Made by a program: the position numbers and the translations under genes | Shown: positions 1-52,576 of the stretch, one piece after another | Numbering within the stretch: the first letter of the stretch is position 1 | Layout: each line of letters begins with the position of its first letter | DNA from: a virus | Taxonomy: Duplodnaviria > Caudoviricetes | DNA length: 52,576 bases | Virus record (IMG/VR): IMGVR_UViG_3300047560_000375 | Span: 1 to 52,576 of that record | Reading direction: 5' to 3' (one strand) | The notes under the pieces: generated by a model | What the model was told of the DNA's origin: nothing | What the model saw: the letters and a program-made list of their open reading frames with translations, nothing else | Database searches by the model: none

Positions 1-767
1 GTACAGCGGCTAAGTTGAAGAAGATGGGTGTTATTGAAAAGATTATTGCAAGTATTCACAAGGGTTCAGCATTACAAGACATTCAAGATGATGACTTGTT
101 ATTAGGTACTCGTCAAAAGATTACACCGTATGGATACAAAGTATTGTTACTAGGTAACACACTTCAATTGTTACCACAGGCAAGTGCATTCTATCCTCCT
201 AATGAAGATTTGAATCTTCCTGCAAACCCTAACACTGATATATACTGGTCTAGTTTATTAAACGTCTATGGCACTATTAAACCAGGTATTAGTCAGATAT
301 GGTTACAGAATCCATTCATGGATACTGACATTGTTGGAACAATTGTACCAGACCCAATTGACGATAGATTGTTAATCTATAACATCGACCCAGATACACT
401 GCCTCAAAACACATTAGACCCAGTAGACGGGGTAATTAATCCTCAAGTTACAGGACCAAATGCAGGGTTGCCAGGACCGATCAATGGTCGCAGATACCTA
501 ATTGTTGAAGATATCGGTTCAGAAGGTGACCCAACAGTAGCATGGGGTAGTTTAATAGCACACGCTAATGATATCATTGAATATGATGCAACAGAAGGTG
601 CATGGTTTGTGAGTTTTGATAGCACTGCAAATCCAGCTAACACAGTTGCCACATTAGAATATGTTACTAATTTGGCGACAAACGTACAATATCGTTATGC
701 AGATAGTAATTGGATGAAGTCATACGAAGGTTGGTATGACCAGGGTGACTATAGTATTGTCATCTAA
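1..767 (+). CDS. Virion structural protein, C-terminal part (5' end outside the window); possibly neck/baseplate
   Basis: Reading frame open from the window edge; composition typical of structural proteins; no catalytic motif seen. Confidence 0.5.
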   Translation, partial: TAAKLKKMGVIEKIIASIHKGSALQDIQDDDLLLGTRQKITPYGYKVLLLGNTLQLLPQASAFYPPNEDLNLPANPNTDIYWSSLLNVYGTIKPGISQIWLQNPFMDTDIVGTIVPDPIDDRLLIYNIDPDTLPQNTLDPVDGVINPQVTGPNAGLPGPINGRRYLIVEDIGSEGDPTVAWGSLIAHANDIIEYDATEGAWFVSFDSTANPANTVATLEYVTNLATNVQYRYADSNWMKSYEGWYDQGDYSIVI

Positions 768-785
768 CCATTATCGTGTTAGAAT
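757..785 (+). promoter_or_regulatory. sigma70-type promoter, leaderless to the Nudix gene
   Basis: TTGTCA-N17-TAGAAT with an extended TG; ATG at 792 lies 6 nt after the -10. Confidence 0.6.
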
Positions 786-791
786 AGTATT

Positions 792-1208
792 ATGAAAAAT
801 ACGTCTGCAGGAGTGTTCTTTTATTGCGGTAAAACAGAACGTTTCTTATATCTATTAAGAACTGATGCGAAAAACCCAGGCAACTGGGGGATTCCAGGTG
901 GCAAAGTAGAAAACGATGAGACACTATTTGAAGGCATCACTAGAGAATGCGAGGAAGAAATAGGTTACTTTCCTTTAAATGCAAAACTAGTTCCTATTCA
1001 AAAATTCATAAATCATTCATTCACATATCACACATTCTTTTGTGAGATTGAAGAAGAATTTATACCTACACTAAATGATGAGCATTGTGGATATGCATGG
1101 GTAGGTGACAATCAATATCCTAAACCATTACATCCTGGATTATTTAGCACCGTGAACTTTGATGTGGTGCAAGAAAAATTAAAAGCACTAACAAAAAAGG
1201 GGACCTAA
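792..1208 (+). CDS. Nudix hydrolase
   Basis: Nudix box GGKVENDETLFEGITRECEEEIG. Confidence 0.9.
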   Translation: MKNTSAGVFFYCGKTERFLYLLRTDAKNPGNWGIPGGKVENDETLFEGITRECEEEIGYFPLNAKLVPIQKFINHSFTYHTFFCEIEEEFIPTLNDEHCGYAWVGDNQYPKPLHPGLFSTVNFDVVQEKLKALTKKGT

Positions 1209-1220
1209 GTCCCCTTTTTT
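1193..1220. terminator. Bidirectional intrinsic terminator between convergent genes
   Basis: AAAAAAGGGGAC-ctaa-GTCCCCTTTTTT. Confidence 0.85.
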
Positions 1221-1531
1221 TATTTAAGTAATGAGCCCCATACGTTGTGCCCGAGTGCCCCGAGTACAACACCTGCCCCCATCATCATCCATCGCCATTT
1301 TTCTAAGCTAGAAATTTTATCTGACATTTCTTTGTGCGCTATTGTACTAGAAGTTTGCATGTCTTTAATCATTTTAGAATGATCTTCCGAATGCTTTTCT
1401 AGTGCATCATGCACGTCCTTAACATCTTCTTTTAGCTCACCGATTTTTTCTTCGATGTTGCCAACTTGGACCTTAAGGACCGCAATCTCAGTTTCGGCTT
1501 GTTGAATGTTGATAGCGTTCATTGCAGCCAT
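1220..1531 (-). CDS. Coiled-coil protein with C-terminal hydrophobic segment (XhlA/holin-like)
   Basis: Heptad pattern followed by KWRWMMMGAGVVLGALG. Confidence 0.5.
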   Translation of the reverse strand: MAAMNAINIQQAETEIAVLKVQVGNIEEKIGELKEDVKDVHDALEKHSEDHSKMIKDMQTSSTIAHKEMSDKISSLEKWRWMMMGAGVVLGALGHNVWGSLLK

Positions 1532-1542
1532 ATACTTAACTA

Positions 1543-2811
1543 TTATGCGCTAGCAATAGTTACGATTGGTAACGGCTGACCACCGTATGTATTCGCAGCC
1601 TCAGCAGTATTGAATGTCAATGTTACTGGGGTAGCATTAGCTAAAACGATATTGCCTGTAGCAACTGGACCAGAAGTAGCAGTGAACAATAGACCATTGT
1701 GATCTGACAAGTTCTGAGCAGTTTGCGTAGCTGAGTTAGCGTAAGTAGCCAATACACGCATTGTGTTTGGTGTCAATGCTGTGTTAGCAACGTTAGCTAA
1801 GTAGCAAGGACCTGTTAAACCAGTTACTGTACCTGTTACTAGATACTTCTGCTTACCCTTCTGACGAACGATATAACCAGCTTCTGGCAACGCAGTGATA
1901 AATGTATCACCTGTACCGTTAGTACCAGTAGCATTGTTCGCCGAAACAGCTGCCAATACTACTTGTTGTTGAACTGCATCTGGAGTACCGGTAGCATTAG
2001 ACAAATCAACTTCTGCACCGTTTGGTGTAGCAGAAACAGTGAATGCGCTTGCGTTAGCAACGTTCAATACCCAGTATGTTGTTCCTGTTACTAAACCACC
2101 TAAGTTAGCACTGAATGTAACTGGACCACCTTCAACTAGTGTTTGAGCGTTACCGCTTGTACCGATGATGTTACCGGTGTTTTGTGTGTTAGCAACCGCA
2201 ACAGTTAAGTCACCTGCCGTAGAAGTTGTTGTACCTAGCAATTGTTGGCTAGTAGGATCATCTCCCCAGTGTGCGTACAAGTGTGTGCCAGTTGCGATAT
2301 TAGCAAAGTCAGTACCATAACCAACAACGATATTGCTACCGGTATCAGCGATTACACGACCTTGGCCTTCTACGCCGAATGCAACGTTCGCTAGAACTTG
2401 AGGACCAACGATAGCTGTGTTACCACCGACGATAGAGTATGTGTTGGAGTTAGTTGCGGGGAAACCTGCACCACTAACTGGATTGTTGAAATATACGTCA
2501 ACTGGTGCTACTGTTGCTTTAACTGATTGACCTGTTGTGTCAGACAATGTTGGGCTAACTTGTGGCTGAACACTTAATTGAGTAGAAGATACAGTAAATG
2601 TATGATTGCCAGTGATAGCAAGAATATAATATACTGTGTTCGCTGTTAGACCACCAACTGTAGATGCTACTACGAATGGCATACCTGCTAGTACACCAAC
2701 TGTTGGAGCAGTTGTTAAATTTTCTGTTACTGTAACGACACCGCCTGTTTCTGCGGTATCTGTGATTGTTAAGACTGCTTGAGCCTTAGCGATTTTTAGA
2801 GGACGTCCCAT
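1543..2811 (-). CDS. Virion structural protein with a duplicated beta-rich module
   Basis: T/A/G/V/N-rich; GGL..(N/G)T.Y(Y/W)...FTVS occurs twice; late promoter and RBS upstream. Confidence 0.65.
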   Translation of the reverse strand: MGRPLKIAKAQAVLTITDTAETGGVVTVTENLTTAPTVGVLAGMPFVVASTVGGLTANTVYYILAITGNHTFTVSSTQLSVQPQVSPTLSDTTGQSVKATVAPVDVYFNNPVSGAGFPATNSNTYSIVGGNTAIVGPQVLANVAFGVEGQGRVIADTGSNIVVGYGTDFANIATGTHLYAHWGDDPTSQQLLGTTTSTAGDLTVAVANTQNTGNIIGTSGNAQTLVEGGPVTFSANLGGLVTGTTYWVLNVANASAFTVSATPNGAEVDLSNATGTPDAVQQQVVLAAVSANNATGTNGTGDTFITALPEAGYIVRQKGKQKYLVTGTVTGLTGPCYLANVANTALTPNTMRVLATYANSATQTAQNLSDHNGLLFTATSGPVATGNIVLANATPVTLTFNTAEAANTYGGQPLPIVTIASA

Positions 2812-2833
2812 TTGTTTTTCCTTAATGTTATTT

Positions 2834-2886
2834 GCGGGTTCTAGCCGCTACGCAGTGGGTACTGCATAAATTCTCCCTATGAGAAT
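2834..2886 (-). promoter_or_regulatory. Structured 5' leader with three tandem hairpins
   Basis: Minus strand: ATTCTC-atagg-GAGAAT, TATGCAGT-accc-ACTGCGTA (one G-U), GCGG-ctagaac-CCGC. Confidence 0.6.
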
Positions 2887-2894
2887 GTACAGTG

Positions 2895-2902
2895 TATTTA
2901 TC
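2895..2902 (-). promoter_or_regulatory. Late promoter motif GATAAATA
   Basis: Recurrent intergenic motif resembling the T4 late promoter TATAAATA. Confidence 0.7.
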
Positions 2903-2913
2903 TATAATGGGTA

Positions 2914-3201
2914 TTATTCAGTACCGGTATTAGGGTGATTTGCGCCCAAGCCAGTCACGCTAAATGCACCTGCCGTGCCTGCTACATTGATATAAGCAAT
3001 GTAGTTTCCTTGTCCAACTAAAAAGTTATTATCTACTGTATTAGCAGGAATAATTTCACATGCTGTTAAGTTAGCAGTAACACTAGAATTTCCCACTGCT
3101 ACTGCGATTGCAGAAGTAGTTGTGGCTATGCGTACCTTGTCAGTAGTTGCCACTGATGTTAATTGACTTGTTCCGTTTGCTGTATAAATTGTTGATGACA
3201 T
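2914..3201 (-). CDS. Small virion structural protein
   Basis: 95 aa, T/A/N/G-rich, directly downstream of the tail fibre gene. Confidence 0.55.
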   Translation of the reverse strand: MSSTIYTANGTSQLTSVATTDKVRIATTTSAIAVAVGNSSVTANLTACEIIPANTVDNNFLVGQGNYIAYINVAGTAGAFSVTGLGANHPNTGTE

Positions 3202-3205
3202 GTTA

Positions 3206-5491
3206 TTATAATCTTCCCACTGCTATTTCTATGGTACCTTCGATACCTTCAAAGTTTTCAATTGCTTTACCGATAACCATACCGATTTGAGCGTTATTCC
3301 ATGGTCTAGCAAATCCATTACCTGCTGATACCATAATATCTCCTTTGCGTACTTTACCTCTAACTTTACATGGTACACGTCCTTGTAGAGCAATTGCTAC
3401 AGCAATACCTGGACATTTTGCATTCATTGCATATGCAGGATTTGTAGATACAACACCCGCAACTCTTGTTGTTCCATCTTCTGCTATAGTAACTTCTTTC
3501 TCACCACCGAACTCTAAAACAGTTCCTGGCTCATACACTTGATCTGCTTCATAGTATTCTGCCAAGTCAGCATATGTAGCTTGCATTCTAGAACCAGTAG
3601 ACAATGTCCAATTGCCTGTCAATGTACCTGCTGTAGTATTTGCACCAGTAGTAATATTAGTTGTAGTAATACCATTAGCACTAAAATAACCATTAGCAAT
3701 ATTTGCACTGAATGCAGTGTTAGAACCCAATGCGTAATTAGCTGCCGCTGTTCCACTTACAAATGTTGGATAATATGTACCGGTTGTTAGCGCAGACATT
3801 AAATTGAAATCACTAACATTTGCATAAGCAACATTCAAGTTATTAACACGGGTAGTACTTGCAACAGTTAACGGAGCTGTACCTGTTGCTACGTTAGATT
3901 CTAATGAGCTTGCAATAACTTTGCCACTAGTACCTAAGTTGCCTACGTTAGCATTACCACTAGCACTAAATGTTCCTGCAATGTTTGCACCTGTTCCAGT
4001 AATAACAGCAACGTTTGCATTTCCATTTACGCTCATGTTGATGTTGCCACCGGCTGCTGGCATGTTTACACTAGATGTTCCGTTTGCATGTGGGCCCATT
4101 AAGTTTGCCGCAACAATATTTCCACTAGCATTTAAATTACTTACGTTAGCACCATTTGTTGTAACTAACAATACGTTTGCTACACCACCGACACTGATGT
4201 TTACATTACCATCAGCCGTAGGAATCGATACGTTACTTGTACCATTAGCAAACACACCTAATAAATTACCAACTGTTGCATTGCCCGAAACACTCAAACT
4301 AGTTAGTACGCCGACACTAGTGATGTTTGGTTGTGCGGCTGTAGTTAATGTGCCACCTAATAATGTTGCAGATAATCTTCCGTTAGCCGCATTGAATGAT
4401 AAGTTTGCGTTTGAACCTAATGCAAGATTACCTGTTGTATTTGCATTTACGAATGTTGGGTAGAATGTACCTGTAGTCTGTGTAGTTGTTACACCATAGT
4501 CACTTACGTTTGCATACGCAACATTTAAATTAGAAACACGAGTTGTACTTGTCACTGTTAATGGGGCAGTGCCAGTAGCAATGTTTGAAATGAGAACTGG
4601 AGAAACTACTGTAGAAGTTGCATTGATATTTGCAACGTTTGCATTACCAGTAATTGCTAGTGTAGTTGTTAATTTGTTAAACGTGAATGCCGCAACACCG
4701 TTACTAATACCACTATCGTTAAATTGAACTGTTGTATTAGAGCCTCCACTTGCGCCACCGCCGCCGCCAGCACCACCAATAACGCTTGTAGCAATAGCTA
4801 CGTTAGGAGTAGATGCACCCAAATCTGTTCCGTCTACGGGACCTGATCCACCTGTACCTGTGTATAGTGAAACGTTACCTGAAGTTGCATAATCAACAGC
4901 AAGTTGAATATAGAAAGATTGACCGTTAACGATTGAATTTGCGTTTGCCCCGTCTGCACTAGTGATTGTTACAAGTGTGTCGTTTGTGTATGGAGTATTG
5001 GCATTTACTGTCATCACAATGGGTGTAGCATTTGATAATGCAATGATTTCAGTGTATAATGTTCCTTTTGGTGTCCAAGATAAGTTTCCTGTACCATCGG
5101 TTTCTAATATATAACCAATAGCGCCGCCACCTATTTTAACATTACTAACGTTACCTAAGTGAATATTAGTATCTGAATATAATGAAGTGTTGCCGGGCTG
5201 ACTTGCATTGCCACCTGCATTTGTCCATACATCTAAAACAGAATCGTATGTCAATACCTGCCCGGTTTGAGCATTAGAAATGTTTAAGTTACCACCATCA
5301 CTTCCGTCTACTTGACTGAAACTGATTTGAGAATATGAAGTTAATACCTCAACGTTCTCATTTGGTGTTGTTTTGCCAATGAATAATCTTTTATCATCAT
5401 TGGCCCAGCCGAATTCACCTTCATCTAATTGTGGTAAGTCAACTAGATTACCGGTTCTTTGCTGTAGTTTCGAGATTTGTATAATGGCCAT
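3206..5491 (-). CDS. Tail fibre/spike-like protein with internal repeats and a C-terminal autocleaved-chaperone-like domain
   Basis: N-terminal LPQLDEGEFGWANDDKRLFIG (typical fibre anchor); duplicated ATGTAPLTV..TTRV.NLNVAYANVSD repeat; C-terminal ADLAEYY...PGTVL...GVVSTNP...GRVPCKV. Confidence 0.75.
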   Translation of the reverse strand: MAIIQISKLQQRTGNLVDLPQLDEGEFGWANDDKRLFIGKTTPNENVEVLTSYSQISFSQVDGSDGGNLNISNAQTGQVLTYDSVLDVWTNAGGNASQPGNTSLYSDTNIHLGNVSNVKIGGGAIGYILETDGTGNLSWTPKGTLYTEIIALSNATPIVMTVNANTPYTNDTLVTITSADGANANSIVNGQSFYIQLAVDYATSGNVSLYTGTGGSGPVDGTDLGASTPNVAIATSVIGGAGGGGGASGGSNTTVQFNDSGISNGVAAFTFNKLTTTLAITGNANVANINATSTVVSPVLISNIATGTAPLTVTSTTRVSNLNVAYANVSDYGVTTTQTTGTFYPTFVNANTTGNLALGSNANLSFNAANGRLSATLLGGTLTTAAQPNITSVGVLTSLSVSGNATVGNLLGVFANGTSNVSIPTADGNVNISVGGVANVLLVTTNGANVSNLNASGNIVAANLMGPHANGTSSVNMPAAGGNINMSVNGNANVAVITGTGANIAGTFSASGNANVGNLGTSGKVIASSLESNVATGTAPLTVASTTRVNNLNVAYANVSDFNLMSALTTGTYYPTFVSGTAAANYALGSNTAFSANIANGYFSANGITTTNITTGANTTAGTLTGNWTLSTGSRMQATYADLAEYYEADQVYEPGTVLEFGGEKEVTIAEDGTTRVAGVVSTNPAYAMNAKCPGIAVAIALQGRVPCKVRGKVRKGDIMVSAGNGFARPWNNAQIGMVIGKAIENFEGIEGTIEIAVGRL

Positions 5492-5526
5492 AAGTGTAAT
5501 TCTTTACAGATTTACACTTATTTATC
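5490..5526 (-). promoter_or_regulatory. Late promoter GATAAATA overlapping a hairpin that covers the tail-fibre start codon
   Basis: Motif at 5519-5526; 10-bp inverted repeat ATAAGTGTAA (5490-5499)/TTACACTTAT (5512-5521). Confidence 0.65.
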
Positions 5527-5544
5527 ATAATTCCGTCCTAAATG

Positions 5545-6231
5545 TTATAGGAATTGTGTGTAGTATTGTTCGATACGTTTATACCACTCTTGTTGAAATT
5601 TATCGAACTCTGCACCTTCTAAAATGAACTCTTGGTAGATAGCGTTTGGATCACACATGAAAATGACCCCTTTGCGGATTTTCGTTCCGTGAAGCTCATT
5701 ATGTGCTGTTGCGTAAGCCGCAAGTTGGATAAAATAGTCATCAATCCACTCTCGCTTCTTGGGTTTATTAGTCTGCTTATGATCCATGATAGATTCACTG
5801 CCATCATGCACACCGACCAAGTCAGTCGTTCCAGCATAAACATTCGGGAAATATAAGGGGACTTCAGTACCCCAGAATTCAGAGCATTTATCGAGGCCCT
5901 GTTTGATAATTGAATTAGCCATAGCATGGCTTTGGATAGAATATGGATTTGTTCCTGATTCATTTAGTACACCTGTCTTTATGTAATCTTCTAAAAACTT
6001 GTGCATTCTAGTACCACGACTAGCGGCTTCTGTTGTAATCTCTTGTGCTTTTTTAAAGCCCACTCGTTTGCGCCATTCGTTCAGTGCTTGCTGTTTTTCA
6101 ATAGGCTGAGTAGCTGTTAGAATAGTTGTTACGCTTGGGAGTTTTTCACCATCGGGTGTAGCATATCTGCGTTTACCGTCAACTGTAATCTGGTGTAAAG
6201 GTTCGTATTTGAATTTGTTTGGAATGTACAT
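5545..6231 (-). CDS. PD-(D/E)XK exonuclease (RecB/Cas4-like phage exonuclease)
   Basis: LPSVTTIL, RGTRMH, E-x-PL, AGTTD, DHKQ, QLAAY motifs. Confidence 0.85.
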   Translation of the reverse strand: MYIPNKFKYEPLHQITVDGKRRYATPDGEKLPSVTTILTATQPIEKQQALNEWRKRVGFKKAQEITTEAASRGTRMHKFLEDYIKTGVLNESGTNPYSIQSHAMANSIIKQGLDKCSEFWGTEVPLYFPNVYAGTTDLVGVHDGSESIMDHKQTNKPKKREWIDDYFIQLAAYATAHNELHGTKIRKGVIFMCDPNAIYQEFILEGAEFDKFQQEWYKRIEQYYTQFL

Positions 6232-6245
6232 GTAAGTATTATAAA

Positions 6246-7013
6246 CTAATTTAGTTCAAAAGAACACCATTCTGGGAATTTCAACATATATTTTTGAGTT
6301 CTAATATATGTAGATAATGGAAGATATGATTGCTCATTTGTAAATTCATTATATCGGTTTTGTATCTCATTCAATGTATACTCTGCGATAGCTTTGTTAC
6401 CGTCTACGCCGTCGTGTCCACATTCTGTTTTTGGATAGTCAGCACTAATTTCATAGAAATTTCTAATTTTATTTGGATCGGTGTGTACTGCTTTATATAG
6501 ATTAGGAAACATCATCTCTAATTTGTTTGCTACAATATCTTGATTCATCTCTAGTGCATAATCAGTCATCAAGTATGGAGTATTGTGTGATGAGAACAAA
6601 TTCATCAAAGATAATTTCAACAGATATGTGCGTCTTGTGAACTCTAAGTCATTCCAATCTGATAAGATTGCACGTTCATGGTCATTTTCTGGTCTATCTT
6701 TGTTCAATCCAATGGGTGCATAATCTTTAAATGATGGGTTACGATAGTGTTCCACGACCCATGCTTCTTTTCTCCAATACTGAGACCAAGCAATAATAAA
6801 CAATGGGTTACTGTTTGTTGGGAGATTTTCGTAAAAGTATTCGTATGTTTTTCTATGAATGCTGTCATTACCAACACCCGGAGATCCTAAATTAACTAAT
6901 GGAACATTCAATGTCTTTGCAATGATTGCAGGCCAACCATTGTTTAATTTATTCTCTAACCCCTGACAATATGTAAAACTACAACCTACTGTAACTAAGT
7001 GTGTTATTTTCAA
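6246..7013 (-). CDS. SGNH/GDSL-like hydrolase or acyltransferase fold protein
   Basis: GCSFT block I, NLGSPGVGNDSI block II, late GH; start placed at TTG right after the iscA stop. Confidence 0.6.
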   Translation of the reverse strand: MKITHLVTVGCSFTYCQGLENKLNNGWPAIIAKTLNVPLVNLGSPGVGNDSIHRKTYEYFYENLPTNSNPLFIIAWSQYWRKEAWVVEHYRNPSFKDYAPIGLNKDRPENDHERAILSDWNDLEFTRRTYLLKLSLMNLFSSHNTPYLMTDYALEMNQDIVANKLEMMFPNLYKAVHTDPNKIRNFYEISADYPKTECGHDGVDGNKAIAEYTLNEIQNRYNEFTNEQSYLPLSTYIRTQKYMLKFPEWCSFELN

Positions 7014-7014
7014 T

Positions 7015-7335
7015 TTATACTCTGAAACTTTCCCCGCATCCACAACGGTCACGTTCGTTTGGATTCTTAAATTCAAATCCTTCATTTAGACCGTTGCGAA
7101 CATAATCAACAATCATCCCTTGTATATATGCACAACTTTTGGGATCGACAAATAAACTGCAACCATCACAGTCTATTCTTATGTCATGTTCATTTGGGTT
7201 GTCAACATATTCAAGAATGTAGGCTAATCCCGAACAGCCTGTAGTTTTTACACCTATTCGTATTCCTTGCCCTTTGCCTCTCTTGGCAATTGTTTGTTGA
7301 ACTTTTTTGATTGCGTTGTCAGTGATACTAATCAT
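7015..7335 (-). CDS. iscA: A-type Fe-S cluster carrier protein (IscA/HesB family)
   Basis: GCSG and CGCGESF motifs, 106 aa. Confidence 0.95.
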   Translation of the reverse strand: MISITDNAIKKVQQTIAKRGKGQGIRIGVKTTGCSGLAYILEYVDNPNEHDIRIDCDGCSLFVDPKSCAYIQGMIVDYVRNGLNEGFEFKNPNERDRCGCGESFRV

Positions 7336-7336
7336 A

Positions 7337-7660
7337 TTACTTCATAGCATTGTTTGCCATTTGTTGTACGACTTGTTGACTTTCTTGTTCGTCAGGATTT
7401 TCGCCGCCACCTGTTTCTTGGCCTTTGAAAATAATATTGCCTGCTTCAATGTTTTGAATAATAGTATTCAATGGTGGATTTTTGTACATATCATACAAGT
7501 CATCTTCACTAAGGTTGATGCCTTGATCTTGTAAGTACGATAAGAACTCATCCATGGTCCAATCCGACTTGCCCTGTCCCTTATCAATATCATCTTTTAT
7601 TTGATTAGTAACAGCGACTAGTCGGACTCTTAATGGATCTTCTAGTTCGAATAAACGCAT
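7337..7660 (-). CDS. Hypothetical protein, probable head-internal protein
   Basis: N-terminus MRLFELE shared with other late proteins in the window. Confidence 0.5.
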   Translation of the reverse strand: MRLFELEDPLRVRLVAVTNQIKDDIDKGQGKSDWTMDEFLSYLQDQGINLSEDDLYDMYKNPPLNTIIQNIEAGNIIFKGQETGGGENPDEQESQQVVQQMANNAMK

Positions 7661-7661
7661 A

Positions 7662-8387
7662 TTAACGTTTTGCTCTGCCTACTCCGCCACCAGCTGTTGG
7701 CTCGGGCATTTCTTCTGGCTCAGCCATTTCTTCAGCGCCTAATTCTTCGTCAGCACCTAACTCAGCACCAGCTTCTAAACCAGCATCTAAGCCTGCATCC
7801 ATTCCCATGTCAGCACCTAACTCAGCACCAGCTTCGAATCCAGCACCAGCTTGACCTGTAACAGTACCTAATGCTTCTTTCATTCCAGCAAATGCTTCTT
7901 TCAATGCCGCACTTAAAGCATCTAATTGTGCAGATACTTGTTGGTCGTATTGTTGACTTTCATTTGCGCCGATTTCAGATTCAATGCTTGACACTAATGC
8001 AGGTAATTCTTTAACTTGCATTTGACCTACTTCTTCTAGCATTTTTTGAACGCTATCAACTAAGTCTTGTGCGGCTAAAACAACTTGTGACTTTTCAACT
8101 TCTTCATTCTCAATAACGATACGTGTTTGAGGACGTGAACGCAATTCGTTATAGTGATGTGACAATGCTTGTTCCATGAACACTAGTTTCATGTATGGTT
8201 GGCTTGTCTGCTTTTGATGGAAATCAGCAGATTGCTTTGATTCTTTGATTAGACCACGTACTTTTTGTAGCATACTTCTAGTTGAGGACATGTTCATTCT
8301 TTCAACATTGAAAGACTGTTCATAATTCTCTTTTAGAGCTTTGCTAGCAATTGAGCGAGGGGTATAGTCGAGTTCGTTTAGTTTCAT
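7662..8387 (-). CDS. Acidic coiled-coil protein, probable head scaffold or internal protein
   Basis: Start MKLNEL; helical body; G/A/E-rich tail; late promoter at 8416-8423. Confidence 0.55.
   Translation of the reverse strand: MKLNELDYTPRSIASKALKENYEQSFNVERMNMSSTRSMLQKVRGLIKESKQSADFHQKQTSQPYMKLVFMEQALSHHYNELRSRPQTRIVIENEEVEKSQVVLAAQDLVDSVQKMLEEVGQMQVKELPALVSSIESEIGANESQQYDQQVSAQLDALSAALKEAFAGMKEALGTVTGQAGAGFEAGAELGADMGMDAGLDAGLEAGAELGADEELGAEEMAEPEEMPEPTAGGGVGRAKR
7749..7835. repeat. 27-bp coding direct repeat (2 copies, period 60)
   Basis: GTCAGCACCTAACTCAGCACCAGCTTC at 7749 and 7809; encodes EAGAELGAD. Confidence 0.9.
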
Positions 8388-8439
8388 AATTTTTGTTCCA
8401 GACAAATGTATAAAGTATTTATCATTTTCGTTATTATTA

Positions 8440-8913
8440 TTAGGGTTTTGCGCTTAACCTGTTGAGTTGCCAATTTCTAGAGTCCTGCACATAACTCCCC
8501 AATTCCCCCAACATTCGTTTACGTTTCAGCTTATCTTCGCCCAATTTAGCTAGATAAATCAATTCGTCATCAGGGGATTTAGCACTTTTAGCCATTCTTT
8601 GATGCTGTGCGATATCAGTGTCAATACAGGCCAAATTTCTATCCAGTTCTAAAATACGTTTGCAGGCATGCATTACCACACGCTTGTCAAAGGTGCACCA
8701 AGCTACAGCATTTTTTAAAGTGTAGAATAGCAATTTGTTAATGATAGAGTCCCCTGTTACTTCGTACATATCTCCCACACGCATGATGGTATACTTGTTG
8801 AATAAACAATACGACCCGTCATCGTTTTTAAGCACTGACAAGTCTTGCAGGACCGTAATAGTTTTTTGGCCTATTGTTCTTTCAAATCTAGTGAAAATTT
8901 TAGGGTCAAACAT
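8440..8913 (-). CDS. Hypothetical protein
   Basis: ORF coupled to the upstream gene; start uncertain. Confidence 0.6.
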   Translation of the reverse strand: MFDPKIFTRFERTIGQKTITVLQDLSVLKNDDGSYCLFNKYTIMRVGDMYEVTGDSIINKLLFYTLKNAVAWCTFDKRVVMHACKRILELDRNLACIDTDIAQHQRMAKSAKSPDDELIYLAKLGEDKLKRKRMLGELGSYVQDSRNWQLNRLSAKP

Positions 8914-9364
8914 TTTTCGATATTTCAAAATATATATTCCTTAATTCGTCGGACGCATCAAGCACTGCTGGTAATTTATCCCATGTAGTAGAACACTTGA
9001 CCATGGGTATTTGGTCACAGTCTCTATACAATGCGCCCAACTCACTAACACCATCGTAGAATACACTATGGTGCTGTACTTCAAAATCAAATGACCAGCA
9101 GGGGTATGTGTTATCATCTTCTTGTTCAAACAAGAATCCAAACTCAGTGAATTCGTCAAAACGAATGTCTTTACGTTCAGGCTTTCTAATAACATCAGGC
9201 TGACTTCTTAATGAAATAGCCTGTAAAATCGTGTCAAAGTTGCATTGCGTATTGCGTCTATGTAGCCACTGTTCTACATTTTGTCCCTCTTCAGGGCGGT
9301 GACGGTTGAGCACGTTTGTTTGCGTAATATCAAAAAGAGTATAGCAAGTAATTCTGTAGCTCAT
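8906..9364 (-). CDS. Hypothetical late protein
   Basis: 152-aa ORF; TAAATA 5 nt before the ATG. Confidence 0.65.
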   Translation of the reverse strand: MSYRITCYTLFDITQTNVLNRHRPEEGQNVEQWLHRRNTQCNFDTILQAISLRSQPDVIRKPERKDIRFDEFTEFGFLFEQEDDNTYPCWSFDFEVQHHSVFYDGVSELGALYRDCDQIPMVKCSTTWDKLPAVLDASDELRNIYFEISKNV

Positions 9365-9383
9365 ACTACTATTTAATAGAGGT

Positions 9384-9414
9384 AAAAAAACCCGAGAAAT
9401 TCTCGGGTTCTTTT
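9384..9414 (-). terminator. Intrinsic terminator
   Basis: AACCCGAGAA/TTCTCGGGTT stem with a T7 tract on the minus strand. Confidence 0.8.
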
Positions 9415-9427
9415 AGTTAAGTTATAA

Positions 9428-9793
9428 TTAACCTGTGAATGTAGCAGAAGCCGCTACAGTTACAGCTTCAACAGCCGCTGTCAAAGCAGTGTCTAAAGTT
9501 GTAGTTGTCCATGCGCCTGTTGGATAAACAGCAATAGCTAATGTGTCGTCTGTTGTATCTGTGTATTCATACATATAGATTGTAGCTAATTGCTGAATAG
9601 TTTGAACTGCTGTGTTCAACTGAGTTGTTGTCAATGCACCTGTGAAAGTGATTGTGAAGAAGTCCAATTTTGGACCTTGTGGTTGAACTGTAGCGCCAGA
9701 TGTAACTGCGTTAACACCGCTGTTTGTGTATGCGAAACTATCGTAGTTAATTAGTGGTAAGTAATCACCATTTGTACGTGTAAATTGTGCCAT
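9428..9793 (-). CDS. Virion structural protein (possible decoration protein)
   Basis: 121 aa, T/A-rich; monocistronic unit with late promoter (9838-9845), AAGGA RBS and terminator. Confidence 0.6.
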   Translation of the reverse strand: MAQFTRTNGDYLPLINYDSFAYTNSGVNAVTSGATVQPQGPKLDFFTITFTGALTTTQLNTAVQTIQQLATIYMYEYTDTTDDTLAIAVYPTGAWTTTTLDTALTAAVEAVTVAASATFTG

Positions 9794-9853
9794 GATATAA
9801 AATCCTTAATATGTTGAAGCCTACTGCTTCATATACTTATTTATGCCTGGCAT

Positions 9854-9892
9854 AAAAAAATCTCGGTTTGACTATCCAAAACCGAGATTTTT
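9854..9892 (-). terminator. Intrinsic terminator
   Basis: AAAAATCTCGGTTT/AAACCGAGATTTTT long stem. Confidence 0.8.
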
Positions 9893-9910
9893 ATCGTTAA
9901 AACTTAGCAT

Positions 9911-11392
9911 TTATTGCGCTACAGGAGCCTTAACTCTTGCAGGACGCTTGCTAGCTTTAGCAAGTTTAGCATCTATATTTGATGCTTGGTTAGGATTAGT
10001 AGGACTTGCTATATGCCTCATTCCTCGGCCTGTTGCAACTTGTGTGCCACCGGTGCTCGTCTGACCACGTGCTGATAATTGTCTTGCCATGTTAGCCATT
10101 GCGCTTGGTTCGCTAGCTGGTTCTGCCGCTGTAGCAGTCGGTAATTGTTTCTCTAATGCCGCAAGAATTCGTTGTTTACCCTTTTTATCTAGTTTACTTA
10201 GCAAGTCTTTCACTTGCATGTAAACTGATTTTTCTTTTTCCTTCGCTTGCGCCGGAGTTGTTACTGCTGATGGTGTTGTAGTTGGTGTTGTTGTTGCAGT
10301 ATCACTTGTAGGGGTAGTTGTATCAGTAGGTGTGTTTGTTAATCCAGCACCCTTTGCAAATGCACTCGCTAATCCACCCTGTGACTGTTGATGTGGTTCT
10401 GTTGTAGCATCTTGTTGACCAGCTGTATCAGAATAAGAAAGAGCATAACCTAGATTAGCTAATTTAGTGAATGCGGCTTTACCTTTATCTTGTTTGTATG
10501 TAGCTTGAACTGCGTCTGCTAATGACTTGATTTGTGCTTGAATGTCAGGTCTGTTGAGATTTACATTCTTCATGTATTTTTTAAAGAATGATTGAACGTA
10601 TGAACTGATGGAGGGCTTTGTAGGTGCTGTAGGTGCTGTAGCGTCTGCCTCATCTATTCTTAAGATAGATTCAAAAATAACGTTTAATTTAGAAAACGTA
10701 TTCTCTTTGAATACAGGTTTTGTTTGTGCTGGTGTATTTGGTTTTCTGTTATTCTTCCATACAGCAGGGGCAGTTGCAACTTTACTAAACGGTGCAGCCT
10801 GCTGATTTGCTGCCGCTGTAGCAGCCGCTTGCTTTTGTTGACGAATATTCTGTGCTTGTATAGCTGGCTGATTTGCAGGTAATTTACTGACGGGAGCCAT
10901 TTGTTGTTGTGCAGTTTGAGTAGCTGCCGCTTGCTTTTGCTGTCTAATTTGCGCCGGCGTTAATTGTGTAGGTTGTGTAGGGGCAACTTTATTAACAGGC
11001 TTCATTTGCGCTTGTGCATTTTTTGCGGCCAGTGCTTGCTTTTGTTGTCTGATTTGTGCAGGTGTTAGTTGACCTGATACGTTATTAGGCTCGCTCGGTG
11101 TTACAGTAGGTGCGGGTGACGGTGTCTGTTGCTGTTGAACAGGGGGTGTGGGCTGGGCATTACTTCCCATGTCAACTAGACCACTTTCAATTGCGCTTGC
11201 TAAATCGGTTGATGCTCTGCCTACGAAATCGCTGATATACGTATTCTTAGCCATTTTATCTTTGACTGATAACTGGCCCTCGCCTCTACCTAACAATCTA
11301 TTTCCGACTTGCTGTGTGCCAGCGGCTCCGAAGCTACCTATAACATGGCTTAAGTCTAGTTCTTGTAATTCTTTAAATTCATTCAGTTTCAC
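9911..11392 (-). CDS. Low-complexity Q/A/P/T-rich protein, probable head-internal protein
   Basis: Start MKLNEF; QLTPAQIRQQKQA repeats; PT-rich linkers. Confidence 0.55.
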   Translation of the reverse strand: MKLNEFKELQELDLSHVIGSFGAAGTQQVGNRLLGRGEGQLSVKDKMAKNTYISDFVGRASTDLASAIESGLVDMGSNAQPTPPVQQQQTPSPAPTVTPSEPNNVSGQLTPAQIRQQKQALAAKNAQAQMKPVNKVAPTQPTQLTPAQIRQQKQAAATQTAQQQMAPVSKLPANQPAIQAQNIRQQKQAAATAAANQQAAPFSKVATAPAVWKNNRKPNTPAQTKPVFKENTFSKLNVIFESILRIDEADATAPTAPTKPSISSYVQSFFKKYMKNVNLNRPDIQAQIKSLADAVQATYKQDKGKAAFTKLANLGYALSYSDTAGQQDATTEPHQQSQGGLASAFAKGAGLTNTPTDTTTPTSDTATTTPTTTPSAVTTPAQAKEKEKSVYMQVKDLLSKLDKKGKQRILAALEKQLPTATAAEPASEPSAMANMARQLSARGQTSTGGTQVATGRGMRHIASPTNPNQASNIDAKLAKASKRPARVKAPVAQ

Positions 11393-11627
11393 GATTTTTC
11401 CTTAAAGATTTTGCAAATCTTTGTTGGTCTCTGCTTTTAATGGCGCTTAAAAGTTTCTTTTCAAGAATTTGAGCTTTTTCGGCTGGATAATGACGATTAA
11501 TCATCTCCAATAGGTGTATTGCACTAGCAATGATATTGCTAGCCCTACTCTCAATAACATGTCCCGTATCACGGTTATTTCCGAGTGCTTCTAATTCCTG
11601 CAAAAGGGAGCGAGTTTGTTTTTGCAT
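11379..11627 (-). CDS. Hypothetical late protein
   Basis: 82 aa; AGGA RBS and CATAAATA upstream. Confidence 0.65.
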   Translation of the reverse strand: MQKQTRSLLQELEALGNNRDTGHVIESRASNIIASAIHLLEMINRHYPAEKAQILEKKLLSAIKSRDQQRFAKSLRKNRETE

Positions 11628-11670
11628 ATAATTATCCTACAAGTATTTATGCTATTTCCAGAATAATTAT
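11628..11670 (-). promoter_or_regulatory. Late promoter in the loop of an RBS-sequestering hairpin
   Basis: Minus strand ATAATTATTCT...AGGATAATTAT (11 bp, one G-U); CATAAATA at 11644-11651. Confidence 0.6.
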
Positions 11671-13106
11671 TTCTTTAAGGAATTCAATAGTGATTTGAGC
11701 TTAGTGCTCTGTACGTCAACTACGACATTTTTGCTCAATGGTTCCGGCATTATTTCTCCGGTAGATTCGTCTATAGTTGACTGGGGTTTAATTCTACTCA
11801 TAATGTCGTTAGGGCTTGGACTGGGTTTATATTTTGCTTGTTGTTCAGCATATCCGTCCGGATCGCTATCAGAAATTCGCATAGTTTCAATATCATAGTC
11901 CAAGTCAATCTTCATACCCACGCCCGTTGAACTACGTGATTTCATACATTGAATTTGATACTTACCCTTCTCCCGCATGTGACGGCTTGTAAAGATACCG
12001 AACACGTTATCTGCTGTGTTAATCTTACTAATACCACCAGCAATGTGACTGTGGTCGAATTCGATTTCATCGACGGCTGAACGATTTAACTGTGATGCAG
12101 TTACTAACAATATTCCTAGTTCTTTAGCTAAGTTACGCAATTCTTCTGCTACATACTTGTCTTTGATAAACTGGTCGTTAGGATTAACTTTCACAGAAAC
12201 TGGCATGACCAAGTCTAAGTAATCGACCATCACAAAGTCAACTTTGATACCTGTTTGAATCTGTACTTCTTTTAAGTAACTACGAATGTCATTGACGTTA
12301 CTCTGAGCAGGTAATGCTTTGACACGATATTTACCTGCATGTTTTGAAACCATCTTAACTTTCAAGTGTGTTGAATCAATGTCTTTGCGAATTGATTTAG
12401 TTCCTTGATTAGTCAACATAGCATCAGTACGCAAACTTGTTAGTTCTTCTGAAAGTTCTAGTGTGATGTAAACACCACTCATTCCAACTTGCAACCAATT
12501 CAATGCTAAGTTCATCATAACAAGTGACTTACCTGAACCTGAGCCACCTGCAAAGATGTTCAATTCACCACGGCTCATACCACCATAGAGAATCTTATCC
12601 ATTTGGGGCCAGCCAGTAGATACTTGTCCACCTGCATTAAAGTATTTGTTGATACGTGCCTTAGGATCAGCAAAGTAATCAGTACCCATGTCTTTCTGTA
12701 GACTAATCTGTACTGCGTCCTTGATTAGTTTTTCAACTGGTGCGAACTCACCCTTCTCAAGCATATCAGCGGCTTTAAGAATAGCACGTTCTAATTCTTG
12801 TCTTTTAGTGAATGCTTCAAACGCATCTAAGAACCACTCGTTGTGTCCTTCATTCAATTCAGGTATCGGTTCAATGTCAACACCTGTCATCGCTTGAATC
12901 TGAGTGCGATCAGGCAATACTTTGTATTTGTCTGTATGTTCTTTGTACATTTCAGCCACTGGTCTAAGTGACTTGTCAAAATTCTCACTGTTCATAATGT
13001 TCATAACCCGAGTATATAACTCAGCGTCAGACAACATCATTCTCAAAAATAATTTTTGTACGTCCGGTGTATATTCTATTTGTTTAGAATCCGTTTTGTT
13101 TACCAA
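11667..13106 (-). CDS. Replicative DNA helicase (DnaB/T4 gp41-like)
   Basis: Walker A GGSGSGKS, ITLEL, VDYLDL, TASQLNR, KSR. Confidence 0.92.
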   Translation of the reverse strand: MVNKTDSKQIEYTPDVQKLFLRMMLSDAELYTRVMNIMNSENFDKSLRPVAEMYKEHTDKYKVLPDRTQIQAMTGVDIEPIPELNEGHNEWFLDAFEAFTKRQELERAILKAADMLEKGEFAPVEKLIKDAVQISLQKDMGTDYFADPKARINKYFNAGGQVSTGWPQMDKILYGGMSRGELNIFAGGSGSGKSLVMMNLALNWLQVGMSGVYITLELSEELTSLRTDAMLTNQGTKSIRKDIDSTHLKVKMVSKHAGKYRVKALPAQSNVNDIRSYLKEVQIQTGIKVDFVMVDYLDLVMPVSVKVNPNDQFIKDKYVAEELRNLAKELGILLVTASQLNRSAVDEIEFDHSHIAGGISKINTADNVFGIFTSRHMREKGKYQIQCMKSRSSTGVGMKIDLDYDIETMRISDSDPDGYAEQQAKYKPSPSPNDIMSRIKPQSTIDESTGEIMPEPLSKNVVVDVQSTKLKSLLNSLKK

Positions 13107-14058
13107 TTTTCTTCCTCTGCATTTCTATCTTTATTTTACTATTAGTTGCATTCTGTATGATACTTAGTAGGGTAGGTAGTTTGCCATATTTAACTACCGC
13201 ATCGTTCACATCCTTCACATCATTATCCCAATTCGGCAAGCTAACTTGGTAGCCTAGTTCTAGTGCCCTATCACACATTTTCATTCCCGTAGCATCACGA
13301 TCGGGTACTACAATAATTTGTTTATTCAACGTTCCCAACAATAACGCTTGATCCGAGCTTATGTCATCGTGCATCACTGCTACGCCGTCAATACTCAATG
13401 CGTCAAATATACCTTCTGTTAAAATACAAAATTGCCATTCGGGTTTTTGAATATCGATATTGAATACATATCCCTGTTGTTGCTCATTAATGTATTTTGG
13501 AATTTTGTTGTCTAAGAATCTACTCGTATGTCCTACGATTTTATTCTTATATGTGTATGGTATAATGACACGGTTTGCCATTCTACCTTTTTCATGCGGT
13601 GTGATTAAGAAGGGATATTCACTAGTATCTATCTTGCGTTTGTGCAGATAGTCTACGTATACTTTGTGTTCTGTGTTGTTTTGGTCAACAAGTTCACCTT
13701 CAGGTAACTCGTGTTCGTCAAATTTTATTTTGATTTTCTTTTTAGGTTGAGTGAAGTCCAGTAAGTCTTTGTGTTGTAAACTTTCTAAACTCCATCTTTG
13801 TACTTGCTGTTCATCGATTCCGCACCACACTAATAAGTTGCGTGTTTTTGAATTGATACTACGACCTAGTGTGAAATTGCACTTGAAACCACAATTGAAA
13901 CAATGCATTGTCCAGTTGTGTCCATCAAATTTGATACCACCTCGCATACGCTTATCGGATCTATGCCCGAAGTGGTTGCAACAAACTGCGTTGAAACTTG
14001 TCCAACCACTTGACGTTTGTTTTTTCTTACCGGGTATTATAGATAGGATATCAAACAC
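13084..14058 (-). CDS. DNA primase (Zn finger plus TOPRIM; gp61-like)
   Basis: CC...HCFNC zinc site, TEGIFD, PDRD, KDVND; adjacent to the helicase. Confidence 0.88.
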   Translation of the reverse strand: MFDILSIIPGKKKQTSSGWTSFNAVCCNHFGHRSDKRMRGGIKFDGHNWTMHCFNCGFKCNFTLGRSINSKTRNLLVWCGIDEQQVQRWSLESLQHKDLLDFTQPKKKIKIKFDEHELPEGELVDQNNTEHKVYVDYLHKRKIDTSEYPFLITPHEKGRMANRVIIPYTYKNKIVGHTSRFLDNKIPKYINEQQQGYVFNIDIQKPEWQFCILTEGIFDALSIDGVAVMHDDISSDQALLLGTLNKQIIVVPDRDATGMKMCDRALELGYQVSLPNWDNDVKDVNDAVVKYGKLPTLLSIIQNATNSKIKIEMQRKKIGKQNGF

Positions 14059-14064
14059 TATGAC

Positions 14065-14093
14065 AGTATAACGTTTTGCTTACAGAAAATCAA
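14065..14093 (-). promoter_or_regulatory. sigma70-type promoter, leaderless to the primase gene
   Basis: TTGATT-N17-TATACT-N6-GTG. Confidence 0.65.
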
Positions 14094-14107
14094 CTATTGT
14101 GGTTGAT

Positions 14108-14872
14108 TTATCTTGCCAATATGTTTGTAACTGCACCTGCATTGCTTGTGAATTGCATTCTGATATAAGGATGGTATCCACGGATTGTGTAACCTTTGGT
14201 TTCAGTGACGTTTGCTAAATCAACTTCTGTTGTGATTGGGTACCAGTCAGCGTCAACTACAGTAGAACCTTCAATGACTACGTTTCCATAATATTCCGTA
14301 TAGTGAGTTTGGATAGTCAATATTGGATTATCATTTGTAGTGATTACACTAGTGTAATAGATATGGTTAGATGTGTTTGCGTTGTTTGTATTCGGGAATT
14401 GCTGACCAGTTGGTATTGTTACTGGATAGCTAGGAACAAAGCTAGGCAACACTGAATTAACAATATTCATGTCACCACGAGCGCCTGCATTCTGATCCAC
14501 GAAAACAGGATAATCAAATTGCCCAACTGGAATCTCTAATGAATAGTATGCTTTTTGTGCGTCAATATCTTCGAGTTCAGCTGGATTTACAAACAATGCA
14601 CAAATACCAGTTGCGGGTAATTGTAGAGTCAGTGCCTTTTGTAACAATACTTCGTTACCCTCACTGTTGATAATTCTACACGTGATTTCTTTCCCTGTAA
14701 TATCAACAGGTTTTTGCTCTTGGTTTAAGAACTGGAATTGAATCTGGTTGTCAACTCCCTTATGTAGGGTTAAAGGTTTGGCGTAGACTGGCATATATCT
14801 CCTTGGTGAATTGCCTGACAATAGTACGACAATATTTCGCTGAAAGTAATTAAAAACTGCGGTTGAATACAC
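14108..14872 (-). CDS. Beta-rich virion protein (baseplate-associated type)
   Basis: KGVDNQIQFQFLNQEQKPVDITG Ig-like pattern; late promoter at 14894-14900 with AGGAG RBS. Confidence 0.5.
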   Translation of the reverse strand: MYSTAVFNYFQRNIVVLLSGNSPRRYMPVYAKPLTLHKGVDNQIQFQFLNQEQKPVDITGKEITCRIINSEGNEVLLQKALTLQLPATGICALFVNPAELEDIDAQKAYYSLEIPVGQFDYPVFVDQNAGARGDMNIVNSVLPSFVPSYPVTIPTGQQFPNTNNANTSNHIYYTSVITTNDNPILTIQTHYTEYYGNVVIEGSTVVDADWYPITTEVDLANVTETKGYTIRGYHPYIRMQFTSNAGAVTNILAR

Positions 14873-14893
14873 AAATGTAGGCTCCTGATAATG

Positions 14894-14941
14894 TATTTAG
14901 CTTTATAAACTTTTTGTGTTTGGTTTGCCCGATACTAAATA
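14894..14941. promoter_or_regulatory. Divergent pair of late promoter motifs
   Basis: CTAAATA on the minus strand (14894-14900) and CTAAATA on the plus strand (14935-14941). Confidence 0.55.
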
Positions 14942-14959
14942 TATTGACTTTTGAGTACA

Positions 14960-15340
14960 ATGATACAAAACGAATTTTTTAAGAAACTCAGCGAAAACCA
15001 CCCCTTCATCACAGTATGTTCATATGCCAACCAAGATTACGTTGGGATAGTTCAAAACCGTGATGACATGGTTACCACTATATATGATTATGGATCTATA
15101 ATTGATCCCTTGATAAAAGAAAAATTCCTAGAATTAGGTGATGTTTGGTGGTGGGAAAGTAATAGACTTATTCCTATTAACTTATTTCTAAAGGAAGAAT
15201 GGGCCCTGTTTAGGCCCTATCTAAGAACATTCAATAACAAAAGTTTAGTTATCGTACACGGACCTGTTTGTAGTATGGCTGAATTAAACAAACGCAGGTC
15301 TAAGCGCCGCTCTATCACATTAGTAAAAAGACTACCTTAA
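14960..15340 (+). CDS. Hypothetical protein with a basic C-terminus
   Basis: Lone plus-strand ORF filling the gap; WWWESNR motif; KRRSKRR tail. Confidence 0.7.
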   Translation: MIQNEFFKKLSENHPFITVCSYANQDYVGIVQNRDDMVTTIYDYGSIIDPLIKEKFLELGDVWWWESNRLIPINLFLKEEWALFRPYLRTFNNKSLVIVHGPVCSMAELNKRRSKRRSITLVKRLP

Positions 15341-15558
15341 AAATCTGTATTCTCTGACAGATATTTGTCAAATCTTTCAACGGCTTCGTTAAAGTCAATA
15401 GCCCAGACTTTTGCCTTCATAATACTTCCAACAATTTCCATATCAAACGGAATCGATCCGTTGAATCTGAAACTATCAGGGACTTCTACTTCTATGATAA
15501 ATTCCTGTAAATTTTTAGCTCTGAAAATTAAATTGGTTGCCATGTCTGCTGAATTCAT
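15337..15558 (-). CDS. Hypothetical protein
   Basis: 73 aa; ATGA overlap with the upstream gene and AGGAGA RBS. Confidence 0.6.
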   Translation of the reverse strand: MNSADMATNLIFRAKNLQEFIIEVEVPDSFRFNGSIPFDMEIVGSIMKAKVWAIDFNEAVERFDKYLSENTDF

Positions 15559-16127
15559 GTTGATTCTCCTAGTAAATTCATATGCACTACGACAAGATGT
15601 GCATAGGCAACTGCGTGACTACGTTTGAATGTGTAGCCGTCTGTGCCCTTATCCCATACTGTTTTAGAAATGTCAGACCATGATTGACCTATCAAATGCT
15701 TTTTACCTGGACGAATGATTGCTAAAAACATAGCTAGTCTGGGTATGCTATCGATTGGTTCGGGCATTTTTTCTAAGTTATAGTATTGATTATTTAAGTG
15801 AATTAGCTTCTCTACAAAATCTTTATCATTGAGTTTAGACCAATCTGGATCACGCATTAATGAATGTAAGTGTTGTTCATCTTTTACGTTTTCATAAACA
15901 TGAACATTCAGTAAGTCTAATTTGAAATAGCCACGCTTTTCTGCCTCAACATAATCGATACTAGCCATGTCAGTTGCAGGATCATATGGTACATCAGTAA
16001 TGTAAACACCCGTAGCATGATGACGAATAGGTTTAACATTACGCATTGCCGCACGTGTGTGTTGAATTAGTTTCAATAATTCATCACGATTGCCAAAGTC
16101 AATATCTACGTCTGAATCTATTCTCAT
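15555..16127 (-). CDS. Miniature DNA polymerase III alpha (DnaE, family C)-like protein
   Basis: DVDIDF, HATGV, GYFKLDLL, RPG and YTFKRSHAVAY match DnaE motifs in order within 190 aa. Confidence 0.8.
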   Translation of the reverse strand: MRIDSDVDIDFGNRDELLKLIQHTRAAMRNVKPIRHHATGVYITDVPYDPATDMASIDYVEAEKRGYFKLDLLNVHVYENVKDEQHLHSLMRDPDWSKLNDKDFVEKLIHLNNQYYNLEKMPEPIDSIPRLAMFLAIIRPGKKHLIGQSWSDISKTVWDKGTDGYTFKRSHAVAYAHLVVVHMNLLGEST

Positions 16128-16684
16128 CTTGGTGTTACCAATCCTGCTTTCATTAATTTCATATATCCCTGTTGTACAACAATCGCTTGTCGTTCAGCAT
16201 CTTCCACAGCTTTGTGACTAGTTGAATGACCACCGTCTTTTAAACTTACTTGAGTAACTTCGTACAATGTTCTTGTGTCTCGCATTGACCAGAAGGGCCA
16301 GGGGATAGGGTTGGGTTTATCACTAACCTGTCTCCAGGCATGCTCCATAACGATAAGGTCAAATGGAGCGCCATTAGACCAGACAGCACGGCGATTCCAA
16401 CAAAACTTATAAAGGGTCTCCATGCACTCTTTAAACGGGATTCTACCTTCTTCACTGAATGCTTCTTCGAGGGCAGCCGGGTTTTGTTCGCTCCACCACC
16501 GTAATGTATCTTCATTTATGCTCCTATTATATATCTCAGTTTGATCCTCTACTGTAGGTTTTAACTCAAGTCGTTCTACAACACCTGAACCTTTAGGATC
16601 AAATCTAACTGCACCAATAGAAAGAATAACACAATCAGGTGTTGTGTTCAAACTCTCAATGTCAATCATAATATCATTTGCCAT
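16124..16684 (-). CDS. DEDDh 3'-5' exonuclease
   Basis: IMIDIES, WSNGAPFD, RDTRT, HKAVEDA. Confidence 0.88.
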   Translation of the reverse strand: MANDIMIDIESLNTTPDCVILSIGAVRFDPKGSGVVERLELKPTVEDQTEIYNRSINEDTLRWWSEQNPAALEEAFSEEGRIPFKECMETLYKFCWNRRAVWSNGAPFDLIVMEHAWRQVSDKPNPIPWPFWSMRDTRTLYEVTQVSLKDGGHSTSHKAVEDAERQAIVVQQGYMKLMKAGLVTPR

Positions 16685-16685
16685 T

Positions 16686-16931
16686 TTATTCCCAGCGTAG
16701 TAAAAATAATGTTAAATCTGCATCGTTGCATAAGACAATCTCTCCCATTTCTGTATTGTCAATCCAACGATTGTCACCTGTTTCTTCTCTGTATCCGGAC
16801 TTACCAAATGTTTCAACACACCAGTTGTATATTTCAGATGCATCTACTTCTCCCTTACCTTTCCAAGAAATAGTATGGATGTTTTTTTTACTTCCATAAT
16901 AACGTTCTGTTTTGTGTGTGAAACTGCTCAT
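16686..16931 (-). CDS. Small FxLRW-family protein
   Basis: WCVETFG...LTLFLLRWE. Confidence 0.75.
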   Translation of the reverse strand: MSSFTHKTERYYGSKKNIHTISWKGKGEVDASEIYNWCVETFGKSGYREETGDNRWIDNTEMGEIVLCNDADLTLFLLRWE

Positions 16932-17296
16932 TGTTTTAATACGTGTACAATATACTTTTTCTCTAACCTATCGGTGAATGTTTCAACATCATCCATGTTG
17001 TCAAACACTGCACCTAAAACTTCTCTGGGATCTTTTATATCACCACTTCTACGAATGCATTCCATCAAATCTTGTGAAGTTGATGTTGCTAACAATGTAG
17101 AACTCAACCACAACACATAACCGTTTGTTAATACGATTCCTATTTCCCAACTCTTAGAATCGTTAGCAATCATTTCAACTAACACATACAACTTTTCAGA
17201 ATATACATCTAAGCCAGTGATGTGGTTGTTCCAAGTAACTTTGTACTTGCCTTTGATTATTTCTAATTCACAGAGGTCAGTTTTTCCACATTTCAT
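16928..17296 (-). CDS. Hypothetical protein (lacks the array motif)
   Basis: Fills the gap with an ATGA overlap; start uncertain. Confidence 0.55.
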   Translation of the reverse strand: MKCGKTDLCELEIIKGKYKVTWNNHITGLDVYSEKLYVLVEMIANDSKSWEIGIVLTNGYVLWLSSTLLATSTSQDLMECIRRSGDIKDPREVLGAVFDNMDDVETFTDRLEKKYIVHVLKQ

Positions 17297-17555
17297 AAGT
17301 AAACTTTGCTTTATCGCCCCAGACTTCAACGTACAATATACCGCCTGCTAACCAAAAATCCCATCCACTGTGTCGCTCACCTAAATTTCTGCGACACCAC
17401 TTGATATGTTCCATTTCATTAATTTTACGAAAGTTTAAATCAATTTTATATAACACGTGACCATTGCGTGTGTCCCGTTCTACACCGCTACGGTCTTCTT
17501 GTTGACCATATTGTTGTAACGGGGCGAATGTTCCTGTGCTTGTTCCTAATGCCAT
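17277..17555 (-). CDS. Small FxLRW-family-related protein
   Basis: KWCRRNLGERHSGWDF...FTYEMW. Confidence 0.6.
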   Translation of the reverse strand: MALGTSTGTFAPLQQYGQQEDRSGVERDTRNGHVLYKIDLNFRKINEMEHIKWCRRNLGERHSGWDFWLAGGILYVEVWGDKAKFTYEMWKN

Positions 17556-17773
17556 TATTGATACCTCAATGCGAACCATGTCGCCAATTCTTCTTTGTAA
17601 AACTTGAATATTGTATGTCGATTATACACTGCATCACCTGACCAGTCATCGTATTTGGGCTTGTGATATTCAAAGTCAAAGTCTATACCCTGAACATACC
17701 CTTGACTTCGTAGTTCTCTGACAATATCTAAGACTTCACTAGGAAGCCAATCTACTATTTTGACTTCTTTCAT
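17555..17773 (-). CDS. Small FxLRW-family protein
   Basis: FKFYKEELATWFALRY. Confidence 0.75.
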   Translation of the reverse strand: MKEVKIVDWLPSEVLDIVRELRSQGYVQGIDFDFEYHKPKYDDWSGDAVYNRHTIFKFYKEELATWFALRYQ

Positions 17774-18018
17774 TCTGGAAACATTATCCTAAACCAAGTA
17801 GCATACTTATCTTCTTGGAACGTAAGGTTCCAAACTGTCACGTGGCCCCTATAAGTCACGCCGTGCCCTTCCATTTCTACTTCTTCTGTGCCTTTCTTAG
17901 CAATCCAACCTTCTCCGCCGATTGAGTTGTGAAGGTAGTGAAGTCTCGGGCCTACATTCTTAGCAAGCCAGTTTTCGTGTTCACCGTATAGTTGTTTGAT
18001 TTTAATTGTGACCGCCAC
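17770..18018 (-). CDS. Small FxLRW-family protein
   Basis: WLAKNVG...LTFQEDKYATWFRIMF. Confidence 0.7.
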   Translation of the reverse strand: MAVTIKIKQLYGEHENWLAKNVGPRLHYLHNSIGGEGWIAKKGTEEVEMEGHGVTYRGHVTVWNLTFQEDKYATWFRIMFPE

Positions 18019-18264
18019 TTATCCTCCCCATCTTAGTGCGGCTAGTAAATAATCACGCTCGTGTCTAAATTTTGATTTAATCATGCCCTCTTCGATTTCC
18101 CATAGTGCATGACGTTCACAATTGTCAATCGCTTCATATAACCAAATAATAAATTCTGAACACACTTCATCTTCTTTTTCTATAGGAAAATGCACACGTA
18201 GTTCATACCAACCTGGCTTCATATCAACCCAATTTTTATTGTAGATTACGTTATGAATTCTCAT
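18019..18264 (-). CDS. Small FxLRW-family protein
   Basis: WLYEAI...FRHERDYLLAALRW. Confidence 0.75.
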   Translation of the reverse strand: MRIHNVIYNKNWVDMKPGWYELRVHFPIEKEDEVCSEFIIWLYEAIDNCERHALWEIEEGMIKSKFRHERDYLLAALRWGG

Positions 18265-18527
18265 GCCCATCGCAAAATAAACCATTCCATATCTTTTTGT
18301 TCACGAAACCAAAACCTAGAATTATTTATATACCATCGACCACCGGGAACAAACACACCGCCTTCAGGTCGGGGTCCATATGTTGTCTCACACCATTCTA
18401 CCATTTCATCCCATTCTGTTTTAAACCAAGTTGGAACATCTGCAACAAATTCAGGTTGCACAGTAAAATATCTTGCTCCGTAAACTCGCCCTTCATCAAT
18501 TAATAATGCTTTGTCAATTATCGTCAT
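18261..18527 (-). CDS. Small FxLRW-family protein
   Basis: WCETTYG...FWFREQKDMEWFILRW. Confidence 0.78.
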   Translation of the reverse strand: MTIIDKALLIDEGRVYGARYFTVQPEFVADVPTWFKTEWDEMVEWCETTYGPRPEGGVFVPGGRWYINNSRFWFREQKDMEWFILRWA

Positions 18528-18805
18528 GTGAATCTCAATAAAAAAATAATATATTTTTTCTCGTCCATAATTTTATATCCATCAGTTATATTGCCGTCTA
18601 CTATGTTCATCTTTATACCATAGTTTGCTTCAATGTAATCTTCAAACTCAAATGCATCAAATTGTCCAGCAAGGTCATTCAGTGATTCCATGTACTCTAT
18701 GCGAACTTTTTTTAATGCACTCCAGTAATCCCAGCGTTTCTTACGAAATTCCATTTCTGGGCCATCGTCATCATAATCTTGAAATGATTTAGGAATGTTA
18801 GTCAT
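18524..18805 (-). CDS. Small FxLRW-family protein, YG(I/V) subtype
   Basis: YGIKM...IMDEKKYIIFLLRF. Confidence 0.75.
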   Translation of the reverse strand: MTNIPKSFQDYDDDGPEMEFRKKRWDYWSALKKVRIEYMESLNDLAGQFDAFEFEDYIEANYGIKMNIVDGNITDGYKIMDEKKYIIFLLRFT

Positions 18806-18806
18806 A

Positions 18807-19067
18807 TCAAACCCATCGTAGAATAAACCACTCAGCGTCTTGTTTATTTTCAAACACATAGTCACTACCTAATCTACGATAGTCACCGGTACATGTCCCA
18901 GCTAACCAAATCTGTATATCAGTCGCTTGAGGACCATTCTTAAAATAAAATTTTACAGGTGTCCAACCGGTTTCAATTAACATAGTTGCTATGATTCCTT
19001 CATCAATTTCTTTGGCAATTTGTTTGCCAATCTCATCCATCATTTCTTCTTCTAGTGTTTTTCTCAT
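18807..19067 (-). CDS. Small FxLRW-family protein
   Basis: WLAGTC...FENKQDAEWFILRW. Confidence 0.78.
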   Translation of the reverse strand: MRKTLEEEMMDEIGKQIAKEIDEGIIATMLIETGWTPVKFYFKNGPQATDIQIWLAGTCTGDYRRLGSDYVFENKQDAEWFILRWV

Positions 19068-19408
19068 ACCCATCTTAATGTCATCCAGGTAAATAATTCT
19101 TCGTTTACTAAAAATCGTGTCATAGCAAAATGACAACCCTCTGTTTCTTCTGCATACTTCCACAAATGCGGTGGTTGTGTAAGTATCCACGATTCAACAC
19201 TTGGTCTAACATCAATTGCTATGCAGTTATGAGGGTATAACACAGTTTCGTTTTGATTCTCAACGATTAAGTAAGGCTTGAATGAAACTTGACCGTTTTC
19301 TACTTTAAAGGGGCTAGATGGGTCACCGGGCTTGGTAAATTTTTCAGTAACCTCTTTCTGAAGATTGCCACCCATCATCTTTAACACTCTGTTTATTGAT
19401 TCTAACAT
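19064..19408 (-). CDS. Small FxLRW-family protein
   Basis: VESWI...NEELFTWMTLRW. Confidence 0.7.
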   Translation of the reverse strand: MLESINRVLKMMGGNLQKEVTEKFTKPGDPSSPFKVENGQVSFKPYLIVENQNETVLYPHNCIAIDVRPSVESWILTQPPHLWKYAEETEGCHFAMTRFLVNEELFTWMTLRWV

Positions 19409-19851
19409 TAACTCCACCTCAACTTGAACATGATATAGTCTTGCTCATTCATAAAAGCAAAGTAAACAAAGTCACTACCACCAATATCATTGAACCACCA
19501 ATCTTCGTGGGTATCACCGTCTATGCCTATTCCAGTTTGACGATATACTCTATTAATATCCATGCGATACTTGAATCTACATTTAAGTTCACACCAATCT
19601 CGCATATCTTCGTAACCAAATCTAAGTCCGCCGGGTCCCCAATCAGCTATACATTGATAAGCATAATGTGTGGTATCACATCTAAACACATATTTGTACT
19701 TAGAATAGAAGTCACTTACCTTATCAGCATAGCGGACAACATCAGGATCACGATTGTGTCTATAGCTTCGCCATGTAAGGTAGCCACTCTTTGCTAACTT
19801 TCGGTGAGCAAGATATCGGCGCCAACGTGCTTTAAGTCTTAGTATTTTCAT
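19408..19851 (-). CDS. FxLRW-family protein with an N-terminal extension
   Basis: DWCELKC...FAFMNEQDYIMFKLRW. Confidence 0.75.
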   Translation of the reverse strand: MKILRLKARWRRYLAHRKLAKSGYLTWRSYRHNRDPDVVRYADKVSDFYSKYKYVFRCDTTHYAYQCIADWGPGGLRFGYEDMRDWCELKCRFKYRMDINRVYRQTGIGIDGDTHEDWWFNDIGGSDFVYFAFMNEQDYIMFKLRWS

Positions 19852-20134
19852 AAACTAATAAATCAAATGCTGTTGCATATTGTGTTTCAGGCTCCATATG
19901 AAAGCCTGTGCCCCACACTACCCATACTTTTCTTTTGTATGCTTTCTCCCAGAAGATGCGTTTACCCGTGACTGTCTTTCTAGGTAAAAAAGCAAAGTAC
20001 TCTGTCCAAGGATAGCAATCTGCGCCACCTTCTATAATTGTGTATTCCATAGGGTTAAATCCTGCAGGTATATGTCTTCCAATTCCATTAAAACTCATGT
20101 TGTCTCCGATGCTTCTGTTCCAAAGTATTTTCAT
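19832..20134 (-). CDS. Hypothetical protein (lacks the array motif)
   Basis: 100-aa ORF with coupled overlaps; WTEYFAFLPRKTVTGKRIFW. Confidence 0.65.
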   Translation of the reverse strand: MKILWNRSIGDNMSFNGIGRHIPAGFNPMEYTIIEGGADCYPWTEYFAFLPRKTVTGKRIFWEKAYKRKVWVVWGTGFHMEPETQYATAFDLLVYENTKT

Positions 20135-20361
20135 TTGTGTTTAAGTATGCACCACGTATACTTACCTTCGTCTAAAATTTCAAAAGTACCATCAATCTTA
20201 CCGTCATTATGAATCCACATTTTTATTCCATAATTGTTCTCAATGTACTTGTCAAAACTATCGCTGAACCCTGTGTATGACGGTTCATAGTAACCAGTAT
20301 ACTGCTTGTCGTATTCTGTTTTAAGAATTCTTAACAAGTGCCAGTAATCGTACTTGTTCAT
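20131..20361 (-). CDS. Small FxLRW-family protein, YG(I/V) subtype
   Basis: YGIKM...ILDEGKYTWCILKH. Confidence 0.72.
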   Translation of the reverse strand: MNKYDYWHLLRILKTEYDKQYTGYYEPSYTGFSDSFDKYIENNYGIKMWIHNDGKIDGTFEILDEGKYTWCILKHK

Positions 20362-20636
20362 CTATATTCTTTCATAGTGATTTCTTCATACTCACCTGCA
20401 AATGCTATTCTGAATACTTTAGCGGATTCACTGTGTTCAAACTGAACCACATCATAGTCTATTGGTCTATCCATTTTACTGTAAACACTTTGCCACTCAA
20501 CATGCCAACGACTGAATGGACCTTTCTCTGGATAGGCTTCTGCCCATTGGTACATCTCAGTGGTACACTTTTTTACTTTGAATCTGTATGTAAAAACTGG
20601 GCGATTGTTACCACCGCCACCGTAAAAATATTCCAT
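20358..20636 (-). CDS. Small FxLRW-family-related protein
   Basis: EMYQWA...VQFEHSESAKVFRIAF. Confidence 0.65.
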   Translation of the reverse strand: MEYFYGGGGNNRPVFTYRFKVKKCTTEMYQWAEAYPEKGPFSRWHVEWQSVYSKMDRPIDYDVVQFEHSESAKVFRIAFAGEYEEITMKEYR

Positions 20637-20888
20637 TTATTGCCACCTCAGCAAGAACATTACGAACTTTTGTTCATCAACTACACGATAATCTTTCATA
20701 TTGTAATCTTTGTCTAACTTTACTTCTACCCCGTATTCGACCAACACATGATGAAGTTGTGCATCATATACAGGATTGCCTGTGACTACTTTTGCTTCTG
20801 GGAGAACTGACCAATAATGATTAGGTGACGGTTGTCCTATACTTTCCACGGCTCGTGCCAATATTAGTTGTAAGTCACAAGATTTCAT
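20637..20888 (-). CDS. Small FxLRW-family protein, YG(I/V) subtype
   Basis: YGVEV...VVDEQKFVMFLLRW. Confidence 0.75.
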   Translation of the reverse strand: MKSCDLQLILARAVESIGQPSPNHYWSVLPEAKVVTGNPVYDAQLHHVLVEYGVEVKLDKDYNMKDYRVVDEQKFVMFLLRWQ

Positions 20889-21112
20889 GCCCACCTCAAC
20901 AAAAACCATTCATAATCTTGTTTGCGCTTAAAAGCAAAGTAACGAGTAACATTTCTCCAATTTTTACTTTTGAAGTTTGTGTAACAGAATCGCTCGGCGT
21001 TACCAATATCATACCAGGATTTGATTTCCATCTGATAGGGCCAGTAGGTATCATTTTGCCAATAACCGTCAAACGATCTCTCAATCAAATTTTTCACTGA
21101 TGTATTATCCAT
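20885..21112 (-). CDS. Small FxLRW-family protein
   Basis: FAFKRKQDYEWFLLRW. Confidence 0.75.
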   Translation of the reverse strand: MDNTSVKNLIERSFDGYWQNDTYWPYQMEIKSWYDIGNAERFCYTNFKSKNWRNVTRYFAFKRKQDYEWFLLRWA

Positions 21113-21372
21113 TATGACCACTTCAATACAAAAAATGTATGACTTTCTTCATTGTCCCACCGCAAGTACCAACCTTGTGTGCTAGTTTGAATCAGTTTAC
21201 CACCTAATGGTTTAAGTTCACGATTTGCAACAGTAATAGGCATCCAACCATTCAATCTAGCAGTAATAGAACAAGTGTTCCAGAAGTCATTAAAATACTT
21301 GGGCCAAGGATCATGCCATGGTCTGCCTACAGGAACGATAAATCTTTCTCTAACAAAATAAGGTTCTCTCAT
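21112..21372 (-). CDS. Small FxLRW-family protein
   Basis: WDNEESHTFFVLKW. Confidence 0.72.
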   Translation of the reverse strand: MREPYFVRERFIVPVGRPWHDPWPKYFNDFWNTCSITARLNGWMPITVANRELKPLGGKLIQTSTQGWYLRWDNEESHTFFVLKWS

Positions 21373-21605
21373 AGCCACCTCAAACTAAAACGAATTGCAT
21401 CTTCTTCTTTTAAGAAATAAAAGTCCATGTAATCTTCAGTTGGGTGTGTCGTATAATATGTACCAGGCACGCCGTAATGTTCCATTGCCCAAATGCAGGT
21501 TTCATCCCAATCACTAATAGTATCACCCTTCTTCCAGGGTATGCGTACTCTAGTACCCCGCCAGTTTGAGGGTTTCTCTGATTTGTTGTTTAAGGTTTGT
21601 GTCAC
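21369..21605 (-). CDS. Small FxLRW-family protein
   Basis: WAMEHYG...FYFLKEEDAIRFSLRW; start uncertain. Confidence 0.75.
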   Translation of the reverse strand: MTQTLNNKSEKPSNWRGTRVRIPWKKGDTISDWDETCIWAMEHYGVPGTYYTTHPTEDYMDFYFLKEEDAIRFSLRWL

Positions 21606-22254
21606 GGTGAAACTTCAATGCCCATTGTTCAGGATTTATATAATCAGATATCATTTTAACTTGGGGTTGATTTAATGTCTCTAAAAAACGGACACCGCTA
21701 TCACTACAATATAACATCCATGGGGATATTTTACCCGTTGTGATTGCATAACAAATCTTATTTGAGTTTCCATATCTCAAATAATCACATGTTTGGATAC
21801 CTTCTTCGGTTGATTTTTCGATGCATGTTTCTATACTTCGGGCAATAGCGTCAAACGCATCTTCAGTTCGCAGATATTCAATCAAGTACTTTGTGTAGAT
21901 ACTATCTTGACACCAGCTGTCAATTTTGATTTGATTCTTTAATAACCAATCAACGAATCTACTAACATTCAGTGCATTGACATTGACACAATAACTTCCA
22001 AATTTAACAAATGCAATGTAGTAGGCGCTTTTTATGAATTCTTCGTATGTCTTTTGTTTTTTGCTTGCTGAATTCTTTTTATAGAATTGCAACCATGATT
22101 GAAATCCCAATCGATTGCCTTGCTTGTCTCTTTCAATCCAACGATGTTTATATTCACATATGTGCTTTAAGACCGTGCTTTCACGTGCAAATTCACGTTT
22201 GCAAAATTCGCATCCATACTTCACTGGCTTATCAATTGCCGCGGTCTCTTTCAT
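21550..22254 (-). CDS. Hypothetical protein with an N-terminal C2H2/C2HC-like zinc finger
   Basis: YGCEFCKREFARESTVLKHIC. Confidence 0.65.
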   Translation of the reverse strand: MKETAAIDKPVKYGCEFCKREFARESTVLKHICEYKHRWIERDKQGNRLGFQSWLQFYKKNSASKKQKTYEEFIKSAYYIAFVKFGSYCVNVNALNVSRFVDWLLKNQIKIDSWCQDSIYTKYLIEYLRTEDAFDAIARSIETCIEKSTEEGIQTCDYLRYGNSNKICYAITTGKISPWMLYCSDSGVRFLETLNQPQVKMISDYINPEQWALKFHRDTNLKQQIRETLKLAGY

Positions 22255-22825
22255 ACTGTTCTATATCTTTGTCGGTTACTAAGTCACTTAATACATCAAT
22301 GTCCGCACGTTTCATTGTTGGGAAAATTTGTGCTAGATAATATTTCTTTTTATTTTCCTGAACGAATGCGTTAGCAACGTCATCAATGTCATTTGTATTT
22401 GCTTTGGGATAAATCTTTTTATAATACTCTTTGATATCTTTGATTTTTGCAGGCTCTTGTAGTTTAGAAACTTTTTCTTTGATTTGAGGGATCCATTGAT
22501 GAAACTGTTTTCCTAAACCCGGTGATGCCGCACACAACATCAGCCATTGTAATTTAGGATGATTCTGTACTTTCTCATTGAAAAAATGTTTGTTAGCATA
22601 TTCTGCTGTAGACATGATGTAATAACGTGACAATCCTTCACTACCCTTAATTGCGCTCATCCACAACAACATCATATACGGTACAAACTTCTTTTGTTGT
22701 TCGTCAGATAATTTATCATAGAACCCATAGTCTTTTTTATCTAGTGCGGCAAGTACTTCAAACAAGTCTAAGTCTTGCTTATCTAATTTTTCATCAGTGG
22801 GTGTTGCTGGTTTCTTTGTTGCCAT
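22232..22825 (-). CDS. Probable clamp-loader small subunit (T4 gp62-like)
   Basis: DLFEVL...FVPYMMLLWMS...HPKLQWLML...FHQWI pattern; replication-gene context. Confidence 0.55.
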   Translation of the reverse strand: MATKKPATPTDEKLDKQDLDLFEVLAALDKKDYGFYDKLSDEQQKKFVPYMMLLWMSAIKGSEGLSRYYIMSTAEYANKHFFNEKVQNHPKLQWLMLCAASPGLGKQFHQWIPQIKEKVSKLQEPAKIKDIKEYYKKIYPKANTNDIDDVANAFVQENKKKYYLAQIFPTMKRADIDVLSDLVTDKDIEQYERDRGN

Positions 22826-23325
22826 TAGAATGCCTGTTGATAGTCTACGATTTCACAATTTCTACTAATTTCTTTTACAAAATAAACACACTTTGGTTTT
22901 TCGCCATCTTCAATCGGTACACACAAAAACTGTCCGTTCTTCAATCGAGGTGCGTACCAAGTTACATCGTGATAGATATCAATAATTTCAATAGGTAAGA
23001 AACTAGGACTAAAACTACTCAATGGATTAAACTCAAATGCATTAAATCCTCTATCATTGATACTAGTCAACGGTAATGTTTCCAAGTCACCGTGTTCTTT
23101 TTCACCAATCAATATCTGCCAATCAACTGGCATCTTAACTGTATGGGCACCGATCTTTAACACTAGTGCAGGAGCACTGAATGATTCTAAAAAGATTAAT
23201 GGAATATAGTGATAGTCTACATTCGATGGATTGCTATTATCTAAAATAGCAAATCGCAAGTCATCAATCTCTTCGGGTAGTGTTTCAAGATTGTAAAATT
23301 TATTTTCTAATGTTAATATACGCAT
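22825..23325 (-). CDS. Hypothetical beta-rich protein
   Basis: 166-aa ORF between uvsW and the clamp-loader-like gene; TGnTATAAT 5 nt before the ATG. Confidence 0.7.
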   Translation of the reverse strand: MRILTLENKFYNLETLPEEIDDLRFAILDNSNPSNVDYHYIPLIFLESFSAPALVLKIGAHTVKMPVDWQILIGEKEHGDLETLPLTSINDRGFNAFEFNPLSSFSPSFLPIEIIDIYHDVTWYAPRLKNGQFLCVPIEDGEKPKCVYFVKEISRNCEIVDYQQAF

Positions 23326-23336
23326 AATTTATTATA

Positions 23337-24824
23337 TCATTTATAGGTAAGTTTTTCCAAGTCAAATGGATAGTTAGCTTCTTTATAGAATGCTTTTCTT
23401 TGTGTTAGATGGCGTTTTGCAAACTTGCAGTTACTTGTAATGTCCCAAATCTGAACAAAGTCTTTGTCCTCTGCTTTACGAATGCCACGACCTATTGACT
23501 GAATAACTCTGACAAACGATTTGCCAGGCTCCAGCAGTACCAAATTAAAGATACGAGGAATATTAATTCCAACAGCGGCGACGCCGTAAGTCGCAATAAT
23601 AACTTTCTTATTGCTTGTGGCAACTTCATCATATTCTTCCTTACGTTCTGTTAATTTCATTTCACCCGAAACGAATGCAACATCAGGTGCATCTTTGAGT
23701 AAGCTGAATATGCTACTCAAACGTTTTTGTAGTTCTTTTCCTGCACCAATTCTATCTACAAGAATTAGCGTGTTTCCGCTTTCTGAGATTTTATTAACTA
23801 AGTCAGTGATGGTGTCTAATCGTTTACTATCCTCAGTTAGATATTTCAATTCACTTTGATAATTTGTAAACTCAACATCATCTTTTAGTTGAACGATGTT
23901 AACGTGACATTGTGCAAGTACACCTTTGTCTTGTAATTCTTTTGCTGATAATTTACCGATTACTTGTCCGATTGAAACATACAATGCTTGTGCTTCATAG
24001 ATTGCTTTAGGAATAGTTCCTGTCAATCCCCAGCGAATAGGTACATGAGAAAACGTACTAGTTAATAACGTTTTGATAACATCAGCTTTGGCCATGTGTA
24101 CTTCATCGACCATGACGCAAACAACATCTTCAATGAAGTCTTGTATAGTGAAGTCTGCTTCACCTGCTTGTGTATCTTTGAGTAAATTGTTTAGACTTTG
24201 CCATGTGCAGATTGTGTGTTTTTTGTTATAGTCTTTTCTATCACCAAAGTACACACCAACGTCTAATCCAACGTTCTTATAATCTTCTTCTGTCTGCACG
24301 ACTAGACTTTTGTTGGGTACAATTACAATACTGCGCCCATAGTCTTGTATTGAATAACTGAGTGCGGCTGTTGTAATTGTTTTACCTGCACCAGTAGCAA
24401 CTTCTTGAATTGATTGTGGGTTCGCTAAAAAGTTATTAATGACTTCAATCTGATAGTCACGTAACTTAATAGCTTCACCTTGTTTGGGGTGACCTTTCGG
24501 CCAGGTATATGCGGAAAAGGTGTCCTCTGTTACTGGTTTGAAATTGAATGTAGTCTGGTACTGACGACCATCTTCTAGTTCAATATCATACCCAGCTTGG
24601 TCTAGTAATGGAAGAATCTCGGGCAGTAGATTTACAAACGTACTACCACCGAGACTAAAGTAACTGACTTTGCCATTCCAACGACCTAATCGGACACTTG
24701 GTAAATATCTAGCACCGGGCTTCTCATACTCAAACATCTTCATCAATGCTTTTCTGTCGCCTAGTTCAAGTCCTTCTAGCTTTACATTGACTTCATCTTT
24801 AATTATTAGTTTACATTGTTTCAT
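23337..24824 (-). CDS. uvsW: SF2 DNA helicase, UvsW-like
   Basis: LRDYQ, ATGAGKT, DEVH, GLTGT, GINIP, QSIGRGIR. Confidence 0.88.
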   Translation of the reverse strand: MKQCKLIIKDEVNVKLEGLELGDRKALMKMFEYEKPGARYLPSVRLGRWNGKVSYFSLGGSTFVNLLPEILPLLDQAGYDIELEDGRQYQTTFNFKPVTEDTFSAYTWPKGHPKQGEAIKLRDYQIEVINNFLANPQSIQEVATGAGKTITTAALSYSIQDYGRSIVIVPNKSLVVQTEEDYKNVGLDVGVYFGDRKDYNKKHTICTWQSLNNLLKDTQAGEADFTIQDFIEDVVCVMVDEVHMAKADVIKTLLTSTFSHVPIRWGLTGTIPKAIYEAQALYVSIGQVIGKLSAKELQDKGVLAQCHVNIVQLKDDVEFTNYQSELKYLTEDSKRLDTITDLVNKISESGNTLILVDRIGAGKELQKRLSSIFSLLKDAPDVAFVSGEMKLTERKEEYDEVATSNKKVIIATYGVAAVGINIPRIFNLVLLEPGKSFVRVIQSIGRGIRKAEDKDFVQIWDITSNCKFAKRHLTQRKAFYKEANYPFDLEKLTYK

Positions 24825-25831
24825 TTAACATCTATGGGTTGAGAATTCACAAACTGGACTATCTTTCCAATTTTATGTGGTGCGAACGAATCGTCGGTGC
24901 TTCTAAATTTAATACTAACAGGTTTTATACTTTCTTTAAATCCTTTAGGGATTCGACCATACGAATCTGTCTCACCTGTTTTAATGCCTGCTAGCTCTAG
25001 TGCTTTTCTCAAATCTGCCTTCACTGTGTTACCAATAAATGTTGCAGTCGAAAAATAAGCATAATCAAAACCCATTTGCTTGAGTAATGGAACTATGGTT
25101 AGTGCATCTGTTATTTCTACCTTAGTTTCAAAGGTAGATGCAAACACCTGTTCTTTATTTTGTAAATCAATTGCATCATCACTGATGCTGATTCCGTAAG
25201 ACACTAGTGTTGCTAATGTTTTTATATCAGTATTTAATTCTATGTTACTTATCGCATTATTTAATGATTCATTTGTCGCAACAACAAACAAATTGCCATT
25301 ACGCTTGATTAGAGTAGGACTCCAATATTTTACATCAGTGTATGGATATAAATTTTCTACTAATGCTGTGGTTACAGGGCAGTAGTTTACTACAGGAAAA
25401 TGTTTTTGTGCTAGTGGTAGTAGAATTTTAAGTTGATAAGAACCATACTTAGCAACATAATACCTATTTTCTTTATCCCACACAAATATGTTATTTTCTT
25501 GCTTCCTGAACTCAGACACAAAGTTGCGATTGTATGGACACTTGAACACAATGTCCCCGTTTACAATTTCAACATGTCCACTTGTGTATTCAGGCTTGCT
25601 TTCAATTATAGTTGCAGTCCATGGTAGGTATAATAATTTATCTACATCAAGGTCAAACTTATTGAACTGCCTACGATACTTATAAAGTATTTTATAAAAT
25701 AATTCAACTTGATTGGTAGTGACACGATCTAGGTGCTGGATGCTTTCGATAAACTTTTCATCATATCTACTAAGTTTAATCTTGCTTATCATAAAATAAG
25801 CAATGTGTTCTGCCTTTGTTAAATCTGCCAT
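24821..25831 (-). CDS. Hypothetical protein
   Basis: Start reassigned to MADLTKAEH, downstream of the terminator and promoter. Confidence 0.7.
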   Translation of the reverse strand: MADLTKAEHIAYFMISKIKLSRYDEKFIESIQHLDRVTTNQVELFYKILYKYRRQFNKFDLDVDKLLYLPWTATIIESKPEYTSGHVEIVNGDIVFKCPYNRNFVSEFRKQENNIFVWDKENRYYVAKYGSYQLKILLPLAQKHFPVVNYCPVTTALVENLYPYTDVKYWSPTLIKRNGNLFVVATNESLNNAISNIELNTDIKTLATLVSYGISISDDAIDLQNKEQVFASTFETKVEITDALTIVPLLKQMGFDYAYFSTATFIGNTVKADLRKALELAGIKTGETDSYGRIPKGFKESIKPVSIKFRSTDDSFAPHKIGKIVQFVNSQPIDVK

Positions 25832-25837
25832 CTTGAT

Positions 25838-25866
25838 ATTGTACACATATATGTATCGATTTTCAA
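25838..25866 (-). promoter_or_regulatory. sigma70-type promoter, leaderless
   Basis: TTGAAA-N17-TACAAT-N6-ATG. Confidence 0.7.
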
Positions 25867-25877
25867 CAGATAAAGGC

Positions 25878-25899
25878 AAAAAGGGGACCGAAGTCCCCG
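25878..25899 (-). terminator. Intrinsic terminator
   Basis: GGGGAC-TTCG-GTCCCC-TTTTT on the minus strand. Confidence 0.85.
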
Positions 25900-25918
25900 A
25901 TTTTTAAATCTATTAGAA

Positions 25919-26173
25919 TCAATCCATATCAGCGACCCATTCGCCGTTCTTAAACTGTGCGAATACAGTGCCGCCTTGTGCTTGAATTTTTAACATTGGA
26001 GCCCCGTTTGCGTCAGCGGTCAACTCACCGTTAACTTGCTGAACTTTACCTTGACTGTCACCCCAGCCCGAATTAACAAACTTTACAGGAATGTTATTCA
26101 TTGGAACTCCGGCGCTTTCAGAGATAACTGGCTTTATCCCGTCCATAATATTAAGTAAATCTTTCATGCTCAT
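25919..26173 (-). CDS. Small late protein, probable head-internal protein
   Basis: Own GATAAATA (26194-26201), AAGGA RBS and terminator; N-terminus MKDLLNIMD...ISE. Confidence 0.6.
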   Translation of the reverse strand: MSMKDLLNIMDGIKPVISESAGVPMNNIPVKFVNSGWGDSQGKVQQVNGELTADANGAPMLKIQAQGGTVFAQFKNGEWVADMD

Positions 26174-26202
26174 AGTATAAATCCTTTATAATCTATTTAT
26201 CA

Positions 26203-26436
26203 TTAATGATAGATAGAACCCAATACTGTCACACCTCTATTAATCTTATTACAGTTTCCACAATGTCGATATTGATACAATGCTTTGCGTTTAGTTGAAA
26301 GGAACACATTCTCATGTACACCTTGTTGAGGTTCACCGTACATTGTCCAATTATGAATACCGAATCGACACCAAAAACTTTTCACAAGAGGAACCTCTTC
26401 TTTTAGGAGTCTGAATGTGTTCTCTTTTTCGTTCAT
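26203..26436 (-). CDS. Small Cys/His protein (zinc-ribbon-like)
   Basis: WCRFGIHNW...RHCGNC. Confidence 0.6.
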   Translation of the reverse strand: MNEKENTFRLLKEEVPLVKSFWCRFGIHNWTMYGEPQQGVHENVFLSTKRKALYQYRHCGNCNKINRGVTVLGSIYH

Positions 26437-26753
26437 CGTTTCAATTCTTCCCACATTTCCATACGCTCGGCATGATAAATCTCATACAATGTATAGAACC
26501 AATTGTAGACAAAGAATAAGGGAGGACAAGCAATCACGCACTTCATCACTGTGTGTAGCATGTCTCTATCCTCAATAAAATAAGCAAAGACTACGCCCGT
26601 TGCTATTATCCAGAGAAGCCCCACAAGGAGAGTAAGAAGGATAGCTAGTGGCATTTCCGCTTGAATGAATTCCCGATACTTATACAGCCAGCCCCACTCA
26701 TCACCGAAGATGGTTCGCTTCATGCGTTTGAGTAGCCAGACTATAAAATTCAT
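26433..26753 (-). CDS. Membrane protein with two hydrophobic helices
   Basis: LAILLTLLVGLLWIIATGVVFAYF and VIACPPLFFVYNWF. Confidence 0.65.
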   Translation of the reverse strand: MNFIVWLLKRMKRTIFGDEWGWLYKYREFIQAEMPLAILLTLLVGLLWIIATGVVFAYFIEDRDMLHTVMKCVIACPPLFFVYNWFYTLYEIYHAERMEMWEELKR

Positions 26754-26956
26754 TTCTCGTCCTTCAGTGAATTAGCATACTCAATGCCTTGCACGAATCC
26801 TCGCAAGCCATCGACAGTTTGAACATCGGCAACAATCGTGCCTTTACTGTTGTGAATGTAGAAGCCAGTATGAATTGCGGACACTTTGTAGCCTAATCCA
26901 TTAAGATTACGTTCCCATGCTTGAAAGTCGTATACTAGTTTAAAATGTTCCATCAT
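26750..26956 (-). CDS. Hypothetical protein
   Basis: 68 aa with AAGGA RBS. Confidence 0.65.
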   Translation of the reverse strand: MMEHFKLVYDFQAWERNLNGLGYKVSAIHTGFYIHNSKGTIVADVQTVDGLRGFVQGIEYANSLKDEK

Positions 26957-26984
26957 TGTTTTCCTTTAATCATACGCCAAATAT

Positions 26985-27040
26985 ATATCGCTGATACTTT
27001 TTGATAGTAACAAAACTGTTTCAAATAGTACCAGCGATAT
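26985..27040 (-). other. Long imperfect intergenic hairpin
   Basis: ATATCGCTGGTACT/AGTATCAGCGATAT (14 bp, one G-U on the minus strand), extended by TTTGA/TCAAA. Confidence 0.7.
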
Positions 27041-27046
27041 TTCATA

Positions 27047-28057
27047 TTACTCTTTCATGCAAGTAGCTTTAGCAAGATTCTTCCAGTTAGTGGGACTAAT
27101 CTTAACTAAGTCAGCAACTTTCAATGCCATACGCAATGACACTTCACGCAGTTTAGAATGATTGTCCCACATGTAACTGATAATCTCGTCTGCTTGTTCA
27201 GTAGTAAAATCGTAGTCTGCAAACAAACCACCATCAGCATCACGGTGAACTTGTTTGATACGCAACATTTTGTCACGCTCACTATTGATAGTGAGGTCAA
27301 GATAGTGACAACGAGATTGTAGCGCATCCAAGTGTGCTTTGATTTTGTTGCTACGACGGTCACTAAAGTTTAAGTTAGTGATGAAGATAACACTGCCGTT
27401 GAAATTGAAAGTGTTAGGCACACCTTCTTCACGCAAAATGCGTGAGTCTTTGTTCCAACTGATGCGGCGTGTCTTGCCTGAATCCAACGCACCCTTCAAC
27501 ACATTCAATGCGTCTTGGTCTTCCCACACATCACAATCATCAAACACCAACACATTCTTAGCATCACTGTATTTGTACAGTGTAGCAAACAAGCCGATGC
27601 CTGACATAGCACCTTTGACAATCTCAAAGCGTGGGCGCTTGCCTGAGATTTTGTCAAACATACTTGCTTTTTCCATTTGCATAGTCACGCCGTGTGACTT
27701 GCCGACACCTGGGGGGCCTGAAACAATCATAGCACGAATGTCACCTGCGATACAGGCTTTTGACATTTCATCAAGCACATCAAATCGAGCACCAATGCGA
27801 TCCATCGCTTCCTGCTCAGTTTCAGTTTCAGCAACCTCAGATACGATAGGCGTGTCACCTGAAATAAATTGCAAACACTGTTGATTGTCAACGTTAATAC
27901 GCAATTCATCACTACGACCAGGGAATTGACCATCATTCTTTACAGTAACGAAACCACCCTTAGCACCTAGTTGGTAACCCTTGACAAGGGTAAAAACTTG
28001 ATTGTCAACGGGGGTGTTGCGATAAGAACCTGAAGTGATGCGAACTGTGCTAGTCAT
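27047..28057 (-). CDS. AAA+ family P-loop ATPase
   Basis: GPPGVGKS, LVFDDCD, FITN, SRC; start placed at MTSTV after the GAAAGG RBS. Confidence 0.85.
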   Translation of the reverse strand: MTSTVRITSGSYRNTPVDNQVFTLVKGYQLGAKGGFVTVKNDGQFPGRSDELRINVDNQQCLQFISGDTPIVSEVAETETEQEAMDRIGARFDVLDEMSKACIAGDIRAMIVSGPPGVGKSHGVTMQMEKASMFDKISGKRPRFEIVKGAMSGIGLFATLYKYSDAKNVLVFDDCDVWEDQDALNVLKGALDSGKTRRISWNKDSRILREEGVPNTFNFNGSVIFITNLNFSDRRSNKIKAHLDALQSRCHYLDLTINSERDKMLRIKQVHRDADGGLFADYDFTTEQADEIISYMWDNHSKLREVSLRMALKVADLVKISPTNWKNLAKATCMKE

Positions 28058-28082
28058 GTGAACCTTTCGTGTGTAAAGATAT

Positions 28083-28111
28083 ATTATATGTGATTTTGGG
28101 TTTATTGTCAA
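28083..28111 (-). promoter_or_regulatory. Consensus sigma70 early promoter
   Basis: TTGACA-N17-TATAAT. Confidence 0.85.
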
Positions 28112-28332
28112 GCCCGTTTTGCATCCATCATTTCAGACAGGATGAACTTGGCAATGTTCATCATTTTGCGGCTGTCGTCATTACGATCCATAACCAAGAG
28201 TTCCTGAGCATCGGAAAGGACGCTCATCACAACCATTTCAAGACCTGACAATTTTGCGGTAATACTTTCCATGTACTGCTCACGGATAGCTTGTTCTGTG
28301 ATACCATAGCATTTTGATTCAAACTCGGTCAT
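28108..28332 (-). CDS. Hypothetical early protein
   Basis: AAGGAG RBS followed by MTEFES. Confidence 0.7.
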   Translation of the reverse strand: MTEFESKCYGITEQAIREQYMESITAKLSGLEMVVMSVLSDAQELLVMDRNDDSRKMMNIAKFILSEMMDAKRA

Positions 28333-28361
28333 GTCAACTCCTTTAATCAATCAATACACGT

Positions 28362-28390
28362 AGTATATGCCCAAAACCATTTATTGTCAA
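28362..28390 (-). promoter_or_regulatory. sigma70 early promoter
   Basis: TTGACA-N17-TATACT. Confidence 0.85.
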
Positions 28391-28403
28391 CCTTTTTAGC
28401 CAT

Positions 28404-28446
28404 AAAAAAAGTAGTACAAAAGTACTACTTTTTTAGTACTACTTTT
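28404..28446 (-). terminator. AT-rich terminator-like hairpin with a duplicated arm
   Basis: AAAAAAGTAGTAC-aaaa-GTACTACTTTTTT, followed by a second AGTACTACTTTT. Confidence 0.55.
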
Positions 28447-28448
28447 GC

Positions 28449-29507
28449 TTAAAAAGCATCGTAGTAGCGGTATTGTTGACGTTTGACACGGGTCAATGTC
28501 AAACGAGTACCGTTGTCCTCGAATACAAATTCACCCTTGTTTGCATCAACTTTAATCAATGCGTTAGGATTGAAAATTTTGTATTCCCAATCACATTCGT
28601 CATCTTCTGGATCAGGATCGAAGGACACTTCGATGCCTTTTGGTTGCAAAGGATTGCCCTCAAAAGTATCACGGCGCTTCTCAACAATTTCCTTACCGTT
28701 GTGAATGATAGTCATGGTGTACTCTGTACCAGAATCAAATTCTGGCTTAGCGTTCAACATTGACAATGCTTCTTGCGGAGATTCGTTGTAGCGATTCATT
28801 TCTTCAACAAGTGCCTTCAACATATCAAAGTTGAATTCGGCAAACAATGAACCCACGTTAACAATGCTGTCAATATAAGTCTTGTTGTTCAAATTGTCGT
28901 TACAGTATTCACGAATGAACTCTGCATCCAAACCTTTGAAGTCAAGCATGTAATAAATACGACCTGGACGATTACGCATGTGGCTGTCAATACGCCACTT
29001 GTCATTACAAGTCAACAAGAAAAGTTTCTTAGTTGGGAACACACCATCAAGCAATGTCAAAATTGATTCTTGTTCTTCACGGTCATAAGTCTTTTCAAAT
29101 TCATCAAACAAGATAGCGCAAGGCTGGTCAATAGATTGAATAAAGTTGTTGAACTTGTCACCACACCAAGGAGCGTTGATAACGATTGTTGGGATATCCA
29201 TTGTTGCCAACTTCATGCAAACGTTCTTAGTAAGCAATGTCTTACCTGAACCCTTTTCACCAGTTAGCATTACCCCTGTAGTTGATGGGCGAGCCATGAA
29301 TGTACTCACAATACGATCGGTGTTCTTCAAACAATCACCATACACTTTACTGATTGCTTGAAAACTGTCAATTTGTTCAAGATACAACTGCCCTGTCATT
29401 TCATCTTTCTGAATAATGTAATTACCTGCAGGAAGATGTTCAGTGATATCCAATGATTCTTTTTTAGTAACACGATATGTATTACCTGATTTCAAAAAGT
29501 ATGCCAT
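28449..29507 (-). CDS. AAA family ATPase
   Basis: GEKGSGKT, ILFDEFEK, LLDG, TCN, NRPGRI. Confidence 0.9.
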   Translation of the reverse strand: MAYFLKSGNTYRVTKKESLDITEHLPAGNYIIQKDEMTGQLYLEQIDSFQAISKVYGDCLKNTDRIVSTFMARPSTTGVMLTGEKGSGKTLLTKNVCMKLATMDIPTIVINAPWCGDKFNNFIQSIDQPCAILFDEFEKTYDREEQESILTLLDGVFPTKKLFLLTCNDKWRIDSHMRNRPGRIYYMLDFKGLDAEFIREYCNDNLNNKTYIDSIVNVGSLFAEFNFDMLKALVEEMNRYNESPQEALSMLNAKPEFDSGTEYTMTIIHNGKEIVEKRRDTFEGNPLQPKGIEVSFDPDPEDDECDWEYKIFNPNALIKVDANKGEFVFEDNGTRLTLTRVKRQQYRYYDAF

Positions 29508-29543
29508 ATGTTCTTTCAAATAGAAGTTTGATTTAGAGTAGAG

Positions 29544-29572
29544 ATTGTATGTTTAACTGGTTTAGTTGTCAA
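29544..29572 (-). promoter_or_regulatory. sigma70 early promoter
   Basis: TTGACA-N17-TACAAT. Confidence 0.8.
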
Positions 29573-29574
29573 TT

Positions 29575-29602
29575 AAAAAAGAGCACCGAAGTGCCCTTTT
29601 TT
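29575..29602 (-). terminator. Intrinsic terminator
   Basis: GGGCAC-TTCG-GTGCTC-TTTTTT on the minus strand. Confidence 0.8.
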
Positions 29603-30590
29603 AATATTGTTTTGGAATAGGCCACGATGTATCAAATGATGCAGTATGATATTCAGGTGCTTTGTAAACAAAACGCTCTGCGATATTATTACGTTCATCA
29701 TTCTGACCTTCAGCGTAACCAGCTGGGTAGTTCTTCAATTCACCTGCTGAGTTAAAAGGACGACCATAGTATCCATCAGAATAACCGCGATAAAAGTCTT
29801 TACTGCTTACTTTAGGACCTGTTGGCTTCGGTGCAACATAAGTGTTGTTGTTAGCGTTAGCCTGAACCGGCTTGTCGAATTCAGCTTGGTCATCAGGGTT
29901 AACACCAACTTCACCAATTACTTCATAGCGACATGCACGACCTTTGCTGTTATCGTAGTCTGTTGGAATAGACACAACATCAGCCGGGTTGATTTTCACA
30001 ATCACTGTACGAGCACCACCGAAATGCTTCAAGTAGCTTTCACTACAGAAGTGCAAGCCATAACTACAAGTATTGTTTTGGTTATCGTCAACCTTGTTGC
30101 GAGGCATTTCAACAATCTTACCAGGACTGTTATCCATAGTACCTGAATGACAATCTTTGTAGTCATCACGCACACGCTTGTATGCGAGGAAGTGACCATC
30201 AGGAGTGATTGGCAAGTTGTTCTTTTCCAAGAAAGCATACAACTCAGTAACACTACGGTTACTTGGGTTATCCATCAAGTTTTCCATAAACTTGACAAGA
30301 GGATCAATAGTGAAGCCTTCTTGCAACATTGTAATCATGCGAACAGCCAACGCACCATTGAACTCCTCGTTGTCCCAGTAGAGAGTTTCACCCTTAACGG
30401 ACACTCGACCTTGGCCGTAGTCCAATACAACTTTCTTTGGCTCAATCACATTTTGCACAGTTTCCCAGTCACCTGCTTTGATAGCATCAACAACCTTTTG
30501 ATAGGTAATGTGTGTCTTAGAAATTGTGTGTGGCTTGTTGCCGATAACTACGGTAACATTGTTACCTTGAATGATGAATGGAAAGCTCAT
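29601..30590 (-). CDS. rIIB: rIIB-like protein
   Basis: NPS...LYAFL..NNLPITPDGHFLAYK, CSYGLH, VVSIPTDY, KGRACRY; follows rIIA. Confidence 0.88.
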   Translation of the reverse strand: MSFPFIIQGNNVTVVIGNKPHTISKTHITYQKVVDAIKAGDWETVQNVIEPKKVVLDYGQGRVSVKGETLYWDNEEFNGALAVRMITMLQEGFTIDPLVKFMENLMDNPSNRSVTELYAFLEKNNLPITPDGHFLAYKRVRDDYKDCHSGTMDNSPGKIVEMPRNKVDDNQNNTCSYGLHFCSESYLKHFGGARTVIVKINPADVVSIPTDYDNSKGRACRYEVIGEVGVNPDDQAEFDKPVQANANNNTYVAPKPTGPKVSSKDFYRGYSDGYYGRPFNSAGELKNYPAGYAEGQNDERNNIAERFVYKAPEYHTASFDTSWPIPKQY

Positions 30591-30591
30591 C

Positions 30592-32745
30592 TTAAACTCC
30601 TTTAGATTGGTCGATCAAATTAATATACTCTGCTACCGCTTTTTTGTCAATGTTATAGCTTGACAAATTCTTTAACAGTGGGTAACGATTTTTCACTTCG
30701 TTGACTTCCTGTGTGTACTTATCAATCAATACTTGTGGGCTAGTATTTGTTTTCACATCATACATTTTACACAACCACTGAGTTGCAATTTGGGTTTGAC
30801 TGTCAACAGCTTTAACATCTTTGAACAAATTAACCAGTTTATGAAACGGGCTAGCTGTCTCAATATCAATGCTATTGTACTTGATTAAGTCCTCAATGTC
30901 AAGTTGTTGTTTGACCAAACCCATGATGTTAGACTTGTCCATTTTAGCAAGTTGCTCGACAATGTAGTTGTCCAATTCAACCCAATTCTTTTGCTTCTTA
31001 ATATATTCAATGTCAGTTTTACGAACACCGTAAATTGTACCACTGTATACATTAGATTTTTGCAAATACTTAGCCAAATTCTTAACGTCACTGCATTTGT
31101 TCAACGCAACATATCCTGACAGTGGAATGTAGTAGTGAGTGGTATTAGCATCAAAACTATCAGCCTTACCAGCATCACGCCACACCATGTCATTGTCGCT
31201 ACGCCGCCATCCACTGCCACCACGTTCTTCCAAGTTCATAATCGTAACGTTCTTACCCATCGTAGAACTACGTTCTTTTTCCAAGAAAGAAGAAACGTTA
31301 CTGAACTGATCCTCTGGAGGGTTAGCGATCAATTTCTTGAAACCTGCAATGTCAACTGGCTTAGTCTTGTCAGCCGCTTCAATCACATAAACATGAATAT
31401 TACTGAGGTTGTTATCCTTCATGTAAGATGATTCTTTCATGTGATACTTGGAACGCTCAGTAGCACCAATCTTAGTATCATTAATCACGAAACGAGTTTC
31501 ACGTGCAATACTGATAGACCACATTTGTTTCATCACAGTTTGACCATTTGCACTTTCGTAATTGCCCTGCGACTTCAAGTTAGAGCAAACATTGTATCCG
31601 CGGCTCTTAGTGAAACCACGCAAGTCAATGTTGTATTTGCTACGCAACTCTGCAACTTCCAACTTGAATGAGTGAGTACGATGCCAAGAATTTGAGCCAG
31701 TCACATATTCGAATTTAGTGTCAACAACATATTTGTTGACAGCATTCTGCCACAAGTAGTTACTTGCCTTCTTAGTAAGATACAGTGCCTTTTCCCAAGT
31801 GTTTGTAATCTTGTCAGCTTCCTCAGCAACGTGAACTGCCAATTGTGCATTCAATGCTTCCAACTTACGTTTGATAGCCTCGATTGTTTGAGGAATATAT
31901 GACAGACCTTCACGGCTAGCTTGGAAGTCAAGTTCACCGATGTTGAATTCCATAACCAAACTGCAATTCAAAAGTTGACGCAATTCACCGATTGTTTTGT
32001 CAGCTTCAGGAATTTGAATTGGATACGCAATGTTACCCATGATAGCAATAGAAGTACTACCATCTTTGCGATTATGAACGCCGGGGATAATGTTTTCAGT
32101 TTCGTATTCTACGACAGGTACAGCAAAATTGTCAGCACCAGACACCACTGGTTGCAATTTGAAATACTTGTAAACATGACGAGCCTCGTCACGGAACTTT
32201 GAAAAGTCGTAACGGTCATTTACTGCAAATCGAACCTCGACACCGTTGGGGTCAGTGGTTTCTTCCTCCATCATCAGTGCGATGGATGGGACTCCTTGTT
32301 CGTTGATGAAGGCTGTGTAGACACCTTTCTTGTTACCTTGAACCGCGGTAACCGTAAAGTTATCAGTGTAACTAAAGGGAGACTTACTGCCCAAACCAAG
32401 AGCACCAATAAATTCATTGGAGTTTGTTTTAGTACTTTCAAAATATGTAGTGTAAATGTTTTTAACTTGTTCATGGTTAAGTCCTGTTCCATAGTCACGA
32501 ATAGAGAAATGGGGCTCAAGTGCGTTAGGCAAATGAACGTCAAAGGGTGTGTCAGATTTACCTGCGGCTACATGGCTATCAACTGCGTTACACGATAGTT
32601 CACGAATGATAGCACGAATTTTGTTAGCATACAAACCTGAACTGAGGATGTTGAATGCTTTGGCACTATTGCGAATACGAAACTCACCGATTTCACCGAC
32701 ATTGGATACGATTGCCTCGTTCTGTGGTGCTGAGTTAATAATCAT
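30592..32745 (-). CDS. rIIA: rIIA-like protein (N-terminal GHKL ATPase)
   Basis: LYANKIRAIIRELSCNAVDSH, RDYGTG, GALGLGSKSPFSY, SREGLSY. Confidence 0.9.
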   Translation of the reverse strand: MIINSAPQNEAIVSNVGEIGEFRIRNSAKAFNILSSGLYANKIRAIIRELSCNAVDSHVAAGKSDTPFDVHLPNALEPHFSIRDYGTGLNHEQVKNIYTTYFESTKTNSNEFIGALGLGSKSPFSYTDNFTVTAVQGNKKGVYTAFINEQGVPSIALMMEEETTDPNGVEVRFAVNDRYDFSKFRDEARHVYKYFKLQPVVSGADNFAVPVVEYETENIIPGVHNRKDGSTSIAIMGNIAYPIQIPEADKTIGELRQLLNCSLVMEFNIGELDFQASREGLSYIPQTIEAIKRKLEALNAQLAVHVAEEADKITNTWEKALYLTKKASNYLWQNAVNKYVVDTKFEYVTGSNSWHRTHSFKLEVAELRSKYNIDLRGFTKSRGYNVCSNLKSQGNYESANGQTVMKQMWSISIARETRFVINDTKIGATERSKYHMKESSYMKDNNLSNIHVYVIEAADKTKPVDIAGFKKLIANPPEDQFSNVSSFLEKERSSTMGKNVTIMNLEERGGSGWRRSDNDMVWRDAGKADSFDANTTHYYIPLSGYVALNKCSDVKNLAKYLQKSNVYSGTIYGVRKTDIEYIKKQKNWVELDNYIVEQLAKMDKSNIMGLVKQQLDIEDLIKYNSIDIETASPFHKLVNLFKDVKAVDSQTQIATQWLCKMYDVKTNTSPQVLIDKYTQEVNEVKNRYPLLKNLSSYNIDKKAVAEYINLIDQSKGV

Positions 32746-32774
32746 TTCTTTCCTTTTGTTGATTCAATACAAGT

Positions 32775-32803
32775 ATTATAAACGATTTTGGATTTATTGT
32801 AAA
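32775..32803 (-). promoter_or_regulatory. sigma70 early promoter for rIIA
   Basis: TTTACA-N17-TATAAT. Confidence 0.8.
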
Positions 32804-33012
32804 CCGAAAAGTGCAATATAAACAGCTTCACGGACTTCGGTGTCAGTAGCTTCCTCACAGATAGAAGGAAATTTTACAGTCAAATTAAACAATTCGTTCT
32901 CAACTTGAGCCCAATCCATTTTGAGTACTTTTGCATTACGGACAATTTCATCAACTGCCTCATTGCCGAAATCCGAAAACATTGCGTAGTGGGTTTTAGT
33001 AGCTTGTGACAT
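32794..33012 (-). CDS. Hypothetical early protein
   Basis: 72 aa; AAGGAG RBS; own promoter. Confidence 0.7.
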   Translation of the reverse strand: MSQATKTHYAMFSDFGNEAVDEIVRNAKVLKMDWAQVENELFNLTVKFPSICEEATDTEVREAVYIALFGLQ

Positions 33013-33042
33013 TTAGAACTCCTTTAATCAATCAATGCACAT

Positions 33043-33071
33043 ATTGTATGCCCAAACTGATTATTTGTCAA
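33043..33071 (-). promoter_or_regulatory. sigma70 early promoter
   Basis: TTGACA-N17-TACAAT; near-copy of the 28336-28391 element. Confidence 0.85.
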
Positions 33072-33081
33072 CATTTGGAGA

Positions 33082-33097
33082 AGCCCCTTTCGGGGCT
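33082..33097 (-). terminator. GC-rich hairpin, probable terminator
   Basis: AGCCCC-gaaa-GGGGCT with a weak U-tract. Confidence 0.55.
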
Positions 33098-33114
33098 AAA
33101 AATGAATACTTTAG

Positions 33115-33303
33115 TTACACTTTTTCGATTCTAGCACGCCAGAAATAATCGGGTGTGCCACCTTCTTCCCAACGAGCCGCGTACTTTTCGGCTTCCTCTC
33201 GGGTAGTGAAATACTTAGTGTCGTTATCGTCAACACGTTGACCCCAACCACGTTCGTATTCAGTGATAGTGACCTTGAAAACACCATTTAGTTTGACTTC
33301 CAT
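33115..33303 (-). CDS. Hypothetical early protein
   Basis: 62 aa; AAGGAG RBS; EYERGWGQR motif. Confidence 0.7.
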   Translation of the reverse strand: MEVKLNGVFKVTITEYERGWGQRVDDNDTKYFTTREEAEKYAARWEEGGTPDYFWRARIEKV

Positions 33304-33332
33304 TTTTCACTCCTTCTATCTACTGTAGTTAC

Positions 33333-33361
33333 AGTATATCAGAGTACCGATTTCATGTCAA
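33333..33361 (-). promoter_or_regulatory. sigma70 early promoter
   Basis: TTGACA-N17-TATACT. Confidence 0.8.
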
Positions 33362-34205
33362 CTTTCCAATCGTATATGTCGTAAAACTGCACACTATCTC
33401 TAGGTGTAACTCTAGTGGAACCGCTAATAGTTAATTCTTTTCCTAGACTAAAAATACTCTCCCACATTGGTCTCAATGAATTATTGTTCAAAACTTTGAC
33501 CCGATACGCATAGTCATTTTTGTCCTTGAACCAGTATTCAGTTTGAGCCTGTTTGTTTTTAGGACTGATGCTACTTGAACGCAATGGTGTGAGTTTTTCA
33601 GTACCTCGTCTGCTAACAAAAAGTTCGTTCTTGTCAACAATTTCTTTCTTCAATGGTCTGAACATTTCGTCCATTTGTTGGTCATAGAAATAGAATTCAG
33701 GAAGTCTGTACGCAAGAGGTTGCATGTCTTTTTTGAATCGCAATCCATTACCATTTACTAACTCGCTCATATCTTTGCGGAAGTTACTCATTGGTTGTTC
33801 ACGCAATGTTTGCACCATTAGTTTTTTGCTATAGTAGTCCCTGATTTTAGATGCGAACTCTCTATCTTCAGGTTCGATGAGACTATACAATACACGATCA
33901 GTTACACTAGTGATCTGTGTCATAGTTGGTGGGCTTTGTTTATCACAGTTGCGGTTGCGTAATCGATGCCATGTGCAACTAAGTGTTAATATGTCCTCAG
34001 TTGATTCTACGACTTCATACACTTTAAGATATTCATGTGTATCTCGGTCTGCTGAAAATAAACCCAGTCCACCTATATTAGAAGAACTATTAATGGTTTT
34101 ACCAATTGAAGAAAGTGATACAGTACCTACTGCACTTACGGGATTTGCTATACTTGTGATAGTCTGAATTCCTTGACCTATCCAAGGAGATTGTGAGTTA
34201 GCCAA
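33339..34205 (-). CDS. Hypothetical protein (possible C-terminal OB-like region)
   Basis: Long ORF; start tentatively placed at the TTG overlapping the uvsY end. Confidence 0.6.
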   Translation of the reverse strand: MANSQSPWIGQGIQTITSIANPVSAVGTVSLSSIGKTINSSSNIGGLGLFSADRDTHEYLKVYEVVESTEDILTLSCTWHRLRNRNCDKQSPPTMTQITSVTDRVLYSLIEPEDREFASKIRDYYSKKLMVQTLREQPMSNFRKDMSELVNGNGLRFKKDMQPLAYRLPEFYFYDQQMDEMFRPLKKEIVDKNELFVSRRGTEKLTPLRSSSISPKNKQAQTEYWFKDKNDYAYRVKVLNNNSLRPMWESIFSLGKELTISGSTRVTPRDSVQFYDIYDWKVDMKSVL

Positions 34206-34659
34206 TTGTAATATCTTCCATTCCAGCAGTGCGTAAACGAACAATATGACCCATCTGCCACTGCTTTGCTTCTAGGCCCTTCATGATCCCTAACCAGCGA
34301 TTGCGTAATAATGCTACTTCGTTAATCAACACTTCCATGTCAACTACTTCATCTTCACCATCAACATATTTTTCAGCATCACGGCTAGTTAATGCTCTAT
34401 TATACGCCTCTAGGTATTTTTGAAAATGTTTTCGGCGAATTTTCCGTAATTGAATGTTTAGATAGTTGAGCACTGCTTCAATTTCTTGTAATTGATTGAA
34501 ACGATGTTCAGTTACGCCGGGCAAATTGGCAATGTTCTTTTCAACATTGCCATAGATTTTTACATCTGATTTTGCCTGCACTAATTCTGAATCATAGAAT
34601 GTAATGAAGTCCGGGAGAACAGACAAGTCTGTTGAGATCCTAGTGTACCAATTCGACAT
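34198..34659 (-). CDS. uvsY: Recombination mediator, UvsY-like
   Basis: Helical 153 aa; TSRDAEKYVDGE...KQWQMGHIVRLRTAG; next to uvsX. Confidence 0.75.
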   Translation of the reverse strand: MSNWYTRISTDLSVLPDFITFYDSELVQAKSDVKIYGNVEKNIANLPGVTEHRFNQLQEIEAVLNYLNIQLRKIRRKHFQKYLEAYNRALTSRDAEKYVDGEDEVVDMEVLINEVALLRNRWLGIMKGLEAKQWQMGHIVRLRTAGMEDITIG

Positions 34660-34908
34660 TTAATCCCAATCTTCGTCTAGTTCTTCTTCATCGTATTCTT
34701 CGTATTCTTCCTCAGCAAAATGTTCTTCTGCGTAACCTTTTAGTGCTGTCGTAATATCTTTGTCGCGGAATGAATCTTTAATTTCATCGATTTCAAAATT
34801 ATTATCAATCAATAAATTTACGATTGCATCAGCCGCGTCACCGCGAGAACCCATGTCAATGTGTTCACGCAATGCTTCCCAAACTTCACTTACTAAATTT
34901 AAACTCAT
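34660..34908 (-). CDS. Hypothetical protein with an acidic tail
   Basis: 82 aa between uvsX and uvsY. Confidence 0.7.
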   Translation of the reverse strand: MSLNLVSEVWEALREHIDMGSRGDAADAIVNLLIDNNFEIDEIKDSFRDKDITTALKGYAEEHFAEEEYEEYDEEELDEDWD

Positions 34909-35972
34909 TCTGTTACCGCCTCCTCCGGTGTAACAGTACTTATCACACTTTTGCCAGTTTTGGTATACTCACTCATAACTTTATCTAGCATGCCGTCTTT
35001 GTTAGCTTCCCAGCCTTTACGGAATGCCTTGAGTATTTCACCGTCTTGTGTTGTATACACTAAACTGTTGCCTTCTTTTTTAAGTGCTTCGTCTTTTTCA
35101 AGCATATCAACTAAGCCACTATATGGGTTCATACCTGTTTCATATGGAATCTTAATTTGAACACCCTCGAATGGTTTAGCATAACGAGTTTTCATAATCT
35201 TACAAGCCGCACGAATACCGTGAACTTCACTTGTTTTGTTGCCATCTTCATCTTCTTTGAGTTTCAATTTCTTCATAGCAACAACGATGGAACTAGCATA
35301 GATGAAGCCTTGACCACCAGAAATTTTGTCATCTGGATCAAACATATCTTGTGAAGCATAACTGTGATTAGTAGCAACTAAACCTACATTGTGACTACCG
35401 AACATGTTTACACAATTACGAACAAGTGATGTAAGTGCTTTAGGCTTACGACCCATATCACCTTTCATGTCACCTGCTTCAAACTGATTAACGTCAGTTG
35501 GTGTCAACAACATACCTAAACTATCGATAACGAATAGAACTTTAGGTTTGTCTGTCTCTGGTAATGATTTGTATGACTTCATAAACTCACTGATAGTTTT
35601 CGCAACGTCATCAATCATTGCCATATTAAGTTTTAATAACTTATCTTCGCCAGTGTCAACACCTAATGCATGTAGCCATGCTTCGTCAAGTGCGTTTTCA
35701 CTGTCAATCAATACAACAAAGATACCTTGTTGTTGTGCGTGACGTACTAAGTTACCTGAACAGATAAAACTTTTACCTGAACCTGATTCACCTGCGAATA
35801 CAGTAACTTTACCTAGTGGTACACCTTTGTTGAAGTCACCGCTGATTAGATAGTTAAGTGCATAGTTGCCTGTGCTAATCCAATCAGTAGGATCATTAAA
35901 TCCAATTGATAATCCTTCAATACTTTTTGTAATGTCTTTTCTAAATTTGCTAACGTCAAATGGTTTTGCCAT
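34905..35972 (-). CDS. uvsX: RecA-like recombinase (UvsX)
   Basis: GESGSGKS, DSENA, IDSLG, SGGQG, KTRY. Confidence 0.92.
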   Translation of the reverse strand: MAKPFDVSKFRKDITKSIEGLSIGFNDPTDWISTGNYALNYLISGDFNKGVPLGKVTVFAGESGSGKSFICSGNLVRHAQQQGIFVVLIDSENALDEAWLHALGVDTGEDKLLKLNMAMIDDVAKTISEFMKSYKSLPETDKPKVLFVIDSLGMLLTPTDVNQFEAGDMKGDMGRKPKALTSLVRNCVNMFGSHNVGLVATNHSYASQDMFDPDDKISGGQGFIYASSIVVAMKKLKLKEDEDGNKTSEVHGIRAACKIMKTRYAKPFEGVQIKIPYETGMNPYSGLVDMLEKDEALKKEGNSLVYTTQDGEILKAFRKGWEANKDGMLDKVMSEYTKTGKSVISTVTPEEAVTE

Positions 35973-35984
35973 TGTAACTCCTTT

Positions 35985-36212
35985 TTATTTGTTTTGTACA
36001 GTATAAATGCTAAAAGGTTGCTTATCAAGCAACTCGGGACATTTTTCTGCCATGTTGTCAATTTCCCAGTCTTGTGGGAAATGGCGCAATGCGTGTCTTG
36101 CTTTGTCTCTGATAATACTGGGAACACGAGGTGTACGACCTGGATCACACAACTCCTCTAGTAATTTTTTACCGGCTTTTAATGCGCGGTAGCGTTCGTC
36201 TGGTAATGTCAT
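35985..36212 (-). CDS. Small conserved hypothetical protein
   Basis: MTLPDER...PRVP...ALRHFP; AGGAG RBS. Confidence 0.7.
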   Translation of the reverse strand: MTLPDERYRALKAGKKLLEELCDPGRTPRVPSIIRDKARHALRHFPQDWEIDNMAEKCPELLDKQPFSIYTVQNK

Positions 36213-36228
36213 GGTGTTCTCCTAAGAA

Positions 36229-36244
36229 AGGGGCCGAAGCCCCT
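36229..36244 (-). terminator. Terminator hairpin after the gp32-like gene
   Basis: AGGGGC-TTCG-GCCCCT-TTCTT. Confidence 0.7.
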
Positions 36245-36249
36245 CACCA

Positions 36250-37254
36250 TTAAGCTGTTTTATTTTGACGAGCGCGGATCATCGCTAGAATGTCTTGTGC
36301 TTTGTCGCTTGAAGGTGTTGATGTTGGTACGCTTACTTTTTCACTTGTACCTGCTGGTTCGTCACTTTCCCAAGGTGGTGTAGATTCTGCTACGGGTGCT
36401 GTTGCGGGTGCAGCCACGGTCGGTGCCGCTGTTTGTTTTTCCGCTGTTGCTCCTGCCGGTGCTTCTAGACCATATGGACGATAGTATTGACCCCAACGTT
36501 CATTATCATATGGTTGACCGTCTACAGACGCTTCAAACATTTCTTTGATAATGCGTAGTTCTGCCTCAGTTGGTTTCTTTGGTAAGAACTCTGAAAGGTT
36601 GAACAAACCATGTGCCTCGATTGCGGCTGTTTCTGCTTCAGTCAACGCACTCTCACGGCGTGACCAGTTACTTGTAGAATAATCAGCATAACCGCCTTTA
36701 CTTGTTTTCTTAACGTTAAAGTCAAGACCACGAACATAGTCAGTTGGTAGTTCTAAGATTTCAGGATCCATCAAACCAGCTTTAATGATTGGAATGATTT
36801 GTGGGCTGATGATGAATCTGCGAATTGGGTTCGCTGGTACTTTGTCATCACCAAGTGGGTTTTGACGAACAAAACCTTGGAAGATGTAAGAACGCTTCTT
36901 CCAATACTTATTAGCAAGTTCTTTCAAACTCTCGTCTTTGTACCAAGGACGAACTTCTGCCAAGACTGGACAACTATCACCATACATTTCTACGCATGGC
37001 ACTTGTACAATAACTTGTTTATGTGTTGGATCACCCTTGACACCGTTGAATGGTAGTTTGATGATTTGCTTTTCAACCCAGAAGAATTCGTTTTTACTAT
37101 CGCCATCAGGTAAGAAACGGATACTTGCTGTAGTACCTTCGTCCATGTTCCAGTGGGGATAAACTGCGTTGTCTGATTGGGCGTTAGAGCCCTTGTTGTT
37201 TGACTTGTTTTCTTGCGCTTGAATACGTGCGCGGATTTCTGCTAATGATGCCAT
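36250..37254 (-). CDS. Single-stranded DNA-binding protein (T4 gp32-like)
   Basis: IRFLP, C..MYGDSCP, YWKKRSY, DF.VKKT.KGGYADYS. Confidence 0.85.
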   Translation of the reverse strand: MASLAEIRARIQAQENKSNNKGSNAQSDNAVYPHWNMDEGTTASIRFLPDGDSKNEFFWVEKQIIKLPFNGVKGDPTHKQVIVQVPCVEMYGDSCPVLAEVRPWYKDESLKELANKYWKKRSYIFQGFVRQNPLGDDKVPANPIRRFIISPQIIPIIKAGLMDPEILELPTDYVRGLDFNVKKTSKGGYADYSTSNWSRRESALTEAETAAIEAHGLFNLSEFLPKKPTEAELRIIKEMFEASVDGQPYDNERWGQYYRPYGLEAPAGATAEKQTAAPTVAAPATAPVAESTPPWESDEPAGTSEKVSVPTSTPSSDKAQDILAMIRARQNKTA

Positions 37255-37333
37255 GATATTTTTCCTTATAAAATTGAGATGGTCTCTTTTTGTAATTGTC
37301 GATACTACCTATTAGTATCTAACATCAGAATGA

Positions 37334-37373
37334 AGTTTAGCAATTCTTCTTACTAATGTCAATAGTATTTATC
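37334..37373 (-). promoter_or_regulatory. Tandem late (GATAAATA) and sigma70 promoters for the SSB gene
   Basis: GATAAATA at 37366-37373; TTGACA-N17-TAAACT at 37362-37334. Confidence 0.7.
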
Positions 37374-37384
37374 ATGGATGTGGT

Positions 37385-37410
37385 AAACCTCACCTTTTAA
37401 GTGAGGTTTT
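37385..37410 (-). terminator. Hairpin, probable terminator
   Basis: AAACCTCAC-N7-GTGAGGTTT. Confidence 0.6.
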
Positions 37411-37418
37411 TGGGAGAA

Positions 37419-39350
37419 TTACTTTCTGATAATTCTTAGCATAGCTTCGAGGTCGTCTTGTCCTTCTGCTACAGGTTTACCCTTTGCCGTTTCTTTATCT
37501 TTTGGCATTGTTGAAGTTCCTTTGGGAGCCTTCTCACCGGTCTTTACACCAGAAGCCTTACCACCTGGGAACGCTCTCTTAACGTCATTGTTATAAGTAT
37601 CTTCAGTTGTAACCGCTTGTACATCAGTGTTGATGAAACTTTCATTAGCACCAACTAGTTTACCAATGTTGTTATTCTTAACTTTCTCAGTAGGGCCTAA
37701 TTGACCTACACGCTTTTGGTCAGCATCAAGACCTTCGTCAACTTCTTTTTCTTTTTGACGTTGTCCTAGTTCATCACCATATTGACGTACCTTTTCACGG
37801 AACTTTTTGAATACTTCGTCATCCTCTTTACCTTTAGGTGTAGATTTAACTGCATCATATTGACCCATATCTACATCTTCGTTTGATTTAGCCATTGAAG
37901 GTTTGCCGTGTTGTGCATGAGATGGAACACCTGCACGTTTTTGTAGGTCTTTTAATAAATCTTCATCGCTGCCATGACCTAATGTATCTAAAGCCTTGCC
38001 ACCTACTTTCTTTAATGCGCCACCAATCTTCTTAGCAACATCACCTAAACCTTCGTTCGATGTTTTAGCCGCATCTTTGAAATCTTGTGCTGATGGAGCA
38101 CCTTTGCTACCTGGCTTACGCATACGCTCACCAGAGCCATGCTTGATACGCTCACGCTTGGCGTGAATGTTAGCCCATAGACCTGGACGTTCTGCTTCGT
38201 CTAATTCATCACTGCCTTCAGGGATGCCACCTGGATTATTGCTTGTTAGACTTTCTTCTTCTGTTAAATCTTCTTCTGCTTGTGCGGCTTCATCTCCTAG
38301 TTCATCACCCTCGGCGCCTTCATCACTAGCTTCGCCACCATCTCCACCTTCTAATAAACTATCTGCCCATTCAGCTAATGCATCAACTTCTTTCATTTCA
38401 GCAACAGTTTTATGTAACTTAGATAAGATTGGCATTACTGATTCAATGCGTGGATCTAATGTTTCTTCTACAAACATTTCGCTTAGGTCAACTGTTTCTT
38501 CGTCTTCCATCAATGCTGGAGTCCAGTTTTCAAAATACATATTGTAACCACGCTTACCAGTCATCTTGCTCAATGATTCACGTAGTTTTTGATAGTGCTC
38601 AATTCCTGTAGCAACTAAACGTTGTGTTGATTCATTGAATTGACCATTGCGTGTAGCACGAACAAATCCTGCCATCTTGTTATATTCTTCACATAAGCCT
38701 ACAATATGATTCCATCTGTCATCATGCGGTAACCCACCTTCTGCTAAGTGACGAGCATACACACGAGCTACACCAGGACGTGTCGTTGGTGCTAAAATAC
38801 GCTCACCTTGTTCGTTTTCTAAGAAAATGCGATTTACATTGCGATAACGTTGCTCACCTTCTTCGATTTGTCGAGTGTGCTCTATAACAATCTTTACTGT
38901 GGGTACAGCATCGCTATAGCTTGCCTTTTTACCCATTGCATAGTAACCTTCTGCAATACTTTCTTTTTTCTTCATGTGTTTTCTCCGTGCCATGTCTTGT
39001 GTTAAGTGGTCTTTGTTGTTGTCTGGTTGCCAGCTAAGTTGATTTAGCATCGCCCATTGCTTTAGAAATCGTAACAAGCCAGTCCAAGTATCATCGTAAT
39101 CTAAACCTGGAGTGGGTGATGAGGGGCTTTCGGTAACATCGTCACCGTAATATACGTTTAACGCATGGTCGTTATCAACAGTTGCGTAGACAGTACCATA
39201 AGGTTCGCCGTCTTTCTTAAACGTAAATTTGAATACATCTGCTTCATCTTCAACGTCTGTCGGATTGCCGTCCACATCTAGTGGGGTAGGCTTATATTTT
39301 GACAGTATTTTGAAAAGTCTGCGATTAAGGGTTTCGGTATTAATTGACAT
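37419..39350 (-). CDS. Large late protein with a conserved-looking N-terminal half and a modular charged C-terminal half (probable head protein)
   Basis: GATAAATA 4 nt before the ATG; acidic linker; basic module GLWANIHAKRERIK. Confidence 0.6.
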   Translation of the reverse strand: MSINTETLNRRLFKILSKYKPTPLDVDGNPTDVEDEADVFKFTFKKDGEPYGTVYATVDNDHALNVYYGDDVTESPSSPTPGLDYDDTWTGLLRFLKQWAMLNQLSWQPDNNKDHLTQDMARRKHMKKKESIAEGYYAMGKKASYSDAVPTVKIVIEHTRQIEEGEQRYRNVNRIFLENEQGERILAPTTRPGVARVYARHLAEGGLPHDDRWNHIVGLCEEYNKMAGFVRATRNGQFNESTQRLVATGIEHYQKLRESLSKMTGKRGYNMYFENWTPALMEDEETVDLSEMFVEETLDPRIESVMPILSKLHKTVAEMKEVDALAEWADSLLEGGDGGEASDEGAEGDELGDEAAQAEEDLTEEESLTSNNPGGIPEGSDELDEAERPGLWANIHAKRERIKHGSGERMRKPGSKGAPSAQDFKDAAKTSNEGLGDVAKKIGGALKKVGGKALDTLGHGSDEDLLKDLQKRAGVPSHAQHGKPSMAKSNEDVDMGQYDAVKSTPKGKEDDEVFKKFREKVRQYGDELGQRQKEKEVDEGLDADQKRVGQLGPTEKVKNNNIGKLVGANESFINTDVQAVTTEDTYNNDVKRAFPGGKASGVKTGEKAPKGTSTMPKDKETAKGKPVAEGQDDLEAMLRIIRK

Positions 39351-39369
39351 CAAGTATTTATCACGTTTC

Positions 39370-40917
39370 TCAACTTATTACGGCGAAAAACGGCAGAGGA
39401 GCTACAAATTCATCATGGTCCCTGACATAATTATCCAAGTCAAAGTGATAACTACTCAATTCCTGAATCATTCTTACTGTTAGTAAACCAGCCATAACCA
39501 AGTCATCTGTTTCCCCTACTTTAGCCGCATAGCTTCCTGCACTGGCTACAAATGCTTTCAACTCAGTGATAAGACTACGACTATATATGGTCATCTTTTT
39601 AGATTCCACTAATGTTTTGAACTTAGCGCATGCGGCTAATTTAGTTTTGGGTCCAGTATTGAAACCCTTACGCTTTTTCCCCGGCTCACTGATGAATGTT
39701 CCAGGAATGTTTGTTTCGCCATACTCAGCAAGTGATACTAGTGCGGCTTCGCCTATGCTGTTGTTTTCAATCGAATAATACAAATTGTTGGGTTCAGTTG
39801 TGCATTCAGTGATGTACTTGTTTATTTGTGCAATCAATTTGATTTGAGTTGGGATATCAGTTTTGTTATGTTTCCACTCACCTACTTGTGTAGTAGTGTT
39901 TGCTTCAAATATCTGTATAGCCGCAGGGTCTCCGCCTGTACCGATGCTAGGATCTAACGCTACTGTATAGATATTGCCCCTTTCAGGTCTTTTATACCAG
40001 CGTACTTGTCCCATACGATTGATTGGTTCGATTCCTTCTAAATCAATTAGTACGGCAGGTGCAATCAACGTTTCATCAGCGATAATGAATTCACAACCAA
40101 TCTCTCGGCGGAATCTATCATCACCCAACTGAGCCTTCATTTGTTCGGCCCACTTTTCATCACGTCCAGGTTGTTCTTGCCAGAACGCACGATATGCTCT
40201 AAAGCCATTCACACCTAATTCAGTTGTGTTTCCAAACTCATCTTCTGTCTTATTAGCTTGTTTCCAAATCATAGCGAACTGATCTTCGTCACTGTTTGGT
40301 GTACTTGTGATAATCGCCTTACCACCAGTTGCCAATGTCGGTGTGATAGATGTCCAGAACTCTGTCGCAATAGAGGGTCGAACGAACGCAAATTCGTCAA
40401 GATATAATAATGTAATAGACATACCACGACCTGTGTTTTCAGTTGTAGTAGCTGATACGATACGAGATCCGTTTTCAAAATCTAACGAACCCTTGTTATA
40501 TGTTGTGACGCCTGCTTTGATATGGTCAGGACAGTTTTCGTATGCGTAACGAATACGTTGCATAATTTCCTGAGCACCTGTATACTTGTGCGCCGCAATT
40601 AGAATCGTACTGTCTGGTACAAACATCGCATACCATAATAGATAACCCGCGGCTGATGTTGATTTACCTGATTGTCTAGGCATCAAACTGATTGAGTAAC
40701 GATATTTGTGATATGTTTCAATCAATCGTTTTTGATATTCCCATGGGTGATAGTTCATTGACCCTTTAGTGGGGTGCTGAATCATAAAGAAGTTATCCAT
40801 GAAATATAGATAACCCGTGTTTGGATCGCAACACTTTACAAAGTCTTGCAATTCCTTATCTGTTTTGAAGTTTGTTTTCTGATAAGGCGTTTTAACTAAC
40901 GACGGTGTTCCACTCAT
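39370..40917 (-). CDS. Terminase large subunit (T4 gp17-like)
   Basis: PRQSGKS, LYLDEFAFV, ITSTPN, LDPSIG, ENN, DDLVMA. Confidence 0.95.
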   Translation of the reverse strand: MSGTPSLVKTPYQKTNFKTDKELQDFVKCCDPNTGYLYFMDNFFMIQHPTKGSMNYHPWEYQKRLIETYHKYRYSISLMPRQSGKSTSAAGYLLWYAMFVPDSTILIAAHKYTGAQEIMQRIRYAYENCPDHIKAGVTTYNKGSLDFENGSRIVSATTTENTGRGMSITLLYLDEFAFVRPSIATEFWTSITPTLATGGKAIITSTPNSDEDQFAMIWKQANKTEDEFGNTTELGVNGFRAYRAFWQEQPGRDEKWAEQMKAQLGDDRFRREIGCEFIIADETLIAPAVLIDLEGIEPINRMGQVRWYKRPERGNIYTVALDPSIGTGGDPAAIQIFEANTTTQVGEWKHNKTDIPTQIKLIAQINKYITECTTEPNNLYYSIENNSIGEAALVSLAEYGETNIPGTFISEPGKKRKGFNTGPKTKLAACAKFKTLVESKKMTIYSRSLITELKAFVASAGSYAAKVGETDDLVMAGLLTVRMIQELSSYHFDLDNYVRDHDEFVAPLPFFAVIS

Positions 40918-40939
40918 AAAGTTATTTATATGGGTAACA

Positions 40940-41215
40940 TCAACTAAAAGGATTTTCGCCAGTAATGTGTGGTTTAGCAAACATTACTTTAAACCATTCT
41001 TTGTCCCCTGGTCGTATGTTATGTTCACGCATGTATTCTGCTTTTCTAGTTGCGAGTGCAGAATCAGGAGTTATCGTTGTTTCTCCCGTAATCTTTCCAT
41101 TGCCACTCAAACGCTTTAGTTCTTCTAACGTCATATCTTTTTCAGGAGTAGGTTGATACTCCTTCATAGACTTGTATGCGTTTTGTAACTTAGCTTGTTT
41201 AAATGCGTCAAACAT
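40940..41215 (-). CDS. Hypothetical protein
   Basis: LEELKRLSG...NIRPGDKEWFKVMF; directly upstream of the terminase gene. Confidence 0.65.
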   Translation of the reverse strand: MFDAFKQAKLQNAYKSMKEYQPTPEKDMTLEELKRLSGNGKITGETTITPDSALATRKAEYMREHNIRPGDKEWFKVMFAKPHITGENPFS

Positions 41216-41217
41216 AA

Positions 41218-42960
41218 TTAGTCGTTGTACCAAACAATAGAAGACGTTGCCTTTTGTATCACCGCAGTAGACAATATAGCAACAGTTGCTTGACTACCCG
41301 GTGGCACCACTACACGATATTGGCTTAGGTCAAACTGTGTAACTGAGCCAGTGTTGCCCACAACAAAGGTTGCCACAGGATAATATTGATTCTGTGTTAT
41401 TGTGCCATTTTCGTAACTAACAGTTGCCGGCAATCCGTCACGTGATACGTAATCGTCAACACCTGTGGCGAGATTAACTATAGTTTCAACAAAAACATAA
41501 ATTTGACAGGGATCATTACATTGTGTTGCCACTGACAAATCTTGTAGCAACAACTCTTTTGTGTTTATTGTTCCGTTAAATGTGTATGGATTTTGTATTG
41601 ATAATATTTGATATAATGTATTTTGTGACAATGACGTTGCAGTATCAGTAACCCCAGCGGTATAATTATTACGGTTGGTAATGCCTTCTAGACCTGACAT
41701 CATACTGGCCACAGTAACCGTTACAGCAGTTGACCCACCTTGATTCAATGCTAGAATACCTACTTTGAATGCAGGATTAGTTAACAATAGGGTATCTTCT
41801 GCGTGTAGATGTTGGAATACTAATTGATATTGACCGGTAGTGGTATTTAAGATAAACAAACTTACGCCGGCCCAACTGTATTTCATTTCGTATTGATTAA
41901 ACTGTTCTGGATTGTACCACGCAGGCAAATCAAAATCAGTGCCATCATATAACCATTCATTGGTTGCGGCTGCGCCTGCTTGCACTTGTGCGATTGAGCC
42001 ACTGAATGTACCAGAGCCACTGATACTGAATGTGCCACCTAATGCACCTACCGCAGTATACAATAATTCTACTGTGTTATCACGTTGATTGGCCAACCAC
42101 AATCCACCGAATGCTGATTGCGAAATTTGTTGCGCTACTTGTCCTGTGGTTAAGCCTGCACTAATAGCAATTACATAAGCAACACCGTTAAGTGTTACAG
42201 TTACGTTCTGTGCTCCAGTGTATGATGCCACTGTGATTCTGTATATTGGTGCTCTGCCGCCGTGTACATGTAGGAAACCAAAAGTAGTATTATTATAACC
42301 AAACCAATAAGCATTTTCTTGGTTGTTTAGTCCCATACGTTGACTTGTACCTGCTGTTGGAGTGCTAAACTTACCATACCAACGGGCGATAAAACTTTGT
42401 CCAGGTTTAAATGTGTTAAAACGTTTGCTACGCAACAATCCATAACTACCTAGTGTGGATGTAGATGATACTTGATAGCAACTACCGCTAGTTGTAGTGT
42501 TGCCACCCCCGGCGGTATATGTCTGAACGTCTTTAGTGTTAATGCCGTAACGACCATCTAGTTGCACCACCGGAGTGATAGGAATTGAATATGGTTCACC
42601 AAAAAAGTCGCCGACTGATAAATCAGGAACGGTTGTTACTGTGCCTGATATGCCTACGTTACCTGCAACGTTCCATGGATCAGTGCCTTGAGCGACTGTA
42701 ATATTACCGCTTGTTACTGTGACTGCACTGTTGCCGTCAATACTGACTGGCATCCATGGAACTGTTAAGTTCCCTGAAGTTCCAATTTCTGAGATGTGAC
42801 AATCTACGTTGCCGGGAATAACAACGTTACCACTAATGATAATGTTGCCCTCAAAGCCAGTACGCACGTATACGTTGCCGGTTGCCTCATCTAATGCTAA
42901 TGCTTGGTTGATGTTGCGTAAATACCACGGTGCAACTTCTGTAGGGTCTGGTGTAGCCAT
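41218..42960 (-). CDS. Virion structural protein (beta-rich)
   Basis: 580 aa, T/G/V/S-rich; late promoter upstream. Confidence 0.6.
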   Translation of the reverse strand: MATPDPTEVAPWYLRNINQALALDEATGNVYVRTGFEGNIIISGNVVIPGNVDCHISEIGTSGNLTVPWMPVSIDGNSAVTVTSGNITVAQGTDPWNVAGNVGISGTVTTVPDLSVGDFFGEPYSIPITPVVQLDGRYGINTKDVQTYTAGGGNTTTSGSCYQVSSTSTLGSYGLLRSKRFNTFKPGQSFIARWYGKFSTPTAGTSQRMGLNNQENAYWFGYNNTTFGFLHVHGGRAPIYRITVASYTGAQNVTVTLNGVAYVIAISAGLTTGQVAQQISQSAFGGLWLANQRDNTVELLYTAVGALGGTFSISGSGTFSGSIAQVQAGAAATNEWLYDGTDFDLPAWYNPEQFNQYEMKYSWAGVSLFILNTTTGQYQLVFQHLHAEDTLLLTNPAFKVGILALNQGGSTAVTVTVASMMSGLEGITNRNNYTAGVTDTATSLSQNTLYQILSIQNPYTFNGTINTKELLLQDLSVATQCNDPCQIYVFVETIVNLATGVDDYVSRDGLPATVSYENGTITQNQYYPVATFVVGNTGSVTQFDLSQYRVVVPPGSQATVAILSTAVIQKATSSIVWYND

Positions 42961-42962
42961 AA

Positions 42963-42991
42963 AAATACTCTCTAGTTAGTGAGTATTTATC
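42963..42991 (-). promoter_or_regulatory. Late promoter overlapping an RBS-sequestering hairpin
   Basis: GATAAATA at 42984-42991; AAATACTC/GAGTATTT stem. Confidence 0.6.
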
Positions 42992-42996
42992 AAATT

Positions 42997-43662
42997 TTAT
43001 GATTCTACTATCTCAATGATGTTTTTGACCCAGAGTTCATGTAAATATTCTGTCTCTTTGGGTAGTGTTATTCCGATATTTTGTTCTAGGACTTGGTTGA
43101 TGTATTCCCAACCCTCAAGACTTACAAAATCGTCAGTGTTTACTGTGAATCCATCTGACTCTTTTAATTTCAATGATCCTACATCAGTGGGTAACATATA
43201 GTCTGTTTGAGACAATATTCCAAATTCCCCTTTGATTGCTCTTTTTCCTGCAAGACTATCGATAGACGGGACACTCATTACCAACCACTTACAATCATCT
43301 GGATTCACAAAAACATTGTCAAGGATAGATTTGTTATATGAATGAGCATGGCCCATTAAGATATTTTTCTTTTGATTGTTTATTAACTTAATTTTCTCGT
43401 CAGTAATGTATAGATGGTCTAAGTTATTAAACTGTGTGAAGTGTACTTTAGTACCGTGTATAGAAAATAATTTATCTTTGCTTTTTCTGACGCCAGTGAA
43501 CTTTTTGTACACCTTTTCATATTTTTCAGTCATGTCCTGTATGTAGTTGTTACTAGGAAACAACTGTTCAAACATCTCAGAGGTACTTAATAGGTTTGAT
43601 AAATGGTTGCCCCCGGCAGCACCGGGGAACATTATGCATAGATGTTTATACTCTGATATCAC
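42997..43662 (-). CDS. Hypothetical protein with a glycine-rich N-terminal loop (possible sulfotransferase/P-loop-like fold)
   Basis: IMFPGAAGGNHLSNLLS. Confidence 0.45.
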   Translation of the reverse strand: MISEYKHLCIMFPGAAGGNHLSNLLSTSEMFEQLFPSNNYIQDMTEKYEKVYKKFTGVRKSKDKLFSIHGTKVHFTQFNNLDHLYITDEKIKLINNQKKNILMGHAHSYNKSILDNVFVNPDDCKWLVMSVPSIDSLAGKRAIKGEFGILSQTDYMLPTDVGSLKLKESDGFTVNTDDFVSLEGWEYINQVLEQNIGITLPKETEYLHELWVKNIIEIVES

Positions 43663-44348
43663 TTAATATCTAAAGGTCTCTGCTTAGTCACGACCATGCA
43701 ATAGAACTGCTCTCTTGCGGTAAATTCTTTACCGTCATCAGTTTTCCCAGCGATATCAAATTCTAATTTCTCAAAAACATCAACATCAAATCCAGTGCGA
43801 ACCAATAATGCATGTAATTGTGTCTCACCTAGAATACTGTAATGATTGAGATTGTATTCATGTTTGCGCTCACAGTCGGGTGCAGGTACTTCAATGTACA
43901 TTTTACTACCTTGTTTCAGTATGCGATTATATTCCATCAAACTGAAGATTGGGTAAGGGCTATGCTCTAGTGCATGACGAAGGTAGATAAAATCAACTGA
44001 TTCATCATAGTAGCCATCTTTTTGTGGGATAAAGCTCAAATCATACTTTTTGATTGTATGACCTTTGTTTTCACATAGTTGCACATCGCCTGGGCTTAAT
44101 GTTACACCAACTAAATCAGTATAGCCTTTTTCTTTCATAAAGTCTAAAAAATAACCCGGGCCGCAACCCAAGTCTAAAATTTTAGCATTTTTAGGAAGAT
44201 TCAATGGCATGACATATTTTTCAGTTAAATCTCTAGTTAACTGGTCATGCATCTGGCTTGTCCCCTCATCGTAGATGTGGGCTGTGTAAAGCCATTCGTT
44301 ATAGAATTTTAATTTAATTAAGTCTAGGGTGTTGTTAATGTCAATCAT
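43659..44348 (-). CDS. Class I SAM-dependent methyltransferase
   Basis: ILDLGCGPG, DFIYLRHALEH, ILKQG. Confidence 0.9.
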   Translation of the reverse strand: MIDINNTLDLIKLKFYNEWLYTAHIYDEGTSQMHDQLTRDLTEKYVMPLNLPKNAKILDLGCGPGYFLDFMKEKGYTDLVGVTLSPGDVQLCENKGHTIKKYDLSFIPQKDGYYDESVDFIYLRHALEHSPYPIFSLMEYNRILKQGSKMYIEVPAPDCERKHEYNLNHYSILGETQLHALLVRTGFDVDVFEKLEFDIAGKTDDGKEFTAREQFYCMVVTKQRPLDIK

Positions 44349-44378
44349 AGAACTACTTATTCTATGAACACCTAGAAT

Positions 44379-44753
44379 TTATTTTTTCTTATAGCCCTTG
44401 AATGGCTTGATTGTGCTTTGTACGTTAGTTCCGGGCAATTCTTGACTTCTCAAATCGCCGTCGTTCAAGTCGTGCATTTCGCTACCAACGGCTTTGTACG
44501 CTTGTTTTAGCATTTTCTGTTCAATCTCAGTATAAGGATGCGCTGTATTATAACGTCCACTCCATGTTTCAGCATCGAGGTCAATAGGATTGATACCGTC
44601 TGCACATGCAGTTGCCATCATGATACGGTTTAGTTCATATGTACGGTCATAACCGCCCGGATCACGGAACTTGTTCATACCAACGGTAGCATTACTTTGA
44701 CGCTTTGTTGGCTTAGCAATCTTGCGCTCAGTTAGAAACTCACTAGCTCTCAT
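44379..44753 (-). CDS. Probable head-internal protein (paralog 2)
   Basis: MRASEFLTE start; STIKPFKGYKKK end. Confidence 0.6.
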   Translation of the reverse strand: MRASEFLTERKIAKPTKRQSNATVGMNKFRDPGGYDRTYELNRIMMATACADGINPIDLDAETWSGRYNTAHPYTEIEQKMLKQAYKAVGSEMHDLNDGDLRSQELPGTNVQSTIKPFKGYKKK

Positions 44754-45145
44754 TTTCTTTTGTATCCTTTAAAGGGCTTCAATGTACTAGTGTATTCAGT
44801 ATCAGTTGGTTCTTGACTATGAGAGGTGGTCAATAATTTAGCATCGCTAGATTGCAATCCCATTTCATGCAATGCATCATCCAAATAACCTTGTAACGGG
44901 TCTTTACCAGCATATGATACAATGACTAGATTTTCTCCCCACGGCGTTTCTTTAGCAAATTCAGGTACATCATCCTTATGACGCTGTTCAGCACCTTTTG
45001 CTCCGGCTAAAGCAACACCAAATCTATATTGTGTGTAAAAATCGTTATTTTTTAATTTGTCAACGACCCACGCCGCTGGCAATGTACGCTCTACTGCAGG
45101 TTGTATAGATCCAGTCGCTTCAGTGATAAATTCTTTTGCTCTCAT
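44750..45145 (-). CDS. Probable head-internal protein (paralog 1)
   Basis: MRAKEFITE start; STLKPFKGYKRK end. Confidence 0.6.
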   Translation of the reverse strand: MRAKEFITEATGSIQPAVERTLPAAWVVDKLKNNDFYTQYRFGVALAGAKGAEQRHKDDVPEFAKETPWGENLVIVSYAGKDPLQGYLDDALHEMGLQSSDAKLLTTSHSQEPTDTEYTSTLKPFKGYKRK

Positions 45146-45148
45146 ATT

Positions 45149-45673
45149 TTATTGTGTAGTTAAAGGTAATCCGCTTTCAGTACCTAATACATTTCCTGAG
45201 TCTCCCTCAAGAGCAATCATTAAACCAGGTACGTTGTTTGCAAAAGTAATTTGTGCTGAGATAAAGTGATAAAGCGTTGCGTCTACTAATGGGCTGACCA
45301 TCAATCGAACATTTCCGCTATCAACATCCATGTCATACTGAGTTACTGGATCATTGATAAACATAGTTCCATGGCCTGTCCATGCCAAACTGCTACCATC
45401 ATTTGAAATAGATGCAGTTAATGTGATGTTTTGACTATCATCTGTGTCAGTGTTATTTGAGTTAACTTGAAAGGTTGCTTGTGTGAATAAATTAGCTGGA
45501 GTCTCGAAAATTACCTGTGATGCTGTATCGTTTGTTGTGTATGCATCGTATGTGAATGTGCCGGTACTATACAGCTGGGTAAAGTTATTGTTAATCTTTG
45601 AGAATGCGGTGCGTAACGGGTCACCTTCCCCGTCGTTCGGTAATGCCCCGATATTAATAATTTCTTGTGCCAT
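45149..45673 (-). CDS. Baseplate/fibre-associated protein with a T4 gp9/gp10-like N-terminus
   Basis: INIGALPNDGEGDPLRTAFSKINNNFTQLY. Confidence 0.7.
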   Translation of the reverse strand: MAQEIINIGALPNDGEGDPLRTAFSKINNNFTQLYSTGTFTYDAYTTNDTASQVIFETPANLFTQATFQVNSNNTDTDDSQNITLTASISNDGSSLAWTGHGTMFINDPVTQYDMDVDSGNVRLMVSPLVDATLYHFISAQITFANNVPGLMIALEGDSGNVLGTESGLPLTTQ

Positions 45674-45677
45674 ATAA

Positions 45678-45714
45678 TAATTTCCTGACTATTATGTATT
45701 TATCTGGGAAATTA
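45678..45714 (-). promoter_or_regulatory. Late promoter in the loop of an RBS-sequestering hairpin
   Basis: TAATTTCC/GGAAATTA stem; GATAAATA at 45697-45704. Confidence 0.6.
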
Positions 45715-46026
45715 CTTTGCTATACCTTCAAAAATGTTCTTTTGGATCTGATACCACTCAATCCATGCGTCATTTTTGATAGCACACTCATAATATGTAG
45801 TGTAGTTTAACGTGACTGTTTCTGCCACGTCACTTAATTTAACTTCATCCTTTAATTTCTGTAAATTGGGGCATTTTATAGTTGCTTGTTTCCCGGGGGG
45901 TTCAGGGAACTTAGCAGTTACAGGAGCTGTAGTAGAACACCCTGAACACATTGCTAATATCAACAAGACAGTGATTAAGACCACAATCATTGTGCTTATT
46001 TGGTTTTGATTCCTATTACTTGTCAT
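45712..46026 (-). CDS. Outer-membrane spanin (Rz1-like lipoprotein)
   Basis: Hydrophobic signal plus lipobox-like CSGC; Pro-rich; C..L..L...NY..YYECA. Confidence 0.7.
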   Translation of the reverse strand: MTSNRNQNQISTMIVVLITVLLILAMCSGCSTTAPVTAKFPEPPGKQATIKCPNLQKLKDEVKLSDVAETVTLNYTTYYECAIKNDAWIEWYQIQKNIFEGIAK

Positions 46027-46451
46027 TTGATCGGCTCCGCGGCTTTATTGTGTATCGTAACGAATTCTTTCGGAACCACGCAGTTCTTGTCTAATACTTC
46101 ACGGTTTCTATCTACTTCAACAATTATGTCTCTACCACGCTGACGGACAATCTGTGTTCGTGTAACTACTTTTTCAACGATTTTTACGTTTTCTTTAGCT
46201 GATATAGCTTCGGCTTCTGCAACCTTAGCTTCCAGTTCTTTGACTCTTAATTCCCACTGCTGATTGTCTGCTAGGCCACCCTCGAGGTAAAGTGCTAGGG
46301 ACAAAACAATAAGACTGATTACTCTGATTGGAATGATGTACTGTTTTACAACAGGGATCATACCCAATACGAATCCAGCTATTGTTCCCAATACGCCCGC
46401 AATCAACAATATATGAAATGCCCAGTCGGGCATGATTGATAGTATCCACAT
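46023..46451 (-). CDS. Inner-membrane spanin (Rz-like)
   Basis: N-terminal transmembrane segments, coiled coil, C-terminal CVVP..FV..HN.A; overlaps the o-spanin start. Confidence 0.7.
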   Translation of the reverse strand: MWILSIMPDWAFHILLIAGVLGTIAGFVLGMIPVVKQYIIPIRVISLIVLSLALYLEGGLADNQQWELRVKELEAKVAEAEAISAKENVKIVEKVVTRTQIVRQRGRDIIVEVDRNREVLDKNCVVPKEFVTIHNKAAEPIK

Positions 46452-46455
46452 TCAC

Positions 46456-47712
46456 TTATTTATCTCGCAATTTAGAAAGATTGGGATTTACATCTTTTAA
46501 GTAATGATTTCTGTGGTTGTCGAATATATCAGTATATTTAAAAAACTGCTGTAAGTTTTCCGTGTAATCTACGCTTTCCCTGCATTTTTCTCGCACTGTC
46601 TTTAATCTAGAATGAAACAGAAAACCCTGGTATCTACAGTGATTCTTTACCCACTCGTCTATTTTATTCAAGCATTCTGTTTTGTAGTCTAATGGAAGAT
46701 ATGTAAAATCATAGTAGTCTGGTTGATTCAGAATGATAGGGGCTACTGTTACTTTGTTTCTTTTATATTCTCTGTTGAAACTTTCTGCATATTCGAATAA
46801 TTCTGTAATGTACGCTAGATTGCTTTTCTGTAGCACTGGGTTAATTGTAATTGATATATTGTCGCTGGGTAGTGCTACGACTTTTCTAAAGTTACTATCA
46901 ATTTGTTTCCAGTTACTTGGGTATCTATTATATTCTTGTATTGGGCCAACGCCATCAATACTTGCTAGAAAAGTTACTTTCTTGAAGTAGGGTAATAGCG
47001 AATAGAAGTCTTTCTTAGTGTTTGTTAAGTTAGTGCTTATTTGAAGTTCGATATGTTTACTATGCTCAGTGTTGACCATGTATTCCATGAACTCGTAGTT
47101 TTTATCTATTATTGTAGGTTCGCCGCCCGCCGCATAGTATTTCTTTAAGTTAGGTATCTGTTTATATACTTCATTGTTGAATATTGCAGTCTCATACCAA
47201 GTGTTATAATCTTTATCTGTTGAAGAAAAGATAATAGTTTTTGCCTGTTCGTTTATGTTTTTAATCTCTTTATTGTAAGATGAACTGGCTTCTGTATAGC
47301 AATAACGACATGATAGATTGCAAAGATTACCAAATCGTAGGTCAAAGAATTCAATGGCAGCGTCAATGTCTTTATCTTCTAGTGACTGATTTAGTTTATC
47401 TCTAAAACTTGCAGTGTTAAACCACTCTTGATTATATCGTGTTCTGTGACTAGAATTACTATACTTCTCAGATCGGTAACAGTCCTCACAACCATCGATG
47501 GGCTTACCCTCAATCATATCCTTGCGTATACTCTTGTAGTCAGCACTATTTAAGATTGTGTCGATAGTCTGACTACCCAAGTTGTAGTTGTTCCCGTTTT
47601 CATCTTTGATAAATCGGTTAGACATACAACATATTCTAGGGCTTCCGTCGGTGTGTGCCGCAATGTGGATCCACGGAAAAACACAAAAACTTTTATTGTT
47701 TGACAAATTCAT
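46456..47712 (-). CDS. Radical SAM protein with an N-terminal twitch/SPASM-like Cys cluster (paralog 2)
   Basis: CNLSCRYC, GGEP, ASIDG; N-terminal FC..PW.H...CC...CEDC. Confidence 0.9.
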   Translation of the reverse strand: MNLSNNKSFCVFPWIHIAAHTDGSPRICCMSNRFIKDENGNNYNLGSQTIDTILNSADYKSIRKDMIEGKPIDGCEDCYRSEKYSNSSHRTRYNQEWFNTASFRDKLNQSLEDKDIDAAIEFFDLRFGNLCNLSCRYCYTEASSSYNKEIKNINEQAKTIIFSSTDKDYNTWYETAIFNNEVYKQIPNLKKYYAAGGEPTIIDKNYEFMEYMVNTEHSKHIELQISTNLTNTKKDFYSLLPYFKKVTFLASIDGVGPIQEYNRYPSNWKQIDSNFRKVVALPSDNISITINPVLQKSNLAYITELFEYAESFNREYKRNKVTVAPIILNQPDYYDFTYLPLDYKTECLNKIDEWVKNHCRYQGFLFHSRLKTVREKCRESVDYTENLQQFFKYTDIFDNHRNHYLKDVNPNLSKLRDK

Positions 47713-47722
47713 TTGCTTTTTG

Positions 47723-48979
47723 TTATTTATATACTATGTCAAACAGTTCAGGATTTACATCACGTAAATAAAATTGTCTGTGTTTGTCAAAAATGTTAGT
47801 GAATTCTCTAAAACGAGCCAATTCATGCTCGTAGGGAGTATCTGTCATGCATTTGTTTTTTAGTTCTTTCATTTTAGATGTAAACCACACATCTTGAAAT
47901 TTGCATTTGGTGTCAATCCAATGTTGTATCTTGTCCCAACAGTATGTCTTATATTCTAGTGGTAAATATGTTAAATCTAACTGATTGGGGACATACAATA
48001 TTATAGGTGAGATTGCAACGACTGGTTTGTTTTCAGCAATATTGAACGATTCTATATATTCAAATAGATCAACCATATACCCAAGGTTTACGTTTTGAAT
48101 AACGGGCGTTACGTTTATTGATATGTTTGACTTTTTGTTTGAAATTAACTTTTTGAAGTTTTTATCAATCTGTTGCCATTTGCTTGGATATCTAATATAT
48201 TCCTGAATTACTCCAAAACCATCAATGCTTGCAAAAAATACAACATGCTTGAATTGATTGATTATATTCAGAAATCTATCTTGCATGTTAGTCATGTTTG
48301 AATTCAACTTCAATGTAATGTCTTTTGCTTTGTCCTGTTCAATCAAGTATTCTAACACTTCATAGTTCTTTTCGATTATCGTTGGTTCTCCACCAGTGAC
48401 ATATAGTTCTTTAATGTTGTCCAGCTGTGATGTTATGTTATCAAAGAATTGACTAGTAGAATACCAGCCGTTGATATCGATAACTGGTTTTATTTCCATG
48501 AAAGAAGATATTGCTGATTTTTCGTTTAGTTCTATCAATTCTTTTTCATATTGAATTGAATTATCGGGACTACAACTTTTGCAGTTGAGATTGCACATAT
48601 TACCGAAACGTAAATCAAAATATTCCACTGTTTCTGTAATCTCAGTTCCCTCCATTAATTTTTGGCTGATTGACGGAACGTCACTCCACTTTAAATTATA
48701 CTGACTTCTATAGCTAGCACCAGTAGTATTTTCTTCTATTTGATAGCAACGTTCACACCCTGCAACAGGGATGCCTTGAATCATTTTTTCTCTAATGTCT
48801 TTGTATCCATTAGAGTTTATTATATCAGATAATGAATCTCTACCTAAATTAAACGCATTGCCATTGTCTTTGTTGACTGTAACTGAGGATATACAGCAAG
48901 GCTTTACATCACCATTGGGTGCTGTGGCAATGTGCATCCAAGGAAGTACACAAAAACTTTTATTGTTTGAAAAATCCAT
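47723..48979 (-). CDS. Radical SAM protein with an N-terminal twitch/SPASM-like Cys cluster (paralog 1)
   Basis: CNLNCKSC, GGEP, ASIDG; N-terminal FC..PW.H...CC...CERC. Confidence 0.9.
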   Translation of the reverse strand: MDFSNNKSFCVLPWMHIATAPNGDVKPCCISSVTVNKDNGNAFNLGRDSLSDIINSNGYKDIREKMIQGIPVAGCERCYQIEENTTGASYRSQYNLKWSDVPSISQKLMEGTEITETVEYFDLRFGNMCNLNCKSCSPDNSIQYEKELIELNEKSAISSFMEIKPVIDINGWYSTSQFFDNITSQLDNIKELYVTGGEPTIIEKNYEVLEYLIEQDKAKDITLKLNSNMTNMQDRFLNIINQFKHVVFFASIDGFGVIQEYIRYPSKWQQIDKNFKKLISNKKSNISINVTPVIQNVNLGYMVDLFEYIESFNIAENKPVVAISPIILYVPNQLDLTYLPLEYKTYCWDKIQHWIDTKCKFQDVWFTSKMKELKNKCMTDTPYEHELARFREFTNIFDKHRQFYLRDVNPELFDIVYK

Positions 48980-50030
48980 TTACTTTATCAGATATGTATT
49001 CTATTTCTAAATCTGTTAGTTCAGGGTATAATGGCAGACTCAACACACCTCGACTTAACATGACACTGGTACTTAGCATATCTGGTTTTTTAAATTTAGT
49101 AGCAGTAGGCAAATCACCTAATACATATTCGTAATGCTTTTTAGTATCGATACCGTCTAACATCATATGAGTGTGCAAACTGTTTCTGTCAGGAAGATAC
49201 ATTACAAACTTTTGATGTGCGTGTGGGAATCTAGTATCACTGAAGCATTCAAGCGGCAGATCCTTGAATTGTTCACACCAATACTCAGATATTTTCTTTC
49301 TCTTTGCTTGCCACTCGTCTATGTATTTTATTCTTACCATCAAGTGGGCACAATCTAATTCGCTCATTTTTGAATTGGTGCCAACATCATGGAAATAAGG
49401 TTTACAATTGTCTCGATAACTTGATGCATAAAGATATAACTTTTGGTCATTGGTTACGATGGCGCCACCATTACCACTAGCGTTTAAGTTCTTAGTAGGA
49501 TCAAAACTGATTGCCATGCCACTACCAACGTTGCCACCTGCTTCTAACCAATGCTGTGCCCCGTCAACAATGACTCCGTGACTTTCTTGATAGGTGGCGT
49601 GAGGCCATGGTCTACGACCGGCAAAGCCCATGAGACAATCATATATTCCTGCTTGCTGTTTTTCTTGTGACAAGATACCATACTTGTCAGTGTCACCGAG
49701 TTCAATATCCCAGCCCGCAGTAACGAATGCGTTTAGTGTTGCCGGATATGTTAAGTTAGGCAAACGAACTTTAGGATTGCCATCCATTGTTTCGTTGTGC
49801 TTAATCTTTTTCCAACGTGCAATAATTTCTAATGCTTGTGTACCACTGTGTACCGTGATTGCATATTTTGTTTTAGTTCTGTGCTTTAGCCATTCTTCAA
49901 ATGACCGAGTAAAATGTCCACCAACTAGTTGACCGTCTTTCAACGAATCAACTGTGGCTTGCAACAATTCATCTTTAAGATTTTTAAATTGTCTTTTCAG
50001 ACCAAAATGGGGAATTTGCAAGCCACTCAT
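48960..50030 (-). CDS. DegT/DnrJ/EryC1/StrS PLP-dependent sugar aminotransferase
   Basis: SGTQAL, DGAQ, SFDPTKNL, GGAIVT, NSKMSE, LSLPLYP. Confidence 0.9.
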   Translation of the reverse strand: MSGLQIPHFGLKRQFKNLKDELLQATVDSLKDGQLVGGHFTRSFEEWLKHRTKTKYAITVHSGTQALEIIARWKKIKHNETMDGNPKVRLPNLTYPATLNAFVTAGWDIELGDTDKYGILSQEKQQAGIYDCLMGFAGRRPWPHATYQESHGVIVDGAQHWLEAGGNVGSGMAISFDPTKNLNASGNGGAIVTNDQKLYLYASSYRDNCKPYFHDVGTNSKMSELDCAHLMVRIKYIDEWQAKRKKISEYWCEQFKDLPLECFSDTRFPHAHQKFVMYLPDRNSLHTHMMLDGIDTKKHYEYVLGDLPTATKFKKPDMLSTSVMLSRGVLSLPLYPELTDLEIEYISDKVNGFFKQ

Positions 50031-50952
50031 AATATTTCTGAAACCCTTCTTCTACATCAACTTTAGGATCGTAGCCAAAATCTCTACGTGCGGCATCAAT
50101 GTTCAATGCACCGCGGCTAGGAAAATCAGCATCTTTGTCTTTAACTTCAATAGCACCTTTACCTACAATCTTAATTGCAAGTTTAGCCGCGTCTAGTAAA
50201 CTACGACTATGTGACTTTGTTATATTGTAGGTTTTGTTTTCTGTGTTGTCTGATAGTGCGGCGTTGACAATTCCATCTGCGGCATCTTCAACGTAGGTGA
50301 AGTCGAGAGTTTCTCCTGCACCATTGACTTTAAGGGTTCCTCCTCGCATTGCTGTGAGTAAGAACTTGCTGATGACACGGTCTTCCACGTCAAGTGGACC
50401 ATATACAGCAGAGGGGCGTATAATAGTGTGAACCAAATTGTCACGGCGAGTATAATCTTTGACAAGCCATTCTCCTGCTAATTTCATAATACCATATTGA
50501 CCTTGTGGATTACAGATGGCATCTTCTGTAACTTGGTCAGTGAAGTCTCCATACACCATTGAACTACTGATGTAAATGAATTTGCGAACATCGTAATTCT
50601 TACTTGCTTCTAACAAGTTGAGCAACCCTTCACTCATTACACGACTACCCCACGCTGGGTTAGCGTTTACTACTTTTTGTCTTGGGAAGCTAGCCATGTG
50701 AATTACAATCTCAGGCTGTTCAAGGTTGAATACTTTATCGACAAGTTCACTAGATGCAATGTCATATTCGTACAATCCATCAATCTCAATCTTCTTAACA
50801 CGCTCGTGCATCAAATAGTTAATTTCTTCTTGAGGGATGATGCCATAATTTGTTCGTGTGTCCATAATAGACACAATATGTCCCTGGTCTTGTAAACGTT
50901 TAACAACGTTGTGACCTATTAGTCCTAATCCACCTGTTACTAAAATGTTCAT
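49984..50952 (-). CDS. NAD-dependent nucleotide-sugar epimerase/dehydratase
   Basis: TGGLGLIG, SSSMVYG, YGIMK, RPSAVYGP, DFTYVED. Confidence 0.92.
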   Translation of the reverse strand: MNILVTGGLGLIGHNVVKRLQDQGHIVSIMDTRTNYGIIPQEEINYLMHERVKKIEIDGLYEYDIASSELVDKVFNLEQPEIVIHMASFPRQKVVNANPAWGSRVMSEGLLNLLEASKNYDVRKFIYISSSMVYGDFTDQVTEDAICNPQGQYGIMKLAGEWLVKDYTRRDNLVHTIIRPSAVYGPLDVEDRVISKFLLTAMRGGTLKVNGAGETLDFTYVEDAADGIVNAALSDNTENKTYNITKSHSRSLLDAAKLAIKIVGKGAIEVKDKDADFPSRGALNIDAARRDFGYDPKVDVEEGFQKYYEWLANSPFWSEKTI

Positions 50953-51236
50953 TCGTATTTCAACTTATAATATGTTAATTGTTTTGGTGTCAAGTATGCT
51001 TTAATTCTATACTCGTAACCATATGTCATGTGATTAATAGCACGAACCCACATTGGTTCAGGTGCTGAATGTTCCATGATATACTTACCCTTCTCTGTTT
51101 GTTGCCATTCATAGATAGGTTGAGCAACCATCAAATCAGGATCTTCCACATCACCCATGTTGATATAGTGTACAGTATACTCTACTGTACATGAACCTTC
51201 CTCAGACGGCCATGATTGCTTTAATCTGTCTATCAA
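50949..51236 (-). CDS. Hypothetical protein, possible distant FxLRW-family member
   Basis: IYEWQQ...LTYYKLKY. Confidence 0.6.
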   Translation of the reverse strand: MIDRLKQSWPSEEGSCTVEYTVHYINMGDVEDPDLMVAQPIYEWQQTEKGKYIMEHSAPEPMWVRAINHMTYGYEYRIKAYLTPKQLTYYKLKYE

Positions 51237-51805
51237 TCTATTTTCCTAATAAGATGATTTTTAAATACACTTTTACTTGGCAACACGCCCTTAGCCATTC
51301 TCTTAATAGTTGCGTGAACATTAGCGATGCTGACATTGAATTCATCTGCGATTATCTTTAAACCAGCTACTTGTTTTGTAGTTCCATCTGGATAGATTAT
51401 CTCATAATAAGTCGTGTAGGACAATAGAGCAGGGTCAACTCCCTTGATCCAACTATTGTTCAATTGATTCTCTCTGAGGATGGAACGAGTTTCTTCAGAG
51501 TGGCTTTTTCCATAAAATGGATTCTTATCACCCTTTCTCTTTTTAGCATTTTCACGCAATGTTTCCATTCCCTCTTTAGTCCAATTTTTTGGCCCAAGCA
51601 TCTTCAAGTAATTTGCTTCTTCCTTACCTATCTGGTTTGACAATGCCATGTAAGCAATATAGTCAAACTTACTGCCATGTTCTTCAAACAATTTTCTATG
51701 TGCCTCAGCATGTTCGGTTATAGTGAGTTTAATAATGTTAGAAGGATCATCTGTTCCTCCCATATGTTTAGGTATAATATGATGATAGTGATAAATTGAT
51801 TTCAT
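51233..51805 (-). CDS. Free-standing HNH homing endonuclease with a NUMOD3-like motif
   Basis: HHIIPKHMGGTDDPSNIIKLT..EH..AH; NPFYGKSHSEET. Confidence 0.85.
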   Translation of the reverse strand: MKSIYHYHHIIPKHMGGTDDPSNIIKLTITEHAEAHRKLFEEHGSKFDYIAYMALSNQIGKEEANYLKMLGPKNWTKEGMETLRENAKKRKGDKNPFYGKSHSEETRSILRENQLNNSWIKGVDPALLSYTTYYEIIYPDGTTKQVAGLKIIADEFNVSIANVHATIKRMAKGVLPSKSVFKNHLIRKID

Positions 51806-51823
51806 GTATCTATTTATCACTAT
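51785..51823 (-). promoter_or_regulatory. Late promoter plus a 12-bp hairpin enclosing the HNH start codon
   Basis: ATAGTGATAAAT (51785-51796)/ATTTATCACTAT (51812-51823); GATAAATA at 51811-51818. Confidence 0.75.
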
Positions 51824-51839
51824 GGTCTACCTTTTAACA

Positions 51840-52576
51840 TTAAACTGCCATCGGTGCTTTCAATTGACCATGTGATTGATAATCAACTAACTTGATATCA
51901 TTCATTGTAAATTTATCAATGTCTTTAATATCTGGATTTACCCACAGCGTGGGTAACGGAAATTCTGTTCTTGACAATTGTTCCTTAACCTGCTCAACAT
52001 GGTTATGATAGACATGAGTGTCTCCGGTTGATATTATTAATTCGCCCACACTATATCCACATACCTGAGCAATTAAATGAGTTAACAACGCATAACTAGC
52101 GATATTGAAGGGGAGGCCTAAATAAACATCCACGGATCTTTGATACATATGGCAACTAAGTTCTTTATTTTTGTTGACATAAAATTGACTCATAACATGA
52201 CAAGGTGGCAATGCCATTTGGTCTAGTTCACCTGCATTCCACGCATTGATAATGTGTCTGCGACCATTGGGGTCGTTCTTTAACCCTTCAATGAGGTTCT
52301 TAAGCTGGTCCGTCTCTTTAACGTGGAAGATGCCCTTCCTGTTATAAGTACTGCCGAAGTCGTCCTTAAACGTTTCTTGTTTATGTGATATAGGTGTTTT
52401 CCAATGACGCCATTGTACTCCGTAGACACGACCCAAGTCACCTTCATATTGCGCTTTCGGTTTCCAATACGGAGCAAGCGCATTGGGCGTCCAGATTGTA
52501 ACCTTACCGTCTTTACTTCCATGCGTGAGTTCTGCGAGGCGTCTTTCGTCCCCACTACCTTCAATAAACCATAGTA
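51840..52576 (-). CDS. thyA: Thymidylate synthase (5' end outside the window)
   Basis: Frame open to the edge (LWFIEG...GDLGRVYGVQWR); MALPPCH, YQRSVD, GLPFNIASY, GDTHVY.NH. Confidence 0.95.
   Translation of the reverse strand, partial: LWFIEGSGDERRLAELTHGSKDGKVTIWTPNALAPYWKPKAQYEGDLGRVYGVQWRHWKTPISHKQETFKDDFGSTYNRKGIFHVKETDQLKNLIEGLKNDPNGRRHIINAWNAGELDQMALPPCHVMSQFYVNKNKELSCHMYQRSVDVYLGLPFNIASYALLTHLIAQVCGYSVGELIISTGDTHVYHNHVEQVKEQLSRTEFPLPTLWVNPDIKDIDKFTMNDIKLVDYQSHGQLKAPMAV

Follow-up and report, generated by a model that had tools for sequence, protein, structure and literature searches.

The 190-residue protein encoded at positions 15555..16127 on the minus strand is very probably the C-terminal subunit of a stripped, two-chain nucleotidyltransferase of the C family (Pol III alpha/DnaE-type) that belongs to the T4-like jumbo phages of group 2.2. 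The gene lies in a 52.6-kb stretch of DNA (the window), which is the whole of its record and an estimated 14% of the genome; the source is an uncultured giant phage of a freshwater lineage. The protein, hereafter the C-unit, is the metal- and template-binding unit of a split minimal Pol III alpha, as indicated by its phrog_11778 match, profile comparisons, fold, and dN/dS. It carries the three metal-binding Asp residues of a Pol-beta-like palm (D6, D8, and D71) and a reduced finger region with RPG and KSHA.AYA motifs, and it is devoid of PHP, thumb, clamp-binding, HhH, and OB domains. Iyer, Anantharaman, Krishnan, Burroughs, and Aravind (Viruses 2021, 13:63, PMC7824862) described from sequence a minimal, split Pol III alpha in jumbo phages of group 2.2, where they place Atu_ph07. 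By its description and its host-phage group, rather than by accession numbers, the C-unit belongs to the family set out in that account.

The five DnaE-like motifs claimed in the initial annotation are all present, in the claimed order, in the translation of this gene: DVDIDF at residues 6–11, HATGV at 37–41, GYFKLDLL at 66–73, RPG at 139–141, and YTFKRSHAVAY at 165–175. On the basis of conservation and alignment, the first two catalytic Asp residues (DxD) are assigned to D6-V-D8-I-D10 (16098..16112, minus strand) at the extreme N-terminus, where they are preceded by just five residues. The third catalytic Asp and the lysine before it are assigned to K69-L-D71 (15915..15923, minus strand), and the finger motifs to R139-P140-G141 (15705..15713, minus strand) and K168-R-S-H171-A-V-A-Y-A176 (15600..15626, minus strand).

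The likeness of the C-unit to Pol III alpha is detectable at the profile or fold level only. Neither Pfam, even at E ≤ 1, nor NCBIfam contains a match to the protein, and a single-sequence search of the PDB returned two chance matches and nothing else. The C-unit does match phrog_11778, described as 'DNA polymerase', with E 5.5e-57, and comparison of a 79-member family profile with the PDB gave nine matches, every one of them a Pol III alpha chain (E 2e-5 to 1.3e-4). The resemblance to DnaE exceeds chance. In the profile alignment to E. coli alpha, K69 and D71 correspond to K553 and D555, R139–G141 lie opposite residues 639–641, and FK(K/R)SHA.AYA lies opposite residues ∼753–765 (NKSHSAAYA). 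The equivalences proposed for the Asp/Lys, RPG, and KSHA motifs are upheld by the profile. The DxDxD motif lies opposite PDFDVD (residues 400–405) of E. coli alpha in a stretch that is below threshold when taken alone, and the DxD region pairs with residues 400–422 of the DnaE fragment P0165. HATGV, which the initial annotation compared with the 'HAAGV' of DnaE and which may correspond to it, falls outside every aligned stretch. Homologues of the C-unit occur in 96 phage records, and among the matches listed 40 of 40 are jumbo phages with genomes of 284–490 kb. These include Atu_ph07 (tblastn E 9e-42), PA5oct (2e-38), GAP32 (1e-24), and CBB, whose proteins share a sequence family with the C-unit. 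A scan of cellular genome contigs by a method that detects close relatives only revealed no close relative of the protein.

At about one-sixth of the length of a bacterial DnaE, and in a form that Pfam fails to recognise, the C-unit might be thought a decayed remnant, that is, a leftover piece of a former full-length phage dnaE whose frame is open but functionless. The pattern of conservation contradicts this. No variation is seen at D6, D8, K69, D71, or P140 across 79 sequences that share as little as 30% identity (range 30–58%), so that the Asp triad is retained as claimed, and D10, R139, K168, H171, and A176 are conserved in at least 90% of the sequences. An analysis of dN/dS, which the initial annotation had proposed as a check, gives a median of 0.098 and a maximum of 0.323 over 1232 pairs, and these values reflect purifying selection. 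The family comprises 374 clusters at 50% identity with a common length of ∼190 aa (members span ∼185–215 aa), and the AF2 model of the C-unit is compact and very confident (pLDDT 96.0, pTM 0.88). We rejected the remnant explanation, which is vanishingly improbable, on the strength of the dN/dS values and the invariant residues. The structural comparison, likewise proposed at the outset, places Pol III alpha chains at all of Foldseek ranks 1–13, with probabilities of up to 0.99; with the C-unit alone nothing is found at E ≤ 1e-3, the best match having E 1.1e-2 and TMq values being 0.38–0.50.

The initial annotation read the 190-residue protein chiefly as a complete minimal family C polymerase, with the coupled DEDDh exonuclease as its epsilon-like proofreader, the two together supplying the polymerase for a replisome that is otherwise T4-like. 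We regard that reading as highly improbable. The Asp triad and the finger motifs are present and invariant, as it would require; however, the chain begins exactly at the end of the nucleotide-binding half of the palm (the N-terminal one), which in five of five larger relatives is encoded far away by a gene of its own. In each of these relatives, positions ∼16–97 of PF07733 match a separate frame of 171–287 aa located 34–224 kb from the C-unit gene. In two relatives at about 80% identity, this N-unit gene is ∼49 kb (G001) and ∼95 kb (G002) away. The N-unit ORFs are 169–188 aa long, with a C-terminal end of the form ...WGVGRGSSV.SY...EFL[NK]. On the DnaE fragment P0165, the N-unit alignment stops at residue 395 and the C-unit alignment begins at residue 400; the palm is broken between ...FERFL and PDxDxD, giving two chains. 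With the GRGS loop on the separate N-unit and the C-unit chain beginning at DxD, no complete palm resides on one chain. Among the options offered in the initial annotation, the 'split' C-family polymerase is the correct one. Within the 52.6-kb window, PF07733 finds no match at E ≤ 1 and tblastn finds nothing below E 1.3, and it is from the relatives that we infer an N-unit partner for the window's own phage.

The description of the protein as a DnaE-type module stripped of its PHP, thumb, and C-terminal domains is borne out by the absence of any Pfam domain, by the spacing of the catalytic residues, and by the point at which the chain ends. D8 and D71 are separated by 63 residues, versus 152 between D403 and D555 of E. 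coli alpha, and therefore the thumb is missing. The C-terminus falls opposite approximately residue 770 of the 1160-residue E. coli chain.

Three natural fused proteins of 375–376 aa join the N and C units in that order and support the two-chain assembly. The fused forms came from a representative search and a search with P0046. A longer-protein search with the window's C-unit yielded no fused form, and P0046 found no locus among the viral contigs. One of the fused forms was modelled with a pLDDT of 83.7; the alignment used for the model was made without stand-alone N-units, and as a result residues 1–80 are poor (pLDDT 41–58). The model nevertheless gives 19 Foldseek matches at E ≤ 1e-3, all of them to DnaE or PolC, the best having E 3.8e-8 and TMq 0.56. 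Cid1-type terminal transferases come next after the C-family polymerases, at E ≥ 0.07, which is far from significant.

The appearance of these transferases, and the membership of the fold in the wide Pol-beta nucleotidyltransferase class, are what one might expect if the two-chain module no longer copied DNA and its palm had been repurposed for another reaction, such as tailing the 3′ ends of DNA or RNA without a template or making a nucleotide-derived small molecule. The parts that hold the duplex and confer processivity (thumb, clamp-binding, HhH, and OB) have all been lost with the end of the chain at about E. coli residue 770, and a separate PolB would be able to replicate the genome. We nonetheless consider repurposing unlikely. 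The RPG and KSHA.AYA motifs are almost invariant, and in DnaE they lie within the finger domain, for which Iyer et al. (PMC7824862) give a role in contacting the template and the incoming nucleotide. In addition, the significant sequence and fold matches are to C-family DNA polymerases only, and the gene belongs to a fixed block that includes those for a primase and a replicative helicase.

The block in question extends across a DnaG-type primase gene (13084..14058, minus strand; Toprim_2 and DNAG_N matches) and a gene for a DnaB/gp41-type replicative helicase (11667..13106, minus strand), the latter identified by synteny and by a match to DnaB_C with E 4.2e-18. The window also carries a UvsW-like helicase. 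The order C-unit, reverse ORF, structural protein, primase, and DnaB helicase is the same in Phosso, Paride, and GAP32. The reverse ORF (14951..15340, plus strand) is convergent with the C-unit gene, matches phrog_11637 with E 6.3e-31, and accompanies the C-unit gene more constantly than any other neighbour, being downstream on the opposite strand in 80/80 close loci and in 98/102 distant ones. A Protein Atlas query with this ORF produced no lead, the best score being 0.81 and without an attached Pfam family. A scan of positions 13000–18000 for promoters and terminators gave no signal, with 16 promoter-like sites as compared to 18.3 expected, and a sequencing-run search listed no RNA data set carrying the sequence.

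The absence of a family B polymerase from the window had been cited in favour of the C-unit as the replicative polymerase. While it is true that no PolB is found in the 52.6 kb, the absence is uninformative because the window is ∼14% of the genome, and it carries no weight given that PolB is present in all five larger relatives, in open frames of 825–1013 aa. The initial annotation had also suggested looking elsewhere in the genome for PolB or a stand-alone PHP domain; carried out on the five larger relatives, this search finds PolB in 5/5 and a PHP domain in 0/5, and the C-unit protein itself contains no PHP domain.

The gene upstream of the C-unit (16124..16684, minus strand) encodes a DexA/Rv2179c-type DEDDh 3′–5′ exonuclease of 186 aa. 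Its identification as a DEDDh exonuclease was sound. The protein matches PF16473 with E 3.3e-32 and 112 bits, relative to a curated cut-off of 27, over profile positions 1–174 of 177, and all of 31 sequences retain D8, E10, D109, H157, and D162. The family profile finds only T4 DexA in the PDB (8kel and 8ken; E 1.2e-6 for 8kel), and tblastn matches include dexA-annotated genes of KVP40, JS98, and Aeromonas phages. Identity to the homologues in cultured phages is 23–36%. The enzyme is an ordinary phage T4 DexA-type nuclease and not a member of the DnaQ family.

The case for an epsilon-type proofreader rested on the invariant DEDDh residues and on gene arrangement. Bases 16124–16127 are indeed common to the two ORFs and read ATGA on the minus strand, as claimed, and the exonuclease gene is directly or closely upstream of the C-unit gene in 74/74 close relatives with enough upstream sequence. 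However, 4-nt ATGA overlaps are routine in the window (15/72 same-strand junctions). Among more distant C-unit loci, 0/97 have an exonuclease homologue within 2.5 kb, and in the cultured phages the exonuclease gene is >40 kb from the C-unit gene (Phosso and GAP32) or was not found (Paride). Conversely, an exonuclease homologue occurs in 541 phage records, and three small phages checked in this connection are without the mini-Pol III. Epsilon docks on alpha via the PHP domain, and this docking site is absent here. The adjacency of the two genes is restricted to this lineage, and within it the exonuclease was most likely gained as a neighbour. The evidence speaks against the claim of an epsilon-type proofreader and against a complete polymerase encoded by the coupled pair.

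A further proposal keeps the two-chain enzyme and adds the exonuclease as a recruited third subunit acting in trans. The resulting C-family polymerase of three proteins and ∼550 residues would lack a thumb but be able to proofread, and it would extend primase-made primers beside the primase and helicase and hand over to the family B replicase. It would then be a natural minimal counterpart of the DnaE-then-PolC division of labour in Bacillus. We think this quite improbable. A three-chain complex prediction with the C-unit, the N-unit of relative G001, and the exonuclease, run without controls, scored 0.01 relative to a mark of 0.32, a result that weighs neither way on binding.

In the two-chain reading that we prefer, the C-unit alone would be unable to bind the incoming nucleotide properly, as the GRGS loop and the helices preceding it would be supplied by a separate protein of ∼170 aa whose gene lies tens of kilobases away. 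The N- and C-chains would dock non-covalently to create one active site, and the assembled enzyme may serve as an accessory DNA polymerase for short-patch synthesis beside the phage family B replicase. Its tasks could include repair or the lengthening of primers made by the primase; the latter is suggested solely by the fixed position of the C-unit gene near the primase and helicase genes. A processive polymerase is unlikely, because the thumb and the clamp-binding part are missing, and a nucleotidyltransferase activity that needs no template is conceivable. Polymerase activity, templating, heterodimer formation, and a role in primer extension or repair are properties that we infer for the C-unit family. 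The literature searched yielded no biochemical or genetic study that tests a family member and no published polymerase assay, and the main text of the PA5oct omics paper mentions neither a DNA polymerase nor an exonuclease.

If the two chains do form an active polymerase, it would be smaller than any other C-family DNA polymerase core known, with ∼360 residues in two chains, and would be a natural experiment on how far a bacterial replicase can be reduced without loss of function. The notion of an ancestral or minimal Pol III has been in print since 2021, when Iyer et al. (PMC7824862) put the minimal Pol III forward as a model for the ancestral module, and the window adds no test of it. What the window contributes, modestly, is a further, well-supported member of the family from a freshwater lineage that is uncultured, together with a fold model of very high confidence, statistics on selection, the natural fused N+C forms, and clear evidence that the exonuclease link is not general.

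Compared with the split Pol III alpha as presented by Iyer et al. (PMC7824862), the system described here shows no essential difference. In both, a small Mg2+- and template-binding core stands alone with no other Pol III domains. The other features of that account, an N-terminal NTP-binding part on a distantly encoded protein and a family B polymerase alongside in T4-like jumbo phages, are each seen here in 5/5 larger relatives of the window's phage. The DexA-type exonuclease gene directly upstream is a feature of this freshwater lineage, and to the split forms, the only ones that passages of sections 3.4.1 and 3.5 of that paper present, we add the three fused ones.

With bacterial DnaE and PolC (2hnh, 5fku, 2hpi, 5lew, and 3f2b), the C-unit shares a Pol-beta-like palm in which DxD is joined by a third Asp that follows a Lys, the finger motifs RPG and KSHA.AYA in unchanged order, and, by Foldseek, the same fold. 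It differs in size, at ∼190 aa (∼360 aa for both units) versus 1160 residues for the full-length E. coli chain (5fku), in the lack of a PHP domain in any of the related genomes, in the absence of anything past the first part of the fingers, and in a palm that is split over two chains.

The window's exonuclease, for its part, resembles T4 DexA (8KEL/8KEN; PMC12153337) and the Rv2179c-like PF16473 proteins as a DEDDh 3′–5′ enzyme of the ∼190–230 aa size class; in contrast to T4 DexA, its gene overlaps that of a mini-Pol III C-unit. The introduction of PMC12926913 notes that a C-family polymerase may have a DEDDh exonuclease as a separate protein that is encoded next to it or works with it, and like E. 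coli epsilon (DnaQ) the window's enzyme is a separate DEDDh exonuclease. Unlike epsilon, it belongs to another DEDDh family (PF16473), has no PHP domain on which to dock, and shows conserved co-occurrence with the polymerase gene in one lineage only.

The open reading frame at 15555..16127 (-) encodes a 190-aa protein, the C-terminal half of a split minimal Pol III alpha, which we refer to as the C-unit. All five DnaE-like motifs listed in the initial annotation are present in its translation and in the same order, with DVDIDF at residues 6-11, HATGV at 37-41, GYFKLDLL at 66-73, RPG at 139-141 and YTFKRSHAVAY at 165-175. As a single sequence, the protein retrieves no Pfam family at E<=1, none from NCBIfam and, with phmmer, two chance matches only from the PDB; among the PHROGs it matches phrog_11778, "DNA polymerase" (E 5.5e-57), and two long polymerase families also give weak tail matches. 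Scanning the full set of 1.84 billion cluster representatives returned homologues in 374 clusters at E<=1e-3 (231 at E<=1e-10), and full-length members are nearly all 185-215 aa. In an alignment of 79 members (30-58% identity to the window protein), D6, D8, K69, D71 and P140 are invariant, and conservation reaches 90% or more at D10, A26, H37, G40, W96, A132, R139, K168, H171 and A176. The profile built from this alignment matches nine distinct PDB sequences (E 2e-5 to 1.3e-4), each a DNA polymerase III alpha of E. coli, Thermus or Mycobacterium. K69/D71 align with E. coli K553/D555, R139-G141 with 639-641, the KSHA.AYA motif with NKSHSAAYA, and DxDxD with PDFDVD 400-405, a stretch that is sub-threshold by itself; the pairing of HATGV with HAAGV proposed initially lies outside every aligned stretch. 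An AlphaFold2 model from the same alignment (pLDDT 96.0, pTM 0.88) finds Pol III alpha chains at Foldseek ranks 1-13 against the PDB (maximum probability 0.99, TMq 0.38-0.50), none of the matches reaching E<=1e-3 (best 1.1e-2). The profile and fold searches together establish the likeness to DnaE as homology, not chance.

The C-unit begins five residues ahead of the DxD motif, which in DnaE is preceded by the nucleotide-binding GS loop with its helices. Separate short frames matching PF07733 (positions about 16-97) are present in each of the larger relatives searched (5/5), namely the cultured phages Phosso, Paride and GAP32 (3/3) and two uncultured contigs (2/2), G001 (264 kb, 69% complete) and G002 (303 kb, 86% complete), whose C-units are about 81-84% identical to that of the window. 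These N-units are 169-188 aa long and end in ...WGVGRGSSV.SY.L.LIG.H...EFL[NK]; their genes are separated from the C-unit gene by 34 kb in GAP32, 43 kb in Paride, 224 kb in Phosso, about 49 kb in G001 and about 95 kb in G002. Against P0165, a DnaE fragment with PHP and PF07733, the N-unit profile aligns to residue 395 (...FERFL; E 1.8e-5) and the C-unit profile, in a weak match, from residue 400 (ISMPDFDIDF; E 0.025), which makes the two chains adjoining parts of a single palm. Of the "minimal or split family-C polymerase" suggested earlier, the split stands, with the N-unit a separate gene in all five larger relatives, while a complete minimal enzyme does not, as the C-unit is half of one. 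The N-unit family is very abundant (at least 8000 proteins, many named "DNA polymerase III alpha subunit" by JGI). In the window, PF07733 detects no N-unit, and tblastn with three N-units gives nothing below E 1.3. The window is the entire virus record of 52,576 bases; at a judged completeness of 14%, it represents one fragment of a ~350 kb genome. At the N-unit loci of Phosso, Paride, GAP32 and G001 (L012, L013, L014 and L104), the next frame is a conserved ORF of 113-153 aa (4/4), followed by one of 108-144 aa that by eye looks GroES/gp31-like.

Natural fusions lend independent support to the view that N-unit and C-unit would act as one module. P0046 (375 aa), a representative matching the C-unit query over its residues 190-370, consists of an N-unit (...VIGVGRGSSSASL...KEFIKD) directly joined to a C-unit (...ADFDIDTKN...), and a search with it returned two further fused proteins from different sources (P0151 and P0152; 376 aa, 81% and 78% identity). 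All three come from short metagenomic contigs, the longest 5.9 kb, and the viral contig collection yielded no locus with a fused form. The P0046 model has an overall pLDDT of 83.7, with residues 81-375 mostly >85 and residues 1-80 poor. Its 19 Foldseek matches at E<=1e-3 are all DnaE or PolC, the best being 2hpi (E 3.8e-8, TMq 0.56). Cid1-type transferases come next in this search, far from significance at E>=0.07. The two-chain module might conceivably be a non-templated transferase instead.

The most novel part of the initial annotation was the translational coupling of the C-unit to an exonuclease likened to an epsilon-type proofreader. A DEDDh exonuclease (186 aa; 16124..16684, -) does lie upstream, and the four bases common to both frames are ATGA on the minus strand; the arrangement is lineage-specific, and the enzyme is of the ordinary DexA type. 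It matches PF16473 (Rv2179c-like) at 112 bits (cut-off 27), D8, E10, D109, H157 and D162 are invariant among 31 sequences, and in the PDB its profile finds nothing but 8kel and 8ken, both T4 DexA (PMC12153337). By tblastn, homologues occur in 541 phage records; among them are dexA genes from KVP40, JS98 and Aeromonas phages, as well as exonucleases from small phages, lambdoid ones included. Three of the small phages were checked, and no mini-Pol III was found in them. Among 80 close C-unit loci (77-84% identity; 6 too short upstream), the exonuclease is present upstream in 74/74, overlapping by 4 nt in 59 and by 11 nt in 5, with a gap of 201-388 nt in 10. Among 102 distant loci, fetched with two other family members, 97 have at least 700 nt upstream (5 too short), and an HMM of this lineage's exonucleases, which a very divergent nuclease would escape, detects none within 2.5 kb (0/97). 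Adjacency therefore characterizes a single lineage, and shared ancestry alone can account for it. In Phosso and GAP32 the distance between the C-unit and the PF16473 match exceeds 40 kb, and in Paride no such match is found. ATGA-type overlaps are ordinary in the window, where a crude longest-ORF gene set gives 4-nt overlaps at 15/72 same-strand junctions and overlap of any kind at 33/72. Beyond the exonuclease, at 16686-20134 (-), roughly twelve small ORFs are tightly packed; their products mostly terminate in ...LRW, with LRY or LRWxx in some.

Neither gene is decaying. For the C-unit, 56 distinct coding sequences (the window's plus a further 55 taken from the 80 close loci in IMG/VR) were compared by Nei-Gojobori, with 1232/1540 pairs kept at 0.05<dS<2 and 306 pairs saturated. 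Median dN is 0.123, median dS 1.186 and median dN/dS 0.098 (maximum 0.323), indicating purifying selection; the exonuclease has a median dN/dS of 0.138 (904/1378 pairs).

The window also encodes two helicases, one DnaB-type and one UvsW-like, along with a DnaG-type primase. Its gene order (C-unit, small convergent ORF, structural protein, primase, helicase) is shared with Phosso, Paride and GAP32. The convergent ORF (129 aa; 14951-15340, +) matches phrog_11637 (E 6.3e-31), and a Protein Atlas search gave no functional lead. It lies downstream on the opposite strand in 80/80 close and 98/102 distant C-unit loci, making it a steadier neighbour than the exonuclease, and the annotations of the three cultured phages show a small reverse gene at its position. 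Between it and the C-unit is a 73-aa ORF (15337-15558, -) that looks like an accessory insertion, because a homologue occurs in only 1/80 close relatives (L029) and the reverse ORF directly abuts the C-unit in the others. Directly upstream of the UvsW-like helicase gene, with a 4-nt overlap, a 352-aa ORF (24821-25879, -) has no match in Pfam or PHROG; the GAP32 gene at its position is annotated "DNA polymerase exonuclease subunit". At 46456-50030 (-), two tandem 418-aa paralogues, each with an N-terminal SPASM domain (residues 10-79) and then a radical-SAM domain (about 125-308), are followed by a DegT/DnrJ-type aminotransferase; together they may make up a phage cassette for sugar or base modification.

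The mini-Pol III is not the replicase. PF00136 (family B polymerase) is found in 5/5 larger relatives, where the open frames measure 825-1013 aa, and the PHP domain, sought in the same genomes, is found in 0/5 (control genomes 14/14). The absence of a family B polymerase from the window, as initially noted, carries no weight and reflects fragment status only. We favor a model in which N-unit and C-unit would dock non-covalently to form one active site, giving a template-directed DNA polymerase that, lacking a thumb, a clamp-binding part and an OB domain, is presumably poorly processive. Such an enzyme may take an accessory task beside PolB; because its gene has a fixed position beside primase and helicase, primer extension, on the model of B. 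subtilis DnaE, is a plausible guess.

The initial observation is confirmed and its interpretation partly supported, for a gene that belongs to a family known since 2021. A literature search of main texts found no experimental study of it. Pol III alpha and epsilon subunits were annotated in Atu_ph07 as early as 2018 (Attai et al. 2018, PMC6102473). In the sections of Iyer et al. (2021, PMC7824862) that we consulted, fused forms are not mentioned; the split minimal Pol III of group 2.2 jumbo phages is described there as accompanying a family B polymerase, cooperation in one-strand synthesis or in repair is suggested, and minimal Pol III is proposed as a model of the ancestral enzyme.

Follow-up and report, generated by a model that had tools for sequence, protein, structure and literature searches.

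A hypervariable array of small cassette genes with a predicted dual-coding Leu-Arg-Trp tail in an uncultured jumbo phage

The analysis of a 52,576-nucleotide stretch of viral DNA (below, the window) revealed an array of 18 small genes, at least 14 of which appear from profile comparisons to form one small virus-only protein family. The genes behave as exchangeable cassettes. The Leu-Arg-Trp (LRW) tail of the family is, judging from models and codon usage, a part of the fold and also the predicted ribosome-binding site of the next gene. The region is best explained as a hypervariable locus of cassettes within the block of early/replication genes of an uncultured jumbo phage from freshwater, and its products would most likely be a repertoire of non-enzymatic binders, e.g. 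host-takeover, anti-defence or immunity-like proteins. For the explanation as a whole, combining the hypervariable locus, an undescribed mini-domain, dual coding and a binder repertoire, we put the chances at about even.

Layout of the locus

The initial annotation had reported 18 head-to-tail open reading frames of 72-147 aa with overlapping or abutting ends. This was borne out: all are co-directional and occupy positions 16686-21605 of the minus strand, which also carries both flanks. Junctions between the 18 genes are ATGA, TAATG or short overlaps. Start codons were set by the longest-ORF rule together with ATGA/TAATG logic, and the likely starts given below are predicted. The conserved upstream flank is a C2H2 zinc-finger gene (21550..22254; phrog_11058, PHROG E 1.1e-54) with relatives in 93 cultured jumbo-phage records. 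The conserved downstream flank (15555..16684) consists of a DnaQ-like exonuclease (16124-16684; phrog_255, E 3.2e-38) and a mini DnaE-like polymerase piece (15555-16127; phrog_11778, E 5.5e-57). The array had been placed between a clamp-loader-like gene and the exonuclease/mini-DnaE pair; the latter side of this placement holds, but the immediate upstream neighbour is the zinc-finger gene, and the clamp-loader-like ATPase (28449-29519) lies farther upstream. Promoter-like sites are not enriched in the array (39 found, 39.3 expected). A search for RNA data sets covering this part of the genome gave none. The source contig has an estimated completeness of 14%, and distant cultured kin of the source phage are the PA5oct, RaK2-like, SCTP-2 and Phosso phages.

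Members of the family

Of 447 ORFs in the window (stop to stop, 40 aa or longer), 11 match the strict tail [FWY].[LIM][RK][WFY].{0,2}$, ten of them inside the array; after residue shuffling (200 shuffles) the mean number of matches was 0.29 and the maximum 2. The common C-terminal F-x-L-R-W motif noticed initially is thus well founded. A leave-one-out HMM of the last 60 aa ranked 13 of the 18 genes ahead of all ORFs outside the array and all reversed decoys. In a non-circular search with an HMM built from 522 unique members, all outside the window, 14 of the 18 (m01, m03-m09, m11, m13 and m15-m18) outscored all 447 reversed decoys, the best of which had E 0.032, and none of the non-array ORFs of the window did so. 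The proposed second subtype (genes at 18524, 20131 and 20637) was confirmed; it is a homologue of the main type (hhalign 90.9%, E 1.1e-6, 47 columns to the C-terminus). Taken with the hhalign network and the common core of the models, these data argue for a single family. Its size had been put at about 16; one linked family stands, but the count is 14, perhaps 15, m10 being borderline and m02, m12 and m14 unlinked.

The first cassette after the zinc-finger gene, m18 (21369..21605; 78 aa; HMM E 2.5e-14), is a family member whose protein ends in RFSLRWL (gene 3′ end TTGAGGTGGCTATGA); its type (cluster 0) is present in 57 of 67 member-holding sources, and its dN/dS is 0.05-0.10. It forms an ATGA overlap with the weak member m17 (21112..21378; 88 aa by the longest-ORF rule, likely start ATG 21372; E 0.0033), which ends in FFVLKWS and has a dN/dS of 0.23-0.29. 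Family member m16 (20885..21121; 78 aa, likely start ATG 21112; E 5e-12) has a TAATG junction and hhalign values of 94-96% against m07, m09 and m11. The subtype 2 member m15 (20637..20909; 90 aa, likely start ATG 20888; E 2.3e-4; hhalign 94% against m08) is precisely absent from one metagenome contig (run X1), which joins 20636 to 20891. A real gene without sequence link to the family is m14 (20358..20636; 92 aa; E 0.36; hhalign at most 2%), with orthologs of 82-87% identity and dN/dS of 0.08-0.17. Subtype 2 is represented again by m13 (20131..20361; 76 aa; E 1e-5), which ends in WCILKHK, reaches 98% in hhalign against m08 and has a dN/dS of 0.16-0.23. Gene m12 (19832..20134; 100 aa) is real and a non-member by every test applied (hhalign at most 3%; not among the 30 HMM matches listed); it has orthologs in 12 loci and a dN/dS of 0.09-0.14, and its position in the array differs in locus L031.

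A long basic N-terminal extension distinguishes family member m11 (19408..19851; 147 aa; E 2.4e-10; pI 9.3; dN/dS 0.19). The borderline m10 (19064..19417; 117 aa, likely start ATG 19408; E 0.19) carries the motif TWMTLRWV despite its weak profile score; its best hhalign value is 25%, its orthologs are 75-79% identical and its dN/dS is 0.27-0.34. Family member m09, with an N-terminal helix (18807..19190; 127 aa by the longest-ORF rule; E 9.9e-13), is likely to be 86-88 aa long from ATG 19067 or 19073; its orthologs have 86-87 aa, its start overlaps the m10 stop as ATGA, and a Pfam Gp23 match is sub-threshold (E 0.14). The subtype 2 member m08 (18524..18865; 113 aa by the same rule; E 8.5e-11) is likely to have 93 aa from ATG 18805 and a dN/dS of 0.09; its type (cluster 1) occurs in 38 sources, mostly as the last or near-last cassette. 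The most typical member in the window is m07 (18261..18527; 88 aa; E 6.3e-21). Three further members follow: m06 (18019..18285; 88 aa, likely start ATG 18264; E 2.1e-7), ending in AALRWGG, with hhalign values of 89-91% against m11 and m18; m05 (17770..18018; 82 aa; E 4.5e-8), with a degenerate tail WFRIMFPE and a cluster found in 28 loci; and m04 (17555..17773; 72 aa; E 7.4e-9), ending in WFALRYQ, with a dN/dS of 0.13-0.14. The divergent m03 (17277..17579; 100 aa, likely start ATG 17555; E 0.0095) scores just above the first decoy; it has kept the W-helix and lost the tail motif, and hhalign gives 84% against m01. No family link was found for m02 (16928..17329; 133 aa, possible start ATG 17296; hhalign at most 14%; not among the 30 HMM matches listed), a real gene with an ortholog of 86% identity in L031 and a dN/dS of 0.13. 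The last cassette before the exonuclease, m01 (16686..16931; 81 aa; E 2.6e-16), is a family member with 95% in hhalign against m07.

Cassette exchange and selection

In 55 sources with both flanks, 2-16 members were found within 988-6277 bp. The HMM matches lie on the coding strand in 400 of 400 cases in the clade and in 346 of 346 cases in 56 other loci, and dN/dS of the array genes ranges from 0.05 to 0.34, the exonuclease having 0.12 and the zinc-finger gene 0.15. The array ORFs are therefore real genes, and each cassette type is under purifying selection. Only 26 of 400 clade members have a paralog in their own locus detectable by BLASTP, none above 40% identity, which fits the earlier remark that there is no obvious DNA identity. 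The members fall into 66 types at 50% identity, and within each genome every member is of a different type; the divergence of paralogs within loci and the clustering by type support the old expansion that had been suggested. Related phages differ by whole cassettes, which L031 has in a permuted order. BLASTN blocks have 112 unique ends inside the array; 51 of these are no more than 15 nt from a gene end, compared with 12.8 ± 3.4 for random placement, although such ends are partly expected where neighbours differ and are no proof of recombination at the junction sequence. It is the variable copy number, the lack of close duplicates, purifying selection and breaks at gene borders that lead us to regard the genes as exchangeable cassettes.

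The family extends to the cultured Sinorhizobium phage Phosso (20 matches) and to an uncultured-phage locus, L093, in which 7.7 kb contain at least 28 copies. Arrays in other phages adjoin various unrelated genes, for example tRNAs, a metallophosphoesterase and sugar enzymes, no neighbour gene is conserved across lineages, and no link of the array with replication genes is seen there. Within this clade the replication block always contains the locus, and a role tied to replication would be compatible with that as well.

Fold and novelty of the domain

The family domain is Trp-rich, has about 55 residues with an alpha-beta-beta-alpha core, and closes with F-x-L-[RK]-[WFY]-x-stop. Conserved positions are mainly aromatic or aliphatic, and no conserved catalytic-looking polar set is present in the domain. 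The N-termini, initially described as highly variable, do differ in length, as does one loop. AlphaFold models, one per subtype and both of medium confidence overall, have this core in common: the m07 model (mfd0597c4bf56) has a mean pLDDT of 74.8, with 80-94 per ten-residue block from residue 31, and the m08 model (m1c22c39373a2), without the N-terminal hairpin, a mean of 71.4. As profiles also link the subtypes, the suggested common small alpha/beta scaffold gains support. In both subtypes the tail motif lies in a modelled helix (pLDDT 88-89) and does not form a free tail. Members have pI values of 4.5-9.4 (median 5.6), basic ones being a minority.

Searches of Pfam, PHROGs and NCBIfam gave no match to the family at or above the curated cut-off, in agreement with the initial annotation, which had recognized no characterized family; solved structures gave no convincing match. 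Unnamed representatives number 341, and the nearest ESM Atlas clusters are viral, without a common Pfam family. Members of clusters go by 'hypothetical protein' or are left without a name. The mini-domain thus appears to be undescribed and virus-only.

Dual coding of the tail

In 77% of 535 unique members exactly one residue follows the tail aromatic, and the basic residue is retained in 88%. The Leu-Arg-Trp motif is preferentially written TTG AGG TGG, which places GAGG about 5 nt before the next ATG: the motif Arg codon is AGG in 65% (8% elsewhere in the same genes) and the Leu codon ends in G in 62% (against 31%). Each cassette's 3′ end is therefore predicted to carry the Shine-Dalgarno (SD) sequence of the next gene, and TTGAGGTGGnnATGA, resulting from the AGG-biased motif, would combine this sequence with the start codon of the next cassette. 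The TTGAGGTGG form was found in 116 and ATGA in 188 of 349 junctions. An SD-like 4-mer is present in 180 of 360 gene tails, compared with 174 of 1644 background windows; among 37 larger genes of the window, 12 have such a 4-mer in front of them, the background being 10.5%. The codons forming the SD and start of the next gene also explain why the motif stands exactly one residue before the stop. The tail is a protein feature too, since 309 members without an SD-like tail keep F in 92%, L in 91% and K/R in 81%.

In translationally coupled operons, stops and starts overlap as ATGA or TAATG, with the SD sequence inside the upstream coding sequence. The same holds for the LRW genes, except that their SD comes from a protein motif (TTG AGG TGG) recurring in hundreds of paralogs. 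With the SD written in a conserved motif, the coupling signal would travel with each cassette. Dual coding may thus let cassettes be gained, lost or reordered with translation preserved, and the short conserved junction may double as a crossover site.

Possible functions and related systems

The aromatic and aliphatic conserved positions, the wide pI range, the variable N-termini and loops and the non-redundant repertoires all point indirectly to binders. Such modules would have different specificities, would be made along with the replication genes and would most likely act on different proteins of the host, or of competing elements, by neutralizing or redirecting them. No similarity of the family to known anti-defence, immunity or takeover proteins was found. 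The proteins could instead be interchangeable adaptors that all dock on one phage or host hub (e.g. a replisome part or the sliding clamp) via the C-terminal F-x-L-R-W, with variable parts bringing different cargo or regulation. The fixed distance of the ending from the C-terminus, its retained basic residue and the constant place of the array among replication genes in this clade would suit this, and so would a likeness to the clamp clients of T4-type phages, which use C-terminal hydrophobic tails. Docking is nevertheless unlikely, because the motif lies in a confidently modelled helix and its position has an explanation at the RNA level; the unrelated surroundings of arrays elsewhere, with no neighbour conserved across lineages, also speak against it. 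A replication-block location would likewise suit regulators that bind nucleic acids, or accessory factors of replication, with a beta-beta-alpha-beta-beta-alpha sandwich like that of DCoH. The top entry in the structural comparison of the m07 model is DCoH (1uso_B; Z 4.7, rmsd 3.2 Å, 64 residues aligned), whose elements come in the same order. However, this Z is below the stated noise level of the comparison tool, subtype 2 lacks the N-terminal hairpin, and the median pI is acidic with basic members in the minority, so that we consider such a role highly improbable.

A poly-immunity set, i.e. inhibitors of polymorphic toxins or nucleases from hosts, prophages or competing phages, would be a special case of the binder repertoire without a separate mechanism, and seems quite unlikely as an explanation of its own. 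The model for it is the tandem SUKH immunity arrays of bacteria, which are read, in the available text of Zhang, Iyer and Aravind (2011, PMC3113570), as alternative specificities under diversity selection: these too are tandem distant paralogs of one small alpha+beta domain, varying in number and type between strains. The non-redundant repertoires and the small, mostly acidic proteins without a catalytic motif agree with this model. The LRW family, however, matches neither SUKH nor Pfam immunity families, no linked toxin gene was noticed on an unsystematic inspection of the window and the inspected loci, and its arrays, carried by phages, are packed far more densely (L093 has at least 28 copies in 7.7 kb).

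That the cassettes are largely selfish, persisting because the junction eases their copying from one phage to another while the phage itself gains little, is very unlikely. Presence varies among close relatives, blocks break at cassette borders and the junction is conserved; an analogy is offered by the mini-circles of promoter-early stem-loop (PeSL) cassettes in T4-type phages (Arbiol et al. 2010, PMC2839356). But purifying selection on each type matches in strength that on the replication genes at the flanks, no genome has two copies of one type, and some types, such as those of m18 and m08, are nearly fixed. As far as the accessible part of that paper goes, PeSL regions are hyperplastic series of small genes that are non-essential and of unknown function, in which a short conserved regulatory motif at the borders accompanies insertion, deletion and replacement of whole genes among close relatives, as in the LRW array. 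The PeSL is an intergenic sigma-70-type promoter with a terminator hairpin, whereas the LRW genes overlap without intergenic space and their repeated signal is a predicted ribosome-binding site inside coding sequence; the genes flanked by PeSLs are ORFans with no relationship to one another, but most LRW cassettes belong to one protein family.

A tiny domain, also of unknown function, has undergone a very large expansion in another jumbo phage, Bacillus phage G, as a lineage-specific set of about 35 zinc-ribbon proteins (Iyer et al. 2021, PMC7824862); the LRW-tail family is not mentioned in the available text of that paper. The LRW domain is distinct from the zinc ribbons as described there, having no metal ligands, and the family spans several phage lineages as exchangeable cassettes.

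Genomic context and membership of the array

The window is a 52.6-kb fragment from an IMG/VR virus record, with an estimated completeness of 14%. No tRNA genes were found in it, and the minus strand carries almost all of its long ORFs. PHROG matches assigned a DnaB-like helicase, a primase, a mini DnaE-like polymerase piece (15555-16127), a DnaQ-like exonuclease (16124-16684), a UvsW-like helicase (23337-24824), a clamp-loader-like ATPase (28449-29519), rIIA, rIIB and a large terminase. Immediately upstream of the array is a gene for a zinc-finger protein (21550-22254); proteins related to it at 28-37% identity occur in 93 records of cultured jumbo phages, among them PA5oct, RaK2/121Q-like coliphages, SCTP-2 and Sinorhizobium phage Phosso. 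Megablast with positions 16000-22500 detected no near-identical DNA in the phage collection.

The array itself (16686-21605) consists of 18 minus-strand ORFs of 72-147 aa, designated m18 (first cassette) to m01 (last), which overlap or abut. Members of this unnamed family of LRW-tail mini-proteins end in F-x-L-[RK]-[WFY] followed by 0-2 residues. A strict C-terminal pattern for this tail was found in 11 of the 447 ORFs of the window, 10 of them within the array, and a looser form of the tail in 12 array ORFs. When residues were shuffled (200 trials) the strict pattern appeared 0.29 times on average and never more than twice. Leave-one-out profiles of the last 60 residues placed 13 of the 18 ORFs above all other ORFs and reversed decoys. 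An HMM check, proposed in the initial annotation, linked the members above decoys: with a profile of 522 unique members built without any window sequence, 14 of the 18 scored above the best of 447 decoys, and no ORF of the window outside the array did so. ORF m10 carries the motif and is borderline, with a profile E-value of only 0.19. These data confirm a tandem array of paralogs with a shared C-terminal motif; the array as first described thus stands, while the count of about 16 members is reduced to 14-15 by profile scores.

Profile-profile comparison of ortholog groups revealed a connected core of m01, m04, m06, m07, m09, m11, m16 and m18 at 85-96% probability, to which m03 is linked via m01 (84%). 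The three ORFs of the second subtype (m08, m13 and m15) are joined to one another at 78-98%. That this subtype belongs with the main type, as had been supposed, was upheld with larger alignments, which matched the two at 90.9% probability (E 1.1e-6) over 47 columns reaching the C-terminus. For m02, m12 and m14 neither the ortholog-group comparison nor the 522-member profile gave a family link, though the genes are conserved. These three (16928-17329, 19832-20134 and 20358-20636) are under purifying selection and sit within the array, with which they move. They may be passengers of other origin or family members that have diverged extremely far.

Conserved core of the family

The consensus of 50 sequences was G..Y..V.P...W..M..WC...FGP......RWY.N...FWF..E.D...F.LRWS, and the core elements of the profile are a W-helix, an FG turn, an RW strand, an F-x-F strand and a C-terminal helix. 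One representative of each subtype was modelled. The AlphaFold model of m07 (mean pLDDT 74.8; 80-94 per ten-residue block from residue 31) has strands at 7-11 and 14-19, a helix at 33-50, strands at 65-67 and 72-74 and a helix at 77-87. The model of m08 (93 aa from the ATG at 18805; mean pLDDT 71.4) has helices at 18-43 and 51-62, strands at 64-69 and 72-79 and a helix at 82-92. The two models thus have an alpha-beta-beta-alpha core in common, with differing N-terminal additions, and the shared small alpha/beta scaffold postulated earlier is supported at the level of prediction. In both models the tail motif lies within a helix (pLDDT 88-89).

Among 535 unique members the tail residues are conserved at 91% (F), 93% (L), 88% (R/K) and 92% (W/F/Y), with exactly one residue following the tail aromatic in 77%. 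The strand F is kept in 78%, and one G, one W, one E and one D in 57-63% each. On reading the conservation table we saw no polar set that would look catalytic. Tryptophan makes up 5.2% of the members compared with 1.6% of larger genes, and their pI has a median of 5.6 with a 5-95% range of 4.5-9.4.

Comparison with described families and structures

The curated cut-offs of Pfam, PHROGs and NCBIfam were not reached by any match, whether from the ORFs of the window, from 16 metagenomic representatives or from 12 members from other phages, Phosso proteins included. With Pfam at E ≤ 0.1, none of these 18, 16 and 12 sequences brought a family to its cut-off, SUKH and other immunity families included. 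The sub-threshold matches were DUF3201 for m10 (E 0.003; 17.5 bits against a cut-off of 25), hGDE_N for representative P0015 (E 0.0022) and four PHROGs at E of about 1e-3 for residues 8-36 of representative P0009.

Foldseek found nothing in the PDB at E ≤ 0.001 (best E 1.4). With VIA-align, run on 48,161 chains, each model reached a best Z of 4.7, rated by the tool as background; the best row for the m07 model, 1uso_B, aligned 64 residues with an rmsd of 3.2 Å at this Z, and a Z below 8 may reflect a mere common arrangement. We take 1uso_B to represent the DCoH/pterin-4a-carbinolamine dehydratase fold. A sequence search of the PDB with the family profile returned a single row, 9sfa_A, at E 0.4. 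In BFVD there were one row for the m07 model and two for the m08 model at E ≤ 0.001; these, and all rows at a probability of 0.99-1.00, are uncharacterised proteins of uncultured Caudovirales. The earlier statement that no characterised family could be recognised is thus borne out, both by the curated cut-offs of the three libraries and by Foldseek against the PDB.

A profile search of 1.84 billion representatives yielded 341 proteins at E ≤ 0.001. Among the 150 matches listed the length was 61-155 aa, and in those of the 150 that were inspected the match reached or adjoined the C-terminus. Source names of family proteins were "hypothetical protein" or blank, and the nearest ESM Atlas clusters were viral and had no common Pfam family. 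Nothing was found at E ≤ 0.01 by tblastn of m07 and two family proteins from outside the window (P0007, P0035) in 50,697 phage records; searches with two others, P0076 in viral contigs and P0088 in metagenome contigs, gave no match. None of 7,997 candidates of 259-2000 aa was a longer fused form, which is weak evidence. A description of the family was not found by keyword in open-access papers, which does not prove its absence from the literature; nor was the family mentioned in the available part of a jumbo-phage review (PMC7824862).

Turnover of cassettes among close relatives

IMG/VR contained 389 relatives of the flanking exonuclease, and 80 of these loci, at 82-89% identity, were fetched. 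The family profile matched 400 of 5,224 ORFs in 66 fetched loci and the window, all on the coding strand. In 55 sources with both flanks, the space between them ranged from 988 to 6,277 bp and held 2-16 members (median 5); by the same count the window has 13 members in 4,866 bp. The clade has a single complete genome (352 kb), in which the 13 matches are all confined to one 5.3-kb stretch.

At 50% identity the 400 members form 66 types, and no type recurs within a genome: there are 13 types for 13 members in the window, 14 for 14 in locus L031 and 16 for 16 in each of loci L023 and L056. A detectable paralog in the same locus was found for only 26 of the 400, and none exceeded 40% identity. 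The arrays are therefore not recent amplifications, in agreement with the old expansion suggested initially. The dN/dS values of window genes against their orthologs, scored without pairs with saturated dS, were 0.05-0.34, comparable with those of the exonuclease (0.12) and the zinc-finger gene (0.15).

Similarity of the DNA to 82 related loci breaks at cassette borders: 51 of the 112 unique block ends inside the array were within 15 nt of a gene end, against 12.8 ± 3.4 (maximum 24) for random placement in 2,000 trials. In L031 the shared cassettes m09, m10 and m12 occur in a different order. Metagenome contigs of 85% likeness showed a joint from 20636 to 20891 that deletes exactly m15, the replacement of 19054-20122 by 436 other letters and loose ends at several cassette borders. 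These joints are used as support only, because the populations are mixed and joints below 95% likeness often come from other organisms.

Tail codons at the gene junctions

Overlaps of the longest ORFs in 230 adjacent member pairs were mostly 10 nt (101 pairs) or 25 nt (60), followed by 4 nt (20) and 13 nt (9). In the 10-nt class the final base of the motif Arg codon and the TG of the Trp codon make up an (A/G)TG; often, two codons further on, an ATG overlaps the stop as ATGA. As both are available, the true start is uncertain but the coupling is certain. Codon choice in the motif is biased: the Arg codon is AGG in 65% of 267 cases versus 8% of the 1,532 Arg codons in the rest of these genes, and the Leu codon ends in G in 62% versus 31% elsewhere. 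A Shine-Dalgarno (SD)-like 4-mer was present within the final 15 nt in 180 of 360 genes, compared with 174 of 1,644 background windows. Among the larger genes of the window, 12 of 37 are preceded by such 4-mers, as are 10.5% of random windows.

At the junctions the consensus reads TTT nnn TTG AGG TGG nnA TGA, with GAGG 5 nt ahead of the ATG, and the codons of the tail thereby provide the following gene with its SD sequence and start; TTGAGGTGG was found at 116 and ATGA at 188 of 349 junctions. In the window ATGA occurs at nine junctions, five of them behind a tail-motif cassette, and TAATG at three. In 309 members whose tail is not SD-like, the F is kept in 92%, the L in 91% and the K/R in 81%, so the tail is also a feature of the protein.

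Promoter-like sites were not enriched (39 found, 39.3 expected), and no G+C-rich terminator lies between the cassettes of the array. The clearest terminator is upstream at 25898-25883, a hairpin rich in G+C (GGGGACTTCGGTCCCC) with a run of T after it. We therefore infer that the array and the replication genes are transcribed together. The hairpin lies directly upstream of a promoter-like site (25866-25838), and it likely bounds the transcription unit holding the array. Of the mechanistic points, the dual use of tail codons and cassette-wise exchange are the best supported.

Arrays outside the clade

Two viral contigs of 102 and 114 kb had 10 and 5 matches, respectively, and a scan of metagenomes found 54 further loci; together these loci account for 346 members out of 2,077 ORFs, all on one strand. 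The densest arrays contain at least 28 members in 7.7 kb (loci L093 and L094, of which L093 reaches the end of the fetched DNA) and at least 26 in 7.9 kb (L126, also reaching the end); L125 has 19 and L097 has 15. In the cultured Sinorhizobium phage Phosso (469 kb) the profile gave 20 matches, spread over several clusters, with a tail resembling DAMLFKL[RT]W, and the genes inspected were all annotated "hypothetical protein". PA5oct gave one weak match; Escherichia phage A4 and SCTP-2 gave none with the profile. Neighbours of the arrays vary by phage and include tRNAs, a metallophosphoesterase and sugar epimerases; among the neighbours in other phages no conserved partner gene emerged.

In Phosso (PV764938.1) tRNA genes are interspersed among the clusters at about 2,900-14,000 and 113,000-118,000, and the former region also includes a partial gene for histidyl-tRNA synthetase.

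Extensions at the N-terminus

Thirteen members, one cassette per array, have a P-loop-like N-terminal extension, ..L.PYQ..L....G.MT.....GRQTGKS (L092:4998-5411, L091:2299-2703, L093:4983-5423, L126:4989-5426, L097:4983-5387 and others), which resembles the beginning of large terminases. When its profile was run against the PDB, P-loop noise alone was returned, and the proteins lack the remainder of an ATPase. In L091 and L092 the gene is an ordinary array cassette and not an interrupted terminase gene, and the terminase reading is rejected for now.

ORF m09 (18807-19073) and its orthologs, such as L091:3402-3710, begin with a helix, ..AKEIDE.I... In two of nine proteins it matched positions 169-199 of Pfam Gp23, the major capsid protein, below threshold (E 0.14 and 0.077). 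Gp23 is carried by 13% of the members of one neighbouring ESM Atlas cluster.

Possible function of the array

The most likely reading, which we hold with about even confidence, is that the array may encode a repertoire of binding modules with different targets. Such a repertoire fits conserved positions that are mostly aromatic or aliphatic on a compact scaffold, together with variable N-termini and loops and charges that range widely. The presence of each type once per genome, the purifying selection that acts on every type, the turnover of whole genes among close relatives and restriction to viruses in the sources searched fit it as well. Immunity and counter-defence gene sets show such a pattern, according to PMC3113570. 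No toxin gene was noticed among the annotated neighbours of the array.

The initial annotation had also considered adaptors docking on one shared hub through the C-terminal motif, which is possible but weakened. The clamp-binding tails of T4 gp43, gp33 and gp55 are flexible C-terminal peptides outside the fold that bind the sliding clamp; the LRW motif is modelled within a confidently predicted helix, and a clamp gene was not identified in the window. The T4 internal proteins, encoded at the polymorphic IP locus, have a conserved N-terminal capsid-targeting sequence that is cut by the prohead protease, whereas in the LRW family the conserved part is C-terminal and the N-termini are the most variable. 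The nearest published parallel is the T4-type system of promoter-early stem-loop (PeSL) cassettes (PMC2839356). The intergenic sigma-70-like promoter and stem-loop terminator that define PeSL there are, however, absent from the LRW array, the genes of which abut or overlap.

The repertoire of binding modules could be extended to a more speculative proposal, which we regard as unlikely in its entirety. The arrays would form an integrase-free cassette library at the level of the population, with TTGAGGTGGnnATGA serving as ribosome-binding site, start codon and homologous crossover point. Phages of the clade would therefore gain, drop and reorder ready-to-express binder genes against differing host-defence or rival-phage proteins. 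Some N-termini may mimic terminase or the major capsid protein and could jam the assembly of rivals.

If the reading as a repertoire of binding modules is right, the arrays would rank with the largest known expansions of paralogs in tailed phages (28 or more copies within less than 8 kb in some uncultured phages, and 20 matches in a cultured one), in a family absent from the descriptions in Pfam, PHROGs and NCBIfam. The arrays illustrate that a conserved protein motif can double as the translation signal of the next gene, giving plug-in cassettes. The family would be a large natural source of small, stable, diversified binding domains, the targets of which may expose defence or takeover pathways of freshwater and soil bacteria. 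Phosso provides a cultured and harmless laboratory system, which opens the question to experiment.

Other features of the window

An ORF at 50949-51245, which ends in YYKLKYE, was considered as a further member and ruled out (E 1.6 with the outside-window profile). A 129-aa ORF at 14951-15340 is on the plus strand, unlike almost every other gene of the window; its match is phrog_11637, of unknown function (E 6e-31), and the ORF is conserved at this position in L091 and L092. Two adjacent minus-strand ORFs, 46456-47712 and 47723-48979, are exactly equal in length at 418 aa each and are possibly a paralog pair of structural genes.
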